Program-made: the position numbers and the translations under genes
Source: Candidatus Altarchaeum sp.
GTDB lineage: Archaea; Altiarchaeota; Altiarchaeia; Altiarchaeales; Altiarchaeaceae
DNA length: 64,000 bases
NCBI GenBank assembly: GCA_018260615.1
Contig: JAGWDQ010000044.1
Coordinates: forward strand, 13,791-77,790
Reading direction: 5' to 3'
Shown: piece by piece, positions 1-64,000 of the stretch
How the letters are laid out: every line of letters begins with the position of its first letter
Position numbering within the stretch: the first letter of the stretch is position 1
Notes under the pieces: model-generated
The model's input: the letters and a program-made list of their open reading frames with translations, nothing else
The model's database searches: none
Told to the model about the DNA's origin: nothing

Positions 1-85
1 TCTATATTTTATTTCTTTATAAATTTTATTTTATTTCTTTATAAATTTAGTTATAAATTTAGTTTGTGCAAAAAATTTAACAAAA

Positions 86-1303
86 ATGCAGCATAAGTAT
101 AAAAGGGTCTTGCAGGAGGAAAATCCGGAATTGTATGATGCAATTATGAAAGAGCGTGAAAACAGGGAAAATTTACTTTCGTTATTCGCAACAAAAAACA
201 GTGACGGAATAAGAAGGGAGGAAAAATTTACAGAAGACATTCGGACAAAATTTTCAAGGGATGCGGACAGAATCATCCATTCAAAAGCATACAGCAGATA
301 TATTGACAAAACACAAGTATTCTTTCTTGTTGATAATGACCACATAACACACAGGGTCTTGCATGTCCAGCTCGTATCAAAGATCGCCCGCACAATCGGA
401 AGGTCTTTACGGCTGAATGAGGACTTAATTGAGGCGATTGCCATGGGTCATGACATCGGACATCCGCCTTTCGGGCATCTGGGGGAAGAAATTTTGTCGG
501 GTTTATGCAAAGAGTATAAGATTGGAAGATTTTTACATAATGTTGAAGGGGTGAAATTTTTAGATGATATTGAAAACTGTAATTTAACCTTGCAGGTTCT
601 TGACGGAATTCTGTGTCATAACGGCGAAATTTTTGAAAGGAGTTTAAGACCTGACAGAAACAAGAACTGGGAAATTTTTGATAAAGAAGCAGGGGAAATT
701 TTAAAAGGCAGAATAAATTATGCACCTGTGACGCTTGAAGGGTGCGTAGTGAGAATGGCTGATATTATTGCCTATCTCGGAAGGGATATTCAGGATGCAA
801 TCGGAATCGGATTAATAAACAGAGACGATTTAAATTTAATATCCGGTGAATGCACGGGAAAAATCGGTACTGAAAACGCCGACATAATTAATAACCTCAT
901 AATTGACATAATTGAGAACAGTTTTGATAAAGAAGACGAAATTTCTTATTCGGGGGAAATTTATGAGTGCCTGAAAAAATATAAAAATTTTAACTATGAG
1001 AAAATTTATAATAATCCGAAGCGGCTGGGAGAGAAAAGCAAGGTTGAGAGCATGTATGCAACATTATTTGGGAAATTTTTAAATGACTTAGAGCATGAAA
1101 ATAAGGACTCTAAAATTTATAATCATTTTGTTGAAATGAACGGAATAAACAGGGAATATGTTAAGGAATCTTCTTATGCAGAAATTGTCAGGGATTATAT
1201 TGCGGGAATGACCGACAGATATTTTGAAGAGATGTTTAAGGATGTTGTGTTACCAAAAAGAGTAAAGACATTTAAGGAAGAAAGGAAAAAAGAAGATATT
1301 TAA
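86..1303 (+). CDS. dGTP triphosphohydrolase-like HD-domain phosphohydrolase
   Basis: HD motif 'HRVLHVQLV...AMGHDIGHPPFGHLGE', 'RDADRIIHSKAYSR' typical of Dgt family; 405 aa. Confidence 0.8.
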   Translation: MQHKYKRVLQEENPELYDAIMKERENRENLLSLFATKNSDGIRREEKFTEDIRTKFSRDADRIIHSKAYSRYIDKTQVFFLVDNDHITHRVLHVQLVSKIARTIGRSLRLNEDLIEAIAMGHDIGHPPFGHLGEEILSGLCKEYKIGRFLHNVEGVKFLDDIENCNLTLQVLDGILCHNGEIFERSLRPDRNKNWEIFDKEAGEILKGRINYAPVTLEGCVVRMADIIAYLGRDIQDAIGIGLINRDDLNLISGECTGKIGTENADIINNLIIDIIENSFDKEDEISYSGEIYECLKKYKNFNYEKIYNNPKRLGEKSKVESMYATLFGKFLNDLEHENKDSKIYNHFVEMNGINREYVKESSYAEIVRDYIAGMTDRYFEEMFKDVVLPKRVKTFKEERKKEDI

Positions 1304-1373
1304 TGGGTAAGGTAAATTTAAATCATTTAACTATTAAACTAAATGGCTCTTATTTTAATTTTTACTGATTTCA

Positions 1374-1560
1374 GAACTTGCTTCTGAAATCTTTGAATGA
1401 AAAGAGGTGTGAAATCTTTGAATGAAAAGAGGTGATTTTAAAATTCCAAAAATTTTAAAATCTCCGAACAAAGAGAGGTTATTTTAAAAACACAAAGTTT
1501 TGAAAATCTCCGAGCGAAGCGATGTGATAAAATTTTGGAAAAATCTGAAAAATCCTGAAA
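1374..1560. repeat. Intergenic repeat element (TTTTGAAAATC-hairpin family) incl. 24-bp tandem 'gaaatctttgaatgaaaagaggtg' x2 (1386-1434)
   Basis: Modules 'ttttgaaaatctccgagcgaagcg' shared with copies at 6750-6990, 37980-38090, 44220-44470, 49783-49870, 60370-60420. Confidence 0.7.
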
Positions 1561-1707
1561 TATTGCAAATTATTCTAATCATCAAAAACGAGTATAAGAA
1601 CAAATAAATTTAATTTTTATTCTTTTCTTATTTTCTTAATTAATCTTATTCTTAATTATATATCAATATTTATAATTTAAATCAATAATTTATTAAAATC
1701 AAATAAA

Positions 1708-2106
1708 ATGACTGACAATCTAACGGCATACATAGGAATTGTTATCATAGCAGTTGTCGGAATTGCTGTTGCCTTGCTTACGATGGAGGTTATATGGAAA
1801 TTTTTAAGAGTTAAAGATAAAGATAAAGACAAAAATTTAAACGCAAATTCCGGGAAATATGATACCTACGAATGCGGAGAAATCGCAGTTGGGAATCCGA
1901 AATTTTCAAATGTGTCTTTTAAGTATTATATTTATGCTTTAATGTTTGTTGTATTTGATATTGAAGCGGTATTTTTATTTCCCTGGGCAGTTGAATTCAC
2001 AAATTTGGGACTTTTGGGATATGCCGAAGCGATGCTGTTTATTGCTTTAATTTTGGTTGCATTAATATATGCTATAAATAAAAATTTCCTTAAATGGACT
2101 GATTAA
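1708..2106 (+). CDS. nuoA: NADH-quinone oxidoreductase subunit A-like (NuoA/FpoA)
   Basis: 3 TM helices, 'YECGE' motif and 'FDIEAVFLFPW' signature of NuoA. Confidence 0.8.
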   Translation: MTDNLTAYIGIVIIAVVGIAVALLTMEVIWKFLRVKDKDKDKNLNANSGKYDTYECGEIAVGNPKFSNVSFKYYIYALMFVVFDIEAVFLFPWAVEFTNLGLLGYAEAMLFIALILVALIYAINKNFLKWTD

Positions 2107-2150
2107 AATTTGAGATTAAATTTAAATCTTTGAGATGGATAAATTAAATG

Positions 2151-2250
2151 TGCTTCAGAACCTTTTTCTTTTAGAAAAAGAAAAAGCATTCAGGAAAAAG
2201 AAAAAAGTAAACCTTGGAAAAATTTAAAAATTTTAGAAAATTTAAAAATT
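2151..2250. repeat. Mini insertion element (hairpin 'TTTTTCTTTTAGAAAAAGAAAA' + 'GCATTCAGGAAAAAGAAAAAAGTAAACCTTGGAAAAATTT') flanked by 22-bp direct duplication of nuoB start
   Basis: 'tttgagatggataaattaaatg' occurs at 2129-2150 and 2251-2272; related element copies at 40352-40429, 41446-41543, 60338-60580. Confidence 0.75.
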
Positions 2251-2255
2251 TTGAG

Positions 2256-2792
2256 ATGGATAAATTAAATGAGGGTAAATTAAATGTTTCATTCGGAAAA
2301 ACAGAAAAGGTCTTTGGATTTGTTGATAAAATTTTGAGCTGGGGACGACTAAACTCCGTATGGCCTTTAACATTCGGATTAGCATGCTGTGCAATAGAAA
2401 TGATGGCAACCGCAGGTGCAAATAATGATATTGCAAGATTTGGAATGGAGGTATTCAGACCATCTCCGAGACAGGCGGATTTAATGTTCGTTGCGGGAAC
2501 AGTAACTCATAAAATGGCTCCGAGAGTTAAGCGGCTTTATGAACAAATGCCTTCTCCGAAATATGTCATTGCTATGGGGGCATGTGCGACAAGCGGAGGT
2601 CCTTTTTTACATTCTTATGCGGTTGTTAAAGGTGTTGATAAAATTATTCCCGTTGATGTTTATGTTCCCGGATGTCCTCCGAAACCGGAGGCATTACTTG
2701 ACGGAATAATAAAATTAAGGGAGAAAATCGCACAGGAAAAACTGCTGACTGAAAATATTAAAGGAATATTGAGTAAGAACAAGAAAAAGTAA
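2256..2792 (+). CDS. nuoB: NADH-quinone oxidoreductase subunit B-like (NuoB), N2 cluster cysteines present
   Basis: '[10 protein letters not shown]', 'GACATSGG', 'VPGCPP' motifs; start placed at ATG inside duplicated target (ORF track start 2214 probably runs into the inserted element). Confidence 0.85.
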
Positions 2793-2828
2793 GAATATAA
2801 GCGAGAAAAGAAAATAAAACAAGAAAAG

Positions 2829-3348
2829 ATGAAAGAAATCCAAAAAACAGAACCTGAAGGATACGAACAACTGCTCAATGATATAAGATCCATTCTGCAG
2901 AGGAATCTCACTAAAGCATATAAAGCAGTAGATAATATTAGAGTACAAACATACTGGCAGATTGGGGAGAGGGTTGTCAGGGAGGAAATAAACCGGAAGA
3001 GGGCGGGCTATGGAGAGGAAGTCATTAAGAGATTGGCAATTGACCTGAAGATTAATGAAAGAACGTTGTATAGGATTCTAAGGTTCTACAATACATATCC
3101 GATTTTGACAACAGTATTGTCAGAATTGACATGGTCACATTACCTGGTGCTAACGAATGTCAATGACAATAACCAGAGGAAAACTTATCGTATGCAAGAG
3201 TCATGATAAGGTTGATGTTTATTACAGTGCGGGAAAAGATAGAGATGATATTTTCGTTACAGAATACAAAACAAAGTTACCAAGTGAACAGGAAATAGAA
3301 TCTATATTAAAGAAACAAAGTAATATATCAGAAAGTGAAGATATATAA
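2829..3348 (+). pseudogene. Remnant of DUF1016/YhcG-like (PDDEXK-family) gene: N-terminal domain ORF (2829-3206) and short C-terminal tail ORF (3157-3348) in different frames, nuclease core missing
   Basis: N-terminal 'LLNDIRSILQRNLTKAYKAVDNIRVQTYWQIGERVVREE...GYGEEVIKRLAIDL' resembles DUF1016 N-domain; second ORF ends 'EYKTKLPSEQEIESILKK' like DUF1016 C-terminus. Confidence 0.5.
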
Positions 3349-3512
3349 ATCCATATAGAAGTAAACAGGTAAAAACTAAAATTCAAGAAATTATTGGAAA
3401 GTGTTAAAAAACAGATTAAAAAAAGAATGAAGTGAAACCGTTACAAAATGTAACGGTTTGAAAATGACTGCCGAATACCAAAAACATGTTTTAGGTATTT
3501 CAACTAAATTTG

Positions 3513-3618
3513 TAACTACTCACGGGTTAACAAAATTTACCTGTGAAAATTTCAAAAAAATACAAAAAATCAAAAAATTTACCAGTAATTTTTTATGGCG
3601 GGTGAGTAGTTACCTAAA
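3513..3618. repeat. MITE-like element with terminal inverted repeats 'TTGTAACTACTCAC ... GTGAGTAGTTAC'
   Basis: 12-13 bp perfect inverted repeat ~75 bp apart; TIR similar to that of 6700-6998 element (GTAACTAYTCA). Confidence 0.6.
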
Positions 3619-3649
3619 TTTAATTCGTTTATAATAATGTAAAAATAAA

Positions 3650-5596
3650 ATGGATGAAATTTTTAACGAAATAAAGGATAAATTTAATGCCCTTGTTGAA
3701 GAGGATGGGACATTAAAATACATAGTAGTAAATGCAGAAAATTTACAGACAATTGCAAAATTTTTAAAAGAAAAGGGCTATGAACACTTGTCTTTTGTAA
3801 CCGCAATTGACAGACAGAATGAATTAGAGGCAGTTTATTTGCTCCATTCTTATGCTAATAAGGACTCAATTGCATTGAAGGTCAAATTGGGAAATTCGGA
3901 GGGCAGCATAAAAGAAAAGACAGAAATTTTAATTTCTCCGGCAGAGCTCGTTGCCGAAGGAATTAAACAACATGAATTATGTATCGGATGCGGATTATGC
4001 AACAAGGTTTGTGTTCAGAGCGTTGATATCAAAGCGATTATTTTCGCATTAAAACAGAATAAAGAAATAAAAGCAGAACAAATTTCCAATTGTGCAAAGT
4101 GCGGATTATGTGAGCCGAAATGTCCGAAGAAGATAAAAATTATGGAAATTTTTGAGGCGATAAATAAGATAAAAGACAGAAAAGCAGAGGCGGTAAAAGA
4201 TGTTGTAAAAGATACTGAAAAAGCAAAAATATCAGCTCAAAATTTTGTCATTCCGAGTTTGACAGAAATTTTTAATTCAGCCGACTGGCACGAGCGGGAA
4301 ACCTATGATATGTTCGGAATAAAATTTGACGGACATAAAAATTTAAAACGACTCTTACTTCCCGCACAATTTGAAGGCCATCCTCTCCGTAAGTCATATC
4401 CTCTCGGTAAAGAGCAGGAAATTTCTTTGGATAGCGACTTTGAAGCGACAAAAGACGAATTAAGTGTTGAAGAATTTATCAAAAACCACCATTATGAAAC
4501 ACAGATTATGGAATTAAATGTAGGTCCCCACCACCCTTCAACACACGGCGTCTTACGACTGAAAATGTTGATTGACGGCGAAAAGATGCTCAAAATTTAC
4601 CCCGTAATAGGATATTTACACAGGGGCATTGAAAAAATATGTGAAAATTTAAACTACAATCATATTGTTCCTTATATGGATCGTTTAGATTATGTTGCCT
4701 CAATGCTCAACGAATTTCCTTATGTCCTGGCAATGGAAAATTTAATGAATATTCAGGTTCCGGAAAGGGCACAGCTCATAAGGGTCATCGTCAGCGAACT
4801 TAATCGTATAGCAAGTCATATAATGTGGTTCACAACATATCTTATGGATTTAGGGGCAACAACACCTTTCTTTTACGGATTCAGGGAAAGGGAGCAAATT
4901 CTGGAAATTTTTGAGGATTTAAGCAGGGCGAGAATGACATTTAATTATATGTGTGTCGGAGGAGTTAAAAAGGACATCACTCCGGAAATCGCCGGCAAAA
5001 TTTATAAATTTACTGCTCAAATGCCCGCACATATCATGGAATATTATGATTTAATTAACGGGAATGAAATTTTTCTCGGAAGGGTAAAAGGCATCGGGAA
5101 ATTAACAAAAGAGGATGCAATAAATTTCGGAGTTACCGGACCCATGCTCAGGGCAAGCGGTGTTGATTATGATATAAGAAGAGATGAGCCGTATTCAATG
5201 TATGATAAGTTTAAATTTAATGTTCCTGTATCTAATGACGGAGACAATTTTGCGAGGTATATCGTCAGGATGAAGGAAATGGAGGAAAGCGTAAAAATCG
5301 TTGAGCAGGCGACACAATTGCTGAATTCGGCAAAAGAAGGAGAAATAATGGCTAAAGTTCCGAAGTTAATCACGCCGCCAAAAGGAAGTGTTTATGCAAA
5401 AATTGAGCATGCAAAGGGAGAGATGGGAATTTTTATTGTCAGTGACGGAAGGCAGAAACCGTATCGCTTTAAAATTCGTTCGCCTGCATTTTCAAATTTA
5501 TGTGCTTTGCCGAAGATGTGTGAAAATAACTATGTTGCGGATGTCGTTGCTATAAGCGGAACAATTGATCCGGTAATGGGGTGTGTGGACAGGTAA
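3650..5596 (+). CDS. nuoCD: Fused NuoC-NuoD (30 kDa + 49 kDa subunits) with an embedded 2x[4Fe-4S] ferredoxin domain inside the NuoC part
   Basis: NuoC motifs ('[17 protein letters not shown]'), '[11 protein letters not shown]' and '[12 protein letters not shown]' ferredoxin motifs, NuoD N-terminus '[17 protein letters not shown]' without hydrogenase CxxC; 648 aa. Confidence 0.85.
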
Positions 5597-5635
5597 ATTT
5601 AAATCTTAAAAATATTCATTTCAATTTTATACAAC

Positions 5636-6691
5636 ATGGAAACATTAAATTTATTTCAGGGAAATGCAATAGAACTCGGAATCAGGACTTTGCAAAATTT
5701 CGGAATTCAGGAAGACATGGCCTCTTTGTTCGTTTATGGCAGTGTGGGGGTTTTGTTATTTGTTGTTGCTGCTGTTTTTGTGCTAATCCTGACTTATCTT
5801 GAAAGAAAAATTTTAGCCGATGTTCAGGTCAGATTAGGGCCTATGACGGCAGGACCTCACGGAATATTACAGCCGCTTGCCGATGTAATGAAACTGATAT
5901 TTAAAGAAGACATAAAACCAAAAAACAGGGACAAATTGCTTTACTTTATCTCACCAGTTCTTGTTTTTATTCCCGTGCTTTTAATACTTGCCTTAATTCC
6001 TTTTAATGAATTCTTTGCTTTTGCAAATGTGGGAGTCGGATTGCTGCTGTTGATCGCTTTCGGTTCAATTTCAACACTCGGAATGGTTATTGCAGGTTAT
6101 AGTTCGGGAAATAAATATTCTTTGCTCAGTTCATTAAGGGCTGCCGCACAGATGATGGCTTATGAAATTCCGATGCTTATTGTTGCTTTGAGTGTTGTTG
6201 TTCTTGCCGGAAGTATGAATTTAATAGACATAGTTAATGCACAGGTAAATTTATGGTTCGCAATTCCTTTATTTTTGGGATTGTTTGTATTTTTTGTTGC
6301 TACTATTGCCGAAATGGGAAGAGTTCCGTTTGATACAACTGAGGCGGAAAGCGAACTGATTGCGGGTTATCATATAGAATATAGCGGAATGAGGTTTGCT
6401 TTCTTTTATCTGGCAGAATACTTGCATTTGTTTGTCGGCTCTGCTTTAATTACCCTGCTGTTTTTGGGAGGGTGGAACGGGTTGTTTGCTATTCCGATGA
6501 TTCCGGAAGCGGTTTCGGGCTTGTTCTGGTTTTTGATTAAGACATTTACTTTGATTTATGTGGCGATATGGATCAGGGGGACATTGCCGAGATTTAGAAT
6601 TGACCAGGTGTTAAATTTGGGATGGAAATTTTTGATATTTGTTGCGTTGTTAAATTTGGCAGTCAGCGGGGCGATTGCGGTTATCTTTTAA
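5636..6691 (+). CDS. nuoH: NADH-quinone oxidoreductase subunit H-like (NuoH/ND1)
   Basis: 'RLGPMTAGPHGILQPLADVMKLIFKED' and 8 TM topology typical of NuoH. Confidence 0.85.
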   Translation: METLNLFQGNAIELGIRTLQNFGIQEDMASLFVYGSVGVLLFVVAAVFVLILTYLERKILADVQVRLGPMTAGPHGILQPLADVMKLIFKEDIKPKNRDKLLYFISPVLVFIPVLLILALIPFNEFFAFANVGVGLLLLIAFGSISTLGMVIAGYSSGNKYSLLSSLRAAAQMMAYEIPMLIVALSVVVLAGSMNLIDIVNAQVNLWFAIPLFLGLFVFFVATIAEMGRVPFDTTEAESELIAGYHIEYSGMRFAFFYLAEYLHLFVGSALITLLFLGGWNGLFAIPMIPEAVSGLFWFLIKTFTLIYVAIWIRGTLPRFRIDQVLNLGWKFLIFVALLNLAVSGAIAVIF

Positions 6692-6699
6692 AAATTTAA

Positions 6700-6998
6700 A
6701 GTAACTATTCAGCCACCCCAAAAAATTACGGGTAAAAATTTAATTTTTACGCTCACTCCGTTCCACTCACTTCGTTCGTGTCTTTTCAAAACCTCTGCAG
6801 TTTTGAAAATCGTGTATTTTAAAATTTCGTAAATTTTAAAATTGTATTTTTTTTGAAAATCTCACAGGTAATAAAAAAATCACGCTGATTTTTTTAGATT
6901 GAAAACTTGTAGTTTTCAGTATTTAAAAATACCAAAGTATTTTTAAAGATTGAAAATCTTATAGATTTTCAGTAATTTGACGCCCTCTGAATAGTTAC
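6700..6998. repeat. MITE-like element (~300 bp) with 12-bp terminal inverted repeats GTAACTATTCAG/CTGAATAGTTAC, internally carrying TTTTGAAAATC-family hairpin modules
   Basis: 'agtaactattcag' at 6700-6712 and 'ctgaatagttac' at 6987-6998; interior 'cactcacttcgttcgtgtcttttcaaaacctctgcagttttgaaaatcgtgtatttt' matches 44262-44300 and 60372-60410. Confidence 0.7.
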
Positions 6999-7019
6999 AA
7001 TTTAAAATTTATGCGGGGT

Positions 7020-8477
7020 TTAAATTAAAAGCAAATATCTCAATGGCAACTTGATAAATTTGTCATCAATTAATTCAAGTTCGTCATTACCTATACTTAT
7101 TCCGTAAGAAAAATTTTTTATCTTTTTAGATGTCTCTTTTATCTGCTTTATTCCATAGTCCTCTTTGTTAAAACCAATTTCAATAACGAGCTCTTTATCA
7201 TCATTCCTTAAAATAAAATCAGCACCTTTTTCCGAAGAATCATACATAAATTCCATCCTCCTGCATAATTTTTTAAAGTCCTTAATAAATACCAGTCCGC
7301 AGTAATCTTCAAGTATTTTGCCTTTTATCTCCGGAGGATATCTCCCTTGTAACAGAGATGACCGCAGCGATGGTGAAATGAATAAATATTTTACCGGCTT
7401 TCTCGCTTTTGCATAAGCACCGCCATAACTTCTGATTTTTATTATAATTCCGGCCATAACCAAAACATCTAACAATGAAGTTAATGTCTTATTGTCAATA
7501 TTTAAGGACTTGCCCAATTTTTCATAACTTATTACATCTGATTTTGCTAAAAGATAGAGCAAATTATATATCTTTTGTATTGTTTCCGAATTGAATTTTT
7601 TAAGTGTTATAATGTCTTTTGTGATTAACTTTTCAATCACATTTTGTATTAATTTATAACATCTTTCCTTATTTGTTGTCTTTATTACAAATGGAAATCC
7701 TCCGATATCCAAAAAATCATACTCAATTTTAGGTGGCAAATTGGCAAATAAACGATTCACTTCCAATGAAATGGACATAACGGACTCATACATTTGTCTT
7801 GCGTTTTCACTTTCCAATAGACATCTTAATAATGTATCTGAAAGATCCGGGACTGGAAATTTTATGTTTTTCAATTTCAGATATTCAGTAAATTTAAGCG
7901 GATAAATTTCTTCTGTACTTGCCCTTCTTGAAAGGTCCGGATTCATATTAAGACATAAAGCAGAAGACCCTGTTGCGAGTATTAAAACATTTCTGTGTCC
8001 CATTGTTCTGTCAAAAATCGTCTTTAAGAAAAGCCCCCATTGTTCATCATAGTGAACTTCATCAAGCAAAATTAAAATTTTTTTGTTCAGATTCTCAAAC
8101 TTAAATCTTTTTAGATCTTCATAAAAACGAAAGAACTCATTTAAAGTAATTCCTTCCAAATGTAATTCGCTTACATCAAGATAAATTTTTTCATATTCCT
8201 GAGTAAATATTTTCTGATTACCTGCAAATTTCTGAGCATAAAAAATTTGTGCAAAAAGCGTTGTTTTTCCAACACCTCTAATTCCAGACAAAAGATTGAT
8301 TTTTTCAAGTTCATCAGTTTGATTATTCAAAAATTTTTCCAAAAGCACTTCGTAATGAGAAAAAATATGTCTGGTTGGTAATAAATTGTTGTTTTCATCA
8401 TAAATGTATGCTGACAGAAAATTATCAAGTCCTTCTGTCCATAGCCGGTAAAAATTTTCTATTTTTGTATTCTCCAT
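7020..8477 (-). CDS. AAA+ ATPase of the archaeal COG1373-like family (AAA_14 + C-terminal DUF4143-like)
   Basis: Walker A 'GVGKTTL', Walker B 'LLDEVHYDEQW', 485 aa; typical orphan archaeal ATPase. Confidence 0.6.
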   Translation of the reverse strand: MENTKIENFYRLWTEGLDNFLSAYIYDENNNLLPTRHIFSHYEVLLEKFLNNQTDELEKINLLSGIRGVGKTTLFAQIFYAQKFAGNQKIFTQEYEKIYLDVSELHLEGITLNEFFRFYEDLKRFKFENLNKKILILLDEVHYDEQWGLFLKTIFDRTMGHRNVLILATGSSALCLNMNPDLSRRASTEEIYPLKFTEYLKLKNIKFPVPDLSDTLLRCLLESENARQMYESVMSISLEVNRLFANLPPKIEYDFLDIGGFPFVIKTTNKERCYKLIQNVIEKLITKDIITLKKFNSETIQKIYNLLYLLAKSDVISYEKLGKSLNIDNKTLTSLLDVLVMAGIIIKIRSYGGAYAKARKPVKYLFISPSLRSSLLQGRYPPEIKGKILEDYCGLVFIKDFKKLCRRMEFMYDSSEKGADFILRNDDKELVIEIGFNKEDYGIKQIKETSKKIKNFSYGISIGNDELELIDDKFIKLPLRYLLLI

Positions 8478-8536
8478 TTTGTATGTTTTGATTTATAAAA
8501 TCAATTTATAGAATTAGAATTAGATTAAAATATGCA

Positions 8537-8630
8537 TTTTATTGGGAATAGAATCCCATTAAAACACCATTTTTATTGGGAATAGAATCCCATTAAAACA
8601 GGAGTTTTATTAGGAATGGACTCCCATTAA
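8537..8630. repeat. Three adjacent direct repeats (~34 bp, 'TTTTATTGGGAATAGAATCCCATTAAAACA') immediately upstream of the minus-strand ATPase gene start
   Basis: Copies at 8537-8566, 8570-8600, 8605-8630 (third degenerate); no spacers, so not CRISPR; contains GGGA..TCCC mini-stem. Confidence 0.6.
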
Positions 8631-8649
8631 CCCAAATTTCCCATATGTC

Positions 8650-9918
8650 TTATATATTTATCTCCTCAATCCTCAAAAATTTTTGCTCACCGCTCTCCAT
8701 ATCCCTCAAAGTAACCTTGTTTTCCTCAACCTCTTTCTTTCCGACAACAACAACATACCTGTATTTGTTATTTGCATACTCCATCGCCTTTCTGACTTTT
8801 CTGTTCATTATATCCAAATCCGCTATAATATTTCTTTCCCTTAGTTCTTTTACTACTTTAACACAATAGCCCTTAAATTCCTCACTGACGAATGTAATTA
8901 AAATTTTCCTGTTTTCAAATTTAGGGCTCAAATTTTGCATCTTCAGCGCCTCAATCACTCTGTCAAACCCGTAGGCAAACCCGACTGCCGGAGTGTTTTT
9001 GCTTTTATTATCCTGAACTCCTTTATCTTCCGAAAACAATCCGATAAGATTATCATATCTCCCCCCGCCGCAAATCTGCATATTATTCGCGTGAATCTCA
9101 AATACCGTTGAAGTATAGTAATCCAGTCCGCGAACAGTGTTAAAATTTATAACATAATCAACACCATATAATTCCGCAAATTTTAAAACATTTTCCAGTT
9201 CGTCAATTCCTTCAATCGCTTCCCCGCAGTCATTCAGTAAATTTTTTAAATCGCTTAAATTTTCCCTGTTTCCCTTAAATGAAAGAACTTTGTTTAAAAT
9301 TTCTCCCCTGTCAGTCCTTTTTAAAATTTCATTAACTCCTTCATCATTATGCTTGTCAATATAGTGCAAAATTTTTTTCTTGTCTTCCTCTCTTAAATTT
9401 GCCGAATTCAGAACCCCCTTAATTACCTTTATATTACTGAGCTCCAGAACAAAATTTAAATTTAAGGACTTTAAGCCCTCATAAGCCAGAGAAATAACTT
9501 CCGCATCGCTTTCCGGATTATTACTTCCGATCAATTCAACCCCCAGATGCCAGAATTCCCTGTATCTCGCATGCTGCGGCTCATCATATCTAAATACGGG
9601 ACAAAAATAGTAAAATTTCAAAGGAAAGGCAAAATTTTTAAAATTTTCAGTGAAAAAACGAGCGGTTGAAGCGGTCTGCTCCGGTTTCAGGCATACCTCT
9701 CTGTTTCCTTTATCCTTAAATACAAACATACTTTCAGTGATTTCCTCTCCTGATTTTAATGTGAATATATTTGTGTATTCAACCGTCGGGGTTAAAATTT
9801 CGTCAAATCCGTATAATTTAAATTTTTTTTCTACTGCTTCTCTCACATAGTTCCTTATTTTCATATCATCGGGCAAAAAATCCCGGAAACCCCTTAATTT
9901 TTCTGTTTTGATGTCCAT
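8650..9918 (-). CDS. hisS: Histidine--tRNA ligase
   Basis: Class II aaRS motifs, 'FRYDEPQHARYREF' and 'GGGRYDNL' HisRS signatures; 422 aa. Confidence 0.85.
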   Translation of the reverse strand: MDIKTEKLRGFRDFLPDDMKIRNYVREAVEKKFKLYGFDEILTPTVEYTNIFTLKSGEEITESMFVFKDKGNREVCLKPEQTASTARFFTENFKNFAFPLKFYYFCPVFRYDEPQHARYREFWHLGVELIGSNNPESDAEVISLAYEGLKSLNLNFVLELSNIKVIKGVLNSANLREEDKKKILHYIDKHNDEGVNEILKRTDRGEILNKVLSFKGNRENLSDLKNLLNDCGEAIEGIDELENVLKFAELYGVDYVINFNTVRGLDYYTSTVFEIHANNMQICGGGRYDNLIGLFSEDKGVQDNKSKNTPAVGFAYGFDRVIEALKMQNLSPKFENRKILITFVSEEFKGYCVKVVKELRERNIIADLDIMNRKVRKAMEYANNKYRYVVVVGKKEVEENKVTLRDMESGEQKFLRIEEINI

Positions 9919-10068
9919 ATTTTTTAATTTCTCTTTTTAATTTACTCTGACTGAAAAATTTTTACAAGTATTGTTACACAATTATGAGCAAAAATAAAAG
10001 AATGAAAATTTAACTATTCAGGCGGTAATAAAATTCATCACAATTACGTTCACATCGTTCAAGGGCAA

Positions 10069-10164
10069 ATAATAATTATACAAAAACATATAATATTAAT
10101 TATACATAATTGTATTATACAAAAACGACAAATAATAATTATACAAAAACATATAATATTAATT
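10069..10164. repeat. Direct repeat 'AAATAATAATTATACAAAAACATATAATATTAATT' x2 separated by ~26 bp
   Basis: Exact 35-bp copies at 10069-10103 and 10130-10164. Confidence 0.6.
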
Positions 10165-10227
10165 GCGCATAAGGTAAAAATGAAAAATCCATTTGTATTC
10201 GGGGTAGAGGTTTGTTAAATTTCTAAA

Positions 10228-10283
10228 ATGGAAACACTGCTTCCAAAACCAAAAACGCGGGGAAAAATTTCCGTTGAAGAAAG
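10228..10283 (+). other. Diverged duplicate of the first ~55 bp (start codon onward) of the nitroreductase gene at 12309
   Basis: 'atggaaacactgcttccaaaaccaaaaacgcggggaaaaatttccgttgaagaaag' vs 12309 'atggaaatcacaacacttccggaaccaaaaacaaaaggaaaaatttcgtttgaagaag' (~80% identity). Confidence 0.7.
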
Positions 10284-10379
10284 TAAATGAGTATTTTTCC
10301 TGAATTTTTAACATTATTCTTTTAAACTAAATAATTTCCTAATTTACTAATATAAAATTTATTTATCAATATAGTAAAA

Positions 10380-11654
10380 ATGCAAATCAAAGAAATAAAA
10401 ATAGAAAACTTTAAAGGAATATCTTATTTGAAGTTTTCTCCAAAAAAAATAAACTTAATTGTAGGAAGGAACAATACTGGCAAAACCAGCGTTTTGGAAG
10501 CAATTGATTTGTTATTTAATCCTGAAAATATAGTGCAAATGTATGGTGAACATCTTTCGGATATAATTCATACAGAGACCGAATATTCAGAACTTGTAGC
10601 GAAGATAGGTAAAAGCAAAAAGAAATTAAGGATATCAAAATCATACAAAAGCGAAGTGATTTACCAATTCAAGAAAGACGTTACTGGGGCATTTATTAGG
10701 TCATTAAACAAATTTTTTGCTCTTATTAACCTTCCTGAAAACATCATAGATACAGAAGAAATCAGACACAAATTAGAAAACAAAATGGATGAAGCAATAA
10801 CTCCTGAGATAATAGGCATCATATCAAAAAAGAGTGTGTGTCTCTTAAAAGACAGCGAAGATAAAACAGTAAGGTATCACTTGCCATTTTCAGAATATTC
10901 TCGAATTTCTCGCATTTTACTTCCTGTGTCGCTCGAGATTTTCGAACAAATATCTAAACAGGGTACAAAGTCGTTGAATGAAAAGGTTTTGTCATATGAC
11001 GAGGTTTTGTCAGTTATAAATGCCAATATGTTTGAGATGTTCTCACTTTTTGAACATCCCACAAAAATTTCGGGAGGGAAAAATGTAGTTTTAATAAAAG
11101 ATTTATCTGGTGTGAAATTTGAACTGGAAGAAAAAGACGCAGAAATGAAAAGGAAAATTAGGAATATAGAATCCATTATAAAAGAGCATAATTTGATTGA
11201 AAATTTAGAAAGATTGGATTTTGACTATGTTACATTTAAAGATAAAAATGAAAAATTAAGTTTTGTTCCATTTTCTTTTTTAGGTGATGGTTTTAAAGTA
11301 ATGGTTGGCTTGCTGTGGCATATTTCCTCACCAAATATGGAGAATAAAATTGTCCTGCTTGATGAGCCGGAAACCCACATGCATCCTGGTTATATTCTGG
11401 AATTAATAAAGTTCCTTATCAAATTTTCAGATAAACTAAACATCCGGTTTTTCATAACGACTCATAGCTGGGACTTTCTTGATTTGTTGCTTGACAAGGA
11501 TAATTTTTCACAAGAAGATCAAAAATATTTGGAAAAGGACTTATTGTTGTTAAGAATGGATAAATTAGATGATTCTACTATTCCGACCATTTCGGACTAT
11601 AAAGATGCCAAATATGCAAAGGACAAGCTTTTCCTGGATTTAAGAGGAATTTAA
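10380..11654 (+). CDS. ABC/AAA-type ATPase of the OLD / AriA (PARIS) / AAA_15-21 family
   Basis: N-terminus 'IKEIKIENFKGISYLKFSPKKINLIVGRNNTGKTSVLEAI' (Walker A), 'LLDEPETHMHPGYI' (Walker B/D-loop), 'FFITTHSWDFLDLL' (H-loop); 424 aa. Confidence 0.75.
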   Translation: MQIKEIKIENFKGISYLKFSPKKINLIVGRNNTGKTSVLEAIDLLFNPENIVQMYGEHLSDIIHTETEYSELVAKIGKSKKKLRISKSYKSEVIYQFKKDVTGAFIRSLNKFFALINLPENIIDTEEIRHKLENKMDEAITPEIIGIISKKSVCLLKDSEDKTVRYHLPFSEYSRISRILLPVSLEIFEQISKQGTKSLNEKVLSYDEVLSVINANMFEMFSLFEHPTKISGGKNVVLIKDLSGVKFELEEKDAEMKRKIRNIESIIKEHNLIENLERLDFDYVTFKDKNEKLSFVPFSFLGDGFKVMVGLLWHISSPNMENKIVLLDEPETHMHPGYILELIKFLIKFSDKLNIRFFITTHSWDFLDLLLDKDNFSQEDQKYLEKDLLLLRMDKLDDSTIPTISDYKDAKYAKDKLFLDLRGI

Positions 11655-11656
11655 AA

Positions 11657-12307
11657 ATGAAGAGGATAATCATTTGTGAAGGAAAACATGATAGTATTTT
11701 CTTACGCGCACTATTTCCCAAAATTGGCATTCCTGATAAAGATATAGAAATATTTGATCAGGGGGAGCGTGATAAAAAGGAAGATTTGAGAAATATAGAA
11801 ACAAAAATAGTCGGTAAATTTCTCAGCCCTTACGGACCTTACAGTTCTTGTAAAATTTTGGTAAAGTCAGAAGAGGGAAAGGGTAACGCGATTCATCTGT
11901 TTGCAGAATATTTAACAACATGGATACAAAACTTTGAAACATTTTTGATGCTGGACTTAGATACTTCTCTTTATAAACAAAACAAGTCGGGTAAAAGCAG
12001 GGAGAAAAAAACAAGAATTGAAAGAATGTTAAATAAATTAAAAGAGATGATAAAAAACAAACATGGAAATTTTGAAATAGAGTGTGAAGATATAAAAGAT
12101 AGTGAATTGTTGGTAAGAAAATGTTATCTAAAAGATAAAAACGGCAACCAACGAGTAGGAAGCCCATTTTATCTAATTTTGTTTGTTCATTCGTTAGAAG
12201 AAGAAGCTAACAGGACAGTCCCCTCTGATAATGTTGATATTGAAGGTAAAATATCCAAACTTGTTGAACTGCCCGATATTCAAGACACATTTTCGTCATT
12301 ATTTTAA
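11657..12307 (+). CDS. Small TOPRIM-like protein (DUF4435/OLD-TOPRIM-like) translationally coupled to the ATPase
   Basis: 'IIICEGKHDSIFL' (E-G-x-x-D Toprim-type motif), later 'FLMLDLDTS' (DxD-like); starts 3 bp after ATPase stop; 216 aa. Confidence 0.5.
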   Translation: MKRIIICEGKHDSIFLRALFPKIGIPDKDIEIFDQGERDKKEDLRNIETKIVGKFLSPYGPYSSCKILVKSEEGKGNAIHLFAEYLTTWIQNFETFLMLDLDTSLYKQNKSGKSREKKTRIERMLNKLKEMIKNKHGNFEIECEDIKDSELLVRKCYLKDKNGNQRVGSPFYLILFVHSLEEEANRTVPSDNVDIEGKISKLVELPDIQDTFSSLF

Positions 12308-12308
12308 A

Positions 12309-12881
12309 ATGGAAATCACAACACTTCCGGAACCAAAAACAAAAGGAAAAATTTCGTTTGAAGAAGCAATATTTAAAAGGAAGTCGCACAGGAAATTTAC
12401 GGCTGAAAATTTAAGCACGGATGAAATTTCACAGTTATTATGGGCTGCTTACGGAAGGAACAAAGACCGCAAAGTTGTCCCGTCGGCAGGGGCAACATAT
12501 CCCTTTGAAATTTATATAAATTTAAGCGATGGAATCTATAAGTATGAAAGTGACAGGCATAAAATTTTAAAGGTTGTTGAGGGAAACAAAAGTGAATTAT
12601 TATATTATGCGGCATTACATCAAGAGTGCGTAAAAAATGCGAAAGCAACAATTATTCTCGCTGTCAATTACGAAAAAATTAAGGTAAGATACGGAGACAG
12701 AAGCATTAGATATACACACTTTGAGGCAGGTCATATTGCCCAGAATATTTGTCTGCAGGCGGAAGCATTAAATTTGGGAAGTGTATGTATCGGTGCGTTT
12801 GATGAAGAAAAGGTTGCGAAAATAATAAATTTAGATGAAAATTTAAAAGCAATTTACATGATTTGTGTGAGTAAAATTTAA
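12309..12881 (+). CDS. Nitroreductase-family protein (start set at ATG 12309; ORF track 12231 extension unlikely)
   Basis: 'FKRKSHRKFTAE', 'LLWAAYG' nitroreductase fold signatures. Confidence 0.7.
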   Translation: MEITTLPEPKTKGKISFEEAIFKRKSHRKFTAENLSTDEISQLLWAAYGRNKDRKVVPSAGATYPFEIYINLSDGIYKYESDRHKILKVVEGNKSELLYYAALHQECVKNAKATIILAVNYEKIKVRYGDRSIRYTHFEAGHIAQNICLQAEALNLGSVCIGAFDEEKVAKIINLDENLKAIYMICVSKI

Positions 12882-12902
12882 TTTGACATTTACTATTTAC
12901 TT

Positions 12903-13103
12903 TCACTCCTCTTCATCAAAAATAAATAATTCATCAATTTTAGAGTTAAGTGCTTTCGCTATGTCATACGCAAGTTTAAGTGAAGGGTTGTATTTTCCCT
13001 TTTCAAGAAAGACAATGGTCTCTCTTCTGACACTAACTTTTTTTGCTAATTCTTCTTGTGTCAAATTGTATCTTGCCCGAAATTCTTTGAGTCGTGTTTT
13101 CAT
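12903..13103 (-). CDS. XRE-family helix-turn-helix transcriptional regulator
   Basis: '[48 protein letters not shown]' classic HTH_3; 66 aa. Confidence 0.85.
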
Positions 13104-13150
13104 TCTTTAAACTTTCAAACTGAAATTATTGTAATTAATTCAAACTAATT

Positions 13151-14335
13151 TTATGCAAACAACTCGCTATTCACCAAAATATCTGGTTTTTCGCCTTTTG
13201 GAACTTTCACTTCCAAACCTAAAATTACATAGGATTCTTTATTTGTTTTTCCTTTCCAACCCGTTTCAAATTCATCCTCTTTCAAAGTATCTACTCCAAA
13301 TTTACCTTGCTCCATAAAGTATTTCTGCCTTATATCAAGGATGTTGTCACCATATTGCACCCTTTCAAGAGAAAGTTCATATTCTTTATTTTTTTCAACA
13401 TTGAATGTTGCAACAGGTGCCCAGCCAATAATAACTCCGTTGTTAATTTTGACTCTTGTTTTCAGAGATTTTAGTGGTTTTGTATCTATTTTACCCTTTA
13501 CCTGAATCCAGATAATGTATCCGTCATAATCTGGCATTTTCCAAAAACTTGAGTTTATCCGGTAAATTTCTATAGCATCCCATATTTCTGAGTGTGTTGT
13601 TTCCTCTCCAAAAGGTTTATCTTCTGTACCTTTTCCTGTCCCTGCACTATATAATCTGGCTTCGAGGATAAGACCATGAGTTTCCGGAGAAATAAAATCC
13701 TCCTTAAACATCCATGTCTGATTAGTTATATTGTATTGTTCATCACATACTGATGGAGCAGAACATATCTCATGATCTATTGAAACATGTTCCATCATCG
13801 GCGGAAAAATATACTCCTGAATTATGGCTGGTCCGATGAGTATAGTAAATGCCATTAAAATTCCAAGCCCTATTTCAGTCAATGTCAATATCATCTTATC
13901 TGTTTTTTCATCATCTCGTTCATGCAGATAATAAGATACCATGTATATAATGAATCCGGCAGCAAAAGCAACTTCTATAAGAGATGAAAAAATTTGCTCA
14001 TCTATTATATCAAAACCCAATAATGCTATTAAAATCGCTATTGAAGCTACAAGAAATATAAAACCCTTTTTTGATGCTTTTAAAGTGTTTAATTCCGTTC
14101 GCTCATCAATTCTAATTCTTACTTCACCTGTTCTTTTATATTGAATGATTTCGTAAAGAGAATAAAGTGCAATAATAGTTCCCAGTAATATGAGTAATCC
14201 TGAGATTAAGTATTCTGGGGTGGATACAGCGCCTCTAAAATATAACCACATTACCCCACACATAGTAAAAAATATACCTAATATTGCCCATCTGTATGGT
14301 ATTTGAGATTGTTTATTTATTTGTTCGTTTTTCAT
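13151..14335 (-). CDS. Membrane protein, N-terminal 4-5 TM domain plus ~200-aa C-terminal soluble domain; paralog of 14376-15023
   Basis: Shared N-terminal 'QIPY(R)W..LGIFFTMCGVMW' / 'QIPYWGTIIGIIITLWGILW' with neighbour; adjacent to XRE regulator. Confidence 0.5.
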   Translation of the reverse strand: MKNEQINKQSQIPYRWAILGIFFTMCGVMWLYFRGAVSTPEYLISGLLILLGTIIALYSLYEIIQYKRTGEVRIRIDERTELNTLKASKKGFIFLVASIAILIALLGFDIIDEQIFSSLIEVAFAAGFIIYMVSYYLHERDDEKTDKMILTLTEIGLGILMAFTILIGPAIIQEYIFPPMMEHVSIDHEICSAPSVCDEQYNITNQTWMFKEDFISPETHGLILEARLYSAGTGKGTEDKPFGEETTHSEIWDAIEIYRINSSFWKMPDYDGYIIWIQVKGKIDTKPLKSLKTRVKINNGVIIGWAPVATFNVEKNKEYELSLERVQYGDNILDIRQKYFMEQGKFGVDTLKEDEFETGWKGKTNKESYVILGLEVKVPKGEKPDILVNSELFA

Positions 14336-14375
14336 TTTCGTTAAGTTTTGGTATTTATTTTAAATTTTTAAAAAT

Positions 14376-15023
14376 TTATTGTATCTTTACCGCGATCACA
14401 AATATACCTATTCCGACAAGTAAAATAGCCCTTACAAGAGTAACAAACAGAGCATTGTCTATTGCACCAAAAGCCAATAATCCGTTTATAATTGCCAGAG
14501 AAATCATTAAAAAGAAATAGCCCCATTTTGCCGAGTGTGAGATATTTATGTTTATCCGCTCATCTACCCAAACATTCACCTTGCCTGTCTTTTTGTAGTT
14601 ATAAATTTCATGAATAAAATAAATTGTTATCCCTATTCCCATTATTACTATCACAAGTGCGAAATATCCTACATCCGAAAAGAACACCCACAAAATTCCC
14701 CAAAGGGTGATAATTATTCCAATAATTGTCCCCCAATACGGAATTTGTTTATTTATATTTGTTCCTTCATCAAACGATGTTTCTTCTTCATCCTTTCCCT
14801 TTCTATACTTATAATTCTTATAAATAACATAAAGGATAATTGCCCCTCCGAGTGCTACATACGGAATTGGTTCATCCTCTTTTGATATGTTAAAATCAAA
14901 TATCGCGATTAATATTCCGGCACTAATAATAATCACACCAAATATTAATATCTCCAACTCCATTATGCTTCTTTTCTTTTTTGTTTTTTCCGTTGATGTA
15001 TTTTCTTCCTTTTCCATTTTCAC
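14376..15023 (-). CDS. Membrane protein (TM-only paralog of 13151-14335)
   Basis: Hydrophobic helices, conserved 'KQIPYWG' motif, 'ERININIS' similar to 'ERTELNTLKAS' in paralog. Confidence 0.5.
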   Translation of the reverse strand: MKMEKEENTSTEKTKKKRSIMELEILIFGVIIISAGILIAIFDFNISKEDEPIPYVALGGAIILYVIYKNYKYRKGKDEEETSFDEGTNINKQIPYWGTIIGIIITLWGILWVFFSDVGYFALVIVIMGIGITIYFIHEIYNYKKTGKVNVWVDERININISHSAKWGYFFLMISLAIINGLLAFGAIDNALFVTLVRAILLVGIGIFVIAVKIQ

Positions 15024-15155
15024 TAAATTTATTATATATTTTTAACTTTTTATTAATTATTTCTAACTAAAAGTTAGATTTATATAACATATTAGGATTT
15101 AATATAAATAAATAAATAAATAAAAATATTTTTTCAGAAGAAAGAAAACTTCATT

Positions 15156-15911
15156 TTAAAATTCTAACTTCTTCCCGTCATCTGCAATTTCTATATCATT
15201 CAGGGACTTTAAATTTAGCCGCTTTGCTGTCTTTTCATATCCGAACCGGACAGGTGTTTCCGAAATGAGAATGTAAGCTGCAATCTCCTTTATATTTAAC
15301 TTTGCCGCTGCAACCGCTCTGTGATGCCCGTCTATTATAAAATTTTTATTATTTGTCCGCAGCACAACAATCGGCTCGTTTAAATTTTTCTGTATTTCAT
15401 ACATTCTTCCCTGCAATTCATCCGCCTCTATATTGCTTTGCGTGGGAATTAAGTCACGGACATTTACATTTTCTTCCAGTATGGAAATTTCACAATCGTG
15501 TAAATTTTCAAATATATCCTTTATCTTTAAGACCTTATCATAAGACGAATGTTCTATTTCCGCCCTTAAAATATCAGTGTTTGAAATCATTCCGATAAAT
15601 TTATTGGTTTCTCCGATAACAGGCAAACCGGAAATACCTTTTCTCCACATAATCTTTGCGGCGCGGGAAATTTCCATATCCGGTGTAGCAACAATCACAT
15701 CCTTCCGCATAAATTTATCTATTGTTGCCTTTGGATTCCTGAATAATATATCCAGAACCGAAATGAACCCGACAAGTTTCTCATTTTCAACAACCGGAAA
15801 TCCGACATGCTGATATTTTAATACCATTCTTTCCACTTCTTCAACGGTAAATTTGGGCATTACGATAATTATGTCTGTGTGAAGATAGTCCTTTACATAT
15901 TTTTTATCCAT
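15156..15911 (-). CDS. CBS-domain pair fused to ParB/sulfiredoxin-like nuclease domain
   Basis: Two CBS motifs in N-half; C-terminal 'FIIDGHHRAVAAAKLNIKEIAAYIL' (ParBc 'DGHHR'). Confidence 0.75.
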   Translation of the reverse strand: MDKKYVKDYLHTDIIIVMPKFTVEEVERMVLKYQHVGFPVVENEKLVGFISVLDILFRNPKATIDKFMRKDVIVATPDMEISRAAKIMWRKGISGLPVIGETNKFIGMISNTDILRAEIEHSSYDKVLKIKDIFENLHDCEISILEENVNVRDLIPTQSNIEADELQGRMYEIQKNLNEPIVVLRTNNKNFIIDGHHRAVAAAKLNIKEIAAYILISETPVRFGYEKTAKRLNLKSLNDIEIADDGKKLEF

Positions 15912-16059
15912 AATTAAATTTTATAAATTTAAAATTATAAGCAAAGTCGTAATTATAAAAAATTTTGCCAAAACATTAAAAATAGACCTGTTGCTAATTA
16001 AAATTTCATAATGTGAAATATGTAAAATTCAAAGATAGAATAGTTATTTGACAACAACC

Positions 16060-17091
16060 CTAATCTATAGAGAGCTTATTTTGTTTACTTATTATTGTCT
16101 GCACAATTCGTGGAAGAGGTATTTTACATTCTCCTTCGGGCATCGTTATTTTCCATCTAAATATAGGTATTTCAATCTCAGCACCATTTATAGTTTTGTC
16201 TTTGTCGTCAAGAACTTTTATCGTGACTGTTTTGGCAGCATATTGCAAAGTCCCAAGCAATTGTGCTTTTTCAACATCGGGTGAAGGGGAATAAAAACAA
16301 CCCTTATCATCTGTTTTGGCTTCAATGTTATTTCCCCCAAATTTTATTTTTATTGGCACATCAACATTTATACTCTTATAATCTAAACGATATAAAAATA
16401 TCGGCAAAGAAAAGCTAAACATCTCTTCATGGTTCTCTCCTTCCAGTTTTTTTTCCCACATCACCAATATCGTTCCAAAAGTGTTTGCAACAAGGGCACC
16501 AATTGACATCGCAATTATGAGATCTTTTGTTTCATCAAGAAATAAAGATAACCAAGCTAAACCACCTAAAATAAAGAACAGAATGATTCCAAACAACATA
16601 ACCGTTTTACGGTTTTCTGAAGAGGTCTTTTCTGAGCGTGCAAAAATCTCTAAAATAATAAAAATAATGATTGCAAAAACAACCACCGAAAATATTAATG
16701 AGAGGAGATTTTCTCCATTCCACATACTTCCCGCAGCAACGATTGCAGGAATGTAATGCAAATCTGCAACGAATGACGATATTAGAGCCATCATAATAAT
16801 TATTGTTATTTTAGATGATTTTCCATCCATTCTATTTTCTTTGTCTATTTGATGTCTATGCAAAAAGTCCACGAACTTCCTGAGTGTTGCAGCAATGGAT
16901 AGTAACGCTATTATTAGAAGTTCCCAAAATGTTTTAAAAAACTCCCAAAATCCTATTTTAGAGATTTCCGAAGCATCAACGCTCATTATATGCACTAAAA
17001 AAGTTACATTAAATGTTAAAATCATAAATTGTAATACAAAAGTCACTGGAAGTATTCCTATGCCTTTCTTTATTTTTGATGTATATGTCAT
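16060..17091 (-). CDS. Uncharacterised membrane protein, member of 3-gene paralog cluster (motif 'ADLHYIPAI')
   Basis: Multi-TM; 'FVADLHYIPAIVAAGS' shared with 17151 ('IAADIHFIFAIM') and 19349 ('IIADFHYIPAIFIL') proteins. Confidence 0.5.
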   Translation of the reverse strand: MTYTSKIKKGIGILPVTFVLQFMILTFNVTFLVHIMSVDASEISKIGFWEFFKTFWELLIIALLSIAATLRKFVDFLHRHQIDKENRMDGKSSKITIIIMMALISSFVADLHYIPAIVAAGSMWNGENLLSLIFSVVVFAIIIFIILEIFARSEKTSSENRKTVMLFGIILFFILGGLAWLSLFLDETKDLIIAMSIGALVANTFGTILVMWEKKLEGENHEEMFSFSLPIFLYRLDYKSINVDVPIKIKFGGNNIEAKTDDKGCFYSPSPDVEKAQLLGTLQYAAKTVTIKVLDDKDKTINGAEIEIPIFRWKITMPEGECKIPLPRIVQTIISKQNKLSID

Positions 17092-17150
17092 TTTACTTTT
17101 ATATTAATTGTTTATATCATTAATTAAATTATTTTATAAGAATAAATAAA

Positions 17151-26356: not shown

Positions 26357-27535
26357 TTAATTATACTCCGCATTTATCTTAACATAATCATAAGTCAAAT
26401 CACACCCCCACGCCGTTGCATTGTTTTCCCCTTCATTTAAATTTAGCAAAATCCTTATATTTTTTGCCTTCATTATACTCCAATCATCTAACTTCATTGC
26501 ATCTCCCTTTTCCAAAATTTTTACCAATTTATTGTTATCCATATCCTCAAATTTCAAATCAACATTATCAAAATTTATTTTCGCAACACTTCCCGCTGCA
26601 CTGATTATTCTTCCCCAGTTTAAATTTTCCCCGAAAAATGCGGATTTAACTAAATTTGAATTCACTATTGTCAGTGCAATCTTTATCGCTTTGCTCTTTG
26701 TATTTGCACCTTCAACGACAACCTCTAAAAATTTAGTCGCCCCTTCACCATCCGCAACAACCTTTTTTGCCAGTTCCTGTGTTGAGAATTTAAGCAAAAA
26801 TTTAAAGTCATCAGCGCTGCAGGTTTTTGTTGCATCGGAAAGTAAAATAATGCAGTCATTTGTGCTCATACATCCGTCAACAGAAATCATATTGAATGAT
26901 TCGCCAACTGATTCCTTTAAGCATTGAGCCAAAATTTTGGAATTGTTTGCCCCTAAATTTGCGTTTGTTGTTAAAAAACACAGCATCGTTGCCATATTCG
27001 GAGCAATCATTCCTGCACCTTTGCAAATCCCGCCTATTTTTATTCCTTTGTATTCGTAACAAATTTCCTTAAATTTCGTATCCGTTGTCATTATCGCTTT
27101 GTTTGCATTTCGGGAAGAAATTTCATTAATGTCTAAATCATTCACAATTTTTCTTATTTTTTCAATGTCCATTCGTTTTCCGATAATTCCCGTTGATTCG
27201 CATAAAATTTGAGCGGGATTGCTCTTCAGTTTTTCGGCTGCAATTTTGCACATTTCTCTGACATCGGCAAGTCCTTCTTTTATGCAGGCGTTTGCGTTTC
27301 CGGAATTGGCAATTATTGCCTTAAATTTTTGTCTCCGCTTTAGTTGTGCTATGTCGTATTTCACAGGATTTGCCTTTATTGAGTTTTTTGTAAATACTGC
27401 GGCACAATCGCACAGGTCATCATTCCATATTAAAGATACTCCGTATTTTTCGGTTTTGATTCCGTTCGCCTTAAATTTGTTTATGCATATTCCGTCATTG
27501 CAGGAATTTATTTGTTTTATGTTTGCTCTGCTCAT
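26357..27535 (-). CDS. argJ: Bifunctional ornithine acetyltransferase / N-acetylglutamate synthase
   Basis: Autoproteolytic site 'PNMATMLCFLTTNA', 392 aa. Confidence 0.85.
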   Translation of the reverse strand: MSRANIKQINSCNDGICINKFKANGIKTEKYGVSLIWNDDLCDCAAVFTKNSIKANPVKYDIAQLKRRQKFKAIIANSGNANACIKEGLADVREMCKIAAEKLKSNPAQILCESTGIIGKRMDIEKIRKIVNDLDINEISSRNANKAIMTTDTKFKEICYEYKGIKIGGICKGAGMIAPNMATMLCFLTTNANLGANNSKILAQCLKESVGESFNMISVDGCMSTNDCIILLSDATKTCSADDFKFLLKFSTQELAKKVVADGEGATKFLEVVVEGANTKSKAIKIALTIVNSNLVKSAFFGENLNWGRIISAAGSVAKINFDNVDLKFEDMDNNKLVKILEKGDAMKLDDWSIMKAKNIRILLNLNEGENNATAWGCDLTYDYVKINAEYN

Positions 27536-27949
27536 TTTGTTAAAATTTTATAAAATTTATATCTCCGCTTCCAACAAATTTATAATAACATAATTTATTG
27601 TGATTGCTTAACTGCGTTAAATTTTTATCCTCGCTCAAATATTCGGGCATTTTAACTATTCATAAGTTGTATTCCTTTTTGATTCATTTCATTCCTTTTA
27701 AAATTTCTCTTATTGCCAGCAAATCTAATTTTGACTGTGGTTTTATTGTCTCATTAACGCATTCGGCAAATAAAATATTGTTCTTAACTAAATACATCTT
27801 TGTTACTTCGTCAATGTCATCATCAAAAATTTTATCTTTTTCACCAAACATTTTAAGTGTTGAAATTACATCATTATAATCAACCTTATAAGGTGTTTTA
27901 TCAAAAACGACTTCACTTCCAAATCTCTTGAGCTTCCTTATTGTATCCT

Positions 27950-28789
27950 TTATCTCTTTTTTCTGCTTTCCAGCATTGCTTCTGTTTCAGTTATAACATC
28001 GCCACCTCTATTTTTTGCATCAATTATTCTGAGCAAATGTGCAGGTTTCCCGCCTGTGTTGTTATATACATTTTCCTGCTCCTCCTCGCTAAAATTATGT
28101 TTTTTTAGGAATTTTTTTGTTGTTTCTTCATCAAAATTATCTATTAACAAATATCTGCACCTGTCTTTAAGTATTGCTTCATTATAGACCCTTTCAATAA
28201 ATAAAGAGTCAGAAGATAAAGCAAAAACATGACAAATATGTAATTCTTTTGTTAAGCGAATGAAGAAATTAAATAATTTATAAATTACTTTTCCGTTAAT
28301 TTCAAGGTCCCCTATAACCTGCAGTTCATCAATGATCAAAATCGGAATCTTTGTTTCACTTATTTTTAAAAAATACTCCTCCAAAAATTCAAAAACATCC
28401 TCAGAACTTTTGGTTTCAAGAAATCCGTCAAGCATATCTTTTTCTATCGGAATGCCTGACAGGTATCTTCCTGCCAGTACAAGTGCCTTTTTAGCGAGCT
28501 TTTCGCCTTTTTCTATTACCTTTTCAGAGATTTCTTTTCTCTTAACTTTGAATAATACCCTCACAAATCCGCCGTATTCTTTTATAAGTTTTCCCCGCAG
28601 ATTTATGTAAAAAACAACATATTTATCTTTTGGCAAGTCATCAATCAATTTTTGAATTAAAGTCGTCTTTCCTGAATTTATAGGGCCGTAGATGAAATTT
28701 ATCTCCCGCGGTTCTTGCCTTAAAATGTGCAAAATTTCTTCTTTTTCCTTTTCCCTGTCAAAAAATTCAGTCCTTTGAATGCCTTTCAT
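27950..28789 (-). CDS. Arch_ATPase-family (COG1672-like) P-loop ATPase, probably truncated/frameshifted copy (C-terminal remnant continues in 27650-27950)
   Basis: 'GPINSGKTTLIQKLIDD', 'IIDELQVIGD'; ~190 aa identical to 28991-30094 paralog; downstream minus-strand region encodes '...YLVKNNILFAECVNETIKPQSKLDLLAIREILKGM' homologous to paralog C-terminus. Confidence 0.6.
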   Translation of the reverse strand: MKGIQRTEFFDREKEKEEILHILRQEPREINFIYGPINSGKTTLIQKLIDDLPKDKYVVFYINLRGKLIKEYGGFVRVLFKVKRKEISEKVIEKGEKLAKKALVLAGRYLSGIPIEKDMLDGFLETKSSEDVFEFLEEYFLKISETKIPILIIDELQVIGDLEINGKVIYKLFNFFIRLTKELHICHVFALSSDSLFIERVYNEAILKDRCRYLLIDNFDEETTKKFLKKHNFSEEEQENVYNNTGGKPAHLLRIIDAKNRGGDVITETEAMLESRKKR

Positions 28790-28990
28790 GTTCTATAAAT
28801 TTAATTCTATAATTTGTTATTTTGCATAAAGATTTATCAATTTGGTTTATATCTCAAAATGTGTAAAATTTTAATATTTTACTTTCCCTGTCAAAAAATT
28901 CAATTATCAGAAGGTTGTTTGTGTTCATAGTTTATTTAAATTTATTCCATAGTAACAATCTTATCAATCAAAGCAAACACATCAAATAAA

Positions 28991-30094
28991 TTATTTTATT
29001 TCCTTTAAAATTTCTCTTATCGCGGTCAGGATGATTTTTGATTGTGGTTTTATTATTCCGCTCTTTGAATTCACAAACAATATGTTTCTATTAACCAGAT
29101 ATATTTTCTCAGGTCTGCTTATTTCCACATCCTCTGTTTCTTCTTTATCTTTAAACTTCTTTAACACATCTATTATTTTGTGCCTTTCAACAGGTATTTT
29201 CTCCTTTCCTATTTCTATTTTTGGTTTTACATATAATAATTCATCCAGCATGTCTATCAAAAAACGCTTTTTCTCATCAGTCGTTTCCTTCATGAAAATT
29301 GTAATATCTTTATTTTGTGCCAGTAATTTTATTAAGTCCCCCGGCTTCCCGCCAAAATACTGAATAGCAATATCTGTATCTCCGAAGTTATATTTTTCCA
29401 AAAATTTTCTCGCGGTTTCTTTATCAAAATCATCAACTAACAAATAGTTTGTCCTTCCTTCGAGCATTGCTTCGGCATAAACCCTTTCAATAAATAATGA
29501 ATCAGAAGATAAAGCAAAAACATGACAAATATGTAATTCTTTTGTTAAGCGGATGAAGAAATTAAATAATTTATAAATTGCTTTTCCGTTAATTTCAAGG
29601 TCCCCTATAACCTGCAGTTCGTCAATGATCAAAATCGGAATCTTTGTTTCACTTATTTTTAAAAAATACTCCTCCAAAAATTCAAAAACATCCTCAGAAC
29701 TTTTGGTTTCAAGAAATCCGTCAAGCATATCTTTTTCTATCGGAATGCCTGACAGGTATCTTCCTGCCAGTACAAGTGCCTTTTTAGCGAGCTTTTCGCC
29801 TTTTTCTATTACCTTTTCAGAGATTTCTTTTCTCTTAACTTTGAATAATACCCTCACAAATCCGCCGTATTCTTTTATAAGTTTTCCCCGCAGATTTATG
29901 TAAAAAACAACATATTTATCTTTTGGCAAGTCATCAATCAATTTTTGAATTAAAGTCGTCTTTCCTGAATTTATAGGGCCGTAGATGAAATTTATCTCCC
30001 GCGGTTCTTGCCTTAAAATGCTCAATATTTCCTCCTTTTCTCTTTCCCTGTTAAAAAATTCAATGGAATGTTCAAATTTTTCAGTTGCATTCAT
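28991..30094 (-). CDS. Arch_ATPase-family (COG1672-like) P-loop ATPase, full-length paralog
   Basis: Walker A 'GPINSGKTT', Walker B 'LIIDELQ'; 367 aa; tandem duplicate of 27950-28789. Confidence 0.65.
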   Translation of the reverse strand: MNATEKFEHSIEFFNREREKEEILSILRQEPREINFIYGPINSGKTTLIQKLIDDLPKDKYVVFYINLRGKLIKEYGGFVRVLFKVKRKEISEKVIEKGEKLAKKALVLAGRYLSGIPIEKDMLDGFLETKSSEDVFEFLEEYFLKISETKIPILIIDELQVIGDLEINGKAIYKLFNFFIRLTKELHICHVFALSSDSLFIERVYAEAMLEGRTNYLLVDDFDKETARKFLEKYNFGDTDIAIQYFGGKPGDLIKLLAQNKDITIFMKETTDEKKRFLIDMLDELLYVKPKIEIGKEKIPVERHKIIDVLKKFKDKEETEDVEISRPEKIYLVNRNILFVNSKSGIIKPQSKIILTAIREILKEIK

Positions 30095-30318
30095 TTTATC
30101 TTTTTGTTTTTATTTATTTCTGTTAAAATTATTGTTCGGTAACAATATGAGCAATTAAAGCAAAGACATCAGGTAAATTTATCATTGTATTATCTCTTTA
30201 AAATTTCTCTGATTGCTAGAATGTTAAGATGTGACTACGGTTTTATTATTTTTCTCATTGAATCAATATGCTCTGATAAATTTAAATTTTAACATTAAAT
30301 TTTAACACAAATAAAATT

Positions 30319-32298
30319 TTAATCCCGCGAAATTTTCTCAAAAAACCTTTTTATATAAATTTCCGGTTTTTCTGTAACAATCTGTGCAAAATCCTTCGGC
30401 AGACATTTTGAAAAATTCTGCCATTTATACCTTTCATCAAGCAACACAATTACTCCCCTGTCACTCTCGCTCCTTATACCTCGTCCCGCCGCCTGTACTA
30501 CTTTATTCATTGCAGGATAAATATAACCATACTTCCAGCCGGCATTAAATTTTTTATCATAATATTCAATCAATGCTTTCGTTTCCAAATCAGGAAAGTC
30601 CAGTGGCAGCCCTACAACAATAACCGCACTGAGTAAATTATTCGCATAATCAATACCTTCCGAAAGCGAGCCGGCAAGCACTGCACACAGCACAGCACCG
30701 CCCGAATTTTTAAAAGGGATTAATTTTTTGTAAAGTTCCATGCGGTCTTCCTTTGTCATATCCTGCTGCTCAAGTAAAATTGGTTTCGCAAAGGTGAAAT
30801 TTTTATCTGATTTGTCCTGTATCTCTTTCATAAAAAAAGAAATTTTGTTTAAAATTTTATAAGAAGGAAAGAAAATTGCAATATTTCCATCAACATGTTT
30901 TAAAATTTCGTTTATGTTTTCAGCATATTTTTTGAACATTTCCTCGCTCCGCATTTCATACTTCGTAGTTAAGCCCTCAACAACCATAACTAATTTATTT
31001 TCCTTTGGAAACGGTGATTTATACTCTTTCAGCATGGCTCTTTTATCAGGAATTCCCAATATATCCTTATACATCTCCAGCGGGATTAATGTTCCGCTCA
31101 TTAAAACAGCCGAATGACAGGCATTAAAAATTTCCGATGTTGAAATTGACGGGTCAAGACAATTACAATATAAAGAAAAATAGTCCCTGTATCTTCCTGT
31201 TGCATCCTTTCTTATTTCTTTCTTCAGTATTCTGGCAAAACCCGGTTCGGACATATTCCAGCTTCCGAGAAATTTACCTGTTATTTTCAGATATGAACGA
31301 TATCGGTTTGGTGTTTTTAAAATTTCCGCGCCTGTGTAATCAGTATCATTTACAAAATCATCGTAGTTCCAGTTAGCAGGTCCGTCAATTTTACGGATGT
31401 GTTTTTCAACTGCGGCAACAAATTTATCCTTTTCCATAAAAATTTCATTGTTGTTGTCCAGTTCCTTTCCAAACAGGACTAAAATTTTTTTTAAATTTAA
31501 AACGGCCTCCTGCAGATAAATTTTACCGACATTTTCCGCCTCTTTGCCTGCTCTGTCAATTGAAAATTCGCTGATGGAATGACTTAAAAGAGACATGAGT
31601 CGTTCGGGCAGATTATGTGATTCGTCAATTATGATGATTGAATCGTTCAGTTCTTTGCCAATCCTTGTTAAGAATGTATCCCTGACTGTTTTTGAAAATA
31701 TGTGGAAGTAATCACAAATTATTACATTTGCATCTTTTGCACATTCAATAATAATTTCATAAGGACATATATTGTGTCTGCTGCACAGTTCTTTTACTTC
31801 TTCGCTGTGCATTATAGAATTTTTGAGCTTATTCTTAATTCCATCGGCAATATTGCTTTCATTTTTTTTGGGATGCGCGTTTTTGTAAAACTCACATTCT
31901 TCATGTTCCTTTTTTGCCTTGCAGAATTCATTAAATTCATTACTTGAAATGTCTTCTGTATCCGGATACATGCACATCCATTGCTTTCCTATTATATCAA
32001 CGGCAATAAATTTTAGAGCGTACTTTTCTTTTATTTTTTTTAGTGTTTCTATAACGATTTCGTGCTGTGTGTGTTTCGGAGTAAGAAAAAAAATAACCTT
32101 GTTGTTTTTTAATCCGTAGTTAAGCATTCCGCCAAGAGAGGCAGCTGTTTTCCCGATTCCCGTTGGTGCGTGAGCGAGTAAAATTTTTCCTTCGTTAACT
32201 GCGGTATTAACATCATTCAAAAATTCCTTTTGACCGTCACGGATATTTGAATAAGGAAATAATATATCTGAATTTGATATATCTGACTTTTGGGGCAT
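30319..32298 (-). CDS. XPD/Rad3-family Fe-S helicase
   Basis: 'LLAHAPTGIGKTAASL', 'IIIDESHNL', 4-Cys FeS domain (C..C..C..C between Walker motifs), C-terminal 'AAGRGIRSESDRGVIVLLDERY'. Confidence 0.75.
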   Translation of the reverse strand: MPQKSDISNSDILFPYSNIRDGQKEFLNDVNTAVNEGKILLAHAPTGIGKTAASLGGMLNYGLKNNKVIFFLTPKHTQHEIVIETLKKIKEKYALKFIAVDIIGKQWMCMYPDTEDISSNEFNEFCKAKKEHEECEFYKNAHPKKNESNIADGIKNKLKNSIMHSEEVKELCSRHNICPYEIIIECAKDANVIICDYFHIFSKTVRDTFLTRIGKELNDSIIIIDESHNLPERLMSLLSHSISEFSIDRAGKEAENVGKIYLQEAVLNLKKILVLFGKELDNNNEIFMEKDKFVAAVEKHIRKIDGPANWNYDDFVNDTDYTGAEILKTPNRYRSYLKITGKFLGSWNMSEPGFARILKKEIRKDATGRYRDYFSLYCNCLDPSISTSEIFNACHSAVLMSGTLIPLEMYKDILGIPDKRAMLKEYKSPFPKENKLVMVVEGLTTKYEMRSEEMFKKYAENINEILKHVDGNIAIFFPSYKILNKISFFMKEIQDKSDKNFTFAKPILLEQQDMTKEDRMELYKKLIPFKNSGGAVLCAVLAGSLSEGIDYANNLLSAVIVVGLPLDFPDLETKALIEYYDKKFNAGWKYGYIYPAMNKVVQAAGRGIRSESDRGVIVLLDERYKWQNFSKCLPKDFAQIVTEKPEIYIKRFFEKISRD

Positions 32299-32309
32299 TG
32301 TAATTTTAC

Positions 32310-33479
32310 TTATCTGACATTATCTAAACCTCCCGATAAACCTGAATTTTGACCGCTTTTAATTTCTTCGGCCATAGTTATCCCTTTATCTTCTTTTTCC
32401 GATTCCTTTTCTTTCATTAATGAAAATGCGTAAGCAAGGGCAAAAACCGACAGGATAAAAGGACTAATGAAAATATTTAAAACGATTGTAAAAATTTCCG
32501 CAAAAAGGTATAAAGAAAATGAAGGATGCATCGCATTGGCAAATGAGAACATAAATGAAGGAATGGAAGCAGCCATCATAATAACTATATAAATTACCAG
32601 CAACAGACAGAAATTTGCAGTATTGTCTTTTGTAAAATTTAAGGTCTTTTTTATTGCGTCTGTTACATTTATATTATCATTTAACACAATGACAGACGGA
32701 AGTATGTATGTAATTGCAGAAATTACTATGTATGTAATGAACACCAGAGCAAAAGAAATGACTATAAAAAGAATAAAAAAAAGTATGAGAAAGATAAGTG
32801 ATAAAACAGGACTGATGAATCCGGTGGCGATACCTAAAATCAAAAGAATAATTGCACCAATTATTCCTGTTGTGTAAAATTTTCTGAATTTTTTTGAGAG
32901 GATATAATGACCGAAGGCGAGTAATATAATTGCCTGAGCAATAAACATAATAAATGCAATGAGCATCATACCTGCTGCACTTCCTAAATTCATGGTTGAA
33001 TACGAATCTGTCGAAGCAATGGAACCAATGGCAAAAAGATACAACAACATTCCGATAATTCCGGGAAGGAAAAACAAAATATTTGCCGCCAAAACTGCGA
33101 ATATAGCAACAAAGCCCTTTGTCAGTGCTGTTTTTACCATATCTGAAATTTTTGTGGTCTCTCCGCGCAAATAGTCCTTTACTGCTCTCAGTCCTGCAAC
33201 ATTAGCAAGAACTGCAAGAAAGGATAGAAAAGTTGCCCATACTATTATTAAAAGCATATAGTCCGCAAATTTCTTAAAAAAATAACTGTCATAACCTCCC
33301 GCAGAAGTTGTGTAAAATGCAGTGGATGAGTATGAACTTTGAGATGTAAATTCAAACACTGGTTTTGCAATGAGCAAAAAACTTAAGACCGAAATTATCC
33401 CCAAGACAATAAACGGGACAAATATTGCTTTGTTCTTTTTTAATACATCAAAGCCCTTTCCTAAAGTATAAGATAACAT
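32310..33479 (-). CDS. Polytopic membrane protein of unknown function
   Basis: ~8 predicted TM helices; 389 aa. Confidence 0.4.
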   Translation of the reverse strand: MLSYTLGKGFDVLKKNKAIFVPFIVLGIISVLSFLLIAKPVFEFTSQSSYSSTAFYTTSAGGYDSYFFKKFADYMLLIIVWATFLSFLAVLANVAGLRAVKDYLRGETTKISDMVKTALTKGFVAIFAVLAANILFFLPGIIGMLLYLFAIGSIASTDSYSTMNLGSAAGMMLIAFIMFIAQAIILLAFGHYILSKKFRKFYTTGIIGAIILLILGIATGFISPVLSLIFLILFFILFIVISFALVFITYIVISAITYILPSVIVLNDNINVTDAIKKTLNFTKDNTANFCLLLVIYIVIMMAASIPSFMFSFANAMHPSFSLYLFAEIFTIVLNIFISPFILSVFALAYAFSLMKEKESEKEDKGITMAEEIKSGQNSGLSGGLDNVR

Positions 33480-33660
33480 TTTATTTATTCTAAAATTATG
33501 TTTTCAAAACAAATATAATATGAAAATATAAAAATTTGAAATTTGTTTATTTTGGGCTTTTTAAAGTTATTGATGTGTAAAGGTAAAAATTTATTTATCA
33601 ACCCGTGACAAAATGTCACGACTTCGCTTCCTTATTCTGTCAGCCGTTGTTTCAATTTTC

Positions 33661-35826
<2,166 letters not shown>

Positions 35827-35914
35827 TCAATGGACATCCAAAAATCAGATTATGTCCCGTAATAAATCTGCAAAAATCCCATATTTTGGCAAATTTTTGT
35901 ATTTATTGTTTTGA

Positions 35915-36520
35915 TCAGATATTTTCTAACATATTAGCTTCGGTTAAAGCACTAATTATGTCTTTATTAACCTTCTCTATAGATTTATCTCCTTTAATAT
36001 ATGTCACAACAAGATTATTTTCAGACTGCATGCTTTTTAAAATTTTTAAGTAATTTTCCTTTACGAGCTTTAGTTGTTCAATATTTTCATAAAGTTCTAT
36101 GTGGTCTCTGTTGTGAATAATTCTTTCAATGCATGTCTCGGGTTTGACATCCAAAAAGAGCACCATGTCCGGCTTTCTTGCATACCTGTTTATTTCAATG
36201 AGAAAATTTAAATCAATTGTCTGTGATTGATAGGTAAAATTTGAAATATAATATCTGTCAGAAATCACATAATCATAATGAGCAAATTTTATATTTGCCA
36301 GATGGTCTGTTCTGTCAGCAGCAAATAACAGCGCCAATGTCATCTCATCAAATTTTATCCGTTTTCTTAAGGTATTTCTTATAAGCATTCCAATCAGCCC
36401 ATCCGTTGGTTCTTTTGTCAGTAAGACCTTTTTGCCATTCATGAGCAGATATTCCTTGAGCAGATGGGATTGAGTACTCAATCCGCTTCCGTCAATTCCC
36501 TCAAAAACGATAAATTTCAT
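35915..36520 (-). CDS. tmk: Thymidylate kinase
   Basis: 'FIVFEGIDGSGLSTQ' P-loop, 'DRY' motif; 201 aa. Confidence 0.8.
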   Translation of the reverse strand: MKFIVFEGIDGSGLSTQSHLLKEYLLMNGKKVLLTKEPTDGLIGMLIRNTLRKRIKFDEMTLALLFAADRTDHLANIKFAHYDYVISDRYYISNFTYQSQTIDLNFLIEINRYARKPDMVLFLDVKPETCIERIIHNRDHIELYENIEQLKLVKENYLKILKSMQSENNLVVTYIKGDKSIEKVNKDIISALTEANMLENI

Positions 36521-36547
36521 AAATTATAAATAATAAATTTCAAAATC

Positions 36548-36700
36548 TTATCTTGCTAAAATTGTCTTTGAAATAGGCGGTCTCTTTTTAAACCACAAAT
36601 CCGAGCCCCTTGTTTTACACTTTATACATTTCATCCTGTTTCGCTTTATTTCTTCGTAAGTGTTCTCATTTCCGCATCGCAAACATACATACTCTGACAT
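36548..36700 (-). CDS. Small zinc-ribbon protein, RpoP(Rpo12)-like (50 aa)
   Basis: Translated from minus strand: 'MSEYVCLRCGNENTYEEIKRNRMKCIKCKTRGSDLWFKKRPPISKTILAR' with CxxC...CxxC; not in ORF track (<60 aa). Confidence 0.45.
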   Translation of the reverse strand: MSEYVCLRCGNENTYEEIKRNRMKCIKCKTRGSDLWFKKRPPISKTILAR

Positions 36701-36746
36701 GTTCAATAAAATTAATATCCGAATTTTTAAATTTTTTATTAAATTT

Positions 36747-36983
36747 TTAAATTTTTTTTATAACCTGTGAGGTATAAGCACCGCCTGCAAATTTTACTTT
36801 ACATCCTCCGCACTTCCATATTCCCGCTTCCAGCCGGACAACTTTTTTCTTTCCGCATTTCGGACATTCATGCATTTGCTTGCTGGCATCTTCTATTGCA
36901 TTTACATCTTCTTTTGTTCTTTTTCCTATTCTTGCGCCAAATCTCCCGCATCTTCCGGCCTTCTTTGTGTGACTATAAACCAT
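36747..36983 (-). CDS. rpl37ae: 50S ribosomal protein L37Ae (eL43)
   Basis: 'CPKCGKKKVVRLEAGIWKCGGCKVKFAGGAY' zinc ribbon. Confidence 0.85.
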   Translation of the reverse strand: MVYSHTKKAGRCGRFGARIGKRTKEDVNAIEDASKQMHECPKCGKKKVVRLEAGIWKCGGCKVKFAGGAYTSQVIKKI

Positions 36984-37130
36984 CTTATATTTTGTTAATA
37001 ATTTTGTTAATAAAATTTTCGTAATATATTTGTTTTTTAAATTTAAATTTCAACATAAATTTCAACAACTTAAAAATTTGTTGTCTAATACTAAATTTAT
37101 TATATACAATAAAATAAGCAAAATAATTAA

Positions 37131-37853
37131 ATGGAAAATTTTTCGGTGATTTTGGTTGAGCCGATTTACGGAGGAAACATCGGCTCGGTTGCAAGGGTTA
37201 TGATGAATTTCGGATTCAAAAATTTAGTGATGGTAAATCCGCCCTTAACCGGAATTGATGCAATGAAATTTGCGGTTCATGCAAAGGAAATTGTCCAGAA
37301 TGCAAAAATTTTTAAGTCCTTTGACGAAATGGCGGAAAATTTTGATTTATTAATCGGTACAAGTGCAGAAATTGCAGGGGGTAAAAATTTTATCAGAACG
37401 CCGATTTCTTCTGCCAAAATCGGAAATGTGGTTAATGCTGATGGAAATATAGGACTCGTATTCGGAAGAGAGGACTTCGGATTGTCTGATAAGGAAATAG
37501 AAAAATGCGATATTCTTGTTACAATTCCTACGGATAAAACTTATAAGTCGTTAAATTTATCTCATTCCGTAGCAGTCATTCTTTATGAGCTTGTGAGGGA
37601 AAAAAATTTAAGGGGAGCAAATTTGAAAAAGATGAAGCTAGCAAATAAAACTGAAAGAGATGTTATGCTTGAAAAATTCACGGAATTAGTCAGTGTGTTT
37701 GAGCTGGGGGACTTCAGAACACGACTTATAAGAAAGACATTTAGAATAGTTACCGGAAGGTCATTTGTATCCGGGAGAGAGTGCAACACGCTTACAGGCG
37801 TTTTCAGGCGTGCCCGCGAGCTGATTGAAAAACAAAAAAAGGAAAATATCTGA
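37131..37853 (+). CDS. SpoU/TrmJ-family RNA 2'-O-methyltransferase
   Basis: N-terminal 'VILVEPIYGGNIGSVARVMMNFGF', SPOUT fold motifs 'LVFGREDFGL'; 240 aa. Confidence 0.6.
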   Translation: MENFSVILVEPIYGGNIGSVARVMMNFGFKNLVMVNPPLTGIDAMKFAVHAKEIVQNAKIFKSFDEMAENFDLLIGTSAEIAGGKNFIRTPISSAKIGNVVNADGNIGLVFGREDFGLSDKEIEKCDILVTIPTDKTYKSLNLSHSVAVILYELVREKNLRGANLKKMKLANKTERDVMLEKFTELVSVFELGDFRTRLIRKTFRIVTGRSFVSGRECNTLTGVFRRARELIEKQKKENI

Positions 37854-37879
37854 ATTAGTTATCGGATAAAAGAATGAAT

Positions 37880-38105
37880 ATCGTACCGGAAAGTTCGTTT
37901 TATGAGCCTCACACGGAGACACAGAGACACAAAGGGGTTATATTCTGTAATCCGGTGACTTTGTGGCTTTTAAAAATTTCACAAATTTTTAAAGATTGAA
38001 AATCTTACAGATTTTCAGTATTTTCAAAACCCAAAGGTTTTGAAAATCTCCGAGCAACAGCGAGGTGAACAGCGAGGTTATTGTGTGAAGATTATTCTGA
38101 TTTTT
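37880..38105. repeat. Composite intergenic repeat element (long-hairpin 'GAGCCTCACACGGAGACACAGAGACACAAAGG...GTGACTTTGTGGC' module + TTTTGAAAATC modules)
   Basis: Matches 54717-54830 and (inverted) 60400-60528; ends 'attattctgatttttt' like 54815-54830. Confidence 0.7.
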
Positions 38106-38201
38106 TAATTGATTTGTCTGAATTACTTATTTATTTATAATCCTAATATCTAAAACAAAATATAAATATACAAAGCATTAACATAATAAATATAAGTAAG
38201 G

Positions 38202-38885
38202 ATGGTTACGGAAAAGAAAGAAAAAGAAGGGAAAGTACCTGCATCCGGAAAGGAAAAAGCAGGAAAGGATGAAAAGACCTCTAAAGAAGCGGTAACTTCA
38301 AAGAGCAAAGAAGCACCGACATCGAAGGGAAAAGAAAAGAAAGAGGTTAAAGCAGCCGGAAAGGAGATCAAAGCGCAGGCACACAGGATTGTCCGACTAT
38401 TAGAATATACATTAAACGGGGATAAAAAAGTAAAAGAGGTAATAAGAGATATTAAAGGTATAAGCCACAGAACTGCATCATTGCTGGCGAAAAATTTAAA
38501 TATGAAAGATAAATTACTTGCGGACTTAAATGATGAGGAAATTTCACATCTGGAAACAGGCCTTAAAAATATAAGTGCTATTGTGCCTTTGTGGATGCTC
38601 AATCACAGAAATGATCAGTTTACCGGCTCAAATTTACACCTTGTCGGAACTGATATGGAAATTGCCCTGAAAAATGATGTTGAATTTATGCAAAAAACAA
38701 AGACCTACAAGGGAATCAGACATACGCAGGGACAACCTGTCAGAGGGCAAAGAACACGAACATCTTTTAGAAAGGGTAAGAGTGTCGGAGTGGTTAAGAA
38801 AAAAGAAGCACCTGCAACAGCAGCAAAAGGAGATGCGGGAAAAAAAGTAGCACCTAAAGGCAAGACAGCCCCTCCGAAAAAGTAA
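38202..38885 (+). CDS. rps13: 30S ribosomal protein S13 (uS13) with ~60-aa K/E-rich N-terminal extension and K-rich tail
   Basis: 'HRIVRLLEYTLNGDKKVKEVIRDIKGISHRTASLLAKNLN', 'KGIRHTQGQPVRGQRTRT'. Confidence 0.85.
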   Translation: MVTEKKEKEGKVPASGKEKAGKDEKTSKEAVTSKSKEAPTSKGKEKKEVKAAGKEIKAQAHRIVRLLEYTLNGDKKVKEVIRDIKGISHRTASLLAKNLNMKDKLLADLNDEEISHLETGLKNISAIVPLWMLNHRNDQFTGSNLHLVGTDMEIALKNDVEFMQKTKTYKGIRHTQGQPVRGQRTRTSFRKGKSVGVVKKKEAPATAAKGDAGKKVAPKGKTAPPKK

Positions 38886-38938
38886 AGTAATAAAAATAAT
38901 AAATTTGTTATTTAATTTTAAGTTAGTTATACTTTAAA

Positions 38939-39589
38939 ATGGGTATTAAAAGATTTGATAAAAAATATTCCACACCCAGGCACTTATGGCGTGGTGAAAG
39001 AATTAGCAGCGAAACAGAAGTTATGAACAGATACGGACTCAAAAACCATAAGGAAATTTGGAAGGTGCTCTTTAAATTAAGCAGATGGAGGGAGTTGGCA
39101 AGACATCTTATTATAAATAAGGATTTAAAAGGAACCGATGAACTTTTAAATCCGATTATGAACATAAGTTGTCTGAAAGAGAAAAAATTAGAAAGTGTTT
39201 TTGAAATATCTCCGAATGATATGCTTGAAAGAAGATTGCAAACTGTTGTTTTTAGAAAGGGCCTGGCACAAACAATAAAACAGGCAAGACATTTTATAAC
39301 TCATAAACACATACTTATAGACGATAAAGTAGTAAATGTCCCCGGATATATTGTACATAATGATGATGAAGGCAAAATAACATGTGACCTGATTGTAGAT
39401 ACAAAGACAGATAAAAAAGTAAAAGAAACATCTGCAAATGAGAAAGCATATCCTGCACCATTATACAGGAAAAGACCCGAAAGAAGGGGCCCAAACAGAA
39501 AACATATTAAAAAGGTAGATTTCAGAAAACAATTTAATAATTCCGGCAAAAAACAGAAAAATGCAGATGCGGACACAAAGAAGAAATAA
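38939..39589 (+). CDS. rps4: 30S ribosomal protein S4 (uS4)
   Basis: 'KKYSTPRHLW', S4 domain 'RRLQTVVFRKGLAQTIKQARHFITHKHILIDDKVVNVPGYIV'. Confidence 0.85.
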   Translation: MGIKRFDKKYSTPRHLWRGERISSETEVMNRYGLKNHKEIWKVLFKLSRWRELARHLIINKDLKGTDELLNPIMNISCLKEKKLESVFEISPNDMLERRLQTVVFRKGLAQTIKQARHFITHKHILIDDKVVNVPGYIVHNDDEGKITCDLIVDTKTDKKVKETSANEKAYPAPLYRKRPERRGPNRKHIKKVDFRKQFNNSGKKQKNADADTKKK

Positions 39590-39653
39590 AAAACATAAAC
39601 AAATAAATATAAATCAATAAACTATAAACTATAAATAACAATCATACCTTAAA

Positions 39654-40265
39654 ATGTCAGAAAATATTAATAAGGATAAGGAAGTTAATGTTAAGACAGA
39701 AAATCCTGCGAATAGTTTATCAACAGAACAGACTGCAAAAGAACAAATTACCGATGAAAATAAACAAAAGACAGAAAATGCATCGGCATCTGTTCAAACC
39801 ACAACAGACGAAGCAAAAACAAAAGTAACCGAAGAAGTAAAACCAAGTGAAAAAAAGATAGAAATGATAGGTGGGGTAGAAAAGAAAGGTCTTTGGGGGG
39901 TTTTACATATTTATTCATCACCGAATAATGCAATTTATCAGGTTACTGATTTAAGTAATTCGGAAACAATTGTCACAAAATACGGAAAACAGATGGTTAC
40001 CGCAGATAAGGATAAACCGACACCTTATGCGGCAATGAAGGCAATGGGAAAAATTGTTGAGGTATTAAGAGAAAAAGGTATTGCAGGTGTTGATGTTGTA
40101 GTCAGGGGTCCGGGCGGACATACGGGTCCATGGTTTCCGGGTAAGGCGGCACAGGCAGCTATAAAACAACTTGTGCGGCTAAATTTTCCAATCGGTAAAA
40201 TTTCAGATAATACACCAATTGCTCACGGAGGATGTACTCCGAAGAAGACAAAGAGGAAAAAATAA
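39654..40265 (+). CDS. rps11: 30S ribosomal protein S11 (uS11) with ~70-aa low-complexity N-terminal extension
   Basis: 'GVLHIYSSPNNAIYQVTD', 'VVVRGPGGHTGPWFPGKAAQAAIKQL'. Confidence 0.85.
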   Translation: MSENINKDKEVNVKTENPANSLSTEQTAKEQITDENKQKTENASASVQTTTDEAKTKVTEEVKPSEKKIEMIGGVEKKGLWGVLHIYSSPNNAIYQVTDLSNSETIVTKYGKQMVTADKDKPTPYAAMKAMGKIVEVLREKGIAGVDVVVRGPGGHTGPWFPGKAAQAAIKQLVRLNFPIGKISDNTPIAHGGCTPKKTKRKK

Positions 40266-40292
40266 ATAGTAGTAAAATACAGATATGATAAA

Positions 40293-40429
40293 ATGGAAAT
40301 ATCCAATTTCAAAAAGAACGGAAATATTGTAACATTCACCGTAAAGGGTATGGAAATTAACTTTTCTTTTCTTTAAAAAAGAAAAGAAAACACTACGAAA
40401 AGAAAAAAAATTTAAAATAAAAATTTAAT
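40293..40429. repeat. 59-bp diverged duplicate of rpoD start (40293-40351) + hairpin mini-element 'ACTTTTCTTTTCTTTAAAAAAGAAAAGAAAACACTACGAAAAGAAAAAAAATTT' (40352-40429)
   Basis: 'atggaaatatccaatttcaaaaagaacggaaatattgtaacattcaccgtaaagggtat' vs gene start 40430 'atggacatatcaaacttcaaaaagaacggaaatattgtaacattcaccgtaaagggtat'. Confidence 0.75.
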
Positions 40430-41011
40430 ATGGACATATCAAACTTCAAAAAGAACGGAAATATTGTAACATTCACCGTAAAGGGTATAAACACAGCAAT
40501 GGCAAATGCTATTCGCAGAGCAATAATTACAAATGTTCCGATAGCTGCAATAGAAAAGGTAACAATTGATAAGAATTCATCTGCGCTGGCTGATGAGATA
40601 CTTGCTCACAGATTGGGATTAATACCTTTCAAAACGGATATAAAAAATTTTATAGATACAAATGTTTCATTAGATGTTATAAATGATTCGGACAAATTAA
40701 AAACCATCTATACAAGGGATTTGAAATCGAGCAATCCGGATATTATTCCTGTTTATGACAACATGCCAATAGTAAAACTCTCAAAGGGACAACAAATAAA
40801 ACTTGAAGCGACAGTAGAGCTGGGGAAAGGCAGGGAGCATGTAAAATGGCAGGGCGGTCTGGCAAGTTACGAAATTAACGAAGAAAATAAATTTAACTTT
40901 TTTGTGGAATCATTCATGCAATTAGATGCCGATGAATTAATCAGTGCGGCATGTGACGAATTAATTAAAGAAAACGAACAATTCAGGAACTTTGTTTCAA
41001 CAATAAAATAA
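40430..41011 (+). CDS. rpoD: DNA-directed RNA polymerase subunit D (Rpo3)
   Basis: 'AMANAIRRAIITNVPIAAIEKVTIDKNSSALADEILAHRLGLIPF'; conserved position after S11. Confidence 0.8.
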   Translation: MDISNFKKNGNIVTFTVKGINTAMANAIRRAIITNVPIAAIEKVTIDKNSSALADEILAHRLGLIPFKTDIKNFIDTNVSLDVINDSDKLKTIYTRDLKSSNPDIIPVYDNMPIVKLSKGQQIKLEATVELGKGREHVKWQGGLASYEINEENKFNFFVESFMQLDADELISAACDELIKENEQFRNFVSTIK

Positions 41012-41056
41012 TAAAATAAATTTAACCGCAAAATTTAATAATTAATAAATTAAAAA

Positions 41057-41422
41057 ATGGCAAGAATATTTAAAAATCCAAATCCGTTAAGGGTCAAACT
41101 TGTAGATGATTTAAAAAATTTTAATACGGATAAGAATTACGGAATTTGGAATAAAGTGATTAAGGAATTGTCAAGGTCAAGGAAAAACAGGAGAAATGTA
41201 AATTTATGGAAAATAAATAAAAATACAAATGAAGGGGATGTTATTGTCGTGCCGGGAAAAGTGCTTGGGCATGGAGAAATCGGACATAAAGTTACAATTG
41301 CAGCGTTTGAATTTTCAGAAGGTGTAAAGCAAAAAGTAACAAACAATAATGTGCGACTAATGTCAATTTATGAATTGTTTAATGAAAATCCAAAAGGAAG
41401 TAATATTAAAATAATCGGTTAA
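41057..41422 (+). CDS. rpl18e: 50S ribosomal protein L18e
   Basis: N-terminal 'MARIFKNPNPLRVKLVDDLKNF', 121 aa, conserved gene order. Confidence 0.75.
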   Translation: MARIFKNPNPLRVKLVDDLKNFNTDKNYGIWNKVIKELSRSRKNRRNVNLWKINKNTNEGDVIVVPGKVLGHGEIGHKVTIAAFEFSEGVKQKVTNNNVRLMSIYELFNENPKGSNIKIIG

Positions 41423-41445
41423 AAATGATTGTAAATGCTGAAGGG

Positions 41446-41543
41446 CAAAGGTTGAACTTTTCTTTTTTAGAAAAAAAGAAAACATTCAGAAAAGAAAAAA
41501 CACAAAAATAAATTTATAAAATTTATATATTAATATGATTTGT
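41446..41543. repeat. Hairpin mini-element 'AACTTTTCTTTTTTAGAAAAAAAGAAAACATTCAGAAAAGAAAAAACAC...' flanked by 25-bp direct duplication of rplM start
   Basis: 'taaaaatgattgtaaatgctgaagg' at 41421-41445 and 41544-41568. Confidence 0.75.
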
Positions 41544-41548
41544 TAAAA

Positions 41549-42031
41549 ATGATTGTAAATGCTGAAGGACAGGTTCTCGGAAGAATGGCATCTTTTGTGG
41601 CAAAAAGGGTCTTGAGGGGAGATCAGGTAATAGTAGTTAATGCTGAAAAGGCATTGATTTCAGGAACAAAAACAGGAATCCAGACAGAAGCAGACAGAAG
41701 ATTAGGTATAAGAAACTGGGGAAACCCAAAAAAAGGCCCTTATATGATGAAACGGCCTGATAATTTTGTGAGAAGGGCCATAAGAGGAATGTTGCCATAT
41801 AACAAAAACAGATACGGAGCGAGAGGTAGAGAAGCGTTCAAAGATGTAATTGTATTTATGGGCGTTCCGAAAAAAGAGATAGAAAAATACGACAAAACTT
41901 TCAGGCCCGCAAATATTAATGAAATTTCCGATAAAAACATACAAAAAAAACCACTGAGAAAATACGTGTATGTATCTGAATTTTGTAAAATTTTGGGCAA
42001 TAAAACAACAATAAAACAAAATACTATTTAA
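41549..42031 (+). CDS. rpl13: 50S ribosomal protein L13 (uL13)
   Basis: 'MIVNAEGQVLGRMASFVAKRVLRGDQVIVVNAEKALISG'; start at ATG within duplicated target. Confidence 0.85.
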   Translation: MIVNAEGQVLGRMASFVAKRVLRGDQVIVVNAEKALISGTKTGIQTEADRRLGIRNWGNPKKGPYMMKRPDNFVRRAIRGMLPYNKNRYGARGREAFKDVIVFMGVPKKEIEKYDKTFRPANINEISDKNIQKKPLRKYVYVSEFCKILGNKTTIKQNTI

Positions 42032-42077
42032 AATAAAAAATAAATAAGAATTAGATAAAAATATAAGAATTTAAAAA

Positions 42078-42482
42078 ATGGTTGTAATATCCGCAAAAAG
42101 AAAAGAATGTATTGCAAGGGCGCATGCAGAAGAAGGAACAGGTAAAATAAAAATAAATTCATCGTCATTAGATGTTTATCAGCCGCAATTGTTAAGGGAA
42201 TATATAAAAGAGCCGATTTTACTTGCCGATGATTTGGTTGACATGAACAAAATCAATATATCTATTAATGTTCATGGAGGAGGCGTTTCAGGAAGGAGTG
42301 ATGCAATACGTTCGGCAATTGCAAGGGCACTGATTGATTATACCAAAAACGAAGTCCTGTTGAAAAGATATATGGAATATGACAGGCGGTTGATTGTAAA
42401 TGATGTCCGGCAGACAGAGCCGCATAAACCGGGTCAAAGTAACAAAGGTCCAAGACACCAGAGACAAAAATCATACAGATAA
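42078..42482 (+). CDS. rps9: 30S ribosomal protein S9 (uS9)
   Basis: 'GGGVSGRSDAIRSAIARAL', C-terminal 'RQKSYR'. Confidence 0.85.
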   Translation: MVVISAKRKECIARAHAEEGTGKIKINSSSLDVYQPQLLREYIKEPILLADDLVDMNKINISINVHGGGVSGRSDAIRSAIARALIDYTKNEVLLKRYMEYDRRLIVNDVRQTEPHKPGQSNKGPRHQRQKSYR

Positions 42483-42529
42483 AAACAATAGTTAAATTTT
42501 CAGAATTAAATTTTAAATTTTCATAAAAG

Positions 42530-42997
42530 ATGGCACATATGCATTCAAAGAGAAAGGGAAAGTCGTCCTCAAAAAAAGTAGTTAAATTCGGAATGTCTCC
42601 ATGGATACTGATGGACAGCGAAAATTATGATGAGAAAAAAATAACGGATGTAATTGTCGGACTGAAAAAATCCGGAGAACTTCAAAGTAAAATAGGACAT
42701 AAATTAAGAGATATTTACGGGATTCCTTCGTCAAAAGAATTTTTCGGAAAGAAGTTAGGAAAGGTCTTAAAGGAAAACAATGTTCGTCCCGAGATTCCGG
42801 AAGACATATATAACTTAATGAGAAAAGCGGTAATGTTAAGAAAGCATTTGGGAATTCATAAAAAAGATATTCATAACAAAAGAAGTTTGTTATTGGTAGA
42901 GTCAAAAGTCAAACGGCTTGCCAAATACTATATAGGAGAAAAGGTTTTACCATCAAACTGGAAATACGAGCCGGAAAAGATGATATATGAGGTCTGA
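42530..42997 (+). CDS. rps15: 30S ribosomal protein S15 (uS15/S13e)
   Basis: 'MAHMHSKRKGKSSS', 'IPEDIYNLMRKAVMLRKHL', 'LLLVESKVKRLAKYY'. Confidence 0.8.
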   Translation: MAHMHSKRKGKSSSKKVVKFGMSPWILMDSENYDEKKITDVIVGLKKSGELQSKIGHKLRDIYGIPSSKEFFGKKLGKVLKENNVRPEIPEDIYNLMRKAVMLRKHLGIHKKDIHNKRSLLLVESKVKRLAKYYIGEKVLPSNWKYEPEKMIYEV

Positions 42998-43308
42998 TGC
43001 GGAAGAATAATTTTTTCACACCGCTTCGTATGTTTTATTTTTTAAATTTATTTTTGAACATAAGAAATATGCATTACGTTGAAATTTATTCGGAGATTGA
43101 AGATACAAGAAAAGGTGATGTTTTAAGCAGAGTCGTAAATTTTGATAATGTTCATTTGGACCGTTTGGATATTTTTACATTTTATGATGCAACGGATAAA
43201 TGTATGCTGATTACCAAAATAAAATGTGCTCATTTAAAGACATTAAATAATACAATTCATGATTTGCTTAAAACACAAAATTTAGCCGAAAAAATTTTGG
43301 AAATTTAA
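42997..43308 (+). CDS. Hypothetical small protein (true start possibly internal Met 'MHYVEIY')
   Basis: ORF only; no recognisable motif. Confidence 0.3.
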   Translation: MRKNNFFTPLRMFYFLNLFLNIRNMHYVEIYSEIEDTRKGDVLSRVVNFDNVHLDRLDIFTFYDATDKCMLITKIKCAHLKTLNNTIHDLLKTQNLAEKILEI

Positions 43309-43321
43309 TTTTTGCTGGTAT

Positions 43322-44212
43322 TTACTTTTTAATTAAATTTTCCGCCAATTCACCTGCAATCAATTCGCTTAAATCAATCTTTGCTACTTTATTCGGAATT
43401 GAATTTGTCGCAACGAGTTCGTCGGCAAGTGTTTTTAATATTAAAAAATTTTCATTATCGCAGAATACGCCGTGAACACACGCTAAATTTATACTTGCCG
43501 GATTTTGTTTTTTTATGATCTTCAACGCTTCAATCATAGTTCCACCGCTTGAAATTATATCATCTGCTATCAGAACATCCTTTCCTTCAACACCTAAATT
43601 TTTATCCTCTATTACTATTTTTCCAGTTACCCTGTCTCTTTTTTTGACAAGATAATTGCTTTCGCATTTTAAAATCTTCCCACATTCTTTAGCTGTATCC
43701 AACGCTCCTTCATCCGGCGATATGACCTTTGGATTTTTTAAATTTTTAAAATATTTCGCAATTTCAGAAAACGCATCCATGTTGTAAATTTCAATCCCTT
43801 CGTATTTAAACTTTCTACTTTTCCTGAACTGCTGGTTGTGGGAATTTATGAGAAAAATTTTATCAGCATAACTGTTCAAATTTTTTAATATTACTTCCGC
43901 ACTTAATGCCTCGCCTTTGAGAAAAATTTTATCCTGCCGCATATATGTCAAATAAGGAATTACCAGATTTATACTTTTTGCTTTGCTCCTTTTTATAGCA
44001 TCCAATATCAAAATTGCCTTTAGAAATTCATCACTATTGTAAATACTTTGGACAACAACGCAATCCTCGTTTTCAATATTGCTGATTACTCTCGCATAGA
44101 ACTCGCCGTCTGGAAATTTCTTTAATAAAATTTCTCCATCCATAACATCTAAATTTGCATTTTTTTCCCTTAATTTTTTCCCAACATTAAATCCGAATTC
44201 AAAGATATACAT
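43322..44212 (-). CDS. prs: Ribose-phosphate pyrophosphokinase
   Basis: PRPP-binding 'VLIADDIISSGGTMIEA', 'PDEGALDTAKE'; 296 aa. Confidence 0.8.
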   Translation of the reverse strand: MYIFEFGFNVGKKLREKNANLDVMDGEILLKKFPDGEFYARVISNIENEDCVVVQSIYNSDEFLKAILILDAIKRSKAKSINLVIPYLTYMRQDKIFLKGEALSAEVILKNLNSYADKIFLINSHNQQFRKSRKFKYEGIEIYNMDAFSEIAKYFKNLKNPKVISPDEGALDTAKECGKILKCESNYLVKKRDRVTGKIVIEDKNLGVEGKDVLIADDIISSGGTMIEALKIIKKQNPASINLACVHGVFCDNENFLILKTLADELVATNSIPNKVAKIDLSELIAGELAENLIKK

Positions 44213-44221
44213 TTTAAAATT

Positions 44222-44470
44222 TTGTTTCCATACTACATCACCTCACTTACGCTCACTTCGTTCCACTCACTTCGTTCGTGTCTTTTCAAAACCTCACCTC
44301 ACTTCGTTCGGAGATTTTCAAAACTCTGCGTTTTGAAAACTGCGGTTTTGAAAATCGTGTATTTTCGGGACAAGCCCGAAAATCGTTCGGAGATTCTCAA
44401 ACAAGTTTGAAAATCACCTCGTTTTACTCGGAGATTTTCAAAATCTGCGATTTTGAAAATAGTGCAATTT
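44222..44470. repeat. Intergenic repeat element, TTTTGAAAATC-hairpin family (multiple 'cggagattttcaaaa' / 'ttttgaaaatc' hairpins)
   Basis: 'cactcacttcgttcgtgtcttttcaaaacct' identical to 6762-6792; palindromic 'gattttcaaaa...ttttgaaaatc' units. Confidence 0.7.
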
Positions 44471-44583
44471 AAACAAAAGATATATATAATTAAGTTTTAA
44501 AATAAATTAATAAAAGAATAACAAAGCGAAACCACTCTAAATTAAAAATTAATTAAAAATTTTAATTAAAATTATAAAAAAAT

Positions 44584-45168
44584 ATGTTCCTCACCCATTC
44601 CCTTATAAAGCCAGACACCGTTGAACTGCGAAAGTATCAGGAAGCGATAATCGCAACATCGGCAAATAAAAATACAATAGTTGTACTTCCGACGGGACTT
44701 GGAAAAACGCTGATTGCCGTAATTGTTGCCGCACATCGGCTGGATAAATTTAATGGCTCAAAGGTTCTGTTTTTAGCACCTACCAAGCCGCTTGCAGTAC
44801 AGCATGCAGAGACATTCAGACAAATTTTAAATTTAAAGGACGATGAAATTTGTGTATTCACATCGGCAACACCGACAAATAAGCGAAACGACTTATGGGA
44901 GAAATCACGGGTTATTCTGGCAACGCCTCAAACGATAGACAACGAAATAATGAAAAATTTAGATTTGAGCAATGTTTCTTTTCTGGTTTTTGATGAAGCA
45001 CACAGAGCAGTCGGAAATTATGCTTACGGGTTCATTGCAGGCGAATATATGAAAAAAGCAAAGCATCCGCTGATTATGGGATTGAGTGCTTCTCCGTCAT
45101 CTGATATTGAGAAAATTTCGGAAATTTCAAAAAATTTGTTCATACAGTCGGTTGAAATAAGCACTTAA
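44584..45168 (+). pseudogene. Truncated duplicate of the N-terminal ~190 codons of hef (47477-49765)
   Basis: DNA nearly identical to 47477-48053 from start codon onward (identical antisense ORFs 44637-44861 and 47530-47754); diverges at 45160 and terminates. Confidence 0.85.
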
Positions 45169-45327
45169 ACATAATTTTAAACAGCGAAAAATTTGATTTA
45201 ACCTTATCAAGAAAATTTTTAAACAAAATCAAATTTTTAACGTTCAAAAATTTATTTAATTTAAATACTTCTAATCTAAATTAATTTACAACAATTTACA
45301 ACATGTCCAATGTTTAATTTATTTAAA

Positions 45328-45843
45328 ATGAAAAACACAAATAAAATTTTATTAGGGGTTGGAATAAGTTGTATTTTTGTTATACTAATGGCTTTTGTAA
45401 TGGCTACTGATAATGGAATTGAGAAAGCGTTAAACAAAACAACAAACTAGAGTAGTAAATATGATTCAATTGCTGTCCAGGCAAATAATTCAATTCTTAA
45501 CGAAGTAAAAAACAAAACCTTGTTTGATAAACCCTTAAATAACTCATACTTGCCCAAAATCGGAAAAAAGGGGATAAATTTTTTAGTTATAGGAGACAAA
45601 GTAGTATATTATGATGTGAAAGGTGGAACTTCTAAAAAATACACATTAAATGAAAGTGAATGGAAAGATTTAATAAATATCAAAAAAAGAATGAATAATT
45701 CAATTGATGTGTTGGTAATTAATGATTTTGTTATTAAAAAAAATCATGGACTTATTGAAAATAACATAACTTATGTGGAAATAGATAAAAATAAAATATA
45801 TAAGAAGGTAACTGCTAATATAAGCGCAAAAATTGAAAAATAA
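45328..45843 (+). pseudogene. Putative secreted protein gene interrupted by in-frame TAG at 45448-45450 (signal-anchor N-terminus 45328-45447 continues in frame into ORF 45520-45843)
   Basis: ATG 45328 'MKNTNKILLGVGISCIFVILMAFVMATDNGIEKALNKTTN*SSKYDS...'; same frame as ORF-track 45520 (which uses TTG start). Confidence 0.4.
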
Positions 45844-45857
45844 CCTAAAACTCAAAA

Positions 45858-46340
45858 ATGTCAAGAAAAATAAAAATTTTTGATTTCAAAAAAGCGTGGA
45901 ATGATAGAATAGAAAGGAAAAATATAATTATGTTTATTTTGGCGGTAGCGTTAGGATTAGTTTTAATATCATTAGCCATAACATCCAAATGTATGTCGCT
46001 ATTATTCTCATTTGGATATTTAGGAGATCTTGGCAAAAATTGTGATGTTCGTATACCTATTGATTTTGTTATCCTTGTGTTATTAGTACTAATCTATGAA
46101 TTTATATTTACAGAACATACAAGAATTATCGGAGTATGGTTTGCAAATTTACAAGAGAGGTGGGGAGGAAATATGATTGTATTTAGTTATTTTGCGAGTG
46201 TTGGTTTTTTTGGAGGTATCTTGCAATACTTGATGCCCCATTCTACGATACCTGTGTTGGTATTTGGTGCGCTCTTTATGATCGCTTTCATTTATTCCCT
46301 TATTCCAATTTCATGGCTCAAAAAAATTAAAAAAATATAA
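45858..46340 (+). CDS. Small polytopic membrane protein (4 TM)
   Basis: Hydrophobic helices; 160 aa; inside hef-associated insertion. Confidence 0.45.
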   Translation: MSRKIKIFDFKKAWNDRIERKNIIMFILAVALGLVLISLAITSKCMSLLFSFGYLGDLGKNCDVRIPIDFVILVLLVLIYEFIFTEHTRIIGVWFANLQERWGGNMIVFSYFASVGFFGGILQYLMPHSTIPVLVFGALFMIAFIYSLIPISWLKKIKKI

Positions 46341-46519
46341 AACAGCAAAAATGGAGATTAAAATATTTTCACTGTCTGAAAATAGCAATAAAGAAATAAA
46401 AAACAAAACAATAGACATGTTGCGAAATAATTTTCAATTTATTGCTACAATATATTCATAATAATTTCAATAAACCATATAAACTATTTCACAACAACTC
46501 TATTATTTTACAGTAAAAA

Positions 46520-47242
46520 ATGAATAAAAAACAAACAAAAATTTTATTGCTCCTCATAACAATCATTATTGGAGTAGTAATAATAAGTGGATGCGTAAAC
46601 AATGAAGAAAATAAAATCGGCGAAGAAGGAATGAATGAAACAAACGACTATTATCCATTAGAAGTGGGAAATCAATGGGTGTTTGCGGTGAAAAAGGAAA
46701 CTGAAGGGGAAAATCCTCAAAATAGTATAACAACAGTACAAATCACTAAAAAAGAAATGATAAACAATATAGAAACTTTTGTTATAGAATATGAGACGGA
46801 CAATAACACATCCCAAATAGAATATGTTAATAAAGAATATGGAAAAATTTTATGCTGTAGGCGAATATCTCAAGGAAAGGAACAAAATTATTATCCTCTA
46901 CAATTATGGGCTGATTTTTCATCACTTAAAAAGGGAAAGAAATGGAAATGGGCTGACAATACAATAAATGTAGAGTTAGAAGGAGAAATACTTGGAAAAG
47001 ACGTAATAACCGTTCCTGCAGGAACATTTGAGACATATATAGTAAAAATCACAACAAGTCCGAAAGATAATGTTAGAGGAATTGCAAACGTAAAGTGGAT
47101 GGGGTGGTTCGCCAAAAATATTGGAGTTGTAAAAGAAGATGCACATATTTATGCTAATGTTTCCATTAATAATAATAAGCGACTAATAGTTAACACTCAT
47201 ATAATAGCGGAACTAAAAAGTTATAACATTTCAAAAAAATAA
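46520..47242 (+). CDS. Secreted/lipoprotein-like protein (signal peptide + 'SGCVNN')
   Basis: N-terminal 'MNKKQTKILLLLITIIIGVVIISGC' signal with Cys; 240 aa. Confidence 0.45.
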   Translation: MNKKQTKILLLLITIIIGVVIISGCVNNEENKIGEEGMNETNDYYPLEVGNQWVFAVKKETEGENPQNSITTVQITKKEMINNIETFVIEYETDNNTSQIEYVNKEYGKILCCRRISQGKEQNYYPLQLWADFSSLKKGKKWKWADNTINVELEGEILGKDVITVPAGTFETYIVKITTSPKDNVRGIANVKWMGWFAKNIGVVKEDAHIYANVSINNNKRLIVNTHIIAELKSYNISKK

Positions 47243-47476
47243 AATGAAAAATAATGTTTTGTTTATATTTTCTTTTTGTGCCTATTTTCCTGATTTTTGT
47301 ATGAGATTGGGTAAGATGATTTTTTAAATTTTTATACCTTCTCAAATAATATTTTTCACTGAAAAGTAAAGCCAAATAAGTCAATTTACCATGTTTTATT
47401 GAGTGGATATGAATTTTTTAAACAAAAAACTAATTCTTAAAATATTTTAACATACTGTTGTTCATTACTTATTATT

Positions 47477-49765
47477 ATGTTCCTCACACACCCCCTCATA
47501 AAGCCGGACACCGTTGAACTGCGAAAGTATCAGGAAGCGATAATCGCAACATCGGCAAATAAAAATACAATAGTTGTACTTCCGACGGGACTTGGAAAAA
47601 CGCTGATTGCCGTAATTGTTGCCGCACATCGGCTGGATAAATTTAATGGCTCAAAGGTTCTGTTTTTAGCACCTACCAAGCCGCTTGCAGTACAGCATGC
47701 AGAGACATTCAGACAAATTTTAAATTTAAAGGACGATGAAATTTGTGTATTCACATCGGCAACACCGACAAATAAGCGAAACGACTTATGGGAGAAATCA
47801 CGGGTTATTCTGGCAACGCCTCAAACGATAGACAACGAAATAATGAAAAATTTAGATTTGAGCAATGTTTCTTTTCTGGTTTTTGATGAAGCACACAGAG
47901 CAGTCGGAAATTATGCTTACGGGTTCATTGCAGGCGAATATATGAAAAAAGCAAAGCATCCGCTGATTATGGGATTGAGTGCTTCTCCGTCATCTGATAT
48001 TGAGAAAATTTCGGAAATTTCAAAAAATCTGTTCATACAGTCGGTTGAGATAAGGACCGAAAATGACAGCGATGTCCGGGAGTATATAATGAAAGTGGAG
48101 GAAGAATGGGTAAAGGTTGAACTGCCTGCGGACTTTAAAGGAATAAGGGATAAACTTGCGGACTTGCTTAAATTTTACCTGAAACAGTTAAAGGATATGA
48201 ATTACATTGATACGATTAATTTGACAAATATTAACAAAAAGGACTTATTGGCTGTTCAGGAAAGAATAAGGGGCGACATATTGAGCGGAAACGGAAATTT
48301 CGATGCGGCATCGCTTATTGCAAAAATTATAAAACTTCATTATGCTCTTGAACTTATAGAGACGCAGGGAATTTTTACTTTATACAGGTATCTTGAACGG
48401 CTGAATCTGCAAAAAGGTAAAGGAGTAAAAGAGATGTTTTCCGATGAGCGTATGAAGGAAATCTGTGAAAATGTTAAAATTTTGTATGATGCAAAAACAG
48501 ACCATCCGAAGTTAGATGCAATCTTAAAAATTTTAAAGGAAGAGTTGGGTAGTTCGGAAGACAGAAAAAACAGGAAAATTTTGCTGTTCACTCAATACCG
48601 GGACACTGCCGAAAAAATTTATGAAATTTTAACGAACAACAACATAAAATGCGAGAAATTTATAGGTCAGGCAAGGAGAGATAATGACAAAGGAATGACG
48701 CAAAAAGAGCAAATTGCATCACTTGAGAAATTCAAAAATAATACATTTAATGTGCTGATTGCAACTTCTGTCGCAGAAGAAGGCCTGGATATTCCCAAGG
48801 TTGATATTGTAATATTTTATGAGCCGATTCCAAGCAGTATAAGAGCAATACAAAGGAGGGGAAGAACGGGAAGAATGTATGAAGGAAAGGTGATAATTTT
48901 GATGACAAGGGGGACGAGGGACGAAGGATATTACTGGAGTGCGGTTTCAAAGGAAAGAAAGATGAAGGAATATCTGACAAAATTCCAGATTTCAGGAAAA
49001 GAAGGCATTGAAAAAGAAGTACAAAAAAGACATGGGCAGCAAAGTATTTTATTGTACGACGATAATAATAAAGAGGATAACAAAGATAATGAAGAAAACA
49101 ATAACAAAGATAAAAACGAAAGACCTAAAATTTATGCCGATATACGGGAGCGAAACACGGAAATTTTTAAAATTTTAAATGAAAAGGCAGATGTCATAGT
49201 CAGGCAGTTAGAGGTTGGGGACTATATATTGAGCGAAAATGTATGTGTTGAGAGAAAGACAGCCGGTGATTTCTTACAGTCAATTGTTGATAGACGACTA
49301 CTTGAACAGGCACAAAATTTAGTGAGAAATTTTGAAATTCCGATAATTATCATAGAAGGTGAATTAAATTTGTCTTCAAGAAATATTCATCCGAATGCAG
49401 TCCGGGGAATGCTCGCCGCAATAGCAACTGACTTTAAAATTTCCATCATTCCGACAAAAGACGAAAATGATACCGCCGAAATGCTGTTCATAATCGCAAA
49501 AAGAGAGCAGGAAGAAAAAAGAAATCCGGTTGCTTTAATCGGTGAAAAGAGGGCTTACACTCTTGCCGAGAGACAGCACTTAATTGCCGAATCACTTCCA
49601 AATGTGTCTGCTGTGATTGCCGAACGGCTGCTTGAACGTTTTAAGACGATAAAAAAAATTGCAAATGCTGGCATTAAGGAATTAATAAAAGTTGAAGGAA
49701 TCGGATTAAAAAAGGCAGATGAAATTTTTAAGGTTACACATTCGGAGTATAAAAAGGAGAAATAA
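47477..49765 (+). CDS. hef: Hef-like helicase-nuclease (SF2 helicase + ERCC4/XPF nuclease + HhH2)
   Basis: 'VVLPTGLGKTLIA', 'LVFDEAHRA', helicase C 'ATSVAEEGLDIP', ERCC4 'ENVCVERKTAGDFLQS', C-terminal HhH; D/N/K/E-rich insert ~aa 525-555. Confidence 0.85.
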   Translation: MFLTHPLIKPDTVELRKYQEAIIATSANKNTIVVLPTGLGKTLIAVIVAAHRLDKFNGSKVLFLAPTKPLAVQHAETFRQILNLKDDEICVFTSATPTNKRNDLWEKSRVILATPQTIDNEIMKNLDLSNVSFLVFDEAHRAVGNYAYGFIAGEYMKKAKHPLIMGLSASPSSDIEKISEISKNLFIQSVEIRTENDSDVREYIMKVEEEWVKVELPADFKGIRDKLADLLKFYLKQLKDMNYIDTINLTNINKKDLLAVQERIRGDILSGNGNFDAASLIAKIIKLHYALELIETQGIFTLYRYLERLNLQKGKGVKEMFSDERMKEICENVKILYDAKTDHPKLDAILKILKEELGSSEDRKNRKILLFTQYRDTAEKIYEILTNNNIKCEKFIGQARRDNDKGMTQKEQIASLEKFKNNTFNVLIATSVAEEGLDIPKVDIVIFYEPIPSSIRAIQRRGRTGRMYEGKVIILMTRGTRDEGYYWSAVSKERKMKEYLTKFQISGKEGIEKEVQKRHGQQSILLYDDNNKEDNKDNEENNNKDKNERPKIYADIRERNTEIFKILNEKADVIVRQLEVGDYILSENVCVERKTAGDFLQSIVDRRLLEQAQNLVRNFEIPIIIIEGELNLSSRNIHPNAVRGMLAAIATDFKISIIPTKDENDTAEMLFIIAKREQEEKRNPVALIGEKRAYTLAERQHLIAESLPNVSAVIAERLLERFKTIKKIANAGIKELIKVEGIGLKKADEIFKVTHSEYKKEK

Positions 49766-49782
49766 ACAAAATGTTCACACAA

Positions 49783-49925
49783 TCACCTCACTTACGCTCA
49801 CTTCGTTCGTGTATTTTCAAATCTCTGTGATTTGAAAATCGTTCGGAGATTTTCAAAATCTGTTGATTTTGAAAAAGACACAAAGGAGTAATTCTCTGTG
49901 GCTTATTGGCTTGGTGTGAGGGAGT
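49783..49925. repeat. Intergenic repeat element (TTTTGAAAATC modules + partial long-hairpin module 'GACACAAAGG...GGCTTGGTGTGAGGG')
   Basis: 'cctcacttacgctcacttcgttcgtgt' as in 44241-44270; 'gattttcaaaatctgttgattttgaaaa' palindrome. Confidence 0.7.
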
Positions 49926-49954
49926 AATAAAAAAGGATAAATAAAAATAAGAAG

Positions 49955-51235
49955 TTGAAAGTTAAATTTATAAAAACTAAATTTAAACCAAATCATGCTA
50001 AAATGGATTCAAAAATACAATTATACAAGATGTCTCTTGATGAGAGGCGGAAAACGATTAAGGAACTTGCAAATTTAACTGATGAAGAAATCGCTTACTA
50101 TAATGGAAATCTCACAAACATTGCAGACAAGATGGTTGAAAATGTAATCGGAACTTATGAAATGCCGCTGGGAATAGCAACAAATTTTTTAATAAACGGG
50201 AATGACTATTTAATTCCGATGGCAATAGAAGAGGCATCTGTCATTGCGGCTGCCTCAAATGCTGCAAAAATTGCACGGGTTAAAGGCGGATTTACAGCAC
50301 ATAGTGATGAGCCGGTAATGCTCGGACAAATTCAGGTAATAAACATAGATGATGTTGAAGTAGCACAGATTGAAATTTTAAGGCATAAAAAAGAAATAAT
50401 GGAGATGGCCAATACCTGCGATCCGACATTAGTAAAATTCGGAGGAGGGTGCAAAGACATTGAAGTGCGGAAAATCGGTGATGATATGTTAGTTGTGCAT
50501 TTACTTGTTGATTGCAGGGATGCTATGGGAGCAAATGCCGTAAATACGATGGCAGAAAAAGTTAAGGAAAAAATAAAAGAACTAACAGAGGGGGATGTTT
50601 TATTAAAAATTATTTCAAATCTGGCAATATACAGAAAGGCATACTCTTATGCAATATTTGATAAAGAGGCATTAGGCGGAGAGGATGTTGTTAACAAAAT
50701 TTTAATGGCTTACGAGTTTGCAGAAAGTGATATTTTCAGATGTGCTACACACAACAAAGGCATAATGAACGGAATTGATGCTCTGATAATGGCAACGGGA
50801 AATGATTTCAGGGCGATTGAAGCGGGGGCACACAGTTATGCTGCATTGAACGGATACGCTCCGTTAACACATTACAGCAAAGATAAAGACGGAAATTTAG
50901 TCGGAAGCATTGAAATTCCGATGGCTGTTGGAATAATCGGCGGAGCAACAAGGACTCATCCGCAGGCAAAAACAAATTTAAAAATTTTAAATGTGAAGTC
51001 GGCAGGGGAACTTGCAGAAGTTGCGGCATCTCTTGGCCTGGCACAAAATTTAGCAGCATTGAAAGCACTGTCAACAGAGGGAATTCAGAGAGGACACATG
51101 GAATTACACGCGAGAAATATTGCAATAAGTGCGGGAGTTCCGTCTGAAATTGCCGACAAGGTTGCAGAAATTATGATAAAGAATAAGAAAATCAACACAG
51201 AATACGCAAAAGAAATTTTTGAAAAAATAAAATAA
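49955..51235 (+). CDS. hmgA: Hydroxymethylglutaryl-CoA reductase (class I, archaeal)
   Basis: 'EMPLGIATNFLINGNDYLIPMAIEEASVIAAASNAAK', 'DAMGANAVNTMAE', 'GTVGG'-like 'GIIGGATR'; true start may be Met at 50003. Confidence 0.85.
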   Translation: MKVKFIKTKFKPNHAKMDSKIQLYKMSLDERRKTIKELANLTDEEIAYYNGNLTNIADKMVENVIGTYEMPLGIATNFLINGNDYLIPMAIEEASVIAAASNAAKIARVKGGFTAHSDEPVMLGQIQVINIDDVEVAQIEILRHKKEIMEMANTCDPTLVKFGGGCKDIEVRKIGDDMLVVHLLVDCRDAMGANAVNTMAEKVKEKIKELTEGDVLLKIISNLAIYRKAYSYAIFDKEALGGEDVVNKILMAYEFAESDIFRCATHNKGIMNGIDALIMATGNDFRAIEAGAHSYAALNGYAPLTHYSKDKDGNLVGSIEIPMAVGIIGGATRTHPQAKTNLKILNVKSAGELAEVAASLGLAQNLAALKALSTEGIQRGHMELHARNIAISAGVPSEIADKVAEIMIKNKKINTEYAKEIFEKIK

Positions 51236-51238
51236 AAA

Positions 51239-53842
51239 ATGAGCGAAACAGAAGAAGTAACAAATAAGGACAAAAGGTATTTATTTAGCTGGAAGGACAT
51301 TCCGGGAAAAGACAGCGAGAAATTTCTGAAATTTTTGGAGAATGACCTGAAAATATTGTGGGCAAAGACAGCGGAAATCAAAAAAAGCGATGATGGTAAA
51401 ATCATATCTGTTACTGACAAATTAAATAATAAAAATTTAATTGAATTTAAATTTACTGAAAAAGAAGGCAAAGTAACACTTAAAATTTCAGGAGGAAAGA
51501 CCTGCAAATACCTTTTAAAAGAAGAAGGAGGCAAGACAAAGATATATAAATTGGGAAAAGATATTAAAGAATATCTGGACGATCTGGAAAAGATAATTAC
51601 AGGTGATAATAAAAGTAAAGAAGGCAAAAAAGCAGATGAGACCGAAGAAAAGAAAGAGGGTAAGTATTTGTTTAACTGGGATGATGTTCCGGGAGATAAT
51701 ACAGAATTCATAAAATTTTTAAAAGACGGACTAAAAATAGAGTGGGTGGAGAATGCTAAAATCGAAAAAAGTAAGAATAAGGAAACAATAACTGTTACGA
51801 ATAAAAACAAAAATTCAGAGTCAATTACTATCAAACTTAATAAAACAGAAAAGAAGGTAAGTTTAGAATACAATGGTGAAACACACGAATACATTTTAAA
51901 AGAAGAGAATGGCAGGTTAAACATATACGAATACACAATAAAAGCAAACATAGTAGAAAAGATTGAAGATATAAATCCGGAGATTTTTGAGAAGTATGTA
52001 ACAACAGCAGAAATTCCAATACCAAAAAAAACAATTGACCAGGTTATCGGGCAGGATAAGGCCGTTGAGATAATAAAAAATGCTGCTATCCAGAGAAGAC
52101 ACATAATGCTTATCGGTGATCCGGGAACCGGAAAATCAATGCTTGCCAAAGCAATGGCGGAATTACTTCCCGTTGAAGAATTAATGGATGTTCTTTCCGG
52201 CAGAAATTTTGAAGATGAAAATAATCCGAAAATAAAGGTTGTTAAGACGGGTGAAGGAAAAGAAATTGTTAAAAAATCTTCCGAAGGCACACAGGCATCC
52301 TCTTCAGGAGAAAGCAAAACATTCCTTTATATTGCTGTTTTCTTTATTATTCCTCTGGCAATTTATTTTTATGCGATAACTCATTATATTCAGATTGATT
52401 CAACTATTATTTTTGCACCGATGCTCGTCGGAATGTTTTTACTGCTGTTTCAGGGAATGAATTTCAGGCAAATGATGGGCGTACCAACCCACGGAAATGT
52501 GCCAAAGATAATTGTTGACAACTCAAACAAAAAACAGGTGCCTTTTTTTGACGCAACTGGTTCGCATGCAGGTGCATTGCTTGGTGATGTCAAGCACGAT
52601 CCATTGCAATCAGGGGGCTTGGGGACGCCTCCGCATTTAAGGGTTATGGCAGGAATGATACATAAGTCCCATAAAGGGGTACTTTACATTGATGAAATTT
52701 CAACATTAGGAAAGTCGCAGATGGATTTACTTACCGCCATGCAGGAAAAACAACTTTCAATAACAGGGAGAAGTGAAATGAGCAGCGGTGCAATGGTGAT
52801 GAGTGATCCTGTTCCGTGTGATTTTATATTAGTTGCCGCAGGAAATTTAGTGGATATGGAGCACATGCATCCTGCATTAAGGTCCAGAATAAGGGGCTAC
52901 GGTTATGAAATTTATTTGGATAATACAATGCCTGATACAACAGACAACAGAAGAAAATTAGTCAGATTTGTTACTCAGGAGGTAATAAAAGACGGAAAAA
53001 TTCCTCATTTTACAAAAGAAGCGGTTGATGTAATAATCAGAGAAGCGGAAAGAAGAGCGGGAATGAAAGGAAAATTAACATTGATTTTCAGGGAACTTGG
53101 AGGACTGATAAGAGCATCCGGGGACCTGGCGGTAAAAAGAAAACATAAATTTGTAGATGCAAATGATGTAATGGATGCAAAAAAAATAGCGAGAACACTT
53201 GAAGGGCAAATCGGTGATATTTACTTAGATAAGCGTAAAGAATACGAAGTAATTCTGACGGAAGGTGTTAGTGTCGGCAGGGTAAACGGATTAGCTGTTT
53301 TCGGTGATGTCGGAACGGTTTTACCGATTGTTGCCGAGGTTTCACCGGCGTCAAGTGAAGGAAGAGGACAAATAATAGCAACGGGAAAGCTGGGAGAAAT
53401 CGCGAAGGAGGCAATAACAAATGTATCTGCAATTATTAAAAATTTTATGGGAAAGGAAATTTCAAACTACGATATTCATGTACAATTCCTGCAAACTTAC
53501 GAAGGTGTTGAAGGTGATTCCGCATCCATTGCCGTAGCAATAGCAATGATATCCGCACTTGAAGATGTCGGAATATCCCAGGAGGTTGCAATAACCGGCT
53601 CGCTTACGGTGAGAGGAGAAGTTCTGCCTGTCGGAGGAGTAACACAAAAGATTGAGGCGGCAATAGAAGCGGGACTTAAAAAAGCCATAATTCCAAAGAG
53701 CAATGAGAAGGATGTGCTGTTAGAAAAACGATACGAGGGAAAAATTGAAATTATTCCTGTCACAACAATTATTGAGGCAATTAAGTACGCATTTAAGGAC
53801 AGCAGTAAGATAACGGAGAAAATGAATAAAATGGTAAAGTAA
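51239..53842 (+). CDS. lonB: Archaeal membrane-bound Lon protease (LonB) with ~260-aa N-terminal extension made of repeated 'FSWxDxPG' domains
   Basis: Walker A '[13 protein letters not shown]', membrane hairpin inserted in AAA module, Ser-Lys dyad '[16 protein letters not shown]' / '[14 protein letters not shown]'; N-terminal '[28 protein letters not shown]...' and '[33 protein letters not shown]'. Confidence 0.85.
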
Positions 53843-54059
53843 AATTTGAAATTTAACTGACTCTTATTTTTAACATCCTAGTGTTAGTAAAATTTTTAAA
53901 TAAAATTTCAAAATTTATCCTTGCTTTAAAATATGTTGCGGGATTTTAAATGTAGGTACAAGTAATCACAGATTAAAGAATAAGGGCCATTGTCTTTACA
54001 TCATAAAGTATAAAATATCATAGTTTTTGTGTTTTATAAAGCAATATCTGCTCGTTCTG

Positions 54060-54160
54060 AATTTTTTAAAAATTTACAGTGGCAAAGTCAGTTATTTCAA
54101 AATTTTTAATATTTTATAATCAGTTGTCCTTATAGCCGGAATCCTACCTGCCCCCTTTAT
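54060..54160. other. ~100-bp diverged duplicate of the 3' end + downstream of radical SAM gene 54856-55992
   Basis: '...taatcagttgtccttatagccggaatcctacctgccccctttattaa' vs 54884-54935 '...taatcagttgttcttatagccggaatcctgcctgctccttttattaa'. Confidence 0.65.
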
Positions 54161-54336
54161 TAATGCCTATTTTTATATCCAAACATAATTAACAATAGAG
54201 TTGTTGCTTTTTAAGAGATTTGAGGGTAAATTTTAGTAAAAATTGAAGGTAAAAATTTTATTAAGCAGCATGTCTAATATCTGAAATTTAATTATTTATT
54301 TAATATCTGAAATTTAATTAATAAATAAAATTTAAA

Positions 54337-54651
54337 ATGGAATACGAGGTAAAAAGATTTGGGGTTGTGTCTGTGTTGAAGATTGGGATTGCGATGGGGG
54401 TTGTAATAGGAGTATTTTGTGGATTGTTCTATGGTTTGTTTATGGGTTTGATTTTTAGCAGCATTCCTGCAAGCATGGGCGGAAGCTCCTCTATGGCAGG
54501 TTTGGGACTTGTAGGAGGAATGGTTTTGGGAATTGTCGGAGGTGCGATATACGGGGTATTTATAGGAATATTTTATGCCATAGGTGCCATCATATATAAC
54601 TTCGCCGCAGGAAAAATCGGAGGAATTAAAGTTGAAATAAAAGAACAATAG
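54337..54651 (+). CDS. Small glycine-zipper membrane protein
   Basis: Repeated GxxxG motifs ('GVVIGVFCGLFYGLFMGLIF', 'GLGLVGGMVLGIVGGAIYGVFIGIFYAIGA'); 104 aa. Confidence 0.45.
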   Translation: MEYEVKRFGVVSVLKIGIAMGVVIGVFCGLFYGLFMGLIFSSIPASMGGSSSMAGLGLVGGMVLGIVGGAIYGVFIGIFYAIGAIIYNFAAGKIGGIKVEIKEQ

Positions 54652-54716
54652 ATGAAATTTAATTCAGAAACGACAGAAAATCATAAATAAATATTTTTCT
54701 CTTTTTTAAATTTTTT

Positions 54717-54830
54717 ATCGTACAGGAAAGTTCGTTTTATTTTTGGTCCCTCACACCAAGACACAGAGACACAAAGGGCAATGTTGCTCTGTGACTTTGT
54801 GGCTTTGTGTGAGTATTCTTCTGATTTTTT
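54717..54830. repeat. Long-hairpin intergenic repeat ('CGTACAGGAAAGTTCGTTTTAT...CCTCACACCAAGACACAGAGACACAAAGG...CTCTGTGACTTTGTGGCTTTGTGTGAG...TTCTGATTTTTTT')
   Basis: Reverse complement of 60400-60528 (inverted partner 5.6 kb away); direct copy at 37880-37975. Confidence 0.8.
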
Positions 54831-54855
54831 TAAAAATTCGTCGTGGCAAACTCTT

Positions 54856-55992
54856 TTATTCCAAAATTTTTACTATTTTGTAATCAGTTGTTCTTATAGC
54901 CGGAATCCTGCCTGCTCCTTTTATTAAATTTTTCAGTTCCTCAACATTCGCACTTCTTTCCGAAATTTTTCCCGCTGCGTAAGTTATATTTTCCTTTTCA
55001 ATGGTTCCGTCAAAATCATTTGCCCCGTAATGAAGTGCTACCTGTGCCAAATTTTTCCCGAGCATAACCCAATATGATCTTATATTGTCAAAATTATCAA
55101 GCAATATTCGTGATACTGCAATAACCTTTAAATCATCTATCCCGCTTACAGGCATCGTTACAAGTCCTTTGTTATATAAATTTGTGCCTTTCGGATGAAA
55201 ACTTAAAGGAATAAAACCCAGAAATCCGTTTGTCTTTTCCTGCAAATCCCTGAGCTTTAATATATGCATGACTCTGTCCTCATTGCTTTCAATATGTCCG
55301 TAAAGCATTGTCGCATTGCTCCTTATTCCTAATTTGTGTGCGGTTTCCATGACATTGAGCCATTCATCGCTTTTCAGTTTATTCGGACAAATTTTACTTC
55401 TTATTTCATCGTTTAAAATTTCTGCCCCTCCGCCGGGTATAAAATTTAATCCCGCATCTTTAAAACGTTCCAAAATTTCTTTAATGCTGCTTTTATTCCT
55501 CTTTGCTATGAAAAAAATTTCTGTTGCCGTAAATGCTTTAATTGCCAAATCCGGAAAATTTTTCCTTATCTCTTTCAGTATGTTCTCGTAATATTCAACA
55601 GGAATTTCCGGGTTTAAACTTCCGACGATATGAACCTCGCTTATATTGCTTATTTGCCGTGCCTTTTTGACCATCTCTAAAATTTTATCAATACTTATAA
55701 CATAGCCATCTTTGTCTTCCTGAGATTTGTAATACGCACAGAGTTCGCATTTGCTTACGCAGATATTTGTATAATTTATGTGTAAATTTAAAACGAATGA
55801 GACAATATCTCCGACCTTGTTTTTTCTTATTTTATCTGCTGCTGTGCCTAAATTTAAGATGTCGTTTGAATTCATTAAGGCAATTCCGTCTTTTTCGGAA
55901 ATTTTGTCTCCTTTTACTGCTCGTTCAAGGATTTCGGAAATTTCGGAGTTAAATTTTTCGTTGGTAAATTTCATTTTGATTTCTTTATTCAA
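54856..55992 (-). CDS. Radical SAM enzyme of the CofH/CofG/MqnC/MqnE family
   Basis: 'NYTNICVSKCELCAYY' CxxxCxxC cluster motif, 'GGGAEIL', 'MLYGHIE'; 378 aa. Confidence 0.75.
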   Translation of the reverse strand: MNKEIKMKFTNEKFNSEISEILERAVKGDKISEKDGIALMNSNDILNLGTAADKIRKNKVGDIVSFVLNLHINYTNICVSKCELCAYYKSQEDKDGYVISIDKILEMVKKARQISNISEVHIVGSLNPEIPVEYYENILKEIRKNFPDLAIKAFTATEIFFIAKRNKSSIKEILERFKDAGLNFIPGGGAEILNDEIRSKICPNKLKSDEWLNVMETAHKLGIRSNATMLYGHIESNEDRVMHILKLRDLQEKTNGFLGFIPLSFHPKGTNLYNKGLVTMPVSGIDDLKVIAVSRILLDNFDNIRSYWVMLGKNLAQVALHYGANDFDGTIEKENITYAAGKISERSANVEELKNLIKGAGRIPAIRTTDYKIVKILE

Positions 55993-56073
55993 TCTATGTT
56001 TAATAATTGTAATTGATTAATGATTTCTAATTTTATTAATTAAATTTTGTGAGAAAGATAAAGAAGCACAAGA

Positions 56074-56316
56074 ATGGCTAAAAATAATTTAATGCAATTT
56101 AAGAAATGTAATTGTCCTCAAGAGTATTGGGAAGAAATTGTAGTTGACCATGACGAAAATTTTGATGACAGGTCTGTAATATATTTCCATTGTGATTTTT
56201 GTGGCGAGGATCATGCAATAGTTGATTTTTATACGGGAGAAATACTTTATCCAAAACAAAATGAGGAAAACAAATCCAAAGTTTCAACACTTAAAAAATC
56301 AGCACTTAAAAAATGA
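56074..56316 (+). CDS. Small Cys-containing (zinc-ribbon-like) protein
   Basis: 'CNCPQEY...HCDFCGEDH' ; 80 aa. Confidence 0.3.
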   Translation: MAKNNLMQFKKCNCPQEYWEEIVVDHDENFDDRSVIYFHCDFCGEDHAIVDFYTGEILYPKQNEENKSKVSTLKKSALKK

Positions 56317-56468
56317 TAAATGATAAATCAACTGAGGATTTAATAAACCAATGCATTAACGGTTATAAATTTTCCTTTGAAGAAGCAAGGGACTTGCTAA
56401 ATTTTGACCTAAACACACTTGGCTTGATTGCAGATGAACTAAAAAATAATAAAGAAATAATCCGATAA
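56304..56468 (+). pseudogene. Truncated copy (first ~50 codons) of the radical SAM gene at 58230
   Basis: Encodes 'MINDKSTEDLINQCINGYKFSFEEARDLLNFDLNTLGLIADELKNNKEII*' vs gene 'MMDTKKSVEEIINQCINGHKFSFEEAKDLLNFDLNTLGLIADEIRNKF...'. Confidence 0.8.
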
Positions 56469-56620
56469 CATTTGTTAAGGTTAAGGTTATAATTATTATA
56501 AGGACATAATTATCAATCATAAAATTAAAAACCAAAATGATGGGCAGGGGACGGATATAAACCACATGAAATAAGTGGATAAAAGTAAAGGACTAAAAGA
56601 AACATGTAAAAAACCAAAGT

Positions 56621-56716
56621 ATGAAAAAAACAGCATTTATGGCACATAGTTTTGAGGGTGGTGAAGTTGTGAAGAATGTTGTAAATAGAGGTATTAATAA
56701 TTACGATGGATATTGA
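56621..56716 (+). pseudogene. Truncated copy of the start of the TIR-domain gene (cf. 56993)
   Basis: 'MKKTAFMAHSFEGGEVVKNVVNRGINNYDGY*' vs 'MKKTAFIAHSFEDDESVKKIVNGF...'; preceded by same ~150-bp spacer as 56860-56992. Confidence 0.75.
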
Positions 56717-56860
56717 AAAATCAATTGATGAATTAATAAATAAATGTATTAACGGTTATAAATTTTCCTTTGAAGAAGCAAAGGACTTACTAAATTTTGA
56801 CTTAAACACGCTTGGCTTAATTGCAGATGAACTAATGAATAATAAAGAAATAATATGATA
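56706..56860 (+). pseudogene. Second truncated copy (first ~50 codons) of the radical SAM gene at 58230
   Basis: 'MDIEKSIDELINKCINGYKFSFEEAKDLLNFDLNTLGLIADELMNNKEII*'. Confidence 0.8.
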
Positions 56861-56992
56861 ATTTATTAATTGTAATGTTGTAATTATTAATCATAAAATT
56901 AAAAACCAAAATGGCGGGCAGGGGACGGATATAAACCACATGAAATACGTGGATAAAAGCAAAGGACTAAAAGACATGTAAAAAACCAAAGT

Positions 56993-58138
56993 ATGAAAAA
57001 AACAGCATTTATAGCACACAGTTTTGAAGATGATGAATCTGTGAAAAAAATTGTAAATGGATTTAAAGATATTTTTAGTTGTTATTTTGACATCGTTACT
57101 GGTGAAGAACCAAGTTCGAATAAATCTATTTCCAAGAAGGTTGAAGGTATGATAAAAGAGCAGGATGTGTTTATAGGTATTGTAACAAAAAGAAAAGACA
57201 GCGAATGGAGCACATCAGCATGGGTTCTAAACGAAGCAGTAACAGCAATGAATTTTAGCAAGCCAATTATCCTTTTGGTTGAAAAAGGTATAAATGAAAA
57301 AAATATGGGGATGGTAGGTAATGCAAGAGAATATATTTATTTTGATAGTAATGATATTTTTGAATATATTCCAAAAGTTATTAAAATTATTGAAGAGATA
57401 AATAAGCCATCTCCGGAAAATAATCTTCGTTTTCCTTACAAATTCAGAGAAGTAATAAACAGGATTACAATATACTCCGAAGGTAGGGGAATTTATGATA
57501 GAAGATGTATGCTGGAAGTACTTTCTGAAGATTTTACCAGGGTCGTTCATGCGATAGGACTAAGTGGTTGTACGCCAAAAACTACTGTTTTAAAACCTTT
57601 TAAAGATATCAAAACTACAAAAATCTCCGACAGATATGTGAAAGATCAATCTTTGTTTTGGAAGATATTTGAACCTAGGGACCTTGTTTTAAATCCCAAA
57701 AGGGTTTTATACGGGGGTGAATGGAAATCTTTGGATATTCCTGATGCAGAGGGATTTAATTTTTCTCTTAATTTCGGAAAATTTCCAATCGGAAGTACAA
57801 TAGAATATTCATACGGATTCTCCTGTAAAGACATGTTTCCCCTGAACAAATATCAACTTAAGAATGGACAGCTTTATATGGGGAAGACAAATAAACTTTC
57901 GGACTGGACGGAAGTAATAAGTGAAGTTGATAAGCTTGTGTTTGTCATTCAATTTGACCATGATTATAAACTAAAAGGATCGCCTGAGCTAATAATAACA
58001 ACACAAGATGGAGATAAAATAAAACACAGTTATAAATTTGAAAAGGAAACATCACTTTTTTACGAGACATACAAGGTAAGCATAGGAAGAACAACTCCTG
58101 GATTCAAATATGTTGTTGAATGGAAACCTGAAAATTGA
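56993..58138 (+). CDS. TIR-domain protein with ~250-aa C-terminal domain of unknown function
   Basis: N-terminal 'MKKTAFIAHSFEDDESV' (TIR betaA 'FISHS..D'), 'STSAWVLNEAV' matching TIR 'SxWCxxEL' catalytic-Glu motif; C-terminal beta-rich domain without recognisable motifs; 381 aa. Confidence 0.6.
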   Translation: MKKTAFIAHSFEDDESVKKIVNGFKDIFSCYFDIVTGEEPSSNKSISKKVEGMIKEQDVFIGIVTKRKDSEWSTSAWVLNEAVTAMNFSKPIILLVEKGINEKNMGMVGNAREYIYFDSNDIFEYIPKVIKIIEEINKPSPENNLRFPYKFREVINRITIYSEGRGIYDRRCMLEVLSEDFTRVVHAIGLSGCTPKTTVLKPFKDIKTTKISDRYVKDQSLFWKIFEPRDLVLNPKRVLYGGEWKSLDIPDAEGFNFSLNFGKFPIGSTIEYSYGFSCKDMFPLNKYQLKNGQLYMGKTNKLSDWTEVISEVDKLVFVIQFDHDYKLKGSPELIITTQDGDKIKHSYKFEKETSLFYETYKVSIGRTTPGFKYVVEWKPEN

Positions 58139-58229
58139 TATTCAAACATATTTTTTAGTGTTTTGATGACATAGTAAATACTATTTTTAAAAGATATATT
58201 AATAAAAGTAGATAAATGTAGGGATAATT

Positions 58230-59327
58230 ATGATGGATACTAAAAAATCAGTTGAAGAGATAATAAATCAATGCATTAACGGCCATAAATTTTCCTTTGA
58301 AGAAGCAAAGGACTTGCTAAATTTTGACTTAAACACGCTTGGCTTAATTGCAGATGAAATAAGGAATAAATTTTGTGGCAATACCGTAACCTTTGTCTGC
58401 GACACAACTATAAACTACACAAATATTTGTTCAGGCAAATGTAAATTTTGTGCATTTTACCGAAACAAATCCGCAGGCGACGCTTATGTATTAACCATTG
58501 ACGAAATTCTGCAAAAAACTGAAAAAGCAGGAAATTTGGGAGCGACACAGGTTTTGCTTCAGGGCGGATTAAATAAAGATATTTCATTAAGTTATTACGA
58601 AACCATTATTAAAGCAGTTAAACAAAAATTTCCCGATGTTCAGAGACACTTTTTTTCTGCTGCTGAAATTTACTTTATCGCAAAAAACAACAATTTATCT
58701 GTTGATGAGGTGCTGGAAAGATTCAAAGAGTGCGGATTGCAGAGTTTCGGAGGCGGAGGTGCTGAAATTTTAGTTACTCAAATAAGGAAAGAAATTTCGC
58801 CGGATAAAATTTCCGCCGAAGAATGGAAAGATGTTATTATGAAGGCACATAAAACCGGAATTAAAACATCTGCAACTATGGTTTATGGATTTGGCGAAAG
58901 TAAAGAAGACCGTCTAAGGCATTTGTTATTTTTAAGGGACATTCAGTATGAAACGAATGGATTTACTGCATTTATTCCGTGGAGTTTTCAGCCCGAAAAT
59001 ACTGCTTTGGGGCAAAATAAATTTTATAAATTTCCGGCTGGGGGAATTGATTACCTTGAAATAATTGCATTGGCGAGGATAATATTCAATAAATTTTTAA
59101 GGAACATTCAGGCATCCTGGCTGACAGAAGGCGAAAAGCTCGCACAGATTGCTTTATTTTACGGAGCAAATGATTTCAGCGGAACGATAATAGAAGAAAA
59201 TGTCGTAAAAGAGGCGGGAATAAAATTTAGCGGAAAGACAAAAGAAGAAATGATAAATTTAATTCAGCAAGTTGGAAGAATTCCCGCACAAAGAGATACA
59301 TTTTACAATGTTCTGAAAGTGTTTTGA
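58230..59327 (+). CDS. Radical SAM enzyme of the CofH/CofG/MqnC/MqnE family (paralog of 54856-55992)
   Basis: 'NYTNICSGKCKFCAFY', 'GGGGAEIL', 'MVYGFGES'; 365 aa. Confidence 0.75.
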   Translation: MMDTKKSVEEIINQCINGHKFSFEEAKDLLNFDLNTLGLIADEIRNKFCGNTVTFVCDTTINYTNICSGKCKFCAFYRNKSAGDAYVLTIDEILQKTEKAGNLGATQVLLQGGLNKDISLSYYETIIKAVKQKFPDVQRHFFSAAEIYFIAKNNNLSVDEVLERFKECGLQSFGGGGAEILVTQIRKEISPDKISAEEWKDVIMKAHKTGIKTSATMVYGFGESKEDRLRHLLFLRDIQYETNGFTAFIPWSFQPENTALGQNKFYKFPAGGIDYLEIIALARIIFNKFLRNIQASWLTEGEKLAQIALFYGANDFSGTIIEENVVKEAGIKFSGKTKEEMINLIQQVGRIPAQRDTFYNVLKVF

Positions 59328-59393
59328 AATTTTATTTAAAATTTTACAATCCTAATTAATTCATAATTAATCAGACAATAAATTTAAAATAAA

Positions 59394-60338
59394 ATGGAAC
59401 TTCCGTGGACAGAAAAATACAGGCCGAAATTTTTAAAGGATGTAGTAGGACAGGAAAAAATCACCGAAAGAATGACTGCGTATGTTAAAGACAAAAATTT
59501 ACCGCATTTACTTTTTGCAGGTCCTGCAGGAACAGGAAAGACAACAACCGCATTATGTTTAGCAAGAGAATTCTTCGGGGAAAATTTCAGAGAGGGATTT
59601 CTGGAATTAAACGCAAGCGATGAGCGAGGAATAGACGTCGTCAGAGGAAAAATAAAGGAATTTGCAAGAACAATGCCAATAATTATGGACTTCAAACTCA
59701 TATTTCTCGACGAAGCAGACGCCCTGACCAACGATGCCCAGCAGGCCCTCCGAAGAACAATGGAACAATACACAAAAACATGCAGATTCATACTCTCATG
59801 CAATTATTCTTCAAAACTCATAGATCCGATTCAAAGCAGATGCGCTGTTTTCAGATTCCGTAAAATCCAGCGGACAGCAATCAACGAACATCTCAAAAAA
59901 ATTTTAAATACAGAACAGGTGAAATTTACCGATGACGGAATTAATGCAATTACCGAAATAAGTGAAGGCGATGTACGAAAATCAATAAACATTCTCCAGT
60001 CGGCGTCTGTGTGCGGAGAAGTCAACGAAGAAAATGTATTTAATATCGCATCTTATGCAAAGCCAGATATTATAAGAAATATTTTAAAATTAGCAATTGA
60101 CGGGAAATTTTTGGATGCACGAAATATGCTTGACAATATTATGCTTAATTACGGGATTGCCGGAGAGGATGTGCTAATTCAGATGAACAGGGAAATTTTT
60201 TATGTTGAAGGAATAGATGATAAAATGAAGATGAAGGTTGTTGATGCCATCGGAGAATGTAATTTCCGGCTGGTTGAAGGGGCAAATGAAAGAATACAGG
60301 TTGCAGCATTGCTCGCAAAAATTGCTGTCCTGAAGTAG
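59394..60338 (+). CDS. rfcS: Replication factor C small subunit
   Basis: 'LLFAGPAGTGKTTTALCLAREFFGENFREGFLELNASDERGIDVVR', 'IFLDEADALT', 'SRC' motif 'IQSRCAVFRF'. Confidence 0.9.
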   Translation: MELPWTEKYRPKFLKDVVGQEKITERMTAYVKDKNLPHLLFAGPAGTGKTTTALCLAREFFGENFREGFLELNASDERGIDVVRGKIKEFARTMPIIMDFKLIFLDEADALTNDAQQALRRTMEQYTKTCRFILSCNYSSKLIDPIQSRCAVFRFRKIQRTAINEHLKKILNTEQVKFTDDGINAITEISEGDVRKSINILQSASVCGEVNEENVFNIASYAKPDIIRNILKLAIDGKFLDARNMLDNIMLNYGIAGEDVLIQMNREIFYVEGIDDKMKMKVVDAIGECNFRLVEGANERIQVAALLAKIAVLK

Positions 60339-60580
60339 AAATCCGCCTTTTTCTTTTAGGAAAAGAAATACGCTCACTTCGCTCGTGTCTTTTCAAAACC
60401 TCTGCGGTTTTGAAAAAATCAGAAGAATACTCACACAAAGCCACAAAGTCACAAGGTTACAGAATATAACTCCTTTGTGTCTCTGTGTCTCCGTGTGAGG
60501 CTCATAAAACGAACTTTCCCGTACGATGAAAAAAGCACGGGGGAAAAAGAAAAAAGTAAACCGTTGAAAAATTTTTGCTT
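60338..60580. repeat. Nested repeats: hairpin mini-element ('CCTTTTTCTTTTAGGAAAAGAAA' ... 'GAAAAAGAAAAAAGTAAACCGTTGAAAAATTT') interrupted by inverted copy of the long-hairpin element (60370-60528)
   Basis: 60545-60578 matches 2188-2223 nearly exactly; 60400-60528 is reverse complement of 54717-54830. Confidence 0.75.
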
Positions 60581-60626
60581 TAAAATCAAATTTTTATCAA
60601 ACTTTCAAATTTTAAATTTTTTACAA

Positions 60627-62090
60627 ATGCGTTACATTGACAAGCATGACTTTAAAATTGTATCTAAATTTTTAGGAGAGGCACTGGGAATTATAGGAAT
60701 GAGTGTATTCATTTTGGGATTCTTTTCCCTTATTTCAGATTACAAACATTATGAAAACATTGCATACATTTTGCCGGGCGGACTGATGGCAGTATCTGCG
60801 ACATTTTTTTACAGATTCGGTATTGAGGGTCGTATGGAAACACGGCACGCTCTTGTGCTTTCAGCAATCGCGTGGCTGCTCATTCCTTTATTTTGTTCAA
60901 TTCCGTTTTATATTGCTTCAACTTCTGTTGACCCGATAGTTAAATTTGTTGATGCATATTTTGAAGCGATGTCTGCTTTTACCGGAGCAGGATTAACCAT
61001 GATTCAAAATTTAGATACACATTCTTCAACATTTCTGTTTTTCAGAAGCGGGCTCGCATGGATCGGAGGTGTCGGAATTATTATGCTTTTTCTTTTGATA
61101 TTACGCCCGTCTCCGGCGGTAGCAAAATTATATTCCTCCGAAGCGAGAACCGGAAGAATAAAAACAACAATGAAGGGGACAGTAAAAGAAATATGGAAAA
61201 TTTATATTCTATTTACGATAATAGGAGTTATTGCTTTGCTGTTATTGGGCGTAAATTTTCTTGACTCCGTTGCCCATATTATGACCGCAATCGGAACGCA
61301 GGGATTTTCAACCCATGATGCAAGTATCGGATTTTATTATGATAATGTTCCAGTGCAGTTGGTTTTGATGCTCTTTATGATACTCGGGGCAATATCATTC
61401 TTTATACACTTCAACATTTTGGACAGGAAATTTTCAGTTGTTTTAAGAAATCTGGAGTTAAAATTTTTTTTATCACTTATCGTTGTCGGAAGCGTCGTTA
61501 TTTGTGCAAATTTGTTCTTTTTGCAACACTATGCGGTGGATGATGCAGTAAAACAATCAACATTCAATGTGGTTTCTGCTGTAACAACAACCGGATTCAG
61601 TAATGCGGACATCGGAAATTTTGATGATGCAAGTAAATTTATCCTGATTATACTGATGTTCATCGGAGGATGCAGCATATCAACCGCAGGGGGCTTAAAA
61701 GTCCTTAAAATTTTAATTCTTGCGGAAAATGCGTGGATGAGAATAAAAAAAGTGCTGCTTCCGGAAAGTGCGGTTGTTAAGGTAAAATTCGGAGGTATTT
61801 CACTAACGGATGAGGAAATTTCTTACATAACATTTCTTGTTTTTCTGTTTTTTATAATTTATGGTCTGGGAGTTATAATTTTTCTTTATTTGGGATACCC
61901 GACTATGGATGCATTGTTTGTGTGTGCAACTGCAATAAGTGATAATGGAATAAATACATTAAGCGGAACTGCGTGGTTTGATATGAGTATAATCGGAAAG
62001 GTTACGCTTGTATTTTTAATGTATGCAGGAAGGCTGGAAATTTTACCCGTTCTCGCATTAATTTTCGGGATAGTTAAAAGAATAAAATAA
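60627..62090 (+). CDS. trkH: TrkH/KtrB-family potassium transporter
   Basis: 'TAIGTQGFSTHDAS', 'SAVTTTGFSNAD' selectivity-filter-like motifs, polytopic; start moved to ATG 60627 because upstream 50 codons overlap the repeat element. Confidence 0.75.
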   Translation: MRYIDKHDFKIVSKFLGEALGIIGMSVFILGFFSLISDYKHYENIAYILPGGLMAVSATFFYRFGIEGRMETRHALVLSAIAWLLIPLFCSIPFYIASTSVDPIVKFVDAYFEAMSAFTGAGLTMIQNLDTHSSTFLFFRSGLAWIGGVGIIMLFLLILRPSPAVAKLYSSEARTGRIKTTMKGTVKEIWKIYILFTIIGVIALLLLGVNFLDSVAHIMTAIGTQGFSTHDASIGFYYDNVPVQLVLMLFMILGAISFFIHFNILDRKFSVVLRNLELKFFLSLIVVGSVVICANLFFLQHYAVDDAVKQSTFNVVSAVTTTGFSNADIGNFDDASKFILIILMFIGGCSISTAGGLKVLKILILAENAWMRIKKVLLPESAVVKVKFGGISLTDEEISYITFLVFLFFIIYGLGVIIFLYLGYPTMDALFVCATAISDNGINTLSGTAWFDMSIIGKVTLVFLMYAGRLEILPVLALIFGIVKRIK

Positions 62091-62669
62091 ATTTACTCAT
62101 AAATTTTTAGAAAAACTTTCATGTTACTCTCATCCAAAGATAAATATTATGGTTTTTATTCTCCGGCGATGAAGTTAGACAAACCATTATTCTTCCTTTT
62201 TTGTTTATTTGTCTTTTATATCTTCAATGTCCTGCAACATGTGGCGGACCCATTCCCCAGATAATTGCTCCGATAATTATGAAAGTCAGGGTAATTGCAG
62301 CAAAGACCAGGGCAATTTTTATATCCATCGGACTAAATATTTCAGGCATTTTAAATTTATTTAATATTTAAATTTTAAATTACATATCTTTAGTTATTTT
62401 TTAGCAGGCTTCGAAGTTCTTAAATAAACATCCGGGAGCACATTGATCTATTCTAAAATGTTCAAAGAAATTACACGACGCAAAAATTGCAATCATTGCC
62501 ATAAATCCAATCAGTACAAGTGCTATCAATACAACCATAATTTTATCCTTTCCGCTTAGATGCACACTCATTTTAAATTTAGTTTATGTTGGTTTATATA
62601 AATTTTTTATATTATTAATTATTAATTAAACAACTATATAATTAAATTTTTTATTATAAATATTAAATT

Positions 62670-63983
62670 TTATTCATCACATTTTTTTAAACACTCCTCA
62701 TAGCATCCGAAATTTGTATCTGCCTGACATTGCGAAGATGCATTTGCTTTGCATTGGGATATGCAAATATTCCTTTCACCGGCGACATATTTTTCCACAC
62801 ACGGCTGCAGGGAATTCATTTTACACCTGAAATTGCATTGTGTCCAATTCTGTGCATCCATGTCTCCCGACTCACATTTTATTCTGCATCTTTCATTTAT
62901 TTCATTTTGGCATCTTTGAGTTAAGTCCGCAGAATATAAATTTTGTTCGCATCCGCTCGCACATTCTTCTTCAATAGCGGCATAGCATATTCTCTCAATA
63001 TTCTCTTTTTTGCAAATCTCATTACATCTCTCCATACACCTCAACTGTGTTTGATTTGTTTCATTTTCCACAATACTTCCATTGCACACCTTTTTACATC
63101 TCTCTGTCCAAAGTTCGCATTTTGTCTTATTTGTTTCATTATCTTTACTCTTATTTTTGCACACAATACTACATACCTCTCTACAACCTGTCTGATTTGT
63201 CTCATCTGTTTCATCTGGCAAGGATATTGTAAGTGCAAAATGTTCCCTCACAACTAAATTTTTCCCTTCAAACATCTCCATCCTCATCAGTATATCTATT
63301 GCCGAAATTTTTTCATTTTCCTCCCTATACTCTAAATTTGAAGAGAAGTTAAAATTTACAAAAATTTTGCTTGTTTCATTGATGGAAAAATTTAAAGGGA
63401 TTTCGAAAGAGGCGTTTCCAAGAGGAGTAAGATTAGAAATTTTTATTTTCGCTGATATTTTACTTGCATTAATTCTGATTTGAGCGTATTTTCCGGCAGG
63501 TAAATTTCCCGAATACACGCTTTGGTTATCTGTTTGGTTAAGGGGTTTATCGAGCGTTTTCCACCCGTAAATTTTGCTGTAAATTTCAATATTTTTGACT
63601 GAAATTTTTAACAATGTATCATTACTTACGGTAATAATGACAATAACATTATTCGTATTTTCTCCTGTTGTGGCATCATATGTGATATTTTGATTTGTGG
63701 CAATATTTCTATGGTTATCAGAATTGTTGAGCATGTTATTATCCGAATTATTCGTACTATTTAGATGAGCCGAATTATTTATATTTGTATTGCAGGTTGC
63801 ATTATTTAGACCATTATCACCCGGGTTATCGCTTATATTATGCACCGTATTTGTATTTTCAATACATCCGCTTATTGCAATTACAATTGTAATTATTGAT
63901 ATAAGCACTATGAACCTTTCTTTGTTCATTCTAAAATTTATTTTTTGTGTTTTTATAATTGGAATTTCAATATATATTAACAA
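62670..63983 (-). CDS. Secreted/surface Cys-rich protein with N-terminal signal anchor and C-terminal Cx3C-x(n) repeats
   Basis: N-terminal TM 'FIVLISIITIVIAISGC'; C-terminal half has >30 Cys in 'C..C...C' pattern ('CREVCSIVC', 'CMERCNEIC', 'CRIKCESG', 'CISQCKAN', 'CYEECLKKC'). Confidence 0.5.
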   Translation of the reverse strand: MLIYIEIPIIKTQKINFRMNKERFIVLISIITIVIAISGCIENTNTVHNISDNPGDNGLNNATCNTNINNSAHLNSTNNSDNNMLNNSDNHRNIATNQNITYDATTGENTNNVIVIITVSNDTLLKISVKNIEIYSKIYGWKTLDKPLNQTDNQSVYSGNLPAGKYAQIRINASKISAKIKISNLTPLGNASFEIPLNFSINETSKIFVNFNFSSNLEYREENEKISAIDILMRMEMFEGKNLVVREHFALTISLPDETDETNQTGCREVCSIVCKNKSKDNETNKTKCELWTERCKKVCNGSIVENETNQTQLRCMERCNEICKKENIERICYAAIEEECASGCEQNLYSADLTQRCQNEINERCRIKCESGDMDAQNWTQCNFRCKMNSLQPCVEKYVAGERNICISQCKANASSQCQADTNFGCYEECLKKCDE

Positions 63984-64000
63984 AATTTAACAAAATAAAT

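What the first reader, a model, noticed from the sequence alone, without database searches (positions are those of the whole stretch)
1708..6691. Minimal complex-I-like module nuoA-nuoB-nuoC(Fd)D-nuoH with a ferredoxin domain embedded in NuoC and an interrupting DUF1016 remnant
Only four subunit genes are clustered, with no nuoI/J/K/L/M/N following. NuoC carries an internal 2x[4Fe-4S] insert ([11 protein letters not shown] ... [12 protein letters not shown]) that could substitute for a separate NuoI. NuoD lacks [NiFe]-hydrogenase cysteines, so it is not an Ech/Mbh hydrogenase. A degenerate DUF1016/YhcG-like nuclease gene fragment (2829-3348) and a MITE-like element sit between nuoB and nuoCD. 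The remaining subunits may be elsewhere, or this may be an Ehr-like reduced complex.
Basis: partly seen in the sequence, partly recalled or inferred. Interest (0 to 1): 0.55.

Follow-up and report, generated by a model that had tools for sequence, protein, structure and literature searches.

The report
Complex I NuoC with built-in ferredoxin
This is one half of a split complex-I-like respiratory enzyme of an uncultivated subsurface archaeon (Altiarchaeum); its normally cofactor-free NuoC subunit carries a conserved, tethered two-cluster iron-sulfur domain that may be the enzyme's missing electron entry point, and the gene cluster is littered with dead selfish DNA.

Summary
nuoA, nuoB, a decayed DUF1016 nuclease gene, a fused nuoCD with a 2x[4Fe-4S] insert in NuoC, and nuoH lie at the stated coordinates. 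The "minimal module" reading does not hold. The window is Altiarchaeum DNA. The metagenome that holds a near-identical contig also holds a second contig with nuoI-CBS-nuoJ1-nuoJ2-nuoK-nuoL-like-nuoN. In relatives both halves form one operon. A separate NuoI with eight cysteines exists, so the insert does not replace it.

The insert is real and under selection. All 8 Cys are invariant in 10 homologues of 47-97% identity, and dN/dS is about 0.14-0.22. It occurs across the order Altiarchaeales and appears nowhere else among 1.8 billion representative proteins. It folds as a separate HdrC/CdhA-type domain between two disordered linkers and is 46% identical to the ferredoxin domain of a CODH/ACS alpha subunit. 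It has been lost repeatedly, even among variants at least 90% identical. Altiarchaeum hamiconexum genome assemblies appear to carry two NuoCD paralogues, one of which always has the insert.

Best reading: a tethered electron-input relay on an NuoEFG-less complex I. This is inferred, not shown. I found no paper describing it. It is a new variant of a known kind, of moderate interest.

The parts
1385..1528 (.). Tandem and interspersed repeats upstream of nuoA (25-nt x2 exact; 46-nt x2.2). Copies lie elsewhere in the window and in other Altiarchaeum loci.
1708..2106 (+). nuoA (132 aa)
   Evidence: Pfam Oxidored_q4 2e-27; about 78% DNA identity to nuoA of L003
2135..2227 (+). 30-aa ORF made by a partial duplication of the nuoB 5' end (2107-2150 resembles 2229-2271). 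Probably not a gene.
2256..2792 (+). nuoB (178 aa) with all four N2-cluster cysteines ([18 protein letters not shown])
2829..3348 (+). Dead DUF1016/YhcG PD-(D/E)XK nuclease gene. It keeps aa 14-126 and 281-323 of a 333-aa intact homologue. The roughly 154 aa between them are deleted and the two parts are in different frames.
3370..3471 (+). Ancestral nuoB-nuoCD spacer with a perfect hairpin (3435-3459). It is 83% identical to the L003 spacer, more conserved than the flanking nuoCD-nuoH DNA (78.6%).
3512..3613 (+). MITE-like element with terminal inverted repeats GTAACTACTCAC...GTGAGTAGTTAC
   Evidence: (z = -4.4)
3650..5596 (+). nuoCD fusion (648 aa). NuoD has the quinone-site His299 and Tyr348 and no NiFe site.
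3923..4207 (+). Ferredoxin-type 2x[4Fe-4S] domain inserted in a NuoC loop (aa 92-186; Cys 111, 114, 117, 121, 148, 151, 154, 158). Low-confidence linkers flank it at aa 83-90 and 186-196.
5636..6691 (+). nuoH (351 aa)
6692..6880 (-). Second copy of the MITE-like element, directly after nuoH. The full extent to 6880 is inferred by analogy with the 96% relative L001.

Best explanation
The locus is the A-B-CD-H half of a split operon for an NuoEFG-less, Nuo-type complex-I-like enzyme of an Altiarchaeum (Alti-1) archaeon. The other half, nuoI-CBS-nuoJ1-nuoJ2-nuoK-nuoL-like-nuoN, lies elsewhere in the genome. NuoB (cluster N2), NuoD (quinone-site His and Tyr), NuoH and a separate eight-cysteine NuoI are all canonical, so the core should work as in complex I: NuoI clusters to N2 to a lipophilic acceptor, coupled to ion translocation. 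The special feature is a 95-residue, lysine-rich domain of the HdrC/CdhA type that binds two [4Fe-4S] clusters. It is spliced into a surface loop of NuoC between two disordered K/E/T-rich linkers. I infer that it acts as a tethered, built-in ferredoxin. In that role it would extend the iron-sulfur wire outward and exchange electrons with a soluble low-potential partner (ferredoxin, CODH/ACS or similar), doing the job that the N-module does in 14-subunit complex I. The direction could be reversed if the enzyme uses the membrane potential to make reduced ferredoxin for the Wood-Ljungdahl pathway. The DUF1016 fragment and the hairpin repeats are decayed selfish DNA that landed in the intergenic spacers and have no role in the enzyme. 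Shown: gene content, the split architecture, and the conservation, selection, fold and distribution of the insert. Inferred: cluster binding, electron relay, the partner and the direction.
For: Organism and second cluster: the window's NuoCD is found exactly in NCBI GCA_002841105.1 and in JGI sample 3300029890. That sample holds contig Ga0246099_100213 with nuoI(125 aa)-CBS-J1-J2-K-626 aa-511 aa. Its GC is 33.4% against 32.9% for the window, and the tetranucleotide correlation is 0.992. NCBIfam assigns these genes to NuoI, J, K, MrpD/NuoL-like and NuoN. NuoI has two CxxCxxCxxxCP motifs. Both halves form one operon in L003-L005.

Insert: 8 Cys plus G, K, D, K, L, K, K, P, K, K are invariant in 10 sequences of 47-97% identity. 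dN/dS of the core is 0.14-0.22, like the flanking NuoC, while the linkers evolve fast. In the AF2 model of NuoCD (mean pLDDT 86) the insert scores 63-88 and its two linkers below 50. The domain modelled alone has pLDDT 89.5 and matches HdrC (TM 0.69, rmsd 2.1 A) and the archaeal CdhA ferredoxin domain (TM 0.56-0.64). It is 46% identical over 78 aa to the ferredoxin domain of a bona fide CdhA. The NCBIfam cdhA model also hits aa 99-195. Profile hits in the PDB are PsaC, HdrC, CdhA and NdhI.

Distribution: A. hamiconexum, WOR_SM1_86-2, WOR_SM1_SCG and IMC4. Only two representatives out of 1.84 billion score below 1e-30 against the NuoC(Fd) part.

[quoted passage not shown] The electron donor of 11-subunit complexes is an open question (PMC11238625).
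Against: No geometry is available. I could not model NuoC together with NuoI, so the distance from the insert's clusters to N6a is unknown, and the host loop may face away from NuoI. The insert is dispensable in one paralogue. It has been lost in several lineages with different deletion boundaries. It is also absent from 560-aa variants that are at least 90% identical to 659/666-aa variants that have it. The first Cys motif in the window ends CV rather than CP. The link between the window and the second cluster rests on the shared metagenome and composition, not on one contig. No expression or biochemical data exist for these uncultivated organisms.
Confidence: 0.55

Rival explanations
1. The insert is a structural, assembly or redox/oxygen-sensing Fe-S domain, like the ferredoxin-like domain of archaeal RNA polymerase subunit Rpo3. 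It would lie outside the main electron path. Electrons would reach NuoI directly from ferredoxin, as in other NuoEFG-less complexes.
For: The domain has been lost repeatedly without loss of the gene. Insert-less NuoCD genes remain intact and conserved. Other 11-subunit complexes work without such a domain (PMC11238625). A precedent for regulatory ferredoxin-like domains is PMC5300874 (listed; abstract only).
Against: A paralogue with the insert is found in the same A. hamiconexum accession series as the insert-less one. The nearest relatives of the domain (CdhA E/F-type, HdrC, PsaC) are all electron-relay modules. The invariant lysine-rich surface suits docking of an acidic ferredoxin.
Confidence: 0.25
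2. One reading: a self-sufficient minimal or Ehr-like four-subunit module in which the NuoC insert substitutes for NuoI.
For: Only A, B, CD and H lie in the 64-kb window. The insert gives a weak NuoI-family match (TIGR01971, 27 bits).
Against: A canonical nuoI and nuoJ-K-L-N are on a second contig of the same metagenome. They are fused into one operon with A-B-CD(Fd)-H in relatives that also carry the insert. The NuoB N2 ligands are intact, unlike the defining degeneration of Ehr.
Confidence: 0.03
3. The insert is a neutral or decaying piece of another gene (for example cdhA) with no function.
For: It is flanked by low-complexity linkers and is easily deleted. It is 46% identical to a CdhA domain.
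Against: All 8 Cys and 10 other residues are invariant down to 47% overall identity. dN/dS is 0.14-0.22. The domain alone gives a confident fold, pLDDT 89.5.
Confidence: 0.04
4. The DUF1016 gene is, or was, a functional accessory of the nuo operon rather than a selfish insertion.
For: DUF1016 genes or fragments recur in or beside nuo clusters in three lineages: the window, IMC4 (three copies, translationally coupled), and A. hamiconexum paralogue 2.
Against: The window copy lacks most of the nuclease domain and is frame-shifted. It is absent from the 96% relative. The IMC4 copies have 35-41% GC against 49-54% for the flanking nuo genes. Homologues of 54-81% identity occur in DPANN archaea (Nanoarchaeota, Woesearchaeota, nanohaloarchaea) and in bacteria, and the closest full-length one sits in unrelated contexts. 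DUF1016 is known from mobile elements (PMC4316617).
Confidence: 0.05

Closest known systems
NuoEFG-less ('11-subunit') complex-I-like enzymes: bacterial nuoABCDHIJKLMN, cyanobacterial NDH-1 and the Fpo-like complexes of some methanogens
   Same: Same core subunits: A, B, C, D, H, I, J, K and antiporter-like subunits. N2 ligands and quinone-site residues are intact, and no NADH-binding module is encoded in the cluster. A low-potential donor such as ferredoxin is presumed.
   Different: NuoC carries two extra predicted [4Fe-4S] clusters. Only two antiporter-like subunits appear in every Alti-1 cluster seen. A CBS-pair gene sits between nuoI and nuoJ. The operon is split in two. A second B-CD-H-I paralogue exists.
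E. coli and Aquifex aeolicus NuoCD fusion (PDB 7P7J chain C, 7Q5Y chain B)
   Same: These are the best structural matches to the model (TM 0.74-0.76 on the query, 27-29% identity), with the same C-D fusion.
   Different: They have no insert. About 100 query residues are left unmatched.
Ferredoxin-like domain of archaeal CODH/ACS alpha subunit CdhA (PDB 3CF4, 9C0Q), and HdrC
   Same: The same helical-linker 2x[4Fe-4S] fold. Identity is 46% to one CdhA domain. There are profile and structure matches. By my own knowledge, this CdhA domain binds clusters E and F and relays electrons out of the enzyme.
   Different: Here the domain is grafted into NuoC on flexible linkers. I did not establish which lineage P0482 (the CdhA) comes from.
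Group 4 membrane-bound [NiFe] hydrogenases (Ech, Mbh, formate hydrogenlyase) and Ehr complexes
   Same: Homologous B/D/H/I-type subunits. The formate hydrogenlyase subunit 7Z0S chain E also matches structurally.
   Different: There is no NiFe site (one of four Cys). Nuo-specific models score above their cutoffs. NuoA, J, K and N are present.
DUF1016/YhcG PD-(D/E)XK nucleases on mobile elements, and free-standing homing-endonuclease genes of phages
   Same: A nuclease-family gene wedged between genes of a conserved operon. It is compositionally foreign, patchy in distribution, and decays after insertion (PMC4316617).
   Different: No homing activity or target site is known for DUF1016. The analogy is behavioural only.

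Membership tests
Complex I / NDH-1 family, Nuo type | NuoB with four Cys ligands of cluster N2 | tested here: met
   [14 protein letters not shown] and GCPP are in the translation. The NuoB subfamily model scores 246 bits against a cutoff of 116.
Complex I / NDH-1 family, Nuo type | NuoD without a NiFe site and with the quinone-site His and Tyr (T. thermophilus Nqo4 H38 and Y87; numbering from my own knowledge) | tested here: met
   H299 and Y348 are invariant in 62 sequences. NuoD NF004739 scores 468 bits against a cutoff of 360.
Complex I / NDH-1 family, Nuo type | A separate NuoI with 2x[4Fe-4S], plus NuoH, A, J and K | tested here: met
   H and A are in the window. I, J1, J2 and K are on contig L025 of the same metagenome. 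The link to the window's genome is inferred from the shared sample and composition.
Complex I / NDH-1 family, Nuo type | Three antiporter-like subunits (L, M, N) | tested here: not met
   Only two are present (a 623-628-aa MrpD/NuoL-like and a 491-555-aa NuoN-like) in every Alti-1 cluster examined: L003-6, L010-12, L022-26. A third gene elsewhere in the genome is not excluded. Alti-2 IMC4 has three.
Complex I / NDH-1 family, Nuo type | NuoC (30-kDa subunit) carries no cofactor | tested here: not met
   An eight-Cys dicluster domain is inserted at aa 92-186.
F420H2 dehydrogenase (Fpo) | Fpo-specific subunit signatures and FpoF/FpoO | tested here: not met
   FpoD scores 343 bits (cutoff 600), FpoH 314 (475), FpoC 76 (220), FpoI 66 (180) and FpoK 93 (145). 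FpoF and FpoO were not searched for genome-wide.
Group 4 [NiFe] hydrogenase (Ech/Mbh) | Two CxxC motifs in the large subunit that bind Ni-Fe | tested here: not met
   There is no Cys at the N-terminal motif (RLDYVASM). The C-terminus is DPVMGCVDR, with one Cys.
Ehr (energy-converting hydrogenase related) complex | Loss of NiFe ligands together with degenerate Fe-S ligands in the small subunit, and a reduced subunit set (definition from my own knowledge of Marreiros et al. 2013) | tested here: not met
   NuoB ligands are intact. NuoI, A, J, K and N are present.
2x[4Fe-4S] bacterial-type ferredoxin domain (HdrC/CdhA helical subtype) | Two CxxCxxCxxxC(P) motifs and the matching fold | tested here: met
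   The motifs are invariant. Fer4_17/8/9/7 match at E 4e-7 to 7e-5, though only Fer4_17 exceeds its Pfam cutoff. Structural matches to HdrC and CdhA have probability 1.00. Actual cluster binding cannot be tested here.
DUF1016/YhcG PD-(D/E)XK nuclease | An N-terminal DUF1016_N domain plus an intact YhcG_C nuclease domain | tested here: not met
   The N domain is present (80 bits). Only the last roughly 40 aa of the nuclease domain remain (22.7 bits against a cutoff of 32.5). Residues 127-280 of the intact homologue are deleted and the frame is shifted. This is a pseudogene of the family.
MITE (miniature inverted-repeat element) | Short, non-coding, with terminal inverted repeats, in many copies, with target-site duplications | tested here: inconclusive
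   Terminal inverted repeats, a stable fold and at least eight partial or full copies in about 400 kb of Altiarchaeum DNA were found. No target-site duplication or parent transposase was identified.

The most novel reading that the evidence does not exclude
The NuoC-tethered, CdhA-type two-cluster domain is a previously unrecognised kind of electron-input (or output) module for the complex I family. It would be a swinging built-in ferredoxin that wires an NuoEFG-less complex I directly to the Wood-Ljungdahl machinery (CODH/ACS or its ferredoxin) in Altiarchaeales. Two alternative Q-modules, A-B-CD-H and B-CD(Fd)-H-I, would share one two-pump membrane arm.
Probability: 0.35. Interest if true: 0.75.

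Novelty: new variant of a known kind. Interest (0 to 1): 0.52.

Why it matters
How complex-I-like enzymes that lack the NADH module receive electrons is an acknowledged open question (PMC11238625). In every solved complex I I know of, NuoC is a cofactor-free scaffold. A lineage in which NuoC has acquired its own pair of iron-sulfur clusters offers a natural experiment on how new electron-input modules are grafted onto the complex I core. The domain is conserved across an order, related to the CODH/ACS relay domain, and present or absent among near-identical strains. It also bears on how Altiarchaeum, a dominant subsurface CO2 fixer, conserves energy. Separately, selfish genes (DUF1016 nucleases, Bro-N and toxin-antitoxin pairs) have landed repeatedly between nuo genes. 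This illustrates operon invasion in archaea and is a warning for annotation: an interrupted operon does not imply a reduced complex.

Tried and rejected
1. I looked for the missing subunits inside the window. Pfam on all large ORFs found only housekeeping, defence-like and DNA-metabolism genes.

2. The genome-contig scan with NuoL found only two close Altiarchaeum genomes, not the window's. The second cluster was found instead through exact-protein look-ups of NuoL homologues.

3. The idea that the insert replaces NuoI is rejected.

4. The idea that the whole of 2835-3627 is one insertion is rejected. That region is extra relative to the 96% relative, but 3370-3471 is ancestral spacer that the relative deleted.

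5. The idea that DUF1016 homes specifically into nuo operons is not supported. Homologues of 54-81% identity are widespread in DPANN archaea and bacteria, and the closest full-length ones sit in unrelated contexts.

6. Rfam found nothing for the spacer, the hairpins or the repeats, at either the gathering threshold or E <= 1. No tRNA is present.

7. Literature searches for a description of an Fe-S insert in NuoC, or of Altiarchaeal complex I details, found only general statements.

8. A structure search with the whole NuoCD model returned ordinary NuoCD chains that do not cover the insert.

9. I could not model NuoC together with NuoI because of tool restrictions, so the key geometry is untested.

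Full report
**1. What is there**

- nuoA is 1708-2106.
- nuoB is 2256-2792. The ORF opens at 2214, but the public gene calls start it at 2256.
- A DUF1016 N-terminal domain ORF is 2829-3206, followed by a frame-shifted YhcG_C tail at 3157-3348.
- A fused nuoCD is 3650-5596 (648 aa).
- nuoH is 5636-6691.

In NuoCD the Complex1_30kDa match is split by 4Fe-4S dicluster matches at about aa 106-162. The quoted motifs are present (C111/114/117/121 and C148/151/154/158-P159). NuoB has all four N2 ligands. NuoD has the invariant His299 and Tyr348 that align with the quinone-site residues of bacterial Nqo4 (the Nqo4 numbering is from my own knowledge). It lacks the NiFe ligands, keeping one of four Cys in DPVMGCVDR. 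NuoB, NuoD and NuoH score above NCBI's Nuo cutoffs and well below the Fpo cutoffs. The rest of the 64-kb window holds ribosomal proteins, GyrB, helicases, Lon, HMG-CoA reductase, TrkH and similar genes, and no further nuo gene.

**2. Whose DNA it is, and where the other subunits are**

The closest NuoCD homologues are annotated as Candidatus Altarchaeum/Altiarchaeum. The exact protein is encoded in NCBI GCA_002841105.1 and in JGI metagenome 3300029890 (contig Ga0246099_100138). That contig is 99.6% identical to the window over its first 9 kb.

In a relative whose NuoCD is 74% identical (GCA_036169895.1, locus L003) the operon reads nuoI(124 aa)-CBS-nuoJ1-nuoJ2-nuoK-628 aa-520 aa-nuoA-nuoB-nuoCD(Fd)-nuoH. 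I looked up homologues of that 628-aa subunit. This found the I-CBS-J1-J2-K-L-like-N unit as a separate cluster in several Altiarchaeum lineages. It also found the unit on contig Ga0246099_100213 of the very sample that holds the window's contig (L025).
- L025 has the window's composition: GC 33.4% against 32.9%, tetranucleotide r = 0.992.
- NCBIfam calls its genes NuoI, NuoJ (split in two), NuoK, an MrpD/NuoL-like subunit and NuoN. The NuoL model aligns over the full length of the L-like subunit, including its C-terminal extension.
- Its NuoI has two CxxCxxCxxxCP motifs.

So the complex is not minimal.

**3. The insert in NuoC**

*Conservation.* Ten homologues of 47-97% identity carry an insert at the same loop. 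All eight Cys are invariant, as is a set of mostly basic residues (G, K, D, K, L, K, K, P, K, K). Named members place it in A. hamiconexum (Alti-1) and in the Alti-2 genomes WOR_SM1_86-2, WOR_SM1_SCG and IMC4.

*Distribution.* I ran an exhaustive HMMER search with the NuoC(Fd) part against 1.84 billion representatives. Only two had E < 1e-30, both from this clade. All other top hits were ordinary NuoC proteins matched in two stretches on either side of the insert.

*Selection.* A Nei-Gojobori comparison of the window with the 96% and 74% relatives gives dN/dS of 0.14-0.22 for the domain core. The flanking NuoC is similar (0.06-0.24), and the two linkers evolve fast.

*Structure.*
- AlphaFold2 models NuoCD with mean pLDDT 86 (pTM 0.81). 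The insert scores 63-88 and is bounded by two segments below 50, at aa 83-90 and 186-196. It is therefore a discrete domain on flexible tethers.
- The best PDB matches are the NuoCD fusions of Aquifex and E. coli, which lack the insert.
- Modelled alone, the domain has pLDDT 89.5. It matches the N-terminal ferredoxin domain of HdrC (TM 0.69, rmsd 2.1 A) and the ferredoxin-like domain of archaeal CdhA (TM 0.56-0.64, 26-29% identity).

*Origin.* By sequence the insert is 46% identical over 78 residues to the ferredoxin domain of P0482, a protein that scores 991 bits on the cdhA equivalog model. The cdhA and RnfC models also hit the insert directly. PDB profile hits are PsaC, HdrC, CdhA, FwdF and NdhI.

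**4. The insert is ancestral, but it can be lost**

A neighbour-joining tree built on the alignment without the insert places insert-bearing sequences on all deep branches. Insert-less ones are nested among them. This tree is crude and was not bootstrapped. The deletions have different boundaries. Within the cluster of P0002 (members at least 90% identical) there are 659/666-aa proteins with the domain. There are also 560/561-aa proteins without it, including CEG11242.1 from a groundwater metagenome. The deletion lies exactly between the K/E/T-rich linkers.

A. hamiconexum assemblies appear to hold two paralogues. This is inferred from neighbouring protein accession numbers.
- One is an insert-less protein of the window's type: P0542, accessions NCN68838, NCS91461 and NCN65691.
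- The other is a 644-aa insert-bearing protein only 49% identical to the window's: P0529, accessions NCN68277, NCS90969 and NCN64575.

The second paralogue sits in a four-gene cluster nuoB-nuoCD(Fd)-nuoH-nuoI (NuoB and NuoI confirmed). A related copy (P0014) occurs in metagenome 3300029891, the sample that holds the window's 96% relative.

**5. Mechanism**

Shown: a canonical Q-module and membrane subunits, and an extra dicluster domain that is conserved, under selection, tethered and lysine-rich.

Inferred: the domain binds two [4Fe-4S] clusters and serves as a built-in ferredoxin. It would pass electrons between a soluble partner and the NuoI clusters. It would thus supply the docking and entry function that NuoEFG, FpoF or the NdhS/V site provide elsewhere. 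The direction may be reversed in an autotroph that needs reduced ferredoxin.

In support:
- All of the domain's nearest relatives are relay modules.
- Its basic surface suits an acidic ferredoxin.
- The published idea is that Altiarchaeota use a ferredoxin-dependent complex-1-like enzyme (PMC6349945).

Against:
- The domain has been lost repeatedly in one paralogue.
- No geometric test was possible.

The main rival is a structural or redox-sensing role. Substitution for NuoI and neutral junk are both effectively excluded.

**6. The interrupting DNA**

Relative to the 96% relative, window 2835-3627 is extra.

*The DUF1016 remnant.* The DUF1016 ORFs correspond to aa 14-126 and 281-323 of an intact 333-aa homologue, at 75-79% identity. 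The roughly 154 aa between them are deleted, which removes most of the nuclease domain, and the two parts are in different frames.

That homologue lies between nuoA and nuoB of Altiarchaeales IMC4. The IMC4 operon also contains two more DUF1016 genes (one with the same kind of internal deletion), a Bro-N gene and a small membrane ORF wedged between nuo genes. All of these have 35-43% GC, against 49-54% for most flanking nuo genes (nuoK is 44%). The host NuoCD proteins are only 47% identical, so the nuclease gene moves horizontally.

Its homologues of 54-81% identity occur in DPANN archaea (Nanoarchaeota, Woesearchaeota, nanohaloarchaea) and in bacteria. The closest full-length ones sit in unrelated contexts. 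DUF1016 is known from mobile elements (PMC4316617). The 96% relative instead carries a DUF3368+UPF0175 pair between nuoCD and nuoH.

*The spacer and the hairpin element.* Region 3370-3471, with a perfect hairpin, is ancestral spacer shared with L003. Region 3512-3613 is a hairpin element with terminal inverted repeats. A second copy follows nuoH, and there are copies in other loci. Rfam recognises none of these.

**7. Verdict**

The enzyme belongs to a known kind, an NuoEFG-less Nuo-type complex I that has already been hypothesised for Altiarchaeota. It shows undescribed variations:
- an Fe-S domain in NuoC;
- only two antiporter-like subunits in Alti-1 clusters;
- a conserved CBS gene within the cluster;
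- two paralogous Q-modules.

I found no paper describing the insert. Novelty: a new variant of a known kind. Interest: moderate.

Noticed in passing
L027 (GCA_020718025.1 DYDF01000010.1 = Altiarchaeales IMC4) 206-14013: The canonical-order nuo operon is invaded by five foreign genes: three DUF1016 genes (629-1630, 6351-6926, 7161-8174), a Bro-N gene (9992-10825) and a 125-aa membrane ORF. Gaps or overlaps with the nuo genes are only a few nucleotides at most junctions. Their GC is 35-43% against 49-54% for most flanking nuo genes. One DUF1016 sits between the two halves of split nuoJ.
   Followed up: partly
L034 9441-13559, L035, L036 (A. hamiconexum); L028/L029: There is a second, paralogous Q-module cluster, nuoB-nuoCD(Fd)-nuoH-nuoI, without nuoA/J/K/L/N. 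Its NuoCD is only 49% identical to the window type. It lies next to a DUF1016_N fragment, transposases, toxin-antitoxin genes and ars genes. The locus GC is 39%, against about 32% for other Altiarchaeum loci, so it may be an island.
   Followed up: partly
L003 5283-8770; L025 8001-11420; also L010-12, L022-24: All Alti-1 clusters seen encode only two antiporter-like subunits. One is a 623-628-aa subunit with an MrpD-like core and a NuoL-like C-terminal extension (TM, long amphipathic stretch, TM). The other is NuoN-like. IMC4 (Alti-2) has three. This may be a two-pump complex I.
   Followed up: partly
L025 6724-7128; L003 3920-4327; L027 5691-6086: A CBS-pair gene of about 131-135 aa is conserved between nuoI and nuoJ1 in both Alti-1 and Alti-2. 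It may be a nucleotide-sensing accessory subunit of the complex.
   Followed up: no
P0002 cluster (P0571/P0575 against P0569/P0573); alignment A4: Variants with the insert (659/666 aa) and without it (560/561 aa) are at least 90% identical to each other. The deletion end-points lie in repeated ETE/K-rich linker sequence, which suggests recombination between the linkers.
   Followed up: partly
window 3370-3471: The nuoB-nuoCD spacer segment with the perfect hairpin AAACCGTTACA/TGTAACGGTTT is 83% identical to L003, more conserved than the flanking nuoCD-nuoH DNA (78.6%). It may be a regulatory or processing element. A TTTATAATAA box lies about 20 nt before the nuoCD start and is kept in the 96% relative.
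   Followed up: partly
window 1385-1528; also 38019-38068, 44279-44461, 49798-49875: A second interspersed repeat family (units TGAAATCTTTGAATGAAAAGAGGTG and a 46-mer) lies upstream of nuoA. Copies occur elsewhere in the window and in L003, L010, L013 and L025.
   Followed up: no
window 2107-2271: The first roughly 44 nt of the nuoB start region are duplicated directly after nuoA (87% identical). This creates a 30-aa ORF (2135-2227) that gene callers annotate. The duplication is also present in the 96% relative.
   Followed up: no
L001 10268-11144 / L002 9957-10857: The 96% relative has a DUF3368 (PIN-like) + UPF0175 pair inserted between nuoCD and nuoH, and it lacks the DUF1016 remnant. This is a different selfish insertion at a different spacer of the same operon.
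   Followed up: partly
window 5570-5596 (NuoD C-terminus): NuoD ends DPVMGCVDR. The Cys at the position of the last NiFe ligand is kept throughout most of the Altiarchaeales clade but is Glu or Asp in most other NuoD sequences aligned.
   Followed up: no
window 7020-8477 (-), 10380-12307 (+): There is an AAA_14/DUF4143 ATPase, and an AAA_15/AAA_21 (AbiEii-like) ATPase followed by a 216-aa protein with a weak DUF3226 match. These may be defence-type gene pairs flanking hisS.
   Followed up: no
window 38202-40265: The ORFs for ribosomal proteins S13 and S11 open 64-81 codons upstream of the conserved domains. This is probably an artefact of taking the first start codon, not a real extension.
   Followed up: no

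Follow-up and report, generated by a model that had tools for sequence, protein, structure and literature searches.

In Candidatus Altarchaeum sp., two back-to-back genes immediately precede a nitroreductase gene, and they raise the question of what the pair does for its host and how it came to stand at the start of that gene. A sequence-only reading of the window (the whole stretch of 64,000 nucleotides analyzed here, GCA_018260615.1 JAGWDQ010000044.1:13791-77790) had described the pair as a split cassette of an OLD- or PARIS-like ATPase and a small TOPRIM-like protein, acquired as cargo. We followed this description through the locus layout, the two protein families, their distribution and their relation to known antiviral systems.

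Organization of the locus

The features of the region, in coordinates of the window, are the following:

9919-10227, no strand: hisS-nitroreductase intergenic region, expanded to 309 nt compared with ~61 nt in empty-site genomes
10228-10290, + strand: copy A, a relic of the start of the nitroreductase gene (score 48 by local alignment, not reached in 1000 shuffles)
10284-10379, + strand: cassette leader, 96 nt, AT-rich
10380-11654, + strand: ABC-type ATPase, 424 aa (ORF and AAA_15/AAA_21 profiles)
11657-12307, + strand: small TOPRIM-like partner, 216 aa (ORF, family conservation, structure model)
12309-12367, + strand: copy B, with which the complete nitroreductase gene begins
12309-12881, + strand: SagB-type nitroreductase, 190 aa, the target or host gene (profile matches)

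The two cassette ORFs are present exactly as had been claimed, with the ATPase ORF closed by its stop codon and the small gene following after 2 nt. As the ATG of the nitroreductase gene (12309) lies 1 nt past the stop of the small ORF, this gene is co-oriented and probably co-transcribed with the cassette, and the small gene is translationally coupled on both sides. The downstream protein matches Pfam PF00881 (6e-30) and TIGR03605 (112 bits, cutoff 78.4), i.e., a nitroreductase fold of the SagB type, and it plays no part in the function of the module.

Upstream, the expanded intergenic region carries a direct repeat of 63 bp (10061-10172) that includes 35 nt in two exact copies, and the native nitroreductase upstream sequence is still recognizable only in the last ~14 nt before position 10228. 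Searches of the region against Rfam and for tRNA genes gave no match, and RNA folding predicted no stable structure. Among the neighboring genes, over the 1 to 24 kb checked, no integrase or transposase was found, and the neighbors include no GajB/UvrD-type helicase gene. The sole defense-type neighbor is an AAA_14/DUF4143 gene (PADLOC candidate PDC-S01); no validated defense gene stands beside the cassette, which lies outside any recognized island of validated defense systems.

An ATPase of the OLD/AriA type

The assignment of the first gene product to the OLD, AriA and AAA_15-21 ATPases held up in profile searches. Both Pfam AAA_15 (2e-25, 90.6 bits, cutoff 32.1) and AAA_21 (1e-24, 88.5 bits, cutoff 27) are matched above their cutoffs, and the best of 133 PADLOC families is PDC-M38A (PDLC04608, 1.9e-32), with ATPase residues 2-422 aligning with profile positions 4-366 of 367. 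Further PADLOC matches are AbiLi (3e-27) and AriA (2e-26), and the N-terminus is also recognized by the Old and GajA profiles. On the strength of these profiles, the ATPase is placed in the AAA_15/AAA_21 group (OLD/AriA/AbiLi/PtuA).

All of the motifs reported earlier could be located: the P-loop GRNNTGKTS at residues 29-37, the Walker B/D-loop LLDEPETHMHP at 326-336 (Walker B DE, 328-329) and the H-loop TTHS at 360-363, together with a signature-like LGDGFK at 301-306. Residues G29, K35, G302, E329 and H362 are invariant in 51 cellular homologues. Since the quoted motif residues are conserved across homologues in the ATPase as well as in the small protein, they are not chance strings. On the other hand, a variable insert occupies residues ~111-235, and the C-terminal ~70 residues are hypervariable.

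Weak matches to RecF, Rad50 and SMC_N, confined to the N-terminal ~100 residues, could point to a housekeeping pair for DNA repair or chromosome maintenance, in which a RecF/Rad50/SbcC-like ATPase works with a dedicated nuclease. The profile check for such an SMC/RecF/RecN-type ATPase, as had been proposed, left all three below their curated cutoffs: TIGR00611 recF reached 3.5e-13 and 49.4 bits (cutoff 172), Rad50 8.7e-9 and 33.9 bits (cutoff 700) and SMC_N 1.7e-8 and 34.6 bits (cutoff 40). Because the NCBIfam scores fall far under their cutoffs, the ATPase is not a housekeeping RecF or Rad50 protein. Besides, a repair function fits poorly with a cassette that is missing here in two sister species and found at different loci elsewhere, and with a family made up mainly of rare environmental singletons. 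Taken together, we consider a housekeeping role highly improbable.

The small partner protein

The small protein belongs to a family of 249 cluster representatives, all of ~200 aa with full-length matches, which are mostly rare environmental singletons; the Integrated Microbial Genomes (IMG) database labels one of its members ribonuclease M5. The motif ICEGKHD quoted earlier corresponds to residues 6-12 and the DxD-like segment, LDLD, to residues 99-102. In 115 homologues, E8, G9, D12, K70 and D100 are invariant, and L68, E72, G74, D102, L180 and E181 are conserved in at least 90%. In the structure model (pLDDT 92.4), the conserved residues lie at the C-terminal ends of parallel strands, with E8/G9/D12 after strand 1, K70/E72/G74 after strand 3 and D100-x-D102 after strand 4, while S179-L-E181 come later; a three-stranded sheet and helices make up the C-terminal part. 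The small protein thus has the conserved Glu after the first strand and the DxD after a later strand that are of the TOPRIM type. A fold search was compatible with an OLD-type TOPRIM without singling this type out, and both TOPRIM motifs align in order with PDB chains 1t6t and 2p62. The latter is PH0156 of Pyrococcus horikoshii (DUF3226), which has the similar N-terminal motif K-l-I-i-v-E-G-K-x-D-x-x-F and, as in the small protein, a DxD after a later strand.

Profile matches are found at the level of the family. PADLOC PDC-M38B is matched by 7/12 relatives and by 46 of the 115 family members (best 6e-10), RT-Toprim_I-C and mad4 by 14 of the 115 each (best 5e-7 for the former), and, at 0.1 or better, Pfam DUF3226 by 10/12 relatives (best 1.2e-5) and OLD-like_TOPRIM by 8/12, while Toprim is matched by 2/12. 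The protein of the window by itself reaches no curated threshold: it scores 18.6 bits on DUF3226 over its N-terminal 45 residues only (gathering cutoff 27 bits) and 15.4 bits on OLD-like_TOPRIM (E 0.028, cutoff 23.2), it does not match the PDC-M38B profiles at E 1 or better, and no PADLOC profile is matched at 1e-3. Judged by these similarities, its nearest named relatives are the PADLOC candidate PDC-M38B and Pfam DUF3226, a family with no assigned function; literature searches on DUF3226 and PDC-M38 returned no papers. A relation to P2 Old was considered and set aside, as the best hhalign match of the family, on the EGK TOPRIM glutamate motif of Old, had a probability of 1.7% and is not usable as evidence.

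The earlier description of the partner as a DUF4435/TOPRIM protein resembling AriB therefore stands in part. The TOPRIM component is backed by the conserved E...DxD arrangement and the family-level TOPRIM profile matches, but DUF4435 and AriB, like AbiLii, gave no match with the window protein or with members of the 12- and 115-member sets. We regard the small protein as a candidate metal-dependent, nuclease-like enzyme with a TOPRIM-type active site formed by E8 and D100-x-D102 plus K70/E72.

An accessory cassette at several insertion sites

In Ca. Altarchaeum sp. GA_1_1 and CG2_30_32_3053 (loci L019 and L020), the hisS and nitroreductase genes are ~60 nt apart and the site is empty. As the cassette is missing from the same junction in two related Altarchaeum species, it is accessory, and universal conservation at this position is contradicted. 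GA_1_1 and the MSIBF lineage, which bears the cassette, are sisters (flank identity 95% versus 90%). Elsewhere, cassettes are found between NFACT and purH (L001-L006) and at a third site, marked by a DHHA1 fragment (L039-L041). The presence of the cassette is thus polymorphic and its insertion sites are multiple, in agreement with the claim that it is acquired cargo, the sites in other Altiarchaeales being different ones.

The pairing itself is recurrent: an ATPase of ~400-424 aa is followed 0-10 nt later by a protein of ~193-216 aa without Pfam domains in Altiarchaeales (L001-L008, L026, L039-L043), in Aenigmarchaeota (L014) and on other metagenome contigs (L012, L015, L029-L034). The HGW-1 copy, with a truncated ATPase and a deleted DLD motif, could be taken for a decayed cassette and was not used; these defects are probably assembly artifacts, since the same contig carries a 40-nt deletion in the essential hisS gene within otherwise ~100% identical sequence.

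Flanking duplication and mode of integration

The initial ~57 nt of the nitroreductase gene occur in two copies, one on either side of the cassette pair. This diverged duplication, put at ~55 bp in the sequence-only reading, was recovered between 10227-10281 and 12308-12365 with ~80% identity and one 3-nt indel, and its local alignment score of 48 was reached in 0 of 1000 shuffles (maximum 39). Copy A (10228-10290, METLLPKPKTRGKISVEESK) follows the native upstream sequence and is an ORF remnant of 20 codons that ends in a stop. The leader that follows is 83% identical to that of the cassette in Ca. Altiarchaeum hamiconexum (MSIBF). A derivation of this leader from the nitroreductase gene gave no signal and was rejected; the leader at the purH site, in contrast, is purH-derived. 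The purH site has the same layout, with a gene-start repeat of 266 nt at 94-97% identity, and a 48-nt remnant occurs in loci L003-L006. Common to both sites is the order of gene-start fragment, cassette and complete gene.

Two other candidate boundaries were discarded. Repeats of 17-29 nt that flank the cassettes in L032-L034 resemble target-site duplications, but they correspond to the palindromic motif TTAGGGACCCTAA, which stands upstream of both the ATPase and a convergent small ORF and is more likely an operator. In a short MSIBF contig, the nitroreductase gene seems to be cut off at +53; this break is a 157-nt MITE insertion and does not mark the edge of a cassette.

The most plausible source of the duplication is an integration, by a single crossover (Campbell-type) or facilitated by homology, of incoming DNA made up of the cassette and the start of the neighboring gene, an explanation that we hold tentatively, at somewhat less than even odds. 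Such an integration would leave direct repeats that also permit clean excision. There is a resemblance to the prophage-style integration of e14 in icd of Escherichia coli, in which a replacement gene end keeps the target gene intact: in both cases one end of the target gene stands on both sides of the insert as a diverged direct repeat, and an intact version of the gene is kept. The two differ in that the 5' end is duplicated here and the 3' end there, and the present insert measures only ~2 kb, has no integrase and varies in its repeat between sites (57 versus 266 nt).

The same gene-start layout at two independent sites (nitroreductase and purH), with no integrase or transposase within ~10 kb, might also suggest that the pair mobilizes itself, the ATPase and the TOPRIM-like protein cutting and rejoining DNA, inserting at gene starts and making the duplications. 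TOPRIM domains of topoisomerases do catalyze DNA breakage and rejoining. However, OLD-type TOPRIM proteins are known as nucleases rather than recombinases, and repeats of ~57 and ~266 nt are a poor fit to a fixed staggered cut. Furthermore, the copies in MSIBF, L012, L014, L015 and L039 have no repeat, and different sites have neither terminal inverted repeats nor conserved ends in common. Homologous recombination accounts for the pattern without a new activity, and we thus consider self-mobilization very unlikely.

Hypervariability and a viral homologue

The flanks and the ATPase core are ~85-90% identical in DNA between the window and MSIBF; identity falls to 50-70% in a segment that begins at the ATPase C-terminus and takes in most of the small gene. 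The ATPase C-terminus and the small protein together form a hypervariable module, a pattern of divergence that fits antagonistic co-evolution.

A homologue of the ATPase, truncated to 300 aa and closest to the host copy, is encoded by Altivir_2_MSI, a virus that infects Ca. Altiarchaeum (PMC8324899). In this homologue, the Walker-B Glu and the signature Asp, both otherwise invariant, are changed to Asn. Such capture and inactivation of an ATPase copy by a virus of this host would be difficult to account for if the host module did not act on the virus. IMG/VR was scanned with three queries (the ATPase, its viral homologue and the alignment of the small protein) and returned no match.

Comparison with known systems

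The closest likeness is to PDC-M38, with an identical two-gene order, similar sizes and an ATPase that covers the whole PDC-M38A profile. PDC systems are computational predictions, and PDC-M38 was defined from RefSeq genomes, embedded within BREX, DISARM or type I R-M loci (Payne et al., bioRxiv 10.1101/2024.01.29.577857); the present cassette, in contrast, is solitary, with housekeeping genes on either side, and comes from an uncultivated archaeon. HEC-01, a related ATPase and TOPRIM candidate, gave no protection in an E. coli assay (bioRxiv 10.1101/2024.01.29.577857).

In PARIS, a hexamer of AriA binds AriB, which is released upon a viral trigger and cleaves tRNA (PMC11464382). The cassette shares with PARIS an ABC ATPase separate from a TOPRIM-type effector, with the AriA match given above, and the conserved Glu in the first motif of the small protein would correspond in position to E26 of AriB. 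Viral counter-measures are seen for both. The partner nevertheless differs, AriB being a DUF4435 protein of 35 kDa and the small protein having ~25 kDa, and the ATPase is also smaller (~49 kDa compared with 55 kDa for AriA). AbiL is likewise similar in its ATPase (AbiLi), and its partner AbiLii, small as well, has been assigned to the OLD-type TOPRIM by structure prediction only (PMC13064643). AbiL is, however, bacterial (lactococci) and plasmid-borne, and its AbiLii profile is not matched here. OLD and the Gabija protein GajA combine the same two domain types, with weak profile similarities to the present pair, but there ATPase and TOPRIM are fused in one chain instead of being encoded by two genes, and Gabija has a GajB/UvrD helicase partner that has no counterpart here.

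PARIS also acts as a toxin-antitoxin pair (PMC13064643), and Pfam describes AAA_21 as "putative AbiEii toxin, type IV TA system". The cassette could accordingly be a selfish addiction module, or a purely parasitic one, with the nuclease as toxin, the ATPase as antitoxin and no antiviral benefit, kept and spread owing to the harm that its loss would do, and its patchy distribution, several insertion sites, tight translational coupling and location away from validated defense genes would all agree with this. We nevertheless consider it unlikely, as a virus of the same host took up and inactivated an ATPase copy and the hypervariable segment in the ATPase C-terminus and the small protein fits antagonistic co-evolution. 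Moreover, toxin-antitoxin behavior and defense can coexist.

Proposed function and mechanism

Considering these findings, we propose that the cassette is a horizontally mobile accessory operon for a Rad50/SMC-like ABC ATPase and a small nuclease-like protein, a divergent archaeal member of the predicted candidate family PDC-M38, that most likely works like the split defense systems PARIS and AbiL (probability of roughly 0.7). We infer a complex of the two proteins, a nuclease activity, and a trigger, target and defense phenotype as follows. An ATPase oligomer would keep the small nuclease inactive, probably via the C-terminal ~70 residues of the ATPase. A viral cue would be sensed by the ATPase, and the nuclease would then be released or activated in an ATP-dependent manner. 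By cutting nucleic acid, DNA or tRNA, it would stop the multiplication of the virus.

A more far-reaching proposal, which we regard as unlikely, takes the cassette for a minimal mobile unit that has no integrase and moves together with a copy of the start of its landing gene. A single crossover would then give the order of gene start, cassette and whole gene at nitroreductase and purH independently, and the integrated cassette would fall under the promoter of the host gene. The flanking repeats would permit scar-free excision and would thereby account for a site that is cleanly empty in the lineage sister to MSIBF. In the boldest version of this proposal, the ATPase/TOPRIM pair itself would drive the integration and excision events. 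A separate part of the proposal concerns the virus, which appears to counter the module by means of a truncated, catalytically dead ATPase copy. This copy would act as a dominant-negative decoy, and anti-defense proteins of this kind are not known to have been described for ATPase-TOPRIM systems.

Significance

The non-CRISPR antiviral systems of archaea, notably of the uncultivated subsurface Altiarchaeota, are nearly unexplored. The locus provides a compact pair of an ATPase and a ~25-kDa TOPRIM-like protein, with a family of ~250 clusters, clear candidate catalytic residues and natural presence/absence alleles of the cassette. The hypervariability shared by the ATPase C-terminus and the small protein suggests a site of mutual contact or of viral action. 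The gene-start duplication at two sites may show how integrase-free defense cassettes move between close genomes. Overall, the cassette and a known virus with an inactivated ATPase copy give the PDC-M38 candidate family a concrete, testable host-virus pair.

The cassette and its ATPase

The two ORFs that a sequence-only reading had described as a split ATPase and TOPRIM cassette were both found where claimed, ahead of a SagB-type nitroreductase gene (12309-12881):

10380-11654, + strand, ABC-type ATPase, 424 aa
11657-12307, + strand, small TOPRIM-like protein, 216 aa

They are spaced by 2 nt, and the stop of the small ORF lies 1 nt ahead of the nitroreductase ATG at 12309. The quoted motifs are all present, namely the P-loop GRNNTGKTS, the Walker B/D-loop LLDEPETHMHP and the H-loop TTHS in the ATPase, and ICEGKHD, likewise LDLD, in the small protein. 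The ATPase is 100% identical to a protein of MAG HGW-Altarchaeales-2 (HGW-2, the window's own genome), and every genome compared here is a MAG or metagenome contig. The GC content of the cassette (0.31-0.32) shows no contrast with its surroundings (window mean 0.33); because such AT-rich DNA (~31-33% GC) raises chance similarity, shuffle controls were used.

Pfam places the larger protein among the ABC-type ATPases of the AAA_15/AAA_21 group (AAA_15, 90.6 bits; AAA_21, 88.5 bits). Its top PADLOC match is the candidate PDC-M38A (1.9e-32, whole profile covered), followed by AbiLi, AriA, NsnB, GajA, PtuA and Old, in agreement with the proposed OLD/AriA affinity. Similarity to the housekeeping proteins RecF, Rad50 and SMC is limited to the N-terminal head and far below curated cutoffs. 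Across 51 cellular homologs there is no variation in the P-loop, the Walker B Glu, the H-loop His or, apart from its Asp (50/51), a signature-like G-D-G.

The small TOPRIM-like partner

Searched alone against profile libraries, the small protein of the window gave matches that were all below threshold (DUF3226, E 0.0018; OLD-like_TOPRIM, 0.028; PADLOC mad4, 0.026). A profile search among 1.84 billion representatives yielded a family of 249 clusters, all of ~200 aa and matching end to end. In a 115-sequence alignment E8, G9, D12, K70 and D100 are invariant, and L68, E72, G74, D102, L180 and E181 are at least 90% conserved. The pattern, a Glu behind strand 1 and DxD behind a later strand, is the one given for the TOPRIM signature (bioRxiv 10.1101/2025.07.10.664194). 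Members were also scanned one by one.

Profile matches of the small-protein family, scanned member by member (members matched; best E)
PADLOC PDC-M38B: 46/115; 6e-10
PADLOC RT-Toprim_I-C (retron): 14/115; 5e-7
PADLOC mad4: 14/115; 6.5e-6
Pfam DUF3226: 10/12; 1.2e-5
Pfam OLD-like_TOPRIM: 8/12; 0.005

None of the members scanned singly matched DUF4435, AriB or AbiLii. Against 1t6t (a small TOPRIM protein) and 2p62 (PH0156, a DUF3226 structure), the family profile aligned both motifs in order, with E-values that are not significant, and IMG labels one member ribonuclease M5, a TOPRIM nuclease. With the 115-sequence alignment as input, AlphaFold2 gave a confident model (pLDDT 92.4, pTM 0.89): the core is alpha/beta with four parallel strands, at whose ends the invariant residues lie, and is followed by an antiparallel sheet of three strands and by three helices. 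A fold search is compatible with the TOPRIM-like reading, though not decisive for it. Mainly from residue conservation and the profile matches at family level, we regard the small protein, with a probability of roughly 0.8, as a TOPRIM-like nuclease of the OLD/DUF3226 type. The earlier proposal of a split ATPase and TOPRIM cassette stands overall, including the conserved TOPRIM-type E...DxD residues, but the partner is DUF3226/PDC-M38B-like and not DUF4435/AriB-like.

Distribution and empty sites

The same operon order, an ATPase of 396-424 aa followed within a few nt by a protein of 193-216 aa without a Pfam domain, was found on other contigs.

Occurrence of the operon
Altiarchaeales: L001-L008, L026, L039-L043
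Aenigmarchaeota MAG: L014
Several unassigned metagenome contigs: L012, L015, L029-L034

The neighbors are mostly housekeeping genes (e.g., hisS, purH, leuD, rpl2, fibrillarin), also in the window, where no integrase or transposase was found among the neighbor genes inspected; a transposase or methyltransferase gene lies close by at a few loci. Scanning species-representative genomes with the nitroreductase revealed an empty site in the related species Ca. Altarchaeum sp. GA_1_1 and CG2_30_32_3053, where the starts of hisS and nitroreductase are ~60 nt apart with nothing between, against 2390 nt in the window. In other Altiarchaeales the cassette is located between an NFACT-family gene and purH. 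These observations bear out the suggestion that the cassette is acquired cargo. On the flanking-gene identity tree, ((MSIBF, GA_1_1) 95%, HGW-2 90%), CG2_30 85%, HGW-2 and MSIBF (the Ca. Altiarchaeum hamiconexum lineage) carry the cassette and GA_1_1 and CG2_30 do not, a patchiness which implies that it was either lost cleanly or gained more than once at this site.

A second, divergent cassette (ATPase 47% identical, small protein of 214 aa) occurs in the window's own metagenome (L039 1024-3176, JGI 3300029890) and in contigs L040 and L041. Ahead of it lies a C-terminal DHHA1 gene fragment of 62-68 aa, which may mark another insertion hotspot. The upstream neighbors there vary by contig, with a DpnII-like gene in one.

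In a distant family branch, a near-palindromic motif (TTAGGGACCCTAA) is found twice on each of three contigs (L032 135-152/2351-2368, L033 2686-2702/4875-4891, L034 2692-2718/4852-4880), one copy upstream of the ATPase, the other upstream of an ORF of 78-113 aa that lies past the small gene in convergent orientation. A regulator linked to the cassette probably uses both copies as its operator.

The HGW-Altiarchaeales-1 contig (L007/L016, PHDY01000011.1) is ~100% identical to window 8000-14500 apart from four 40-70-nt deletions, located in hisS, the ATPase start, the ATPase middle and the DLD motif of the small gene. Decay of the cassette was set aside as their cause because one falls in the essential hisS; they are probably assembly errors and were left uninterpreted.

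Side features also surround the cassette. An AAA_14 + DUF4143 ATPase gene (7020-8477, - strand, 485 aa) adjoins hisS and matches the PADLOC candidate PDC-S01 (7.5e-30); its location varies among Altarchaeum genomes, being on the opposite side of the nitroreductase in L019 (empty-site genome) and fragmented in L020 (likewise). Between the nitroreductase and a CBS/ParBc_2 gene, window 12903-15023 (- strand) holds an Xre-type HTH_3 gene (66 aa) and two multi-pass membrane proteins (394 aa, weak DUF1673 match; 215 aa). This block is absent from the same position in L019, L020 and the MSIBF locus L026, indicating a second lineage-specific insertion beside the nitroreductase. The intergenic region 9919-10227, grown to 309 nt from ~61, contains a 63-bp direct repeat (10061-10172) with two exact 35-nt copies (10067-10101, 10130-10164), unique within the window and with neither an Rfam match nor a stable fold, possibly a promoter or operator duplication.

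Gene-start duplication

The diverged ~55-bp duplication of the nitroreductase 5' end that had been noticed around the cassette holds up: window 10227-10281 and 12308-12365 share ~80% identity with one 3-nt indel, and the local score of 48 compares with at most 39 among 1000 shuffles. Of the upstream copy, 20 codons remain, closed by a stop. In L001 and L002, at the purH site, a direct repeat of the purH start, 266 nt long, precedes the cassette (94-97% identical, the first ~170 nt identical), and the intact purH begins 22 nt past the small gene. L003-L006 are without this long repeat and have a 48-nt remnant of purH +231..+278 just before the start of the ATPase gene (score 39 vs. shuffle maximum 33). 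In MSIBF the cassette lies directly upstream of the nitroreductase ATG, with no upstream gene-start copy. Repeats at both genes, together with the trimmed forms, imply that the arrangement [gene start]-cassette-[complete gene] came about at two genes and that its upstream copy can afterwards be shortened.

The MSIBF nitroreductase is itself interrupted at +53 by a 157-nt MITE (L026 4651-4815), of which a second, 96% identical copy lies 2.5 kb off (L026 7178-7338). In this MSI biofilm contig (CCXY01000083.1) the element ends in imperfect inverted repeats (CAGGTTGTAAG / CTTACATCTTG) and comes with a TTGA duplication.

A fixed staggered cut as the source of the duplications is ruled out by repeats of 57 nt vs. 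266 nt. As the simplest mechanism we tentatively suggest, at somewhat less than even odds, that DNA bearing the cassette and the start of the neighboring gene becomes available (the arrangement seen in MSIBF and L003) and would then enter a cassette-free relative by single crossover or homology-anchored illegitimate recombination. The flanking direct repeats would allow scar-free excision, consistent with the clean empty site in GA_1_1.

A divergent ATPase-tail/partner module

The window and MSIBF loci were compared by segment (L026 3790-4520 opposite window 11459-12216).

Identity between the window and MSIBF loci
hisS and ATPase core (10382-11458): DNA, ~85-90%
ATPase C-terminus (from 11459): DNA, 60-70%
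Most of small gene (to 12216): DNA, ~50-60%
Last 90 nt of small gene and nitroreductase: DNA, 80-90%
ATPase residues 1-355: amino acids, ~76-82%
ATPase residues 356-424 (C-terminal ~70 residues): amino acids, 51%
Small protein residues 101-185: amino acids, 24%

That the ATPase tail and the partner diverge together suggests that they share a co-evolving contact surface, that alleles have been swapped, or that diversifying selection acts on an interaction module. Like the viral ATPase homolog described next, it may be a sign of conflict with viruses.

A viral ATPase homolog

The Ca. Altiarchaeum virus Altivir_2 (MW522971), linked to this host via CRISPR spacers (PMC8324899), encodes a 300-aa ATPase homolog beside its PolB gene (L009 8001-8903, MW522971.1; same gene in L010 and L011), and no small partner gene was found beside it. 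The main text of PMC8324899 makes no mention of this ATPase. The homolog most resembles the host copy of MSIBF (C-terminal half, 65%; N-terminal head, 59%) and is without the insert at residues ~110-235. It retains the P-loop and H-loop, while Asn replaces both the catalytic Walker B Glu (invariant in 51/51 cellular homologs) and the signature Asp (conserved in 50/51). From these features we infer a candidate dominant-negative anti-defense decoy, predicted to be an ATP-binding, hydrolysis-dead and partner-binding fragment.

Relation to known systems and proposed mechanism

The locus is not a PARIS member, since the DUF4435/AriB feature was looked for here and not found, nor an AbiL member, since AbiLii has no match here. 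Neither is it an OLD or Gabija protein, since the ATPase and TOPRIM domains fused in those proteins are encoded here by separate genes. By profile similarity, the best fit is a divergent archaeal branch of PADLOC PDC-M38, itself a candidate system and one of 145 untested 'guilt-by-embedding' candidates in a study in which the related ATPase and TOPRIM candidate HEC-01 gave no protection (bioRxiv 10.1101/2024.01.29.577857).

By analogy with PARIS (PMC11464382) and AbiL (PMC13064643), the locus would work like split ABC-ATPase/TOPRIM systems; complex formation, nuclease activity, trigger and target are all drawn from this analogy and from sequence-level features. The ATPase oligomer would hold the small nuclease silent by binding it and would sense a viral product, with the variable insert 111-235 and the C-terminal tail as candidate sensing or contact elements. 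An ATP-dependent rearrangement would then free or activate the nuclease, whose E8/D100/D102 metal site, with K70 and E72, would cut DNA or tRNA and halt infection.

The module itself is of an expected type. The recurrent gene-start duplication, the hypervariable ATPase-tail/partner module and the virus-borne, predictedly inactivated ATPase copy together offer a good experimental entry to archaeal non-CRISPR immunity.

Follow-up and report, generated by a model that had tools for sequence, protein, structure and literature searches.

A strain-variable island at the start of hef in Candidatus Altiarchaeum, bounded by a duplicated gene fragment and probably inserted by a single homologous crossover

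Circular DNA can enter a chromosome by Campbell-type (single-crossover, or "insertion-duplication") integration, as in the integration of suicide vectors and in Hfr and F' formation. Integrase-dependent genomic islands and archaeal integrative elements of the SSV and pNOB8 types insert at a gene end and bring along a replacement for that gene. In prokaryotic populations that are otherwise near-clonal, cell-surface genes can lie on flexible genomic islands, a concept of Rodriguez-Valera and colleagues.

We analysed a 64-kb stretch of DNA (the window) from a Horonobe-type lineage of Candidatus Altiarchaeum. An island of ~2.3 kb (45169-47476) lies there at the start of hef. As in Campbell-type integration, the insert lies between two direct copies of the homologous fragment, one broken off at the end of that fragment and the other running on into the intact gene, the copies are reciprocal chimeras of resident and incoming alleles, and the arrangement would be reversible through recombination between them. 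Unlike the classical cases, the one described here arose naturally in an archaeon that has not been cultivated, replication and transfer functions are not apparent in the insert, and a circular form is one that we infer. Moreover, the hef fragment begins right at the start codon and comes with upstream sequence of its own, which leaves the target hef intact.

Elements of the SSV and pNOB8 types are similar in that the target gene is regenerated with a partial copy at the far end, in their strain variability and atypical GC content, and in the presence of empty and occupied sites in one population. However, the island has neither an integrase nor integrase fragments, its repeat measures 586 bp where those elements have tens of bp, exchange took place within the repeat and at a point that varies between variants, and the 5' end of a protein-coding gene is targeted in place of a tRNA gene. 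With flexible genomic islands it shares a cargo of small secreted, membrane and lipoprotein genes confined to this clade, strain-variable content between flanks that are 97-100% identical, and mosaic sequence. It differs from them in being very small (2.3 to at least 3.4 kb), in being bounded by a duplicated gene fragment instead of two different core genes, and in having no recognised glycosylation or S-layer genes.

The layout, from 5' to 3', is a 194-codon copy of the hef start (44584-45168), the low-GC island and the intact hef (47477-49765). The island genes, both hef copies and the elements flanking them are on the forward strand. The direct repeats, 586 bp each and offset by 2893 bp, occupy positions 44584-45169 and 47477-48062. 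The first-pass annotation had proposed a near-exact copy of hef codons 1-192 beginning at the ATG, followed by an intact hef at 47477. The copy is real and extends over 194 codons, its homology setting in 1 nt 5' of the ATG and decaying at about 45166-45172. The gene at 47477 indeed encodes full-length Hef of 762 aa (NCBIfam NF010337, 927 bits against a cut-off of 610, residues 2-759), a helicase, ERCC4 nuclease and HhH protein with the Pfam domains DEAD, Helicase_C, ERCC4 and HhH. Copy A, the truncated hef' and attL-like repeat, retains RecA-like helicase domain 1 only; the TAA closing its ORF is the product of a G>T change at 45166. Its exact 194-aa product is on record (P0132, from an NCBI 84-kb contig). 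Copy B, the attR-like repeat, is the 586-bp 5' segment inside the intact hef. The sequences 3' of the two copies are unrelated, and a simple tandem duplication was dropped as an explanation. The region upstream of copy A (44213-44583) is the ancestral upstream, promoter-side region of hef and can be aligned with what immediately precedes full-length hef in the empty-site strain (L024, L027) and in L007, L006 and L005. Dispersed intergenic repeats are present within this region, at 44237-44470.

Five further assemblies, produced with different assemblers from at least two samples, have the same layout. Both junctions, as well as an in-frame TAG codon considered below, recur in JGI L001, ENA/MEGAHIT L002, NCBI L003, Logan L004 and ENA L023. 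Two Horonobe samples underlie L001, L002 and L004 on the one hand and L010 and L023-L026 on the other; the Logan contigs L004 and L011 stem from runs SRR3546456 and SRR3546457. Thus the hef-start duplication is real and is not an assembly artefact.

In nine other Altiarchaeum lineages, including a sister strain ~3% diverged, the prs gene, on the minus strand, directly adjoins a single hef. This arrangement was observed in L005, L006, L007, L015-L018 and L020, and the empty-site sister strain was assembled twice (L024, JGI, 108-kb contig; L027, NCBI, 77.7-kb contig). The uninterrupted loci bear out the earlier proposal of an insertion at the hef start, and adjacent prs and hef without the island appear to be the ancestral state. 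Copy A is preceded by the ancestral upstream sequence and the full hef by island-derived sequence; the sequence upstream of copy B was found only in island-bearing contigs.

Island content varies between strains with 97-100% identical flanks, and at least three island variants share the identical two junction sequences. The island sequence is a mosaic, identity dropping from 99% in one gene to 79% in its neighbour. In L025, a 2.2-kb k141 contig, the order is island right end, hef', island left end, which is either attP-like or tandem. This contig is identical to L010 over 1602 nt and may be a chimera that formed where the assembly graph runs through a collapsed repeat. Since its downstream ORF188 variant is only 84% identical to that of L010, L025 is not a simple circle of the L010 unit; closing the circle from L025 onto the L010 left end gave no match. 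In L026 the native upstream region is followed by hef' and a different island left end. The alleles of L010, L025 and L026 do not form a clean reciprocal set.

In the window, copies A and B differ at nine sites within the first 582 nt. Five are in the first 30 nt (44595, 44598, 44599, 44604 and 44613) and four in the last 30 nt (45136, 45156, 45162 and 45165); the interior, 44614-45135, is 100% identical. This near-identity is peculiar to the window. In L001, L002 and L003, which represent the same strain and have identical flanks, the copies differ at 44-47 of 582 sites, mostly synonymous. The near-identity had been taken as a sign of a recent event, and this conclusion has to be abandoned, as the copies differ by 7.6% in the three same-strain assemblies (dS 0.27 and dN/dS 0.10 in L001). 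Because assemblies of the same strain hold diverged copies, the near-identity reflects homogenisation and not recent origin. Most of the divergence between A and B seems to predate the meeting of the two alleles. The identity in the window is secondary homogenisation, either by gene conversion or by assembly collapse.

We give somewhat less than even odds to the latter, that is, to collapse of two 94%-identical repeats during assembly or polishing, the true genome being like L001. Of 42 differences between the window and L001 along 12.7 kb, 37 lie within the two hef repeats. The remaining five cluster at 51316-51675 in lon, overlapping a region of internal repeats, and there are none elsewhere in the flanks of the hef locus (42000-50000). 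Both window copies carry one and the same mosaic of A-type and B-type alleles, their differences survive only within ~30 nt of the unique flanks, and the full Hef product of the window was not found on record by exact look-up. However, the independent k141 contig L023 has the haplotype of copy A as well (a B-type patch at 44928-44971 and C at 45042), and the change from A-type (44908) to B-type (44928) takes place within 20 nt, which simple popping of de Bruijn bubbles would not produce. Furthermore, the truncated and full copies in L010-type contigs are also nearly identical (4 differences in 560 nt) and the L010 hef is itself an A/B mosaic, so that homogenisation within genomes seems to happen in nature. 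Concerted evolution by gene conversion is similar in that copies within a genome (A and B of the window; L025 and L010) are closer than the same copy across strains, and in mosaic tracts running in both directions; it differs in that homogenisation of the hef repeats is inseparable from assembly collapse in these data. A literature search on gene conversion in Altiarchaeum returned nothing. All haplotypes come from short-read metagenome assemblies of multi-strain samples, and the fine-scale mosaics may be partly artefactual.

The diverged copies allow the alleles to be compared with that of the empty site. Positions where A and B differ in L001 (n=45) were used as informative sites, and the empty-site allele tested was that of L024. 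The latter is A-type up to 44718 and B-type from 44724, reading AAABAAAAA before the breakpoint and BBBB... after it. A single breakpoint fits 40 of the 45 sites, five being misfits, and none of 20,000 permutations reached this fit (p<5e-5). Given this single switch, copies A and B can be recognised, on the allele pattern, as reciprocal chimeras of a resident and an incoming allele, and shared derived states back both halves. Reciprocal chimeras are a signature of Campbell-type integration or excision by homologous recombination. The reconstructed resident allele (5' part of A, 3' part of B) differs from the empty-site alleles at 14-20 of 560 positions (~2.5-3.6%), close to the divergence of ~2.7% from the empty-site strain in the downstream part of hef. 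For the reconstructed incoming allele (5' part of B, positions 1-137; 3' part of A, positions 138-586) the distance is 51/560 (9%). The dS and dN/dS between A and B in L001 match the values between functional orthologues, and the low dN/dS thus indicates that the divergence arose in working genes and not in a decaying fragment. On the same value, pseudogene decay in place was dropped for copy A.

Our main reading, to which we assign a probability of about 0.6, is that the island was inserted via a single homologous (Campbell-type) crossover using the 586-bp copy of the hef start. The partners would be the resident hef and incoming, probably circularised DNA with its own 586-bp hef start, preceded by the sequence now at 47243-47476. 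The crossover would have occurred in the interval 44718-44724, to which no strand applies (47611-47617 in copy B). Judged from the sequence, copy A consists of the native upstream region, the resident 5' part and the incoming 3' part, cut at codon 194, and copy B of the island upstream region, the incoming 5' part and the resident 3' part, continuing into the intact gene. In this way hef is preserved and would now be read from island-derived upstream DNA, and copy A would be a by-product still behind the ancestral promoter region. The observations that agree with Campbell-type integration are direct repeats of the target fragment, a copy A that stops at codon 194 and a copy B that leads into the 762-aa Hef, together with the empty site in L024/L027 and the reciprocal-chimera pattern of the repeats.

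The repeats would remain substrates for host recombination: the island may loop out again, the repeats may swap sequence through gene conversion, and 5' alleles of hef may be shuffled between strains. Between the sister strains dS is 0.225 in the 586-bp segment against 0.04 in the rest of hef. This excess of ~5x, limited to the segment, is expected if recombination is focused there. The direction is not fixed, as an older island lost in the L024/L027 lineage by recombination between A and B would leave the identical chimera pattern.

Another scenario, which we consider unlikely, is an old duplication of positions 1-586 of hef in place at the arrival of the island (by template switch, unequal exchange or duplicative insertion), with the copies diverging where they stand and the empty-site strain later losing the island by recombination between the repeats. 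Excision between A and B would give the identical allele with 5' A and 3' B parts. At 16 sites copies A and B share a state that sets them apart from the A3 lineage, the other groupings being supported by 4 and 6 sites, and other gene-start duplications beside small inserts in the genome suggest a tendency to template switching. However, a fragment decaying in place should gain ~3 nonsynonymous changes per synonymous change, whereas the A branch has 13 synonymous and 6 nonsynonymous changes and dN/dS between A and B is low, as noted above. Further, A and B are 7.3-7.6% divergent, more than the ~2.7% between the island-bearing and empty-site strains. The in-place scenario thus needs long purifying selection on a one-domain helicase stub as well as secondary loss.

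The crossover reading can be extended, although the extension as a whole is doubtful. The island and its 586-bp hef start could form a mobile cassette lacking a recombinase that circles out by host recombination, moves between Altiarchaeum strains and re-enters any hef through one crossover. The latter would always be regenerated, since the cassette supplies a promoter and hef sequence from the ATG onwards. With every cycle a part of the hef' fragment would be swapped with the host allele; in this way the fragment would stay gene-like (dN/dS 0.1) and the first 586 bp of hef would become a shuffling hotspot. Arrays of different cassettes separated by hef', as hinted by L025, would resemble an integron with a gene fragment as the attachment site. 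The 194-aa Hef stub, which still has the native promoter in front of it, might also be under selection in its own right, perhaps because it modulates Hef.

A third possibility, very improbable in our view, is that a site-specific integrative element (provirus or plasmid) once entered at the 5' end of hef with a replacement gene start, and that the island is what is left of it after loss of the integrase. The topology is suitable, with the target gene restored, a partial copy at the other end, low GC and strain variability, and empty-site, attL-like, attR-like and attP-like configurations all exist. On the other hand, no integrase, transposase, Rep, viral or defence family was matched in any island variant. 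Pfam, PHROGs, NCBIfam and PADLOC scans, each applied to some of the ORFs, jointly reached every ORF of the window, L010 and L023 variants, and the large ORF of L009 was scanned with Pfam alone. The sole family match among these ORFs is DUF3108_like; PHROGs gave two marginal matches to families of unknown function. The PADLOC matches of copy A are generic helicase matches. IMG/VR scans with the DUF3108-like protein, ORF188 and junction DNA found nothing, and no viral hallmark protein came up. Neither recombinase nor split integrase fragments were found, and the repeat is gene-length homology of 586 bp with no fixed short att core. The exchange points also appear to differ between variants, at ~44718-44724 in the window type and at approximately offset 440-520 in the L026/L010 type. 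Nor does the island look like a transposon, IS or MITE: its ends share nothing beyond faint AT-rich inverted matches, a duplication of 586 bp is no short target-site duplication, and no transposase family matched. An Rfam scan of 43000-50500 at a permissive threshold yielded nothing, and a tblastn search for a source copy, with island proteins against the window and all other loci, yielded self matches only.

At 26.6%, the GC content of the island is the lowest of all 2.3-kb stretches in the window. Its left end (45169-45309) begins with the decay of hef homology at 45166-45172, followed by an imperfect inverted repeat (45173-45199 and 45226-45252), and this junction is common to L023, L009, L025 and L026. 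Kinship of the left end with a small hairpin insert at three other gene starts was considered and dropped, there being no sequence similarity. The right end (47243-47476, GC 21%) is now upstream of the intact hef and presumably serves as its new promoter. Its counterpart upstream of hef in L010 and L025 differs at 17 of 234 nt (93% identity), and the empty-site strains lack this sequence. As promoter calling by eye in sequence with 21-30% GC was judged unreliable, we speak of an island-derived upstream region.

The three secretory or membrane ORFs reported between the hef copies are all present. The first gene (45310-45843) is a disrupted one, encoding a signal-anchored protein of the "110-aa family". 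The second (45858-46340) encodes a 160-aa multi-pass membrane protein that matches no known family and is missing from the L010-type variant. It had been described as having four transmembrane segments; three strong hydrophobic segments were found, and a fourth, weaker one is only possible, as judged by eye and not by a scan. The third (46520-47242) encodes a 240-aa protein whose N-terminal signal sequence ends in a lipobox-like ISGC, and which matches the Pfam family DUF3108_like (PF21347) with 30.1 bits (cut-off 27). In its AlphaFold2 model (pLDDT 73) the protein resembles the YmcC/LolA-like exported lipoproteins 3fzx and 4fvs, of the open beta-barrel type. These are the top PDB matches (E 1e-7 to 1e-8), at a TM-score of just 0.42-0.50. 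Only five relatives of the protein were found among 5.8 billion proteins. Overall, the sequence at 45169-47476 is an accessory island that varies between strains and carries cell-envelope genes specific to Altiarchaeum.

The disrupted gene is split by the TAG codon at 45448-45450 into a 46-aa N-terminal piece (45310-45450) with a single hydrophobic anchor and a 107-aa ORF (45520-45843, TTG start), the frame running on past the TAG. The sister-strain homologue, 98.9% identical at the nucleotide level, is an uninterrupted ORF of 188 aa with GAG (Glu) at this position; AAG GAG corresponds to AAC TAG in the window, an adjacent double substitution GG>CT. The TAG recurs in independent assemblies bearing the island. 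Thus the codon arose by a GAG>TAG nonsense mutation that parts the signal anchor from the domain, and the gene is a pseudogene in this strain. Of the two readings offered by the first-pass annotation, inactivation is the one that stands. Decoding of the TAG (by pyrrolysine, a suppressor tRNA or programmed read-through) in a functional 177-codon ORF is scarcely credible: the frame is open over this length and TAG is rare as a stop (2 of 53 window ORFs), but this rarity fits a genome of 33% GC, the homologue has a sense codon, no tRNA was found by a scan of the window, and one of the two ORFs is the RFC small subunit (59394-60338), terminated by TAG five residues after its Rep_fac_C C-terminal domain. 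Equally hard to maintain is a single hef 5' end duplicated by assembly error, given that, although repeats in metagenome assemblies are error-prone and L003 has local deletions within both copies, both unique junctions occur in the five additional assemblies, and in the k141 contig L002 (k=141, as we read "k141_" in the contig name) neighbouring A- and B-specific variants are spaced by under 141 nt all the way between the flanks, which phases each haplotype to its junction.

For annotation, copy A is a by-product of integration and not a second helicase gene, and the split ORF 45310-45843 is a pseudogene and not a case of recoding. For assembly, 94%-identical paralogous repeats can look identical in one assembly and diverged in another of the same strain. 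In the deep-subsurface populations of Altiarchaeum, otherwise almost clonal, differences between strains are found mainly in small islands that carry envelope genes. One of these, at least, seems to enter and leave the chromosome with only a captured fragment of a housekeeping gene and the recombination of the host. If true, archaea would offer here a simple case from nature of an island that is mobile without an integrase, and it would explain why the first 586 bp of hef are ~5x more diverse than the rest of the gene.

The start of the hef gene is present twice, as direct repeats at 44584-45169 and 47477-48062 spaced 2893 bp apart. The homology sets in one base 5' of the ATG and decays across 45166-45172. 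The upstream repeat (copy A) is an ORF of 194 codons that spans only the first RecA-like helicase domain and ends with a TAA stop at the position of a GAA codon of hef. The downstream one (copy B) opens a complete Hef of 762 aa with DEAD, Helicase_C, ERCC4 and HhH domains, scoring 927 bits against the NCBIfam Hef equivalog (cut-off 610). A low-complexity linker rich in Asn, Lys, Asp and Glu (approximately 48990-49120) connects the helicase half of Hef with its nuclease half and grows by NEENNNKD units between strains (762, 794 and 818 aa); in the contig L010, carrying another variant of the locus, the hef assembly is split into two ORFs, apparently by linker expansion.

The exact sequence of the lipoprotein encoded between the repeats was found in unchanged gene order on four other contigs, L001 (JGI, 89-kb), L002 (ENA MEGAHIT), L003 (NCBI HGW-Altiarchaeales-1) and L004 (Logan), and a fifth contig, L023 (ENA), has copy A, the junction and the in-frame TAG codon discussed below. 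Since the duplication and the TAG recur on five other contigs, they are not errors of a single assembly, and the duplication reported in the first-pass annotation is real. The sister contigs are drawn from two samples, shared with the HGW (Horonobe groundwater) MAG. By its Hef relatives, the organism belongs to Candidatus Altiarchaeum/Altiarchaeales. At the Horonobe site, genotypes are reported to stay nearly identical over depths and years (PMC11657941).

In other Altiarchaeum lineages (L005 of A3, L006, L007, L015-L018, L020) the minus-strand prs gene directly adjoins a single hef. The same arrangement is seen in a close sister strain assembled twice (L024, JGI, 108-kb; L027, NCBI, 77.7-kb), whose hef is 96.3% identical to that of the window, and the earlier reading of the locus as an insertion was therefore right. 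The DNA just 5' of hef in all these empty-site contigs aligns with the DNA 5' of copy A, and the 234 bp 5' of the window's intact hef occur only in island-bearing contigs. These alignments indicate that copy A has retained the ancestral promoter side and that the intact hef is now read from island-derived upstream DNA, presumably from a new promoter.

The island between the copies is 2308 bp long, and its GC content of 26.6% is the minimum among 2.3-kb stretches of the 64-kb window (mean 32.9%, SD 2.2). Its genes are laid out in the window as previously described. A frame of 177 codons (45310-45843) with one N-terminal hydrophobic anchor is interrupted by TAG at 45448-45450. It is followed by a 160-aa protein (45858-46340) with three strong hydrophobic segments and, judged by eye, possibly a weaker fourth, and by a 240-aa protein (46520-47242) with a lipobox-like motif and a match to Pfam DUF3108_like. 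The predicted model of the latter (pLDDT 73) resembles the exported YmcC/LolA-like lipoproteins 3fzx and 4fvs.

The order in the window, truncated hef, ORF188 (the 188-codon gene, here with TAG), the 4TM gene, the lipoprotein gene and hef, is one of several. In L010 a 110-aa protein, a 153-aa membrane protein, an intact ORF188 and a 31-aa remnant of a 110-family gene are followed by a 65%-identical lipoprotein, the stump of a large secreted protein, a 128-aa secreted protein, the same upstream region and hef. In the contig L009 the lipoprotein is followed by a secreted protein exceeding 696 aa; L025 and L026 have truncated hef and then an 84%-identical ORF188 variant. At the nucleotide level the window and L010 islands are 98.9% identical in ORF188, and identity drops abruptly to 79% over the lipoprotein gene. 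ORF188 has a C-terminal domain akin to the 110-aa family, and in L013, a distant Altiarchaeum contig, a 110-family gene is followed by genes for a lipoprotein, a membrane protein and a large secreted protein. The cargo is thus a clade-specific envelope module. The DUF3108-like lipobox family (window, L013, L014), with five members (clusters) among 5.8 billion proteins, appears restricted to Altiarchaeales. Its fold is similar to bacterial outer-membrane lipoproteins, which is of possible interest given the double membrane described for Altiarchaeum.

The window, L001, L002, L004 and L023 read AAC TAG AGT, and L009, L010 and L011 read AAG GAG AGC in an uninterrupted, 98.9%-identical 188-codon gene. 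Comparison with these homologues identifies the TAG as a nonsense mutation parting the membrane anchor from the domain, and because of this cut the window strain most likely carries a dead gene. Of the two readings offered earlier, inactivation thus stands; recoding was set aside, as TAG is also an ordinary stop of the RFC small subunit, five residues past its C-terminal domain. One other ORF ends likewise; among the window's ORFs 42 end in TAA, 9 in TGA and 2 in TAG. No tRNA genes were found in the 64-kb window.

In the window, copies A and B differ at nine sites in their first 582 nt, five in the 30 nt nearest the repeat start and four in the 30 nt nearest its end, with an identical interior (44614-45135). 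The recent origin deduced from this near-identity is not borne out, as in L001, L002 and L003 A and B are distinguished by 44-47 of 582 sites. In L002, variants follow one another at intervals below 141 nt all the way between the flanks; if the contig name "k141_" denotes k=141, each haplotype is phased to its own junction. Most of the differences are synonymous (dS 0.27, dN/dS 0.10, the level of working orthologues), with 13 synonymous and six nonsynonymous changes on the A branch, which contradicts decay of copy A in place.

The identical interiors in the window may reflect real, very recent gene conversion; the odds are roughly even between this and collapse in assembly or polishing. All 37 differences between the window and L001 in 42000-50000 lie within the two repeats, both window copies carry the same mosaic with variants surviving only close to unique sequence, at distances up to about 30 nt, and the full Hef product of the window is on record nowhere else, as collapse would predict. 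However, the 194-aa product of copy A is known from an 84-kb NCBI contig. Moreover, homogenisation of the repeats within genomes seems to happen: copy A of L023 also has the window's B-type patch 44928-44971 and the C at 45042, the hef of L010 combines A-type and B-type tracts in a mosaic, and the truncated (L025) and full (L010) copies of L010-type contigs differ at four of 560 sites, each being about 30 sites away from the window copies. In comparisons of L010 with the window or L001, dS falls from 0.225 within the 586-bp segment to 0.04 over the 750 nt of hef that follow. Across 11.5 kb, L001 and L002 are distinguished by only seven sites; these all fall in copy B, and five match the empty-site allele. 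Over the whole 12.7-kb overlap with L001 there are five further differences, clustered at 51316-51675 in lon, where they overlap an internally repeated region; conversion or assembly error may apply to these as to the hef repeats.

Other repeats and variable spots were observed. Three gene starts are duplicated (40289-40351/40426-40488, rpoD; 41403-41447/41527-41571, rpl13; 2103-2150/2224-2271), the first 16-59 nt with some upstream bases being copied 121-137 nt upstream. Each pair is split by a small insert that contains a hairpin TTTTCTTTT..AAAAGAAAA and an A-rich tail (three matches against 0.02 expected); a related stem variant lies at 60510-60575. Upstream of rpoD in L006 the tail is present without hairpin or duplicate. 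Template switching is suggested by the resemblance of the hairpin to the native tail in inverted orientation. A dispersed intergenic family, ..CTCACTTCGTTCG..TTTTCAAAAC.. (44237-44470, 49775-49880, 6747-6807, 60354-60402, 1465-1506; also in L006 and L024), flanks the whole hef locus in direct orientation, with a 27-nt stretch 100% identical at 44237 and 49782; Rfam gave no matches in 43000-50500. Longer direct repeats (28092-28391/29385-29684, 300 nt, 89%; 56288-58369, three copies of 162 nt, 77-88%) lie within neighbouring paralogous genes or intergenic DNA. A 98-nt MITE-like insert, present only in the strain L023 (its 3686-3783, at window 45211-45222), has short inverted repeats at its ends (CTACTC...GAGTAG) and is accompanied by a 12-nt duplication of the target, GAAAATTTTTAA. 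The prs flank of this Horonobe strain is a second variable spot adjoining the hef island: in L023 244-2831, which corresponds to window 43309-44212, an unannotatable 431-aa ORF is inserted between orf103 and prs, and prs itself is only 78% identical and extended at its N-terminus by sequence resembling the repeats of window 24909-25261 and 51277-51774.

L001 has 45 sites at which A and B differ; across them the empty-site allele of L024 reads AAABAAAAA and then B almost throughout, with A-type states up to 44718 and B-type states starting at 44724. One breakpoint accounts for 40 of the 45, a score reached in no permutation out of 20,000. Derived states are shared with A at 44599 and 44694 and with B at 44724, 44773, 44775 and 44793, so that both halves are supported. 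The resident allele was reconstructed as A 1-137 plus B 138-560, and the incoming one as B 1-137 plus A 138-560. The former is 14-20 of 560 sites (2.5-3.6%) away from the empty-site alleles, compared with about 2.7% in downstream hef; the latter is far more diverged, at 51 of 560 (9%). The breakpoint and these distances indicate that A and B are reciprocal chimeras of two alleles, the resident one and another that is more diverged. Such chimeras would arise by one homologous crossover between the chromosome and incoming DNA with the new upstream region, hef 1-586 and the island; the reverse reaction, excision, would leave the same pattern. Illegitimate joining at one end predicts a copy A of resident type throughout, and duplication in place predicts two copies that both started as the resident allele; the chimeric pattern contradicts both.

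With a probability of about 0.6, a small strain-variable island of envelope genes entered hef by homologous recombination via a captured gene start, or can exit likewise. The gene order of L025 is that expected of a circle or tandem array, but the contig may instead be a chimeric path through a collapsed repeat and is not taken as proof. Profile scans of the island variants detected no recombinase, transposase, replication, viral or defence families, and island queries had no matches in IMG/VR. A more novel reading, a self-sufficient recombinase-free cassette cycling between strains, is possible but less likely. Campbell-type insertion-duplication is a known kind of event, which the hef island matches, and it provides an unusually complete set of natural configurations of this type in an uncultivated archaeon.

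Follow-up and report, generated by a model that had tools for sequence, protein, structure and literature searches.

Inverted hairpin repeats around the mqnE-rfcS segment of an Altiarchaeales archaeon belong to a dispersed multi-copy family

Introduction

The MJRE1-3 palindromic repeats of Methanocaldococcus jannaschii, reportedly described by Suyama et al. in 2005, are archaeal intergenic families of an AT-rich genome, and the small dispersed repeats of Nostoc, said to have been described by Elhai et al. in 2008, are tiny hairpin modules that become inserted in each other and in larger repeats. We know of no description that links either group to a nuclease gene cassette. Within the archaea, Ca. 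Altiarchaeum hamiconexum has the highest density of MITEs, 146 per Mb, according to a census that used a detector based on terminal inverted repeats and described no individual family (Nucleic Acids Res. 2024, PMC11602168). The REP/BIME sequences of bacteria are palindromes that bear a GTAG or CGTC tag and depend on RAYT transposases for their mobility (PMC3733652), and some 23S rRNA intervening sequences, such as the Coxiella IVS, carry an S23p ORF (PMC4990558). The PDDEXK_3 (GxxExxY) family has been listed as “function unknown, multiple transfers”, and flanking arms go unmentioned there (PMC3424549).

Here, we describe LH, a hairpin repeat of ~120 nt, and compare it with these systems. LH shares with the MITEs of Ca. 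A. hamiconexum a genus-level lineage and a small, non-coding, intergenic and multi-copy character, and the high MITE density of that species matches the repeat-laden spacers of the LH host. Presence/absence polymorphism between relatives likewise fits a classical MITE; however, LH falls outside this definition because it has no terminal inverted repeats, and it may thus also be outside the census count. Like REP/BIME sequences, LH copies are extragenic imperfect palindromes without terminal inverted repeats which occur many times and in both orientations and form mosaics of several module types within shared spacers. In contrast, the LH hairpin extends over ~70 nt, more than the 20–40 bp of REPs, and the GTAG/CGTC tag is missing from LH, which starts with ATCGTAC and holds CGTAC in its 5′ module. 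No gene for a RAYT (IS200-like Y1 transposase) was detected in the loci examined. By description, LH can also be likened to MJRE1-3 as an archaeal intergenic palindromic repeat, and the mini-hairpins nested in LH to the Nostoc repeats. In the Coxiella IVS, as in the GxxExxY cassettes discussed below, a long inverted repeat holds a short gene in its loop, and the whole behaves like a selfish insertion; LH differs from both in having no loop gene and in its extra 5′ module and 3′ tail.

The window analyzed here is a stretch of 64,000 nt (GenBank assembly GCA_018260615.1, contig JAGWDQ010000044.1, positions 13,791 to 77,790) on an 89-kb contig. A preliminary description of this DNA had proposed that two inverted repeats could mediate inversion of the 5.6-kb segment between them.

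Results

A profile built from the three window copies A, B, and C was searched with nhmmer and returned all three together with a fourth, 5′-truncated copy that had previously been overlooked:

37880–38106, plus strand: LH copy C (“LH-S”), E=1e-31 for 37880–37970; 5′ part 37880–37970, nested mini-hairpin array 37971–38075, LH 3′ end 38076–38106
49876–49934, plus strand: fourth LH copy, 5′-truncated, E=6.5e-5
54717–54836, plus strand: LH copy A, full length, E=2.6e-35; 5′ module ATCGTACAGGAAAGTTCGTTTTAT, hairpin 54750–54813, 3′ tail TATTCTTCTGATTTTTT
60367–60417, plus strand: mini-hairpin unit, TACGCTCACTTCGCTCG + TGTCTTTTCAAAACC-TCTGC-GGTTTTGAAAA, abutting LH copy B
60406–60527, minus strand: LH copy B, full length, E=4.6e-42; hairpin 60430–60499

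Copy A is located between a 104-aa ORF and the 3′ end of mqnE, copy B between rfcS and TrkH, and copy C 27 nt downstream of a SpoU methylase gene. Outside the window, at least six further copies were found in the same organism: one upstream on the same contig (L202, 717–838), one on a JGI contig from a sister sample (L205), two on an ENA contig (L206), and two beside a GxxExxY gene (L212, 6109–6210 and 10673–10813). LH is thus a dispersed multi-copy family with mixed orientations, and the strand order along the 89-kb contig is (−), (+), (+), (+), (−). As only ~10 copies were recovered, three of them located through LH itself, statistics on copy density and orientation are weak. All copies are intergenic, several of them just past stop codons.

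Copies A and B do lie where the preliminary description had placed them and face each other, as profile matches and inverted-repeat detection agree. They are not the near-perfect reverse complements they had been taken for, since an alignment of 128 columns shows 81.2% identity and three indels, and their longest perfect run, starting at 54790, measures 41 nt. Copy B is closer to copy C (95% over 91 nt) than to copy A. Copy C is direct relative to A, as had been noted, and inverted relative to B; it does not end at 37975 but continues to 38106 past the nested array of ~105 nt, a layout read from a spliced alignment and a three-way alignment with a sibling copy. A tie between copy B and a mini-hairpin also stands, yet the mini-hairpin unit abuts copy B on one side only rather than enclosing it, and both together form one 162-nt insert (60367–60528) compared to the uninterrupted sequence of a related genome. 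Two more mini-hairpin units directly precede the truncated copy (49778–49875), and mini-hairpin motifs are overrepresented (9 observed versus 0.6 expected, and 19 versus 3.4).

An alignment of seven copies revealed a common order of a T6 run directly 5′ of the unit, a 5′ module A[T/A]CGTACNGGAAAGTTCGTTTTAT, the hairpin, and a tail with another T6 run at its end. On folding, the imperfect palindrome reported for each copy formed an extended imperfect hairpin with 23 consensus pairs and a 15–20 nt loop. Its arms consist of tandem octamers of the CACRRAG type (CTCACAC-GGAG-ACACAGAG-ACACAAAG and complement). The termini, ATCGTACNGGAAAG... and ...TATTCTTCTGAT, are complementary only at ATC/GAT, and comparison of the ends in the copy alignments detected no terminal inverted repeats. 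LH is a mosaic: smaller hairpin modules are nested at one shared point of the 3′ arm or in the loop, insertions of 48 to 150 nt are tolerated in arm and loop, and the nested forms have been copied in turn. Folding favors the ATCGTAC strand over its complement owing to G-U/G-T pairs (−40.3 versus −32.6 kcal/mol with RNA and −17.6 versus −13.6 kcal/mol with DNA parameters).

LH insertion sites lie in or beside T/A runs. A T6 run directly precedes five of the six full copies (P ~4e-10 versus an AT-rich background), and runs on both sides are likewise seen in 5/6, e.g., GATTTTTT around the L202 copy and TTTTTTC around copy B; these runs could belong to the element rather than represent a target duplication.

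The bracketed segment and its surroundings were annotated with Pfam and NCBIfam:

53873–54853, plus strand: lineage-specific insert between LonB and mqnE, with a duplicate of the mqnE 3′ end (54055–54163), the 104-aa membrane ORF (54337–54651), and LH copy A
54837–60405, no strand assigned: bracketed segment
54856–55974, minus strand: mqnE (NCBIfam MqnE, 439.9 bits; cut-off 434.55)
56074–57074: duplicated fragments
56450–58260, plus strand: lineage-specific insert between mqnE and mqnC
56993–58138, plus strand: TIR-like ORF, weak matches (E 2e-4 to 4e-4)
58230–59327, plus strand: mqnC (NCBIfam MqnC, 451.5 bits; cut-off 428.1)
59394–60338, plus strand: rfcS

In the order radical SAM - TIR - radical SAM assigned earlier, the radical SAM genes are mqnE(−) and mqnC(+), and the TIR between them is a weak TIR-like ORF; LonB and TrkH are the neighbors of the segment. 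Around the insert with the TIR-like ORF lie three diverged copies of the mqnC 5′ region (56288–56449, 56681–56842, and 58208–58369).

Comparison by blastn and alignments with two relatives, the nearest species Altarchaeum GA_1_1 (L004; RfcS 95% identical in amino acids) and CG2_30_32_3053 (L005; 93%), showed that LH is absent from all three orthologous window sites in GA_1_1, and from two of these also in CG2_30_32_3053. At the copy A site, GA_1_1 has a spacer without LH, LonB abuts mqnE and the whole 53873–54853 insert is missing; CG2_30_32_3053 matches the window only from 54854. At the copy B site, the spacer of CG2_30_32_3053 comprises 18 nt without LH, and the matching GA_1_1 sequence is uninterrupted, the empty site being a T/A run. 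The GA_1_1 spacer corresponding to the truncated copy measures 86 nt and contains neither LH nor mini-hairpins, and the insert with the TIR-like ORF is absent in both relatives. Gene order and orientation in both genomes are those of the window (LonB - mqnE(−) - mqnC(+) - rfcS - TrkH), indicating that the present arrangement is ancestral. No LH or mini-hairpin signature was detected in 44 related rfcS loci (L004–L047; 41 from Altiarchaeota or other archaea), and a 20-mer of the LH 5′ module occurs in none of the GTDB species representatives.

A second, independent assembly contains copy A with identical flanks (ENA contig k141_74856) as well as copy B (k141_78881). Hence, the junction across each of the two copies is identical in two assemblies; the ENA contigs break at the tandem duplication at 56.2–57.0 kb and not at LH. 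A single assembly connects the 37880 copy with a further LH copy through a hybrid element, with a crossover inside a stretch of ~30 nt that is identical in both parents. This hybrid reflects either a genuine rearrangement between LH copies or a chimeric assembly, and makes exchange between LH copies at least conceivable.

The octamer arms of LH have counterparts around nuclease genes. All five inspected GxxExxY loci (L208/L212, L070, L100, L220, and L222), one of which belongs to the LH host organism, are bracketed by octamer-periodic inverted arms. LH conforms to the same arm rule of two to four tandem octamers [ACG]C[AG]C[AG][AG]AG starting with TCAC, and shares an identical 19-mer with the arms of the L070 cassette; the arms of the host's own cassette are related yet different (CACCGCAGAGGCGCAGAG). 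The 19-mer matches at least 120 metagenome contigs with a GC content of 0.34–0.69, and among the matches listed 59 of the 103 evaluable cases have an inverted partner no more than 150 nt away; these represent a gene-less “solo” form that LH also fits. The ORFs of 32 of the closest 120 GxxExxY homologs read through the arms at their ends. No GxxExxY gene was detected in the window by tblastn, nor between LH arms, where the loop is too short for gene remnants.

Discussion

Our analysis indicates that copies A and B probably inserted independently of each other as members of a small, non-coding hairpin repeat family, and that they sit passively at their sites and program no inversion. Within the lineage of Ca. 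Altiarchaeales archaeon HGW-Altiarchaeales-1, an uncultivated groundwater archaeon, LH would recently have increased in copy number as a non-autonomous mobile element that may depend on a trans-acting factor for its movement or copying; the ~120 kb of genome examined contained neither a transposase gene nor any other gene for mobilisation. That A and B face each other across mqnE-rfcS is a coincidence, as neighboring members of a family with random orientation have an even chance of being inverted.

The inversion proposed in the preliminary description is not supported: the segment is not a programmed invertible element, and what had been named there as the observation against it, a dispersed family of mixed orientation with a single arrangement of the segment, is what we see as far as the assemblies allow. 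An inverton flipped by a site-specific recombinase that recognizes the repeat would account for inverted repeats around a block of genes, and this geometry is its one argument. We consider it extremely improbable, as neither the segment nor its neighbors encode a recombinase, integrase, or invertase domain, the repeat is not a unique pair, and the cargo of mqnE, mqnC, and rfcS is housekeeping. The pair could instead serve as a substrate for homologous recombination, with both orientations of the segment coexisting in the population. Both arms being intergenic, inversion would break no gene; the 41-nt perfect run within arms of 81% identity offers homology; and the hybrid, if real, would mean that LH copies recombine, in that case at two other loci. 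However, both arms show the parental junction in two independent assemblies (which capture majority arrangements only), the repeat-less relatives have the identical orientation, no reciprocal junction was detected for the hybrid, and in three other assemblies the join is parental. We therefore regard a mixed population as improbable, while the LH copies, as passive patches of homology, could support rare recombination.

LH might also be a selected functional signal rather than a selfish sequence, e.g., a terminator, a 3′-UTR stabiliser, a small RNA gene, or a protein-binding site. In line with this, copies are confined to spacers, several close behind stop codons, T runs, which serve as termination signals in archaea, flank them, and the strand bias in folding holds with both parameter sets. 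In contrast, the orientation to the upstream gene varies, with copy B and the L202 copy being antisense, and the orthologous spacers of close relatives manage without LH. Moreover, none of the 23 hairpin pairs shows a compensatory change, no Rfam family matches LH, and the long insertions in arm and loop are tolerated. Such a function thus appears unlikely.

For the passive repeat that we favor, the arms suggest an origin: the LH hairpin may be a gene-less derivative of the octamer-armed GxxExxY cassettes, which would make the GxxExxY nuclease the obvious candidate for a mobilising or maintaining enzyme. The resemblance could also be convergence of a low-complexity motif. Extending this idea, we tentatively suggest, as a possibility of rather low probability, that LH and the “solo” hairpins are non-autonomous derivatives of an undescribed cross-domain selfish element, whose autonomous form would be an octamer-periodic hairpin with a GxxExxY PD-(D/E)XK nuclease gene in its loop. 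By acting on the hairpin or cruciform, the encoded enzyme would copy the unit or let it home, and in HGW-Altiarchaeales-1 the element might have spawned mosaic, self-nesting repeats that target T tracts and occasionally cause rearrangements such as the LH-S x LH-P hybrid.

The inverted pair is thus ordinary, two members of a dispersed family that face each other and not a switch, and cautions against reading repeat geometry in repeat-rich genomes as regulation. Altiarchaeales are abundant subsurface carbon fixers whose genomes fragment in assembly, and nested LH/mini-hairpin arrays of up to a few hundred bases in many spacers help to account for broken contigs and possible chimeras. For the GxxExxY proteins, a huge and horizontally mobile family of unknown function, the arm-bracketed loci and gene-less arms across bacteria and archaea provide a concrete, testable hypothesis of their role. 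If the hybrid LH junction is real, such repeats would shape genome order between co-occurring strains.

A dispersed hairpin repeat with mixed orientations

Starting from the three copies named in the preliminary description of the ~120-nt non-coding long-hairpin repeat (LH), a profile search placed the two inverted arms and the third copy, on the same strand as the 54717 copy, where they had been described, and matched a truncated fourth copy as well.

LH copies in the window
37880-37970, plus strand, copy near the SpoU gene, profile match E=1e-31
49876-49920, plus strand, 5'-truncated fourth copy, profile match
54717-54836, plus strand, copy A, profile match E=2.6e-35
60527-60406, minus strand, copy B, profile match E=4.6e-42

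The observation is real, but it had been over-described: across 128 aligned columns, the arms A and B match at 81.2% rather than near-perfectly. Their longest perfect run is 41 nt, and indels affect both the 5' module and the loop. The 37880 copy is more similar to the 60.4-kb copy (95% over 91 nt).

The window is part of the 89-kb JGI metagenome contig Ga0246099_100138 (3300029890), and identical copies of its proteins are encoded by the NCBI MAG GCA_002841105.1. The JGI contig and the NCBI MAG contig (L202 vs L203) differ only by indels, none of which is tied to LH or to the smaller mini-hairpin repeats. At rfcS, the nearest species representatives are Candidatus Altarchaeum sp. GA_1_1 (locus L004, 95% amino acid identity) and CG2_30_32_3053 (locus L005, 93%). 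The G+C content of the window is 29-39%, mostly 30-35%, and it carries no tRNA genes. Rfam searches returned no family at gathering thresholds in the window and 13 loci, nor at E<=1 in the 60.3-60.6 kb region.

LH copies on other contigs and elsewhere on the source contig
L202 717-838, minus strand, same contig, upstream of the window
L205 4427-4594, contig of the sister sample
L206 491-387, ENA contig
L206 ~2195-2480, same ENA contig as the 491-387 copy, heavily nested
L212 6109-6210 and 10673-10813, two copies beside a GxxExxY gene

Every LH copy is intergenic. In their order on the 89-kb contig the copies are oriented (-), (+), (+), (+), (-), and with the additional copies elsewhere this is the dispersed family of mixed orientation that had been named as the alternative to an inversion. 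LH is a lineage-specific dispersed hairpin repeat. A scan of genome contigs with the LH 5' module GTACNGGAAAGTTCGTTTTAT gave no matches, so that reference genomes offer no catalogue of the family; the metagenome matches listed for the LH arm 19-mer contained no further Altiarchaeales copies. Thirty viral-contig matches to GGAAAGTTCGTTTTAT included none that was LH-like and were dismissed as chance matches.

LH anatomy and likeness to known repeats

Alignment of seven copies defined the following order of parts.

Anatomy of LH, 5' to 3'
Part 1, T6 run immediately before the element
Part 2, 5' module, A[T/A]CGTACNGGAAAGTTCGTTTTAT
Part 3, 5' arm, CCTCACAC-GGAG-ACACAGAG-ACACAAAG-G
Part 4, loop of 15-20 nt
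Part 5, 3' arm, C-YTGTGAC-TTTGTGGC-TTTGTGTGAG
Part 6, tail, TATTCTTCTGA or CA, closing with a second T6 run

The T6 run immediately precedes five of the six full copies (P about 4e-10 even against the AT-rich background). The imperfect palindrome noted in each copy proved to form a long, imperfect hairpin with 23 pairs in the consensus; its folding z-scores are -2.7 to -3.8 (RNA) and -3.1 to -3.6 (DNA). Since several mismatches become G-U/G-T on the ATCGTAC strand, this strand gives a better fold than its complement. Across the seven copies, no compensatory change was seen at any of the 23 pairs; the copies are too similar for covariation to be informative.

As a non-autonomous intergenic palindromic repeat, LH is like MITE and REP elements. 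However, the aligned copies have no terminal inverted repeats, which places LH outside the MITE definition, and its size and missing tag place it outside that of REPs. The self-nesting mosaic of tiny hairpins resembles that of BIMEs and also the small dispersed repeats of Nostoc. In a census of archaea, Ca. Altiarchaeum hamiconexum had the top MITE density (PMC11602168), and the repeat richness of the lineage is therefore already known. In the literature accessible to our search, we found no description of the LH family itself, nor of its T-run flanks, nesting or link to GxxExxY cassettes.

Insertion history of the bracketed segment

The segment between copies A and B had been read as radical SAM - TIR - radical SAM - rfcS; it does encode MqnE, MqnC and RfcS, while the TIR-like match is weak. 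Comparison of 49-64 kb with L004 and L005 by blastn showed colinear genes at 80-89% nucleotide identity, and no LH was found at the three comparable sites. The order LonB - mqnE(-) - mqnC(+) - rfcS - TrkH in L004 is that of the window, in the same orientation, and L005 matches the window arrangement from mqnE to TrkH. Two blocks are extra in the window.

Extra blocks in the window
53873-54853, 104-aa membrane ORF, mqnE 3'-end duplicate and LH copy A
56450-58260, TIR-like ORF with diverged copies of the mqnC 5' region on either side

The LH/mini-hairpin signature was absent from all 44 related rfcS loci (L004-L047), 41 of which are from Altiarchaeota or other archaea. These sequence comparisons indicate that LH insertion is recent and lineage-specific and that the orientation in the window is the ancestral one.

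In the independent ENA assembly ERZ27239246, one contig reads LonB - 104-aa ORF - LH - mqnE and a second TIR-like - mqnC - rfcS - mini/LH - TrkH; both LH junctions are parental, and the contigs break at the 56.2-57.0 kb tandem duplication, not at LH. The bracketed segment encodes no recombinase. The assemblies, which show majority arrangements, thus do not support the proposed inversion of the 5.6-kb mqnE-rfcS segment, given the parental junctions, the colinear relatives and the lack of a recombinase.

Other duplications and side features of the window

Three copies of the mqnC promoter plus the first ~140 nt occur in the 56074-58369 region (56288-56449, 56681-56842 and 58208-58369; 77-88% identical), on either side of a 381-aa ORF whose N-terminus gives a weak TIR-like match. 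L004 and L005 have no such 1.8-kb TIR-like block between mqnE and mqnC, and two assemblies break at this block. The 3' end of mqnE, together with the spacer downstream of it, is directly duplicated (54055-54163 vs 54819-54927, 86% identical, 760 nt apart) within the lineage-specific insert, and the duplicate seems to begin in the last LH-tail bases (TTCTGAATTTTTT).

A fragment of the LonB 5' part is duplicated in inverted orientation (24777-25261 vs 51505-51929, ~81%), and one of a Hef-type helicase 5' part, called as a separate 194-aa ORF, in direct orientation (44537-44836 vs 47430-47729, 91%). Both fragments lie kilobases from the intact genes, each beside a mini-hairpin cluster. Gene-fragment duplication beside mini-hairpin repeats looks like a pattern. 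The LonB ORF (51239-53842) encodes 867 aa, with a long stretch, which may be the usual membrane insert or an intein, separating Walker-type N-terminal AAA matches (~265-320) from later AAA matches (~470-520). Between rfcS and TrkH in GA_1_1, L004 ~11070-11330 carries a duplicated TrkH 5' fragment and an N run; this spacer is unstable or poorly assembled there too. The cumulative GC skew minimum falls at ~36000-38000 of the window, where gyrB, thymidylate kinase and L37ae on the minus strand give way to SpoU and a ribosomal protein operon on the plus strand. Near this region, which might be an origin, no Orc1/Cdc6 gene was seen.

Mini-hairpins and nesting

Mini-hairpins (TTTTCAAAAC-loop-GTTTTGAAAA) share the spacers of LH and in most cases follow CTCACTTCGTTCG units. 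They are present at about seven sites in the window, and the counts of the two motifs are 19 (3.4 expected) and 9 (0.6 expected). In the 37880, L205, L206 and L212 copies, mini units are inserted at a fixed point of the LH 3' arm, after GTGGCTTT, and one L206 copy has them in the loop as well. Two nested LH copies at different loci share an internal array that is identical except for two extra units, indicating that nested elements have been copied as units.

The 60-kb copy had been described as nested in a mini-element; its association with a mini-hairpin holds, but copy B merely abuts one mini unit. Together they form a 162-nt insert within an A/T run; in L004 this run is unbroken (CCGCCTTTTTCTTTTATGAAAAGAAAAAGCACGGGGG). 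In L202, an LH copy is lodged inside a mini-hairpin, with GATTTTTT flanking both sides. A fixed composite of LH(+) followed by mini(-) was dropped, as the 49876 copy is (+) with mini(+) units before it.

A hybrid LH copy

The ENA assembly that has both parental junctions of the bracketed segment tracks the window over 30033-38056 and then switches, within the 37880 copy, to a region starting with a GxxExxY gene. Three other assemblies (JGI 3300029891, JGI 3300029890 contig Ga0246099_100296 and NCBI GCA_002841105.1) have the GxxExxY gene on a contig other than that of the SpoU locus, followed by a nested LH copy and then an amidohydrolase gene.

Hybrid LH and the copies aligned with it
L208 7848-8145 (ENA k141_69453), hybrid LH
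Window 37880-38106, SpoU-side copy
L212 10440-10835, GxxExxY-side copy

In the three-way alignment, the 5' part of the hybrid corresponds to the SpoU-side copy with two SNPs, and its nested array, 3' end and flank to the GxxExxY-side copy; the crossover falls within about 30 nt identical in both parents. The reciprocal junction was not found, and in both the ENA and the Logan assembly the S13 contigs end inside the repeat. The hybrid could reflect a genuine LH x LH rearrangement in a co-occurring strain, or it could be a chimera of the assembly.

Octamer-armed hairpins and GxxExxY genes

The LH arm 19-mer occurs on at least 120 metagenome contigs, mostly from soil and with a GC content of 0.34-0.69. 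Among the matches listed, 59 of the 103 evaluable ones have an inverted partner no more than 150 nt away, a proportion well beyond chance. Like those of LH, the arms of these hairpins are tandem octamers, frequently beginning TCAC or AACCAC; the LH 5' module is in none of the metagenome contigs listed, and Rfam has no family for the hairpins. No recurrent gene family lies beside solo hairpins in 120 metagenome loci, whose neighbours show a mild excess of convergent (25) over divergent (14) arrangements, based on crude ORF picks.

The GxxExxY gene of the organism (TIGR04256, 149.6 bits) has inverted octamer arms on both sides that overlap its start and stop. Two GxxExxY loci elsewhere (L070 and L100) are likewise bracketed, with the identical 19-mer in the L070 arms, as are those of two bacterial genomes picked for minimal ORFs (L220 and L222).

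Arm-bracketed GxxExxY (PDDEXK_3, TIGR04256) genes
L208 8164-8610
L070 3052-3411
L100 405-761
L220 1501-1887
L222 1501-1884

The arms, e.g., TCACCGCAGAG-RCGCAGAG, often overlap the start and stop codons, and the hosts are an archaeon and unrelated bacteria. In 32 of the 120 closest GxxExxY homologues, the ORF ends read through the arms, which yields, for example, the N-terminal peptide TAETQRTQR and the C-terminal peptide SAPSASLR. L100 1-1500 holds a tandem array of at least 10 octamer-armed hairpins that lack a gene and recur with a ~123-nt period; one GxxExxY gene takes up one position of the array. PDDEXK_3 has been listed only as a family that has no known function and has moved repeatedly between Bacteria and Archaea (PMC3424549), and our search of the literature on sequence motifs and GxxExxY/PDDEXK_3 found no description of the arms.

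From shared architecture and partial sequence identity, rather than phylogeny, we infer that the LH hairpin may be a gene-less derivative of the GxxExxY cassette type. The relation of LH hairpin to GxxExxY cassette would then parallel that of MITE to IS element. The wider interest of the repeat lies in this connection between GxxExxY genes and octamer hairpins, together with possible LH-mediated rearrangement.

What the first reader, a model, noticed from the sequence alone, without database searches (positions are those of the whole stretch)
56304..58229. TIR-domain protein with uncharacterised C-terminal domain, embedded in a tandemly duplicated insertion at the start of a radical SAM gene
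ORF 56993-58138 begins with the prokaryotic TIR betaA signature ('KKTAFIAHSFEDD') and contains 'STSAWVLNEAV', matching the TIR 'SxWCxxEL' motif with the catalytic glutamate. It is followed by ~250 aa of beta-rich sequence with no motif I recognise. Upstream there are two tandem ~400-bp units. Each consists of a truncated copy of the first ~50 codons of the downstream radical SAM gene (58230) plus a ~150-bp conserved spacer ('...aaaattaaaaaccaaaatgrygggcaggggacggatataaaccacatgaaata...'). The first unit ends in a truncated copy of the TIR gene start (56621-56716). A TIR NADase-type effector carried as start-codon-targeted cargo, possibly with a novel sensor domain, is a candidate stand-alone defence or signalling gene. 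Thoeris ThsB-like TIR domains normally pair with ThsA, and no ThsA/SIR2/SLOG partner is visible here.
Basis: partly seen in the sequence, partly recalled or inferred. Interest (0 to 1): 0.8.

Follow-up and report, generated by a model that had tools for sequence, protein, structure and literature searches.

The report
Mobile archaeal TIR gene splitting mqnC
An uncultivated subsurface archaeon (Altiarchaeales) carries a small movable cassette that encodes a probable immune-type TIR enzyme, and the cassette was recombined into the start of a vitamin-K2 synthesis gene in a way that duplicated the gene's beginning, an insertion style that recurs across these genomes.

Summary
ORF 56993-58138 is a 381-aa two-domain protein. 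Its N-terminal domain belongs to the TIR/NDT superfamily and has an invariant Glu81. Its C-terminal domain is a beta-sandwich resembling the N-domain of M1 aminopeptidases and ribophorin I. Upstream lie two diverged units (77-88% identical). Each holds a truncated copy of the mqnC start and a conserved leader, and the first ends in a truncated TIR start.

The gene sits on a discrete ~1.35-kb cassette with no transposase and no inverted ends. In related Altiarchaeales this cassette occupies at least five chromosomal sites. It has no conserved partner gene, and at three sites it is flanked by duplicated target DNA (18-35, 46 and ~150 nt).

An empty allele (L023) shows that copy R1 is the resident mqnC start. 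The first ~370 nt of the intact mqnC are a foreign allele. The arrangement is therefore recombinational acquisition followed by unequal crossover, not start-codon targeting.

The same topology occurs in this window with a 74-79-nt hairpin element (three sites) and with a 2.3-kb cargo in hef. It also occurs at a gene's 3' end in a relative. It matches the "insertion with long target duplication" described for bacterial restriction-modification genes.

The defence role is inferred, not shown. The cassette also carries a conserved 7-codon upstream ORF that had not been noticed.

The parts
54856..55992 (-). mqnE (aminofutalosine synthase), the divergent left neighbour. It is 96% identical to the empty-site genome L023.
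   Evidence: TIGR03700 439.9 bits, above its cutoff of 434.55; identity.
56074..56316 (+). 80-aa Cys-rich (zinc-ribbon-like) ORF. It is the resident occupant of the mqnE-mqnC spacer, and its stop overlaps the ATG of R1. In L026/L013 the TIR cassette takes its place.
   Evidence: Residues 1-65 are 100% identical to the 73-aa ORF directly upstream of mqnC in L023. No Pfam or NCBIfam match.
56313..56468 (+). R1: the original (resident) 5' end of mqnC, broken after codon ~46 and read as a 51-aa ORF. The repeat core is 56288-56449.
   Evidence: ORF80 plus R1 is 358/365 identical to the empty allele L023 up to the break.
56450..56620 (+). S1: leader of a decayed first cassette copy, including upstream ORF 56537-56560 (MMGRGRI*).
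   Evidence: 86% identical to S2; uORF.
56621..56716 (+). T1': truncated start of a TIR gene. Homology to the full gene covers codons 1 to ~23. It then joins a 25-nt piece resembling the sequence just upstream of the intact mqnC.
   Evidence: tblastn 73% over 22 aa.
56681..56858 (+). R2: second truncated mqnC start (50-aa ORF 56706-56858). It is a hybrid. Its upstream 25 nt and 5' part resemble R3, and its tail and junction to the leader resemble R1.
   Evidence: Alignments.
56843..56992 (+). S2: cassette leader with the conserved 7-codon upstream ORF 56911-56934 (MAGRGRI*).
   Evidence: Homology to cassettes at other sites begins about 133-163 nt upstream of the ATG. The uORF is conserved in 8 cassette lineages. 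No conserved RNA structure.
56993..58138 (+). TIR-like plus beta-sandwich protein (381 aa). The TIR-like domain covers about residues 1-137 and the beta-sandwich about 148-381.
58139..58229 (+). Cassette tail (T-rich, about 25 nt shared with cassettes at other sites) plus a spacer shared only with the same-site allele L026.
58230..59327 (+). Intact mqnC (365 aa). R3 is 58208-58369. The first ~370 nt are a diverged allele (86-90% to L023), and the rest is 97% identical to L023.

Best explanation
**The gene.** ORF 56993-58138 encodes an accessory, stand-alone effector-type protein. It has an N-terminal TIR/NDT-superfamily nucleotide-cleaving domain with catalytic Glu81. This is fused to a C-terminal beta-sandwich that most likely acts as the binding or sensor module.

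**Likely function (inferred, not shown).** Recognition of an invader component by the beta-sandwich would drive TIR self-association. The TIR domain would then hydrolyse NAD+ or process a nucleotide, arresting the infected cell.

**The cassette.** The gene travels on a discrete ~1.35-kb unit. This unit consists of a leader of roughly 130-230 nt with a conserved 7-codon upstream ORF, the TIR ORF, and a short T-rich tail. It has no mobility gene and no terminal inverted repeats.

**How it got here.**
1. The cassette entered an ORF80-mqnC chromosome by recombination with DNA from a lineage that already had the cassette directly upstream of mqnC.
2. One exchange lies inside mqnC, at about 58,590-58,640.
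3. The other junction joins mqnC codon ~46 to the cassette leader at A-rich microhomology.
4. This stranded the resident gene start (R1) and supplied a complete mqnC (R3).
5. The R copies then served as substrates for unequal crossover, which produced the hybrid R2 and a second cassette copy.
6. An internal deletion then left the remnant S1-T1'.

This is the archaeal counterpart of 'insertion with long target duplication'. Gene starts are where such events are tolerated, because the duplicated piece regenerates an intact gene.
For: **Protein**
- Invariant E81, K49 and F11 in 27 full-length relatives.
- TIR_2 matches in 14 of 27 relatives; P0010 scores 31.2 bits, above the gathering score.
- AF2 model with pLDDT 84.5.

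**Accessory and mobile**
- Five different neighbourhoods in Altiarchaeales, always co-oriented with the downstream gene.
- Cassette homology boundaries are similar across sites.
- Target repeats of 46 nt (L001), 18-35 nt (L011) and 146-162 nt (window).

**Defence context**
- HpaII-type restriction-modification genes and a PIN gene lie next to L001.
- ThsB_TIR plus 8xMP lie next to L043.
- DruA and NurA/DUF87 lie next to L045.

**Recombinant origin**
- L023 is the empty site.
- ORF80 plus R1 is 98.1% identical to L023. The intact mqnC is 85.8% identical over 58230-58380, 89.5% over 58381-58600 and 97.2% beyond, against a background of 96-97%.
- R2 is a hybrid.

**Generality**
- nuoB, rpoD, rpl13 and hef in the window, and spt4 and trkH in relatives, show the same topology.
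- For trkH there is an empty-versus-filled comparison.

**Precedent**
- Furuta et al. 2010, PMC2853133.
Against: - No biochemical or phenotypic evidence exists for NADase activity or defence.
- The window protein alone falls below the Pfam and PADLOC thresholds.
- NDT enzymes are slightly better structural matches than TIR.
- S1/T1' and S2/T2 are only 82-86% identical, so the two units are different cassette alleles. The order of events cannot be reconstructed uniquely.
- Part of the excess divergence beyond the repeat lies in a stretch that is variable among all alleles.
- How the cassette first reaches a new site is not explained.
Confidence: 0.55

Rival explanations
1. The duplications are true target-site duplications. 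An unidentified trans-acting transposition or integration machinery makes staggered cuts 18-600 nt apart and inserts the TIR cassette, the small hairpin element E and other cargo in situ.
For: - The same [target copy][insert][target copy + gene] topology is seen at many loci, including inserts of 74-79 nt in the window.
- The duplicated sequence is present once in empty alleles.
- Cassette boundaries are similar across sites.
Against: - At mqnC the functional copy R3, not the dead copy R1, is the diverged one, and the divergence runs past the repeat end.
- The cassette sits in the same spacer without any duplication in L013/L026.
- There are no inverted ends.
- No transposase or integrase was found among the 28 larger window ORFs scanned.
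Confidence: 0.2
2. The N-terminal domain is a nucleoside 2-deoxyribosyltransferase or DNPH1-like nucleotide-salvage or hydrolase enzyme. On this reading the protein is a metabolic accessory gene, not an immune effector.
For: - DNPH1 and NDT are among the Foldseek hits.
- 3 of 27 relatives touch PF05014.
- The family consensus 'ElgyAlgknKp' recalls, from memory, the NDT catalytic-Glu motif.
Against: - PF05014 matches are weak (best E 0.0012), whereas TIR_2 matches 14 of 27 relatives.
- N-domain relatives in other architectures hit TIR_2 and CAP12/Pycsar TIR above threshold.
- The distribution is patchy, the location is variable, and neighbourhoods are defence islands.
Confidence: 0.15
3. The TIR protein is the signal-producing half of a Thoeris-like system whose ThsA-type effector is encoded elsewhere in the genome.
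Against: - No SIR2, SLOG or Macro gene lies next to the cassette in any of five Altiarchaeales contexts, nor among the window ORFs scanned.
- The cassette moves alone.
- The protein has its own large extra domain, unlike typical short ThsB proteins.
Confidence: 0.1
4. The tandem units are an assembly artefact or a chimera of co-existing strains.
For: Several strains co-occur in the same samples. Short contigs break at the repeats.
Against: - Four assemblies from two pipelines give the same order of 51-aa and 50-aa ORFs and the full gene on contigs of up to 89 kb, and three of them also call the 31-aa ORF.
- The copies differ by 12-23%, so the assembly path through them is unambiguous.
Confidence: 0.03

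Closest known systems
Bacterial TIR-domain immune effectors (Thoeris ThsB, TIR-STING, TIR-SAVED, SPARTA TIR-APAZ, SARM1-type NADases)
   Same: - Flavodoxin-like TIR fold.
- The conserved Glu after strand C aligns with SxWCxxEL.
- Fusion of TIR to a separate sensing domain.
- Patchy distribution and defence-island contexts.
   Different: - The partner domain is a beta-sandwich of the M1-aminopeptidase-N-domain / ribophorin I type, not STING, SAVED, APAZ or NLR.
- There is no ThsA, cyclase or Argonaute neighbour.
- The window protein scores below family thresholds.
- The host is an archaeon.
- Activity is untested.
Nucleoside 2-deoxyribosyltransferase / DNPH1 (Rcl) / MilB family
   Different: Profile matches are weaker than to TIR_2. 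No housekeeping-like conservation or fixed genomic location. Fused to a large extra domain.
'Insertion with long target duplication' of restriction-modification genes (Nobusato et al. 2000; Furuta, Abe & Kobayashi 2010, PMC2853133)
   Same: - A defence-type gene inserted with no transposase, integrase or inverted repeats.
- Flanked by long, variable direct repeats (there 45 to ~420 bp) that occur once in empty-site genomes.
- The repeats then support amplification.
   Different: - The cargo is a TIR gene, a 74-79-nt hairpin element and a 2.3-kb three-gene block, not restriction-modification genes.
- The host is an archaeon; no archaeal case passed their screen.
- Here allele mosaicism points to homologous exchange with a donor allele as part of the event.
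Homology-facilitated illegitimate recombination in natural transformation (de Vries & Wackernagel 2002; cited from memory)
   Same: One end of the incoming DNA is anchored by homology (here inside mqnC). The other end is joined at microhomology (here at codon ~46).
   Different: Described experimentally in naturally competent bacteria. DNA uptake or exchange in Altiarchaeales is unknown, and here it is inferred from sequence only.

Membership tests
TIR domain (Pfam TIR_2 PF13676) | Profile match at or above the gathering score | tested here: inconclusive
   The window protein scores 21.4 bits against a gathering score of 28. 14 of 27 full-length relatives match, best E 3.4e-7, and P0010 scores 31.2 bits.
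TIR domain (Pfam TIR_2 PF13676) | Flavodoxin-like alpha/beta fold superposable on solved TIR domains | tested here: met
TIR domain (Pfam TIR_2 PF13676) | Catalytic glutamate in the helix after strand C (SxWCxxEL-type motif) | tested here: met
   E81 is invariant in 27 sequences and aligns with the Glu of SSWCLDEL in 7xoz. The three-dimensional geometry was not analysed.
TIR domain (Pfam TIR_2 PF13676) | NAD+ cleaving or cyclising activity | not testable with these tools
   Requires an enzyme assay.
Thoeris (ThsA + ThsB) | ThsB-type TIR protein | tested here: inconclusive
   PADLOC ThsB models score 15-19 bits, E 1.9e-4 to 3e-3.
Thoeris (ThsA + ThsB) | Adjacent ThsA (SIR2, Macro or SLOG effector) | tested here: not met
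   Neighbours are mqnE/mqnC, RNA ligase/ksgA, transposase/amidohydrolase, TPR/radical SAM, and an APS-kinase-like gene. No such domain was found among the window ORFs scanned.
Nucleoside 2-deoxyribosyltransferase (PF05014) | Profile match | tested here: not met
   No match for the window protein. 3 of 27 relatives match, at E >= 0.0012.
Nucleoside 2-deoxyribosyltransferase (PF05014) | Fold similarity | tested here: met
Insertion with long target duplication (Furuta et al. 2010) | Direct repeats longer than 30 bp flank the insert and correspond to a sequence present once in an empty-site genome | tested here: met
   R1/R3 compared with the single mqnC start in L023. For trkH, L026 compared with the window and L023.
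Insertion with long target duplication (Furuta et al. 2010) | No transposase, integrase or terminal inverted repeats in the insert | tested here: met
   The cassette holds only the TIR ORF and its leader. No inverted match at the ends.
Insertion with long target duplication (Furuta et al. 2010) | Cargo is a restriction-modification system | tested here: not met
   The cargo is a TIR-like gene. Elsewhere it is a 74-79-nt element or three ORFs of unknown function.
Classical IS/MITE transposition | Terminal inverted repeats and a short (2-15 bp) fixed-length target duplication | tested here: not met
   No inverted repeats. Repeats range from 18 to 582 nt and vary in length.
Integrase-mediated site-specific integration | An integrase gene and a constant att core shared by all sites | tested here: not met
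   No integrase in the cassette or its neighbours. The flanking repeats are different host sequences at each site.

The most novel reading that the evidence does not exclude
Altiarchaeales may have a dedicated, possibly RNA-templated, insertion process. It would copy transcript-sized units (the TIR cassette, the hairpin element E, the hef cargo) into the 5' regions of transcribed genes. The target duplication would begin at the host gene's transcription start: a nick-primed copy of the host mRNA 5' end followed by a template switch to the cargo RNA. This would account for three observations. The cargo is co-oriented with the host gene in the ten best-resolved events (a 247-nt insert in the L001 nitroreductase start carries a small ORF called on the opposite strand). 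The left edges of the repeats lie 0-32 nt upstream of start codons. The cassette ends just after its T-rich terminator.
Probability: 0.08. Interest if true: 0.9.

Novelty: new variant of a known kind. Interest (0 to 1): 0.62.

Why it matters
- **A new TIR architecture.** It defines an uncharacterised family of about 370-aa TIR plus beta-sandwich proteins. About 25 clusters at 50% identity were found, every member whose source name was checked is annotated hypothetical, and several are paralogues in Altiarchaeales. This is a candidate single-gene immune effector in an abundant, virus-exposed subsurface archaeon. TIR biology is barely explored in archaea.
- **A natural data set for an unexplained insertion mode.** 'Insertion with long target duplication' was described for bacterial restriction-modification genes and has never been explained mechanistically. 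Here it is frequent in an archaeal lineage, operates on cargo from about 63 nt to 2.3 kb, and leaves allele mosaics that point to a recombinational mechanism. Empty, simple, duplicated and amplified states are all available for working out how it occurs.
- **A possible regulatory feature.** The conserved 7-codon upstream ORF suggests translational control of a potentially toxic effector.

Tried and rejected
- **Rfam and tRNA scans of the window.** Nothing found.
- **Leader as a structured RNA.** RNAalifold on 8 leaders gave 0 pairs, so I reject a riboswitch or ncRNA reading.
- **Leader motif GGMAGGGGAYGGATATAAAC in JGI metagenomes.** The 10 hits have 45-63% GC and no TIR gene, so they are chance matches.
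- **The search for related loci.** With the 27-sequence alignment there was no usable conserved stretch. With a 9-sequence alignment, only Altiarchaeales A3 turned up in GTDB genomes. Nothing was found in metagenome contigs or in IMG/VR viral contigs, so there is no evidence that the cassette is virus-borne.
- **afdb50 fold library.** Unavailable.
- **Profile search of the 5.8-billion-protein index with alignment A3.** It recovered only one distant member, so broad-family context rests on two loci.
- **Simple in-situ tandem duplication of unit A into unit B.** Rejected for two reasons. R2's upstream 25 nt matches R3's context, not R1's. The two units are only 82-86% identical, while the adjacent ORF80 is 100% identical to another genome over the 195 nt encoding residues 1-65.
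- **Terminal inverted repeats at the cassette ends.** None found.
- **Repeat pair at 28719-28769 / 28853-28902.** This belongs to a tandem paralogue array of ATPase_2 genes. It is not an insertion of this type.
Full report
**1. What is in the sequence**

The window comes from Candidatus Altiarchaeales archaeon HGW-Altiarchaeales-1. The 381-aa product of 56993-58138 is 100% identical to a protein of that MAG.

The locus reads as follows:
- mqnE, 54856-55992, minus strand
- an 80-aa Cys-rich ORF, 56074-56316
- unit A: R1, a truncated mqnC start (56313-56468); leader S1; and T1', a truncated TIR start (56621-56716)
- unit B: R2 (56706-56858); leader S2; and the full TIR-like gene (56993-58138)
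- a 91-nt tail
- the intact mqnC, 58230-59327

mqnC and mqnE are identified by TIGR03699 (451.5 bits) and TIGR03700 (439.9 bits), both above their cutoffs. The three R copies are 77-88% identical over 162 nt. The two leaders are 86% identical, and the two TIR starts are 82% identical.

Four assemblies from two pipelines reproduce the order of the small ORFs, the longest on an 89-kb contig. The copies are diverged, so an assembly artefact is very unlikely.

**2. The protein**

*Sequence evidence.* On its own the protein only grazes TIR_2 (21.4 bits against a gathering score of 28) and the PADLOC ThsB models (19 bits). An exhaustive phmmer search of 1.84 billion cluster representatives found 337 relatives at E <= 1e-3. 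About 25 of them are full length (358-404 aa). Many others share only residues ~1-135 within other architectures.

In an alignment of 27 full-length members, F11, K49, E81, F117, F261, Y272 and W377 are invariant. Fourteen of the 27 hit TIR_2 (best E 3.4e-7) and three hit Nuc_deoxyrib_tr. N-domain relatives in other architectures reach TIR_2 or CAP12/Pycsar-TIR above threshold. A profile search of PDB sequences aligns the family's 'spWvlsEl' with SSWCLDEL of a plant TIR NADase.

*Structure evidence.* An AlphaFold2 model has pLDDT 84.5 and pTM 0.73. It shows a five-stranded alpha/beta domain (residues 1-137) and a well-predicted all-beta domain (148-381).

**3. It is an accessory gene on a discrete cassette with no fixed partner**

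Close homologues (43-86% identity) exist only in Altiarchaeales. They sit in different places:
- between mqnE and mqnC (window; L013, L014, L026)
- between an RNA-ligase gene and ksgA, next to HpaII-type restriction-modification genes and a PIN gene (L001-L004)
- between an IS630-like transposase and an amidohydrolase (L005-L007)
- upstream of another radical SAM gene (L008)
- upstream of an APS-kinase-like gene (L011)
- as two tandem copies (L016)

In every resolved case the gene is co-oriented with the gene downstream. No SIR2, SLOG or Macro partner recurs.

Pairwise comparison of cassettes at different sites places the homology from roughly 110-230 nt upstream of the ATG (only about 10 nt for some pairs) to about 5-30 nt after the stop, occasionally up to 65 nt. 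There are no terminal inverted repeats. Cassette GC (28-31%) is slightly below that of the flanks.

Two distant family members that could be looked up lie beside a ThsB_TIR plus 8xMP pair (L043) and beside DruA and NurA/DUF87 genes (L045). A divergent paralogue also occurs in HGW-Altiarchaeales-2. These contexts support a conflict or defence role, but this is inference.

**4. A conserved micro-ORF in the leader**

The only leader block conserved in all eight cassette lineages is a 7-8-codon ORF, 51-86 nt upstream of the TIR start. It reads M-x-G-(R/G)-G-(R/W/I)-(I/V)-stop.

In the most distant lineages the frame and the stop are kept. Differences fall largely on third codon positions: GGC/GGA/GGT, AGG/AGA and ATA/ATT. 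No conserved RNA structure is predicted. A translated regulatory leader peptide is the simplest reading, but it is untested.

**5. How the duplicated mqnC starts arose**

Three allelic states of the mqnE-mqnC spacer exist:
- (i) L023/L024 (an HGW-Altiarchaeales-2-type genome): a 73-aa ORF directly followed by mqnC, with no cassette.
- (ii) L026 and L013/L014: the cassette alone, with no small ORF and no duplication.
- (iii) the window.

In the window, ORF80 plus R1 is 358/365 identical to state (i) up to the break at codon ~46. R1 is therefore the resident gene start in its native context.

The intact mqnC behaves differently. It is only 85.8% identical to L023 over 58230-58380 and 89.5% over 58381-58600. 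It is 97.2% identical beyond that, against a background of 96-97% in mqnE and RFC. The sequence just upstream of R3 is homologous to the state (ii) allele. So the cassette arrived together with a foreign mqnC 5' segment.

An in-situ target duplication predicts the opposite pattern. The dead copy should drift, and the live copy should stay close to relatives.

R2 is a hybrid. Its upstream 25 nt and 5' part resemble R3, while its tail and junction to the leader are those of R1. This is the expected product of unequal crossover between R3 and R1.

T1' ends at a GTAAAT microhomology with the pre-mqnC spacer, which suggests an internal deletion. This is inference.

S1/T1' and S2/T2 are only 82-86% identical, so they are different cassette alleles. 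The full history is a mosaic that I cannot order uniquely.

The single illegitimate junction, mqnC codon ~46 joined to the leader, lies in A-rich microhomology.

**6. The same topology is common in these genomes**

A self-comparison of the window found the same arrangement elsewhere: native upstream context, a copy of a gene start, an insert, then a second copy continuing into the intact gene.
- nuoB: 47-nt repeat, 76-nt insert
- rpoD: 63-nt repeat, 74-nt insert
- rpl13: 45-nt repeat, 79-nt insert
- hef: 582-nt repeat at 99% identity, flanking a 2311-nt insert with three ORFs of unknown function

The three small inserts belong to one family, which I call E. It consists of a poly-pyrimidine/poly-purine hairpin followed by a second purine tract.

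Related loci add more cases: spt4 and a nitroreductase gene in L001, and trkH in L026. At trkH a 112-nt repeat occurs three times at 100% identity with E between the copies, while the window and L023 carry the sequence once. That gives a clean empty-versus-filled comparison.

In L001 an E copy sits at the 3' end of ksgA, flanked by a perfect 38-nt repeat that covers the stop codon. The process is therefore not start-codon-specific. Insertions survive where the duplicated piece regenerates an intact gene, that is, at gene starts and gene ends.

No reverse transcriptase, transposase or integrase was found among the 28 larger ORFs of the window that were scanned.

**7. Comparison with what is known**

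Furuta, Abe and Kobayashi (2010) described 'insertion with long target duplication' for restriction-modification genes in bacteria. In their cases, repeats of 45 to about 420 bp flank inserts that have no mobility genes. The repeats occur once in empty-site genomes and support later amplification. No archaeal case passed their screen, and the mechanism was left open.

The present locus fits that description with a different cargo and host. The allele mosaic adds a mechanistic hint. One end is anchored by homologous exchange in the host gene and the other is joined illegitimately. This resembles homology-facilitated illegitimate recombination as I recall it from transformation studies. Alternatively, both exchanges were homologous, with a donor that already carried a duplicated array.

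Ca. Altiarchaeum is already noted for the highest MITE density among archaea (PMC11602168). I found no paper linking Altiarchaeales to TIR domains or to reverse transcriptase.

**8. Verdict**

The TIR call is reasonable, although the domain sits on the TIR/NDT border. 'Start-codon-targeted cargo' is better described as recombinational insertion with long target duplication, filtered by selection.

The defence function, the NADase chemistry, the sensor role of the beta-sandwich and the role of the uORF are all inferred. I rate the finding as a new variant of known kinds: a new TIR architecture, and an archaeal, non-restriction-modification instance of a known but unexplained insertion mode. Interest is 0.62.

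Noticed in passing
window 2105-2271; 40289-40488; 41403-41571; 60509-60576: A 74-79-nt element (E) has a CTTTTTCTTTT...AAAAGAAAAAG hairpin followed by a second purine tract. It sits just inside the starts of nuoB, rpoD and rpl13, each time flanked by a 45-63-nt direct repeat that includes the start codon. A fourth copy without repeats lies upstream of trkH.
   Followed up: partly
window 44583-45164 and 47476-48057, insert 45165-47475: The first 194 codons of the Hef helicase/nuclease gene are duplicated at 99% identity. They flank a 2.3-kb insert with three co-oriented ORFs: 107 aa, a 160-aa membrane protein, and a 240-aa DUF3108-like lipoprotein. The topology is the same as at the TIR locus. 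Mismatches cluster in the first 40 nt.
   Followed up: partly
window 56911-56934 and 56537-56560; L026, L001, L005, L008, L011, L016 leaders: A conserved 7-8-codon upstream ORF (M-x-G-R/G-G-R/W/I-I/V-stop) lies 51-86 nt before the TIR start in all eight cassette lineages. Differences between lineages include synonymous-type third-position changes. No conserved RNA structure was found.
   Followed up: partly
L026 6361-6822: Three perfect 175-nt tandem units, each made of the trkH start (112 nt) plus an E element. The window and L023 carry the trkH start once.
   Followed up: yes
L001 7893-8120: An E element, itself interrupted by a REP-like repeat, is inserted at the 3' end of ksgA. It is flanked by a perfect 38-nt repeat that covers the stop codon.
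   Followed up: partly
window 1465, 6747-6807, 38012, 44247-44459, 49778-49874, 54736-54927, 60354-60527: Dispersed REP/MITE-like intergenic repeats (CTCACTTCGTTCGGAGATTTTCAAAAC...GTTTTGAAAA, and a second family). Inverted copies at 54790-54835 and 60408-60453 (98% complementary) bracket the whole mqnE-to-RFC region. Another pair, 37880-37970 and 60437-60527, is 95% complementary.
   Followed up: no
window 56074-56316: An 80-aa Cys-rich ORF (CxC...CxxC) with no family match. It is the allelic alternative to the TIR cassette in the mqnE-mqnC spacer. A single-A indel changes its C-terminus relative to the 73-aa version in L023.
   Followed up: partly
window 10380-12307 and 13151-20908: An AAA_15/AAA_21 (AbiEii/OLD-like) ATPase is followed by a 216-aa ORF. 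Nearby is a block of six minus-strand ORFs (215-733 aa); the four scanned (394, 343, 733 and 519 aa) had no Pfam match apart from one sub-threshold DUF6394 hit. This may be another accessory or defence region.
   Followed up: no
window 27950-30094: Tandem paralogues of archaeal ATPase_2 (MJ1010-like) genes share 678 nt at 94% identity, with short partial repeats between them.
   Followed up: no
L016 1-1743: Two tandem copies of a distant TIR cassette (P0007), with a period of 1498 nt and 240/245 identity in the overlap. This shows cassette amplification in another lineage.
   Followed up: partly
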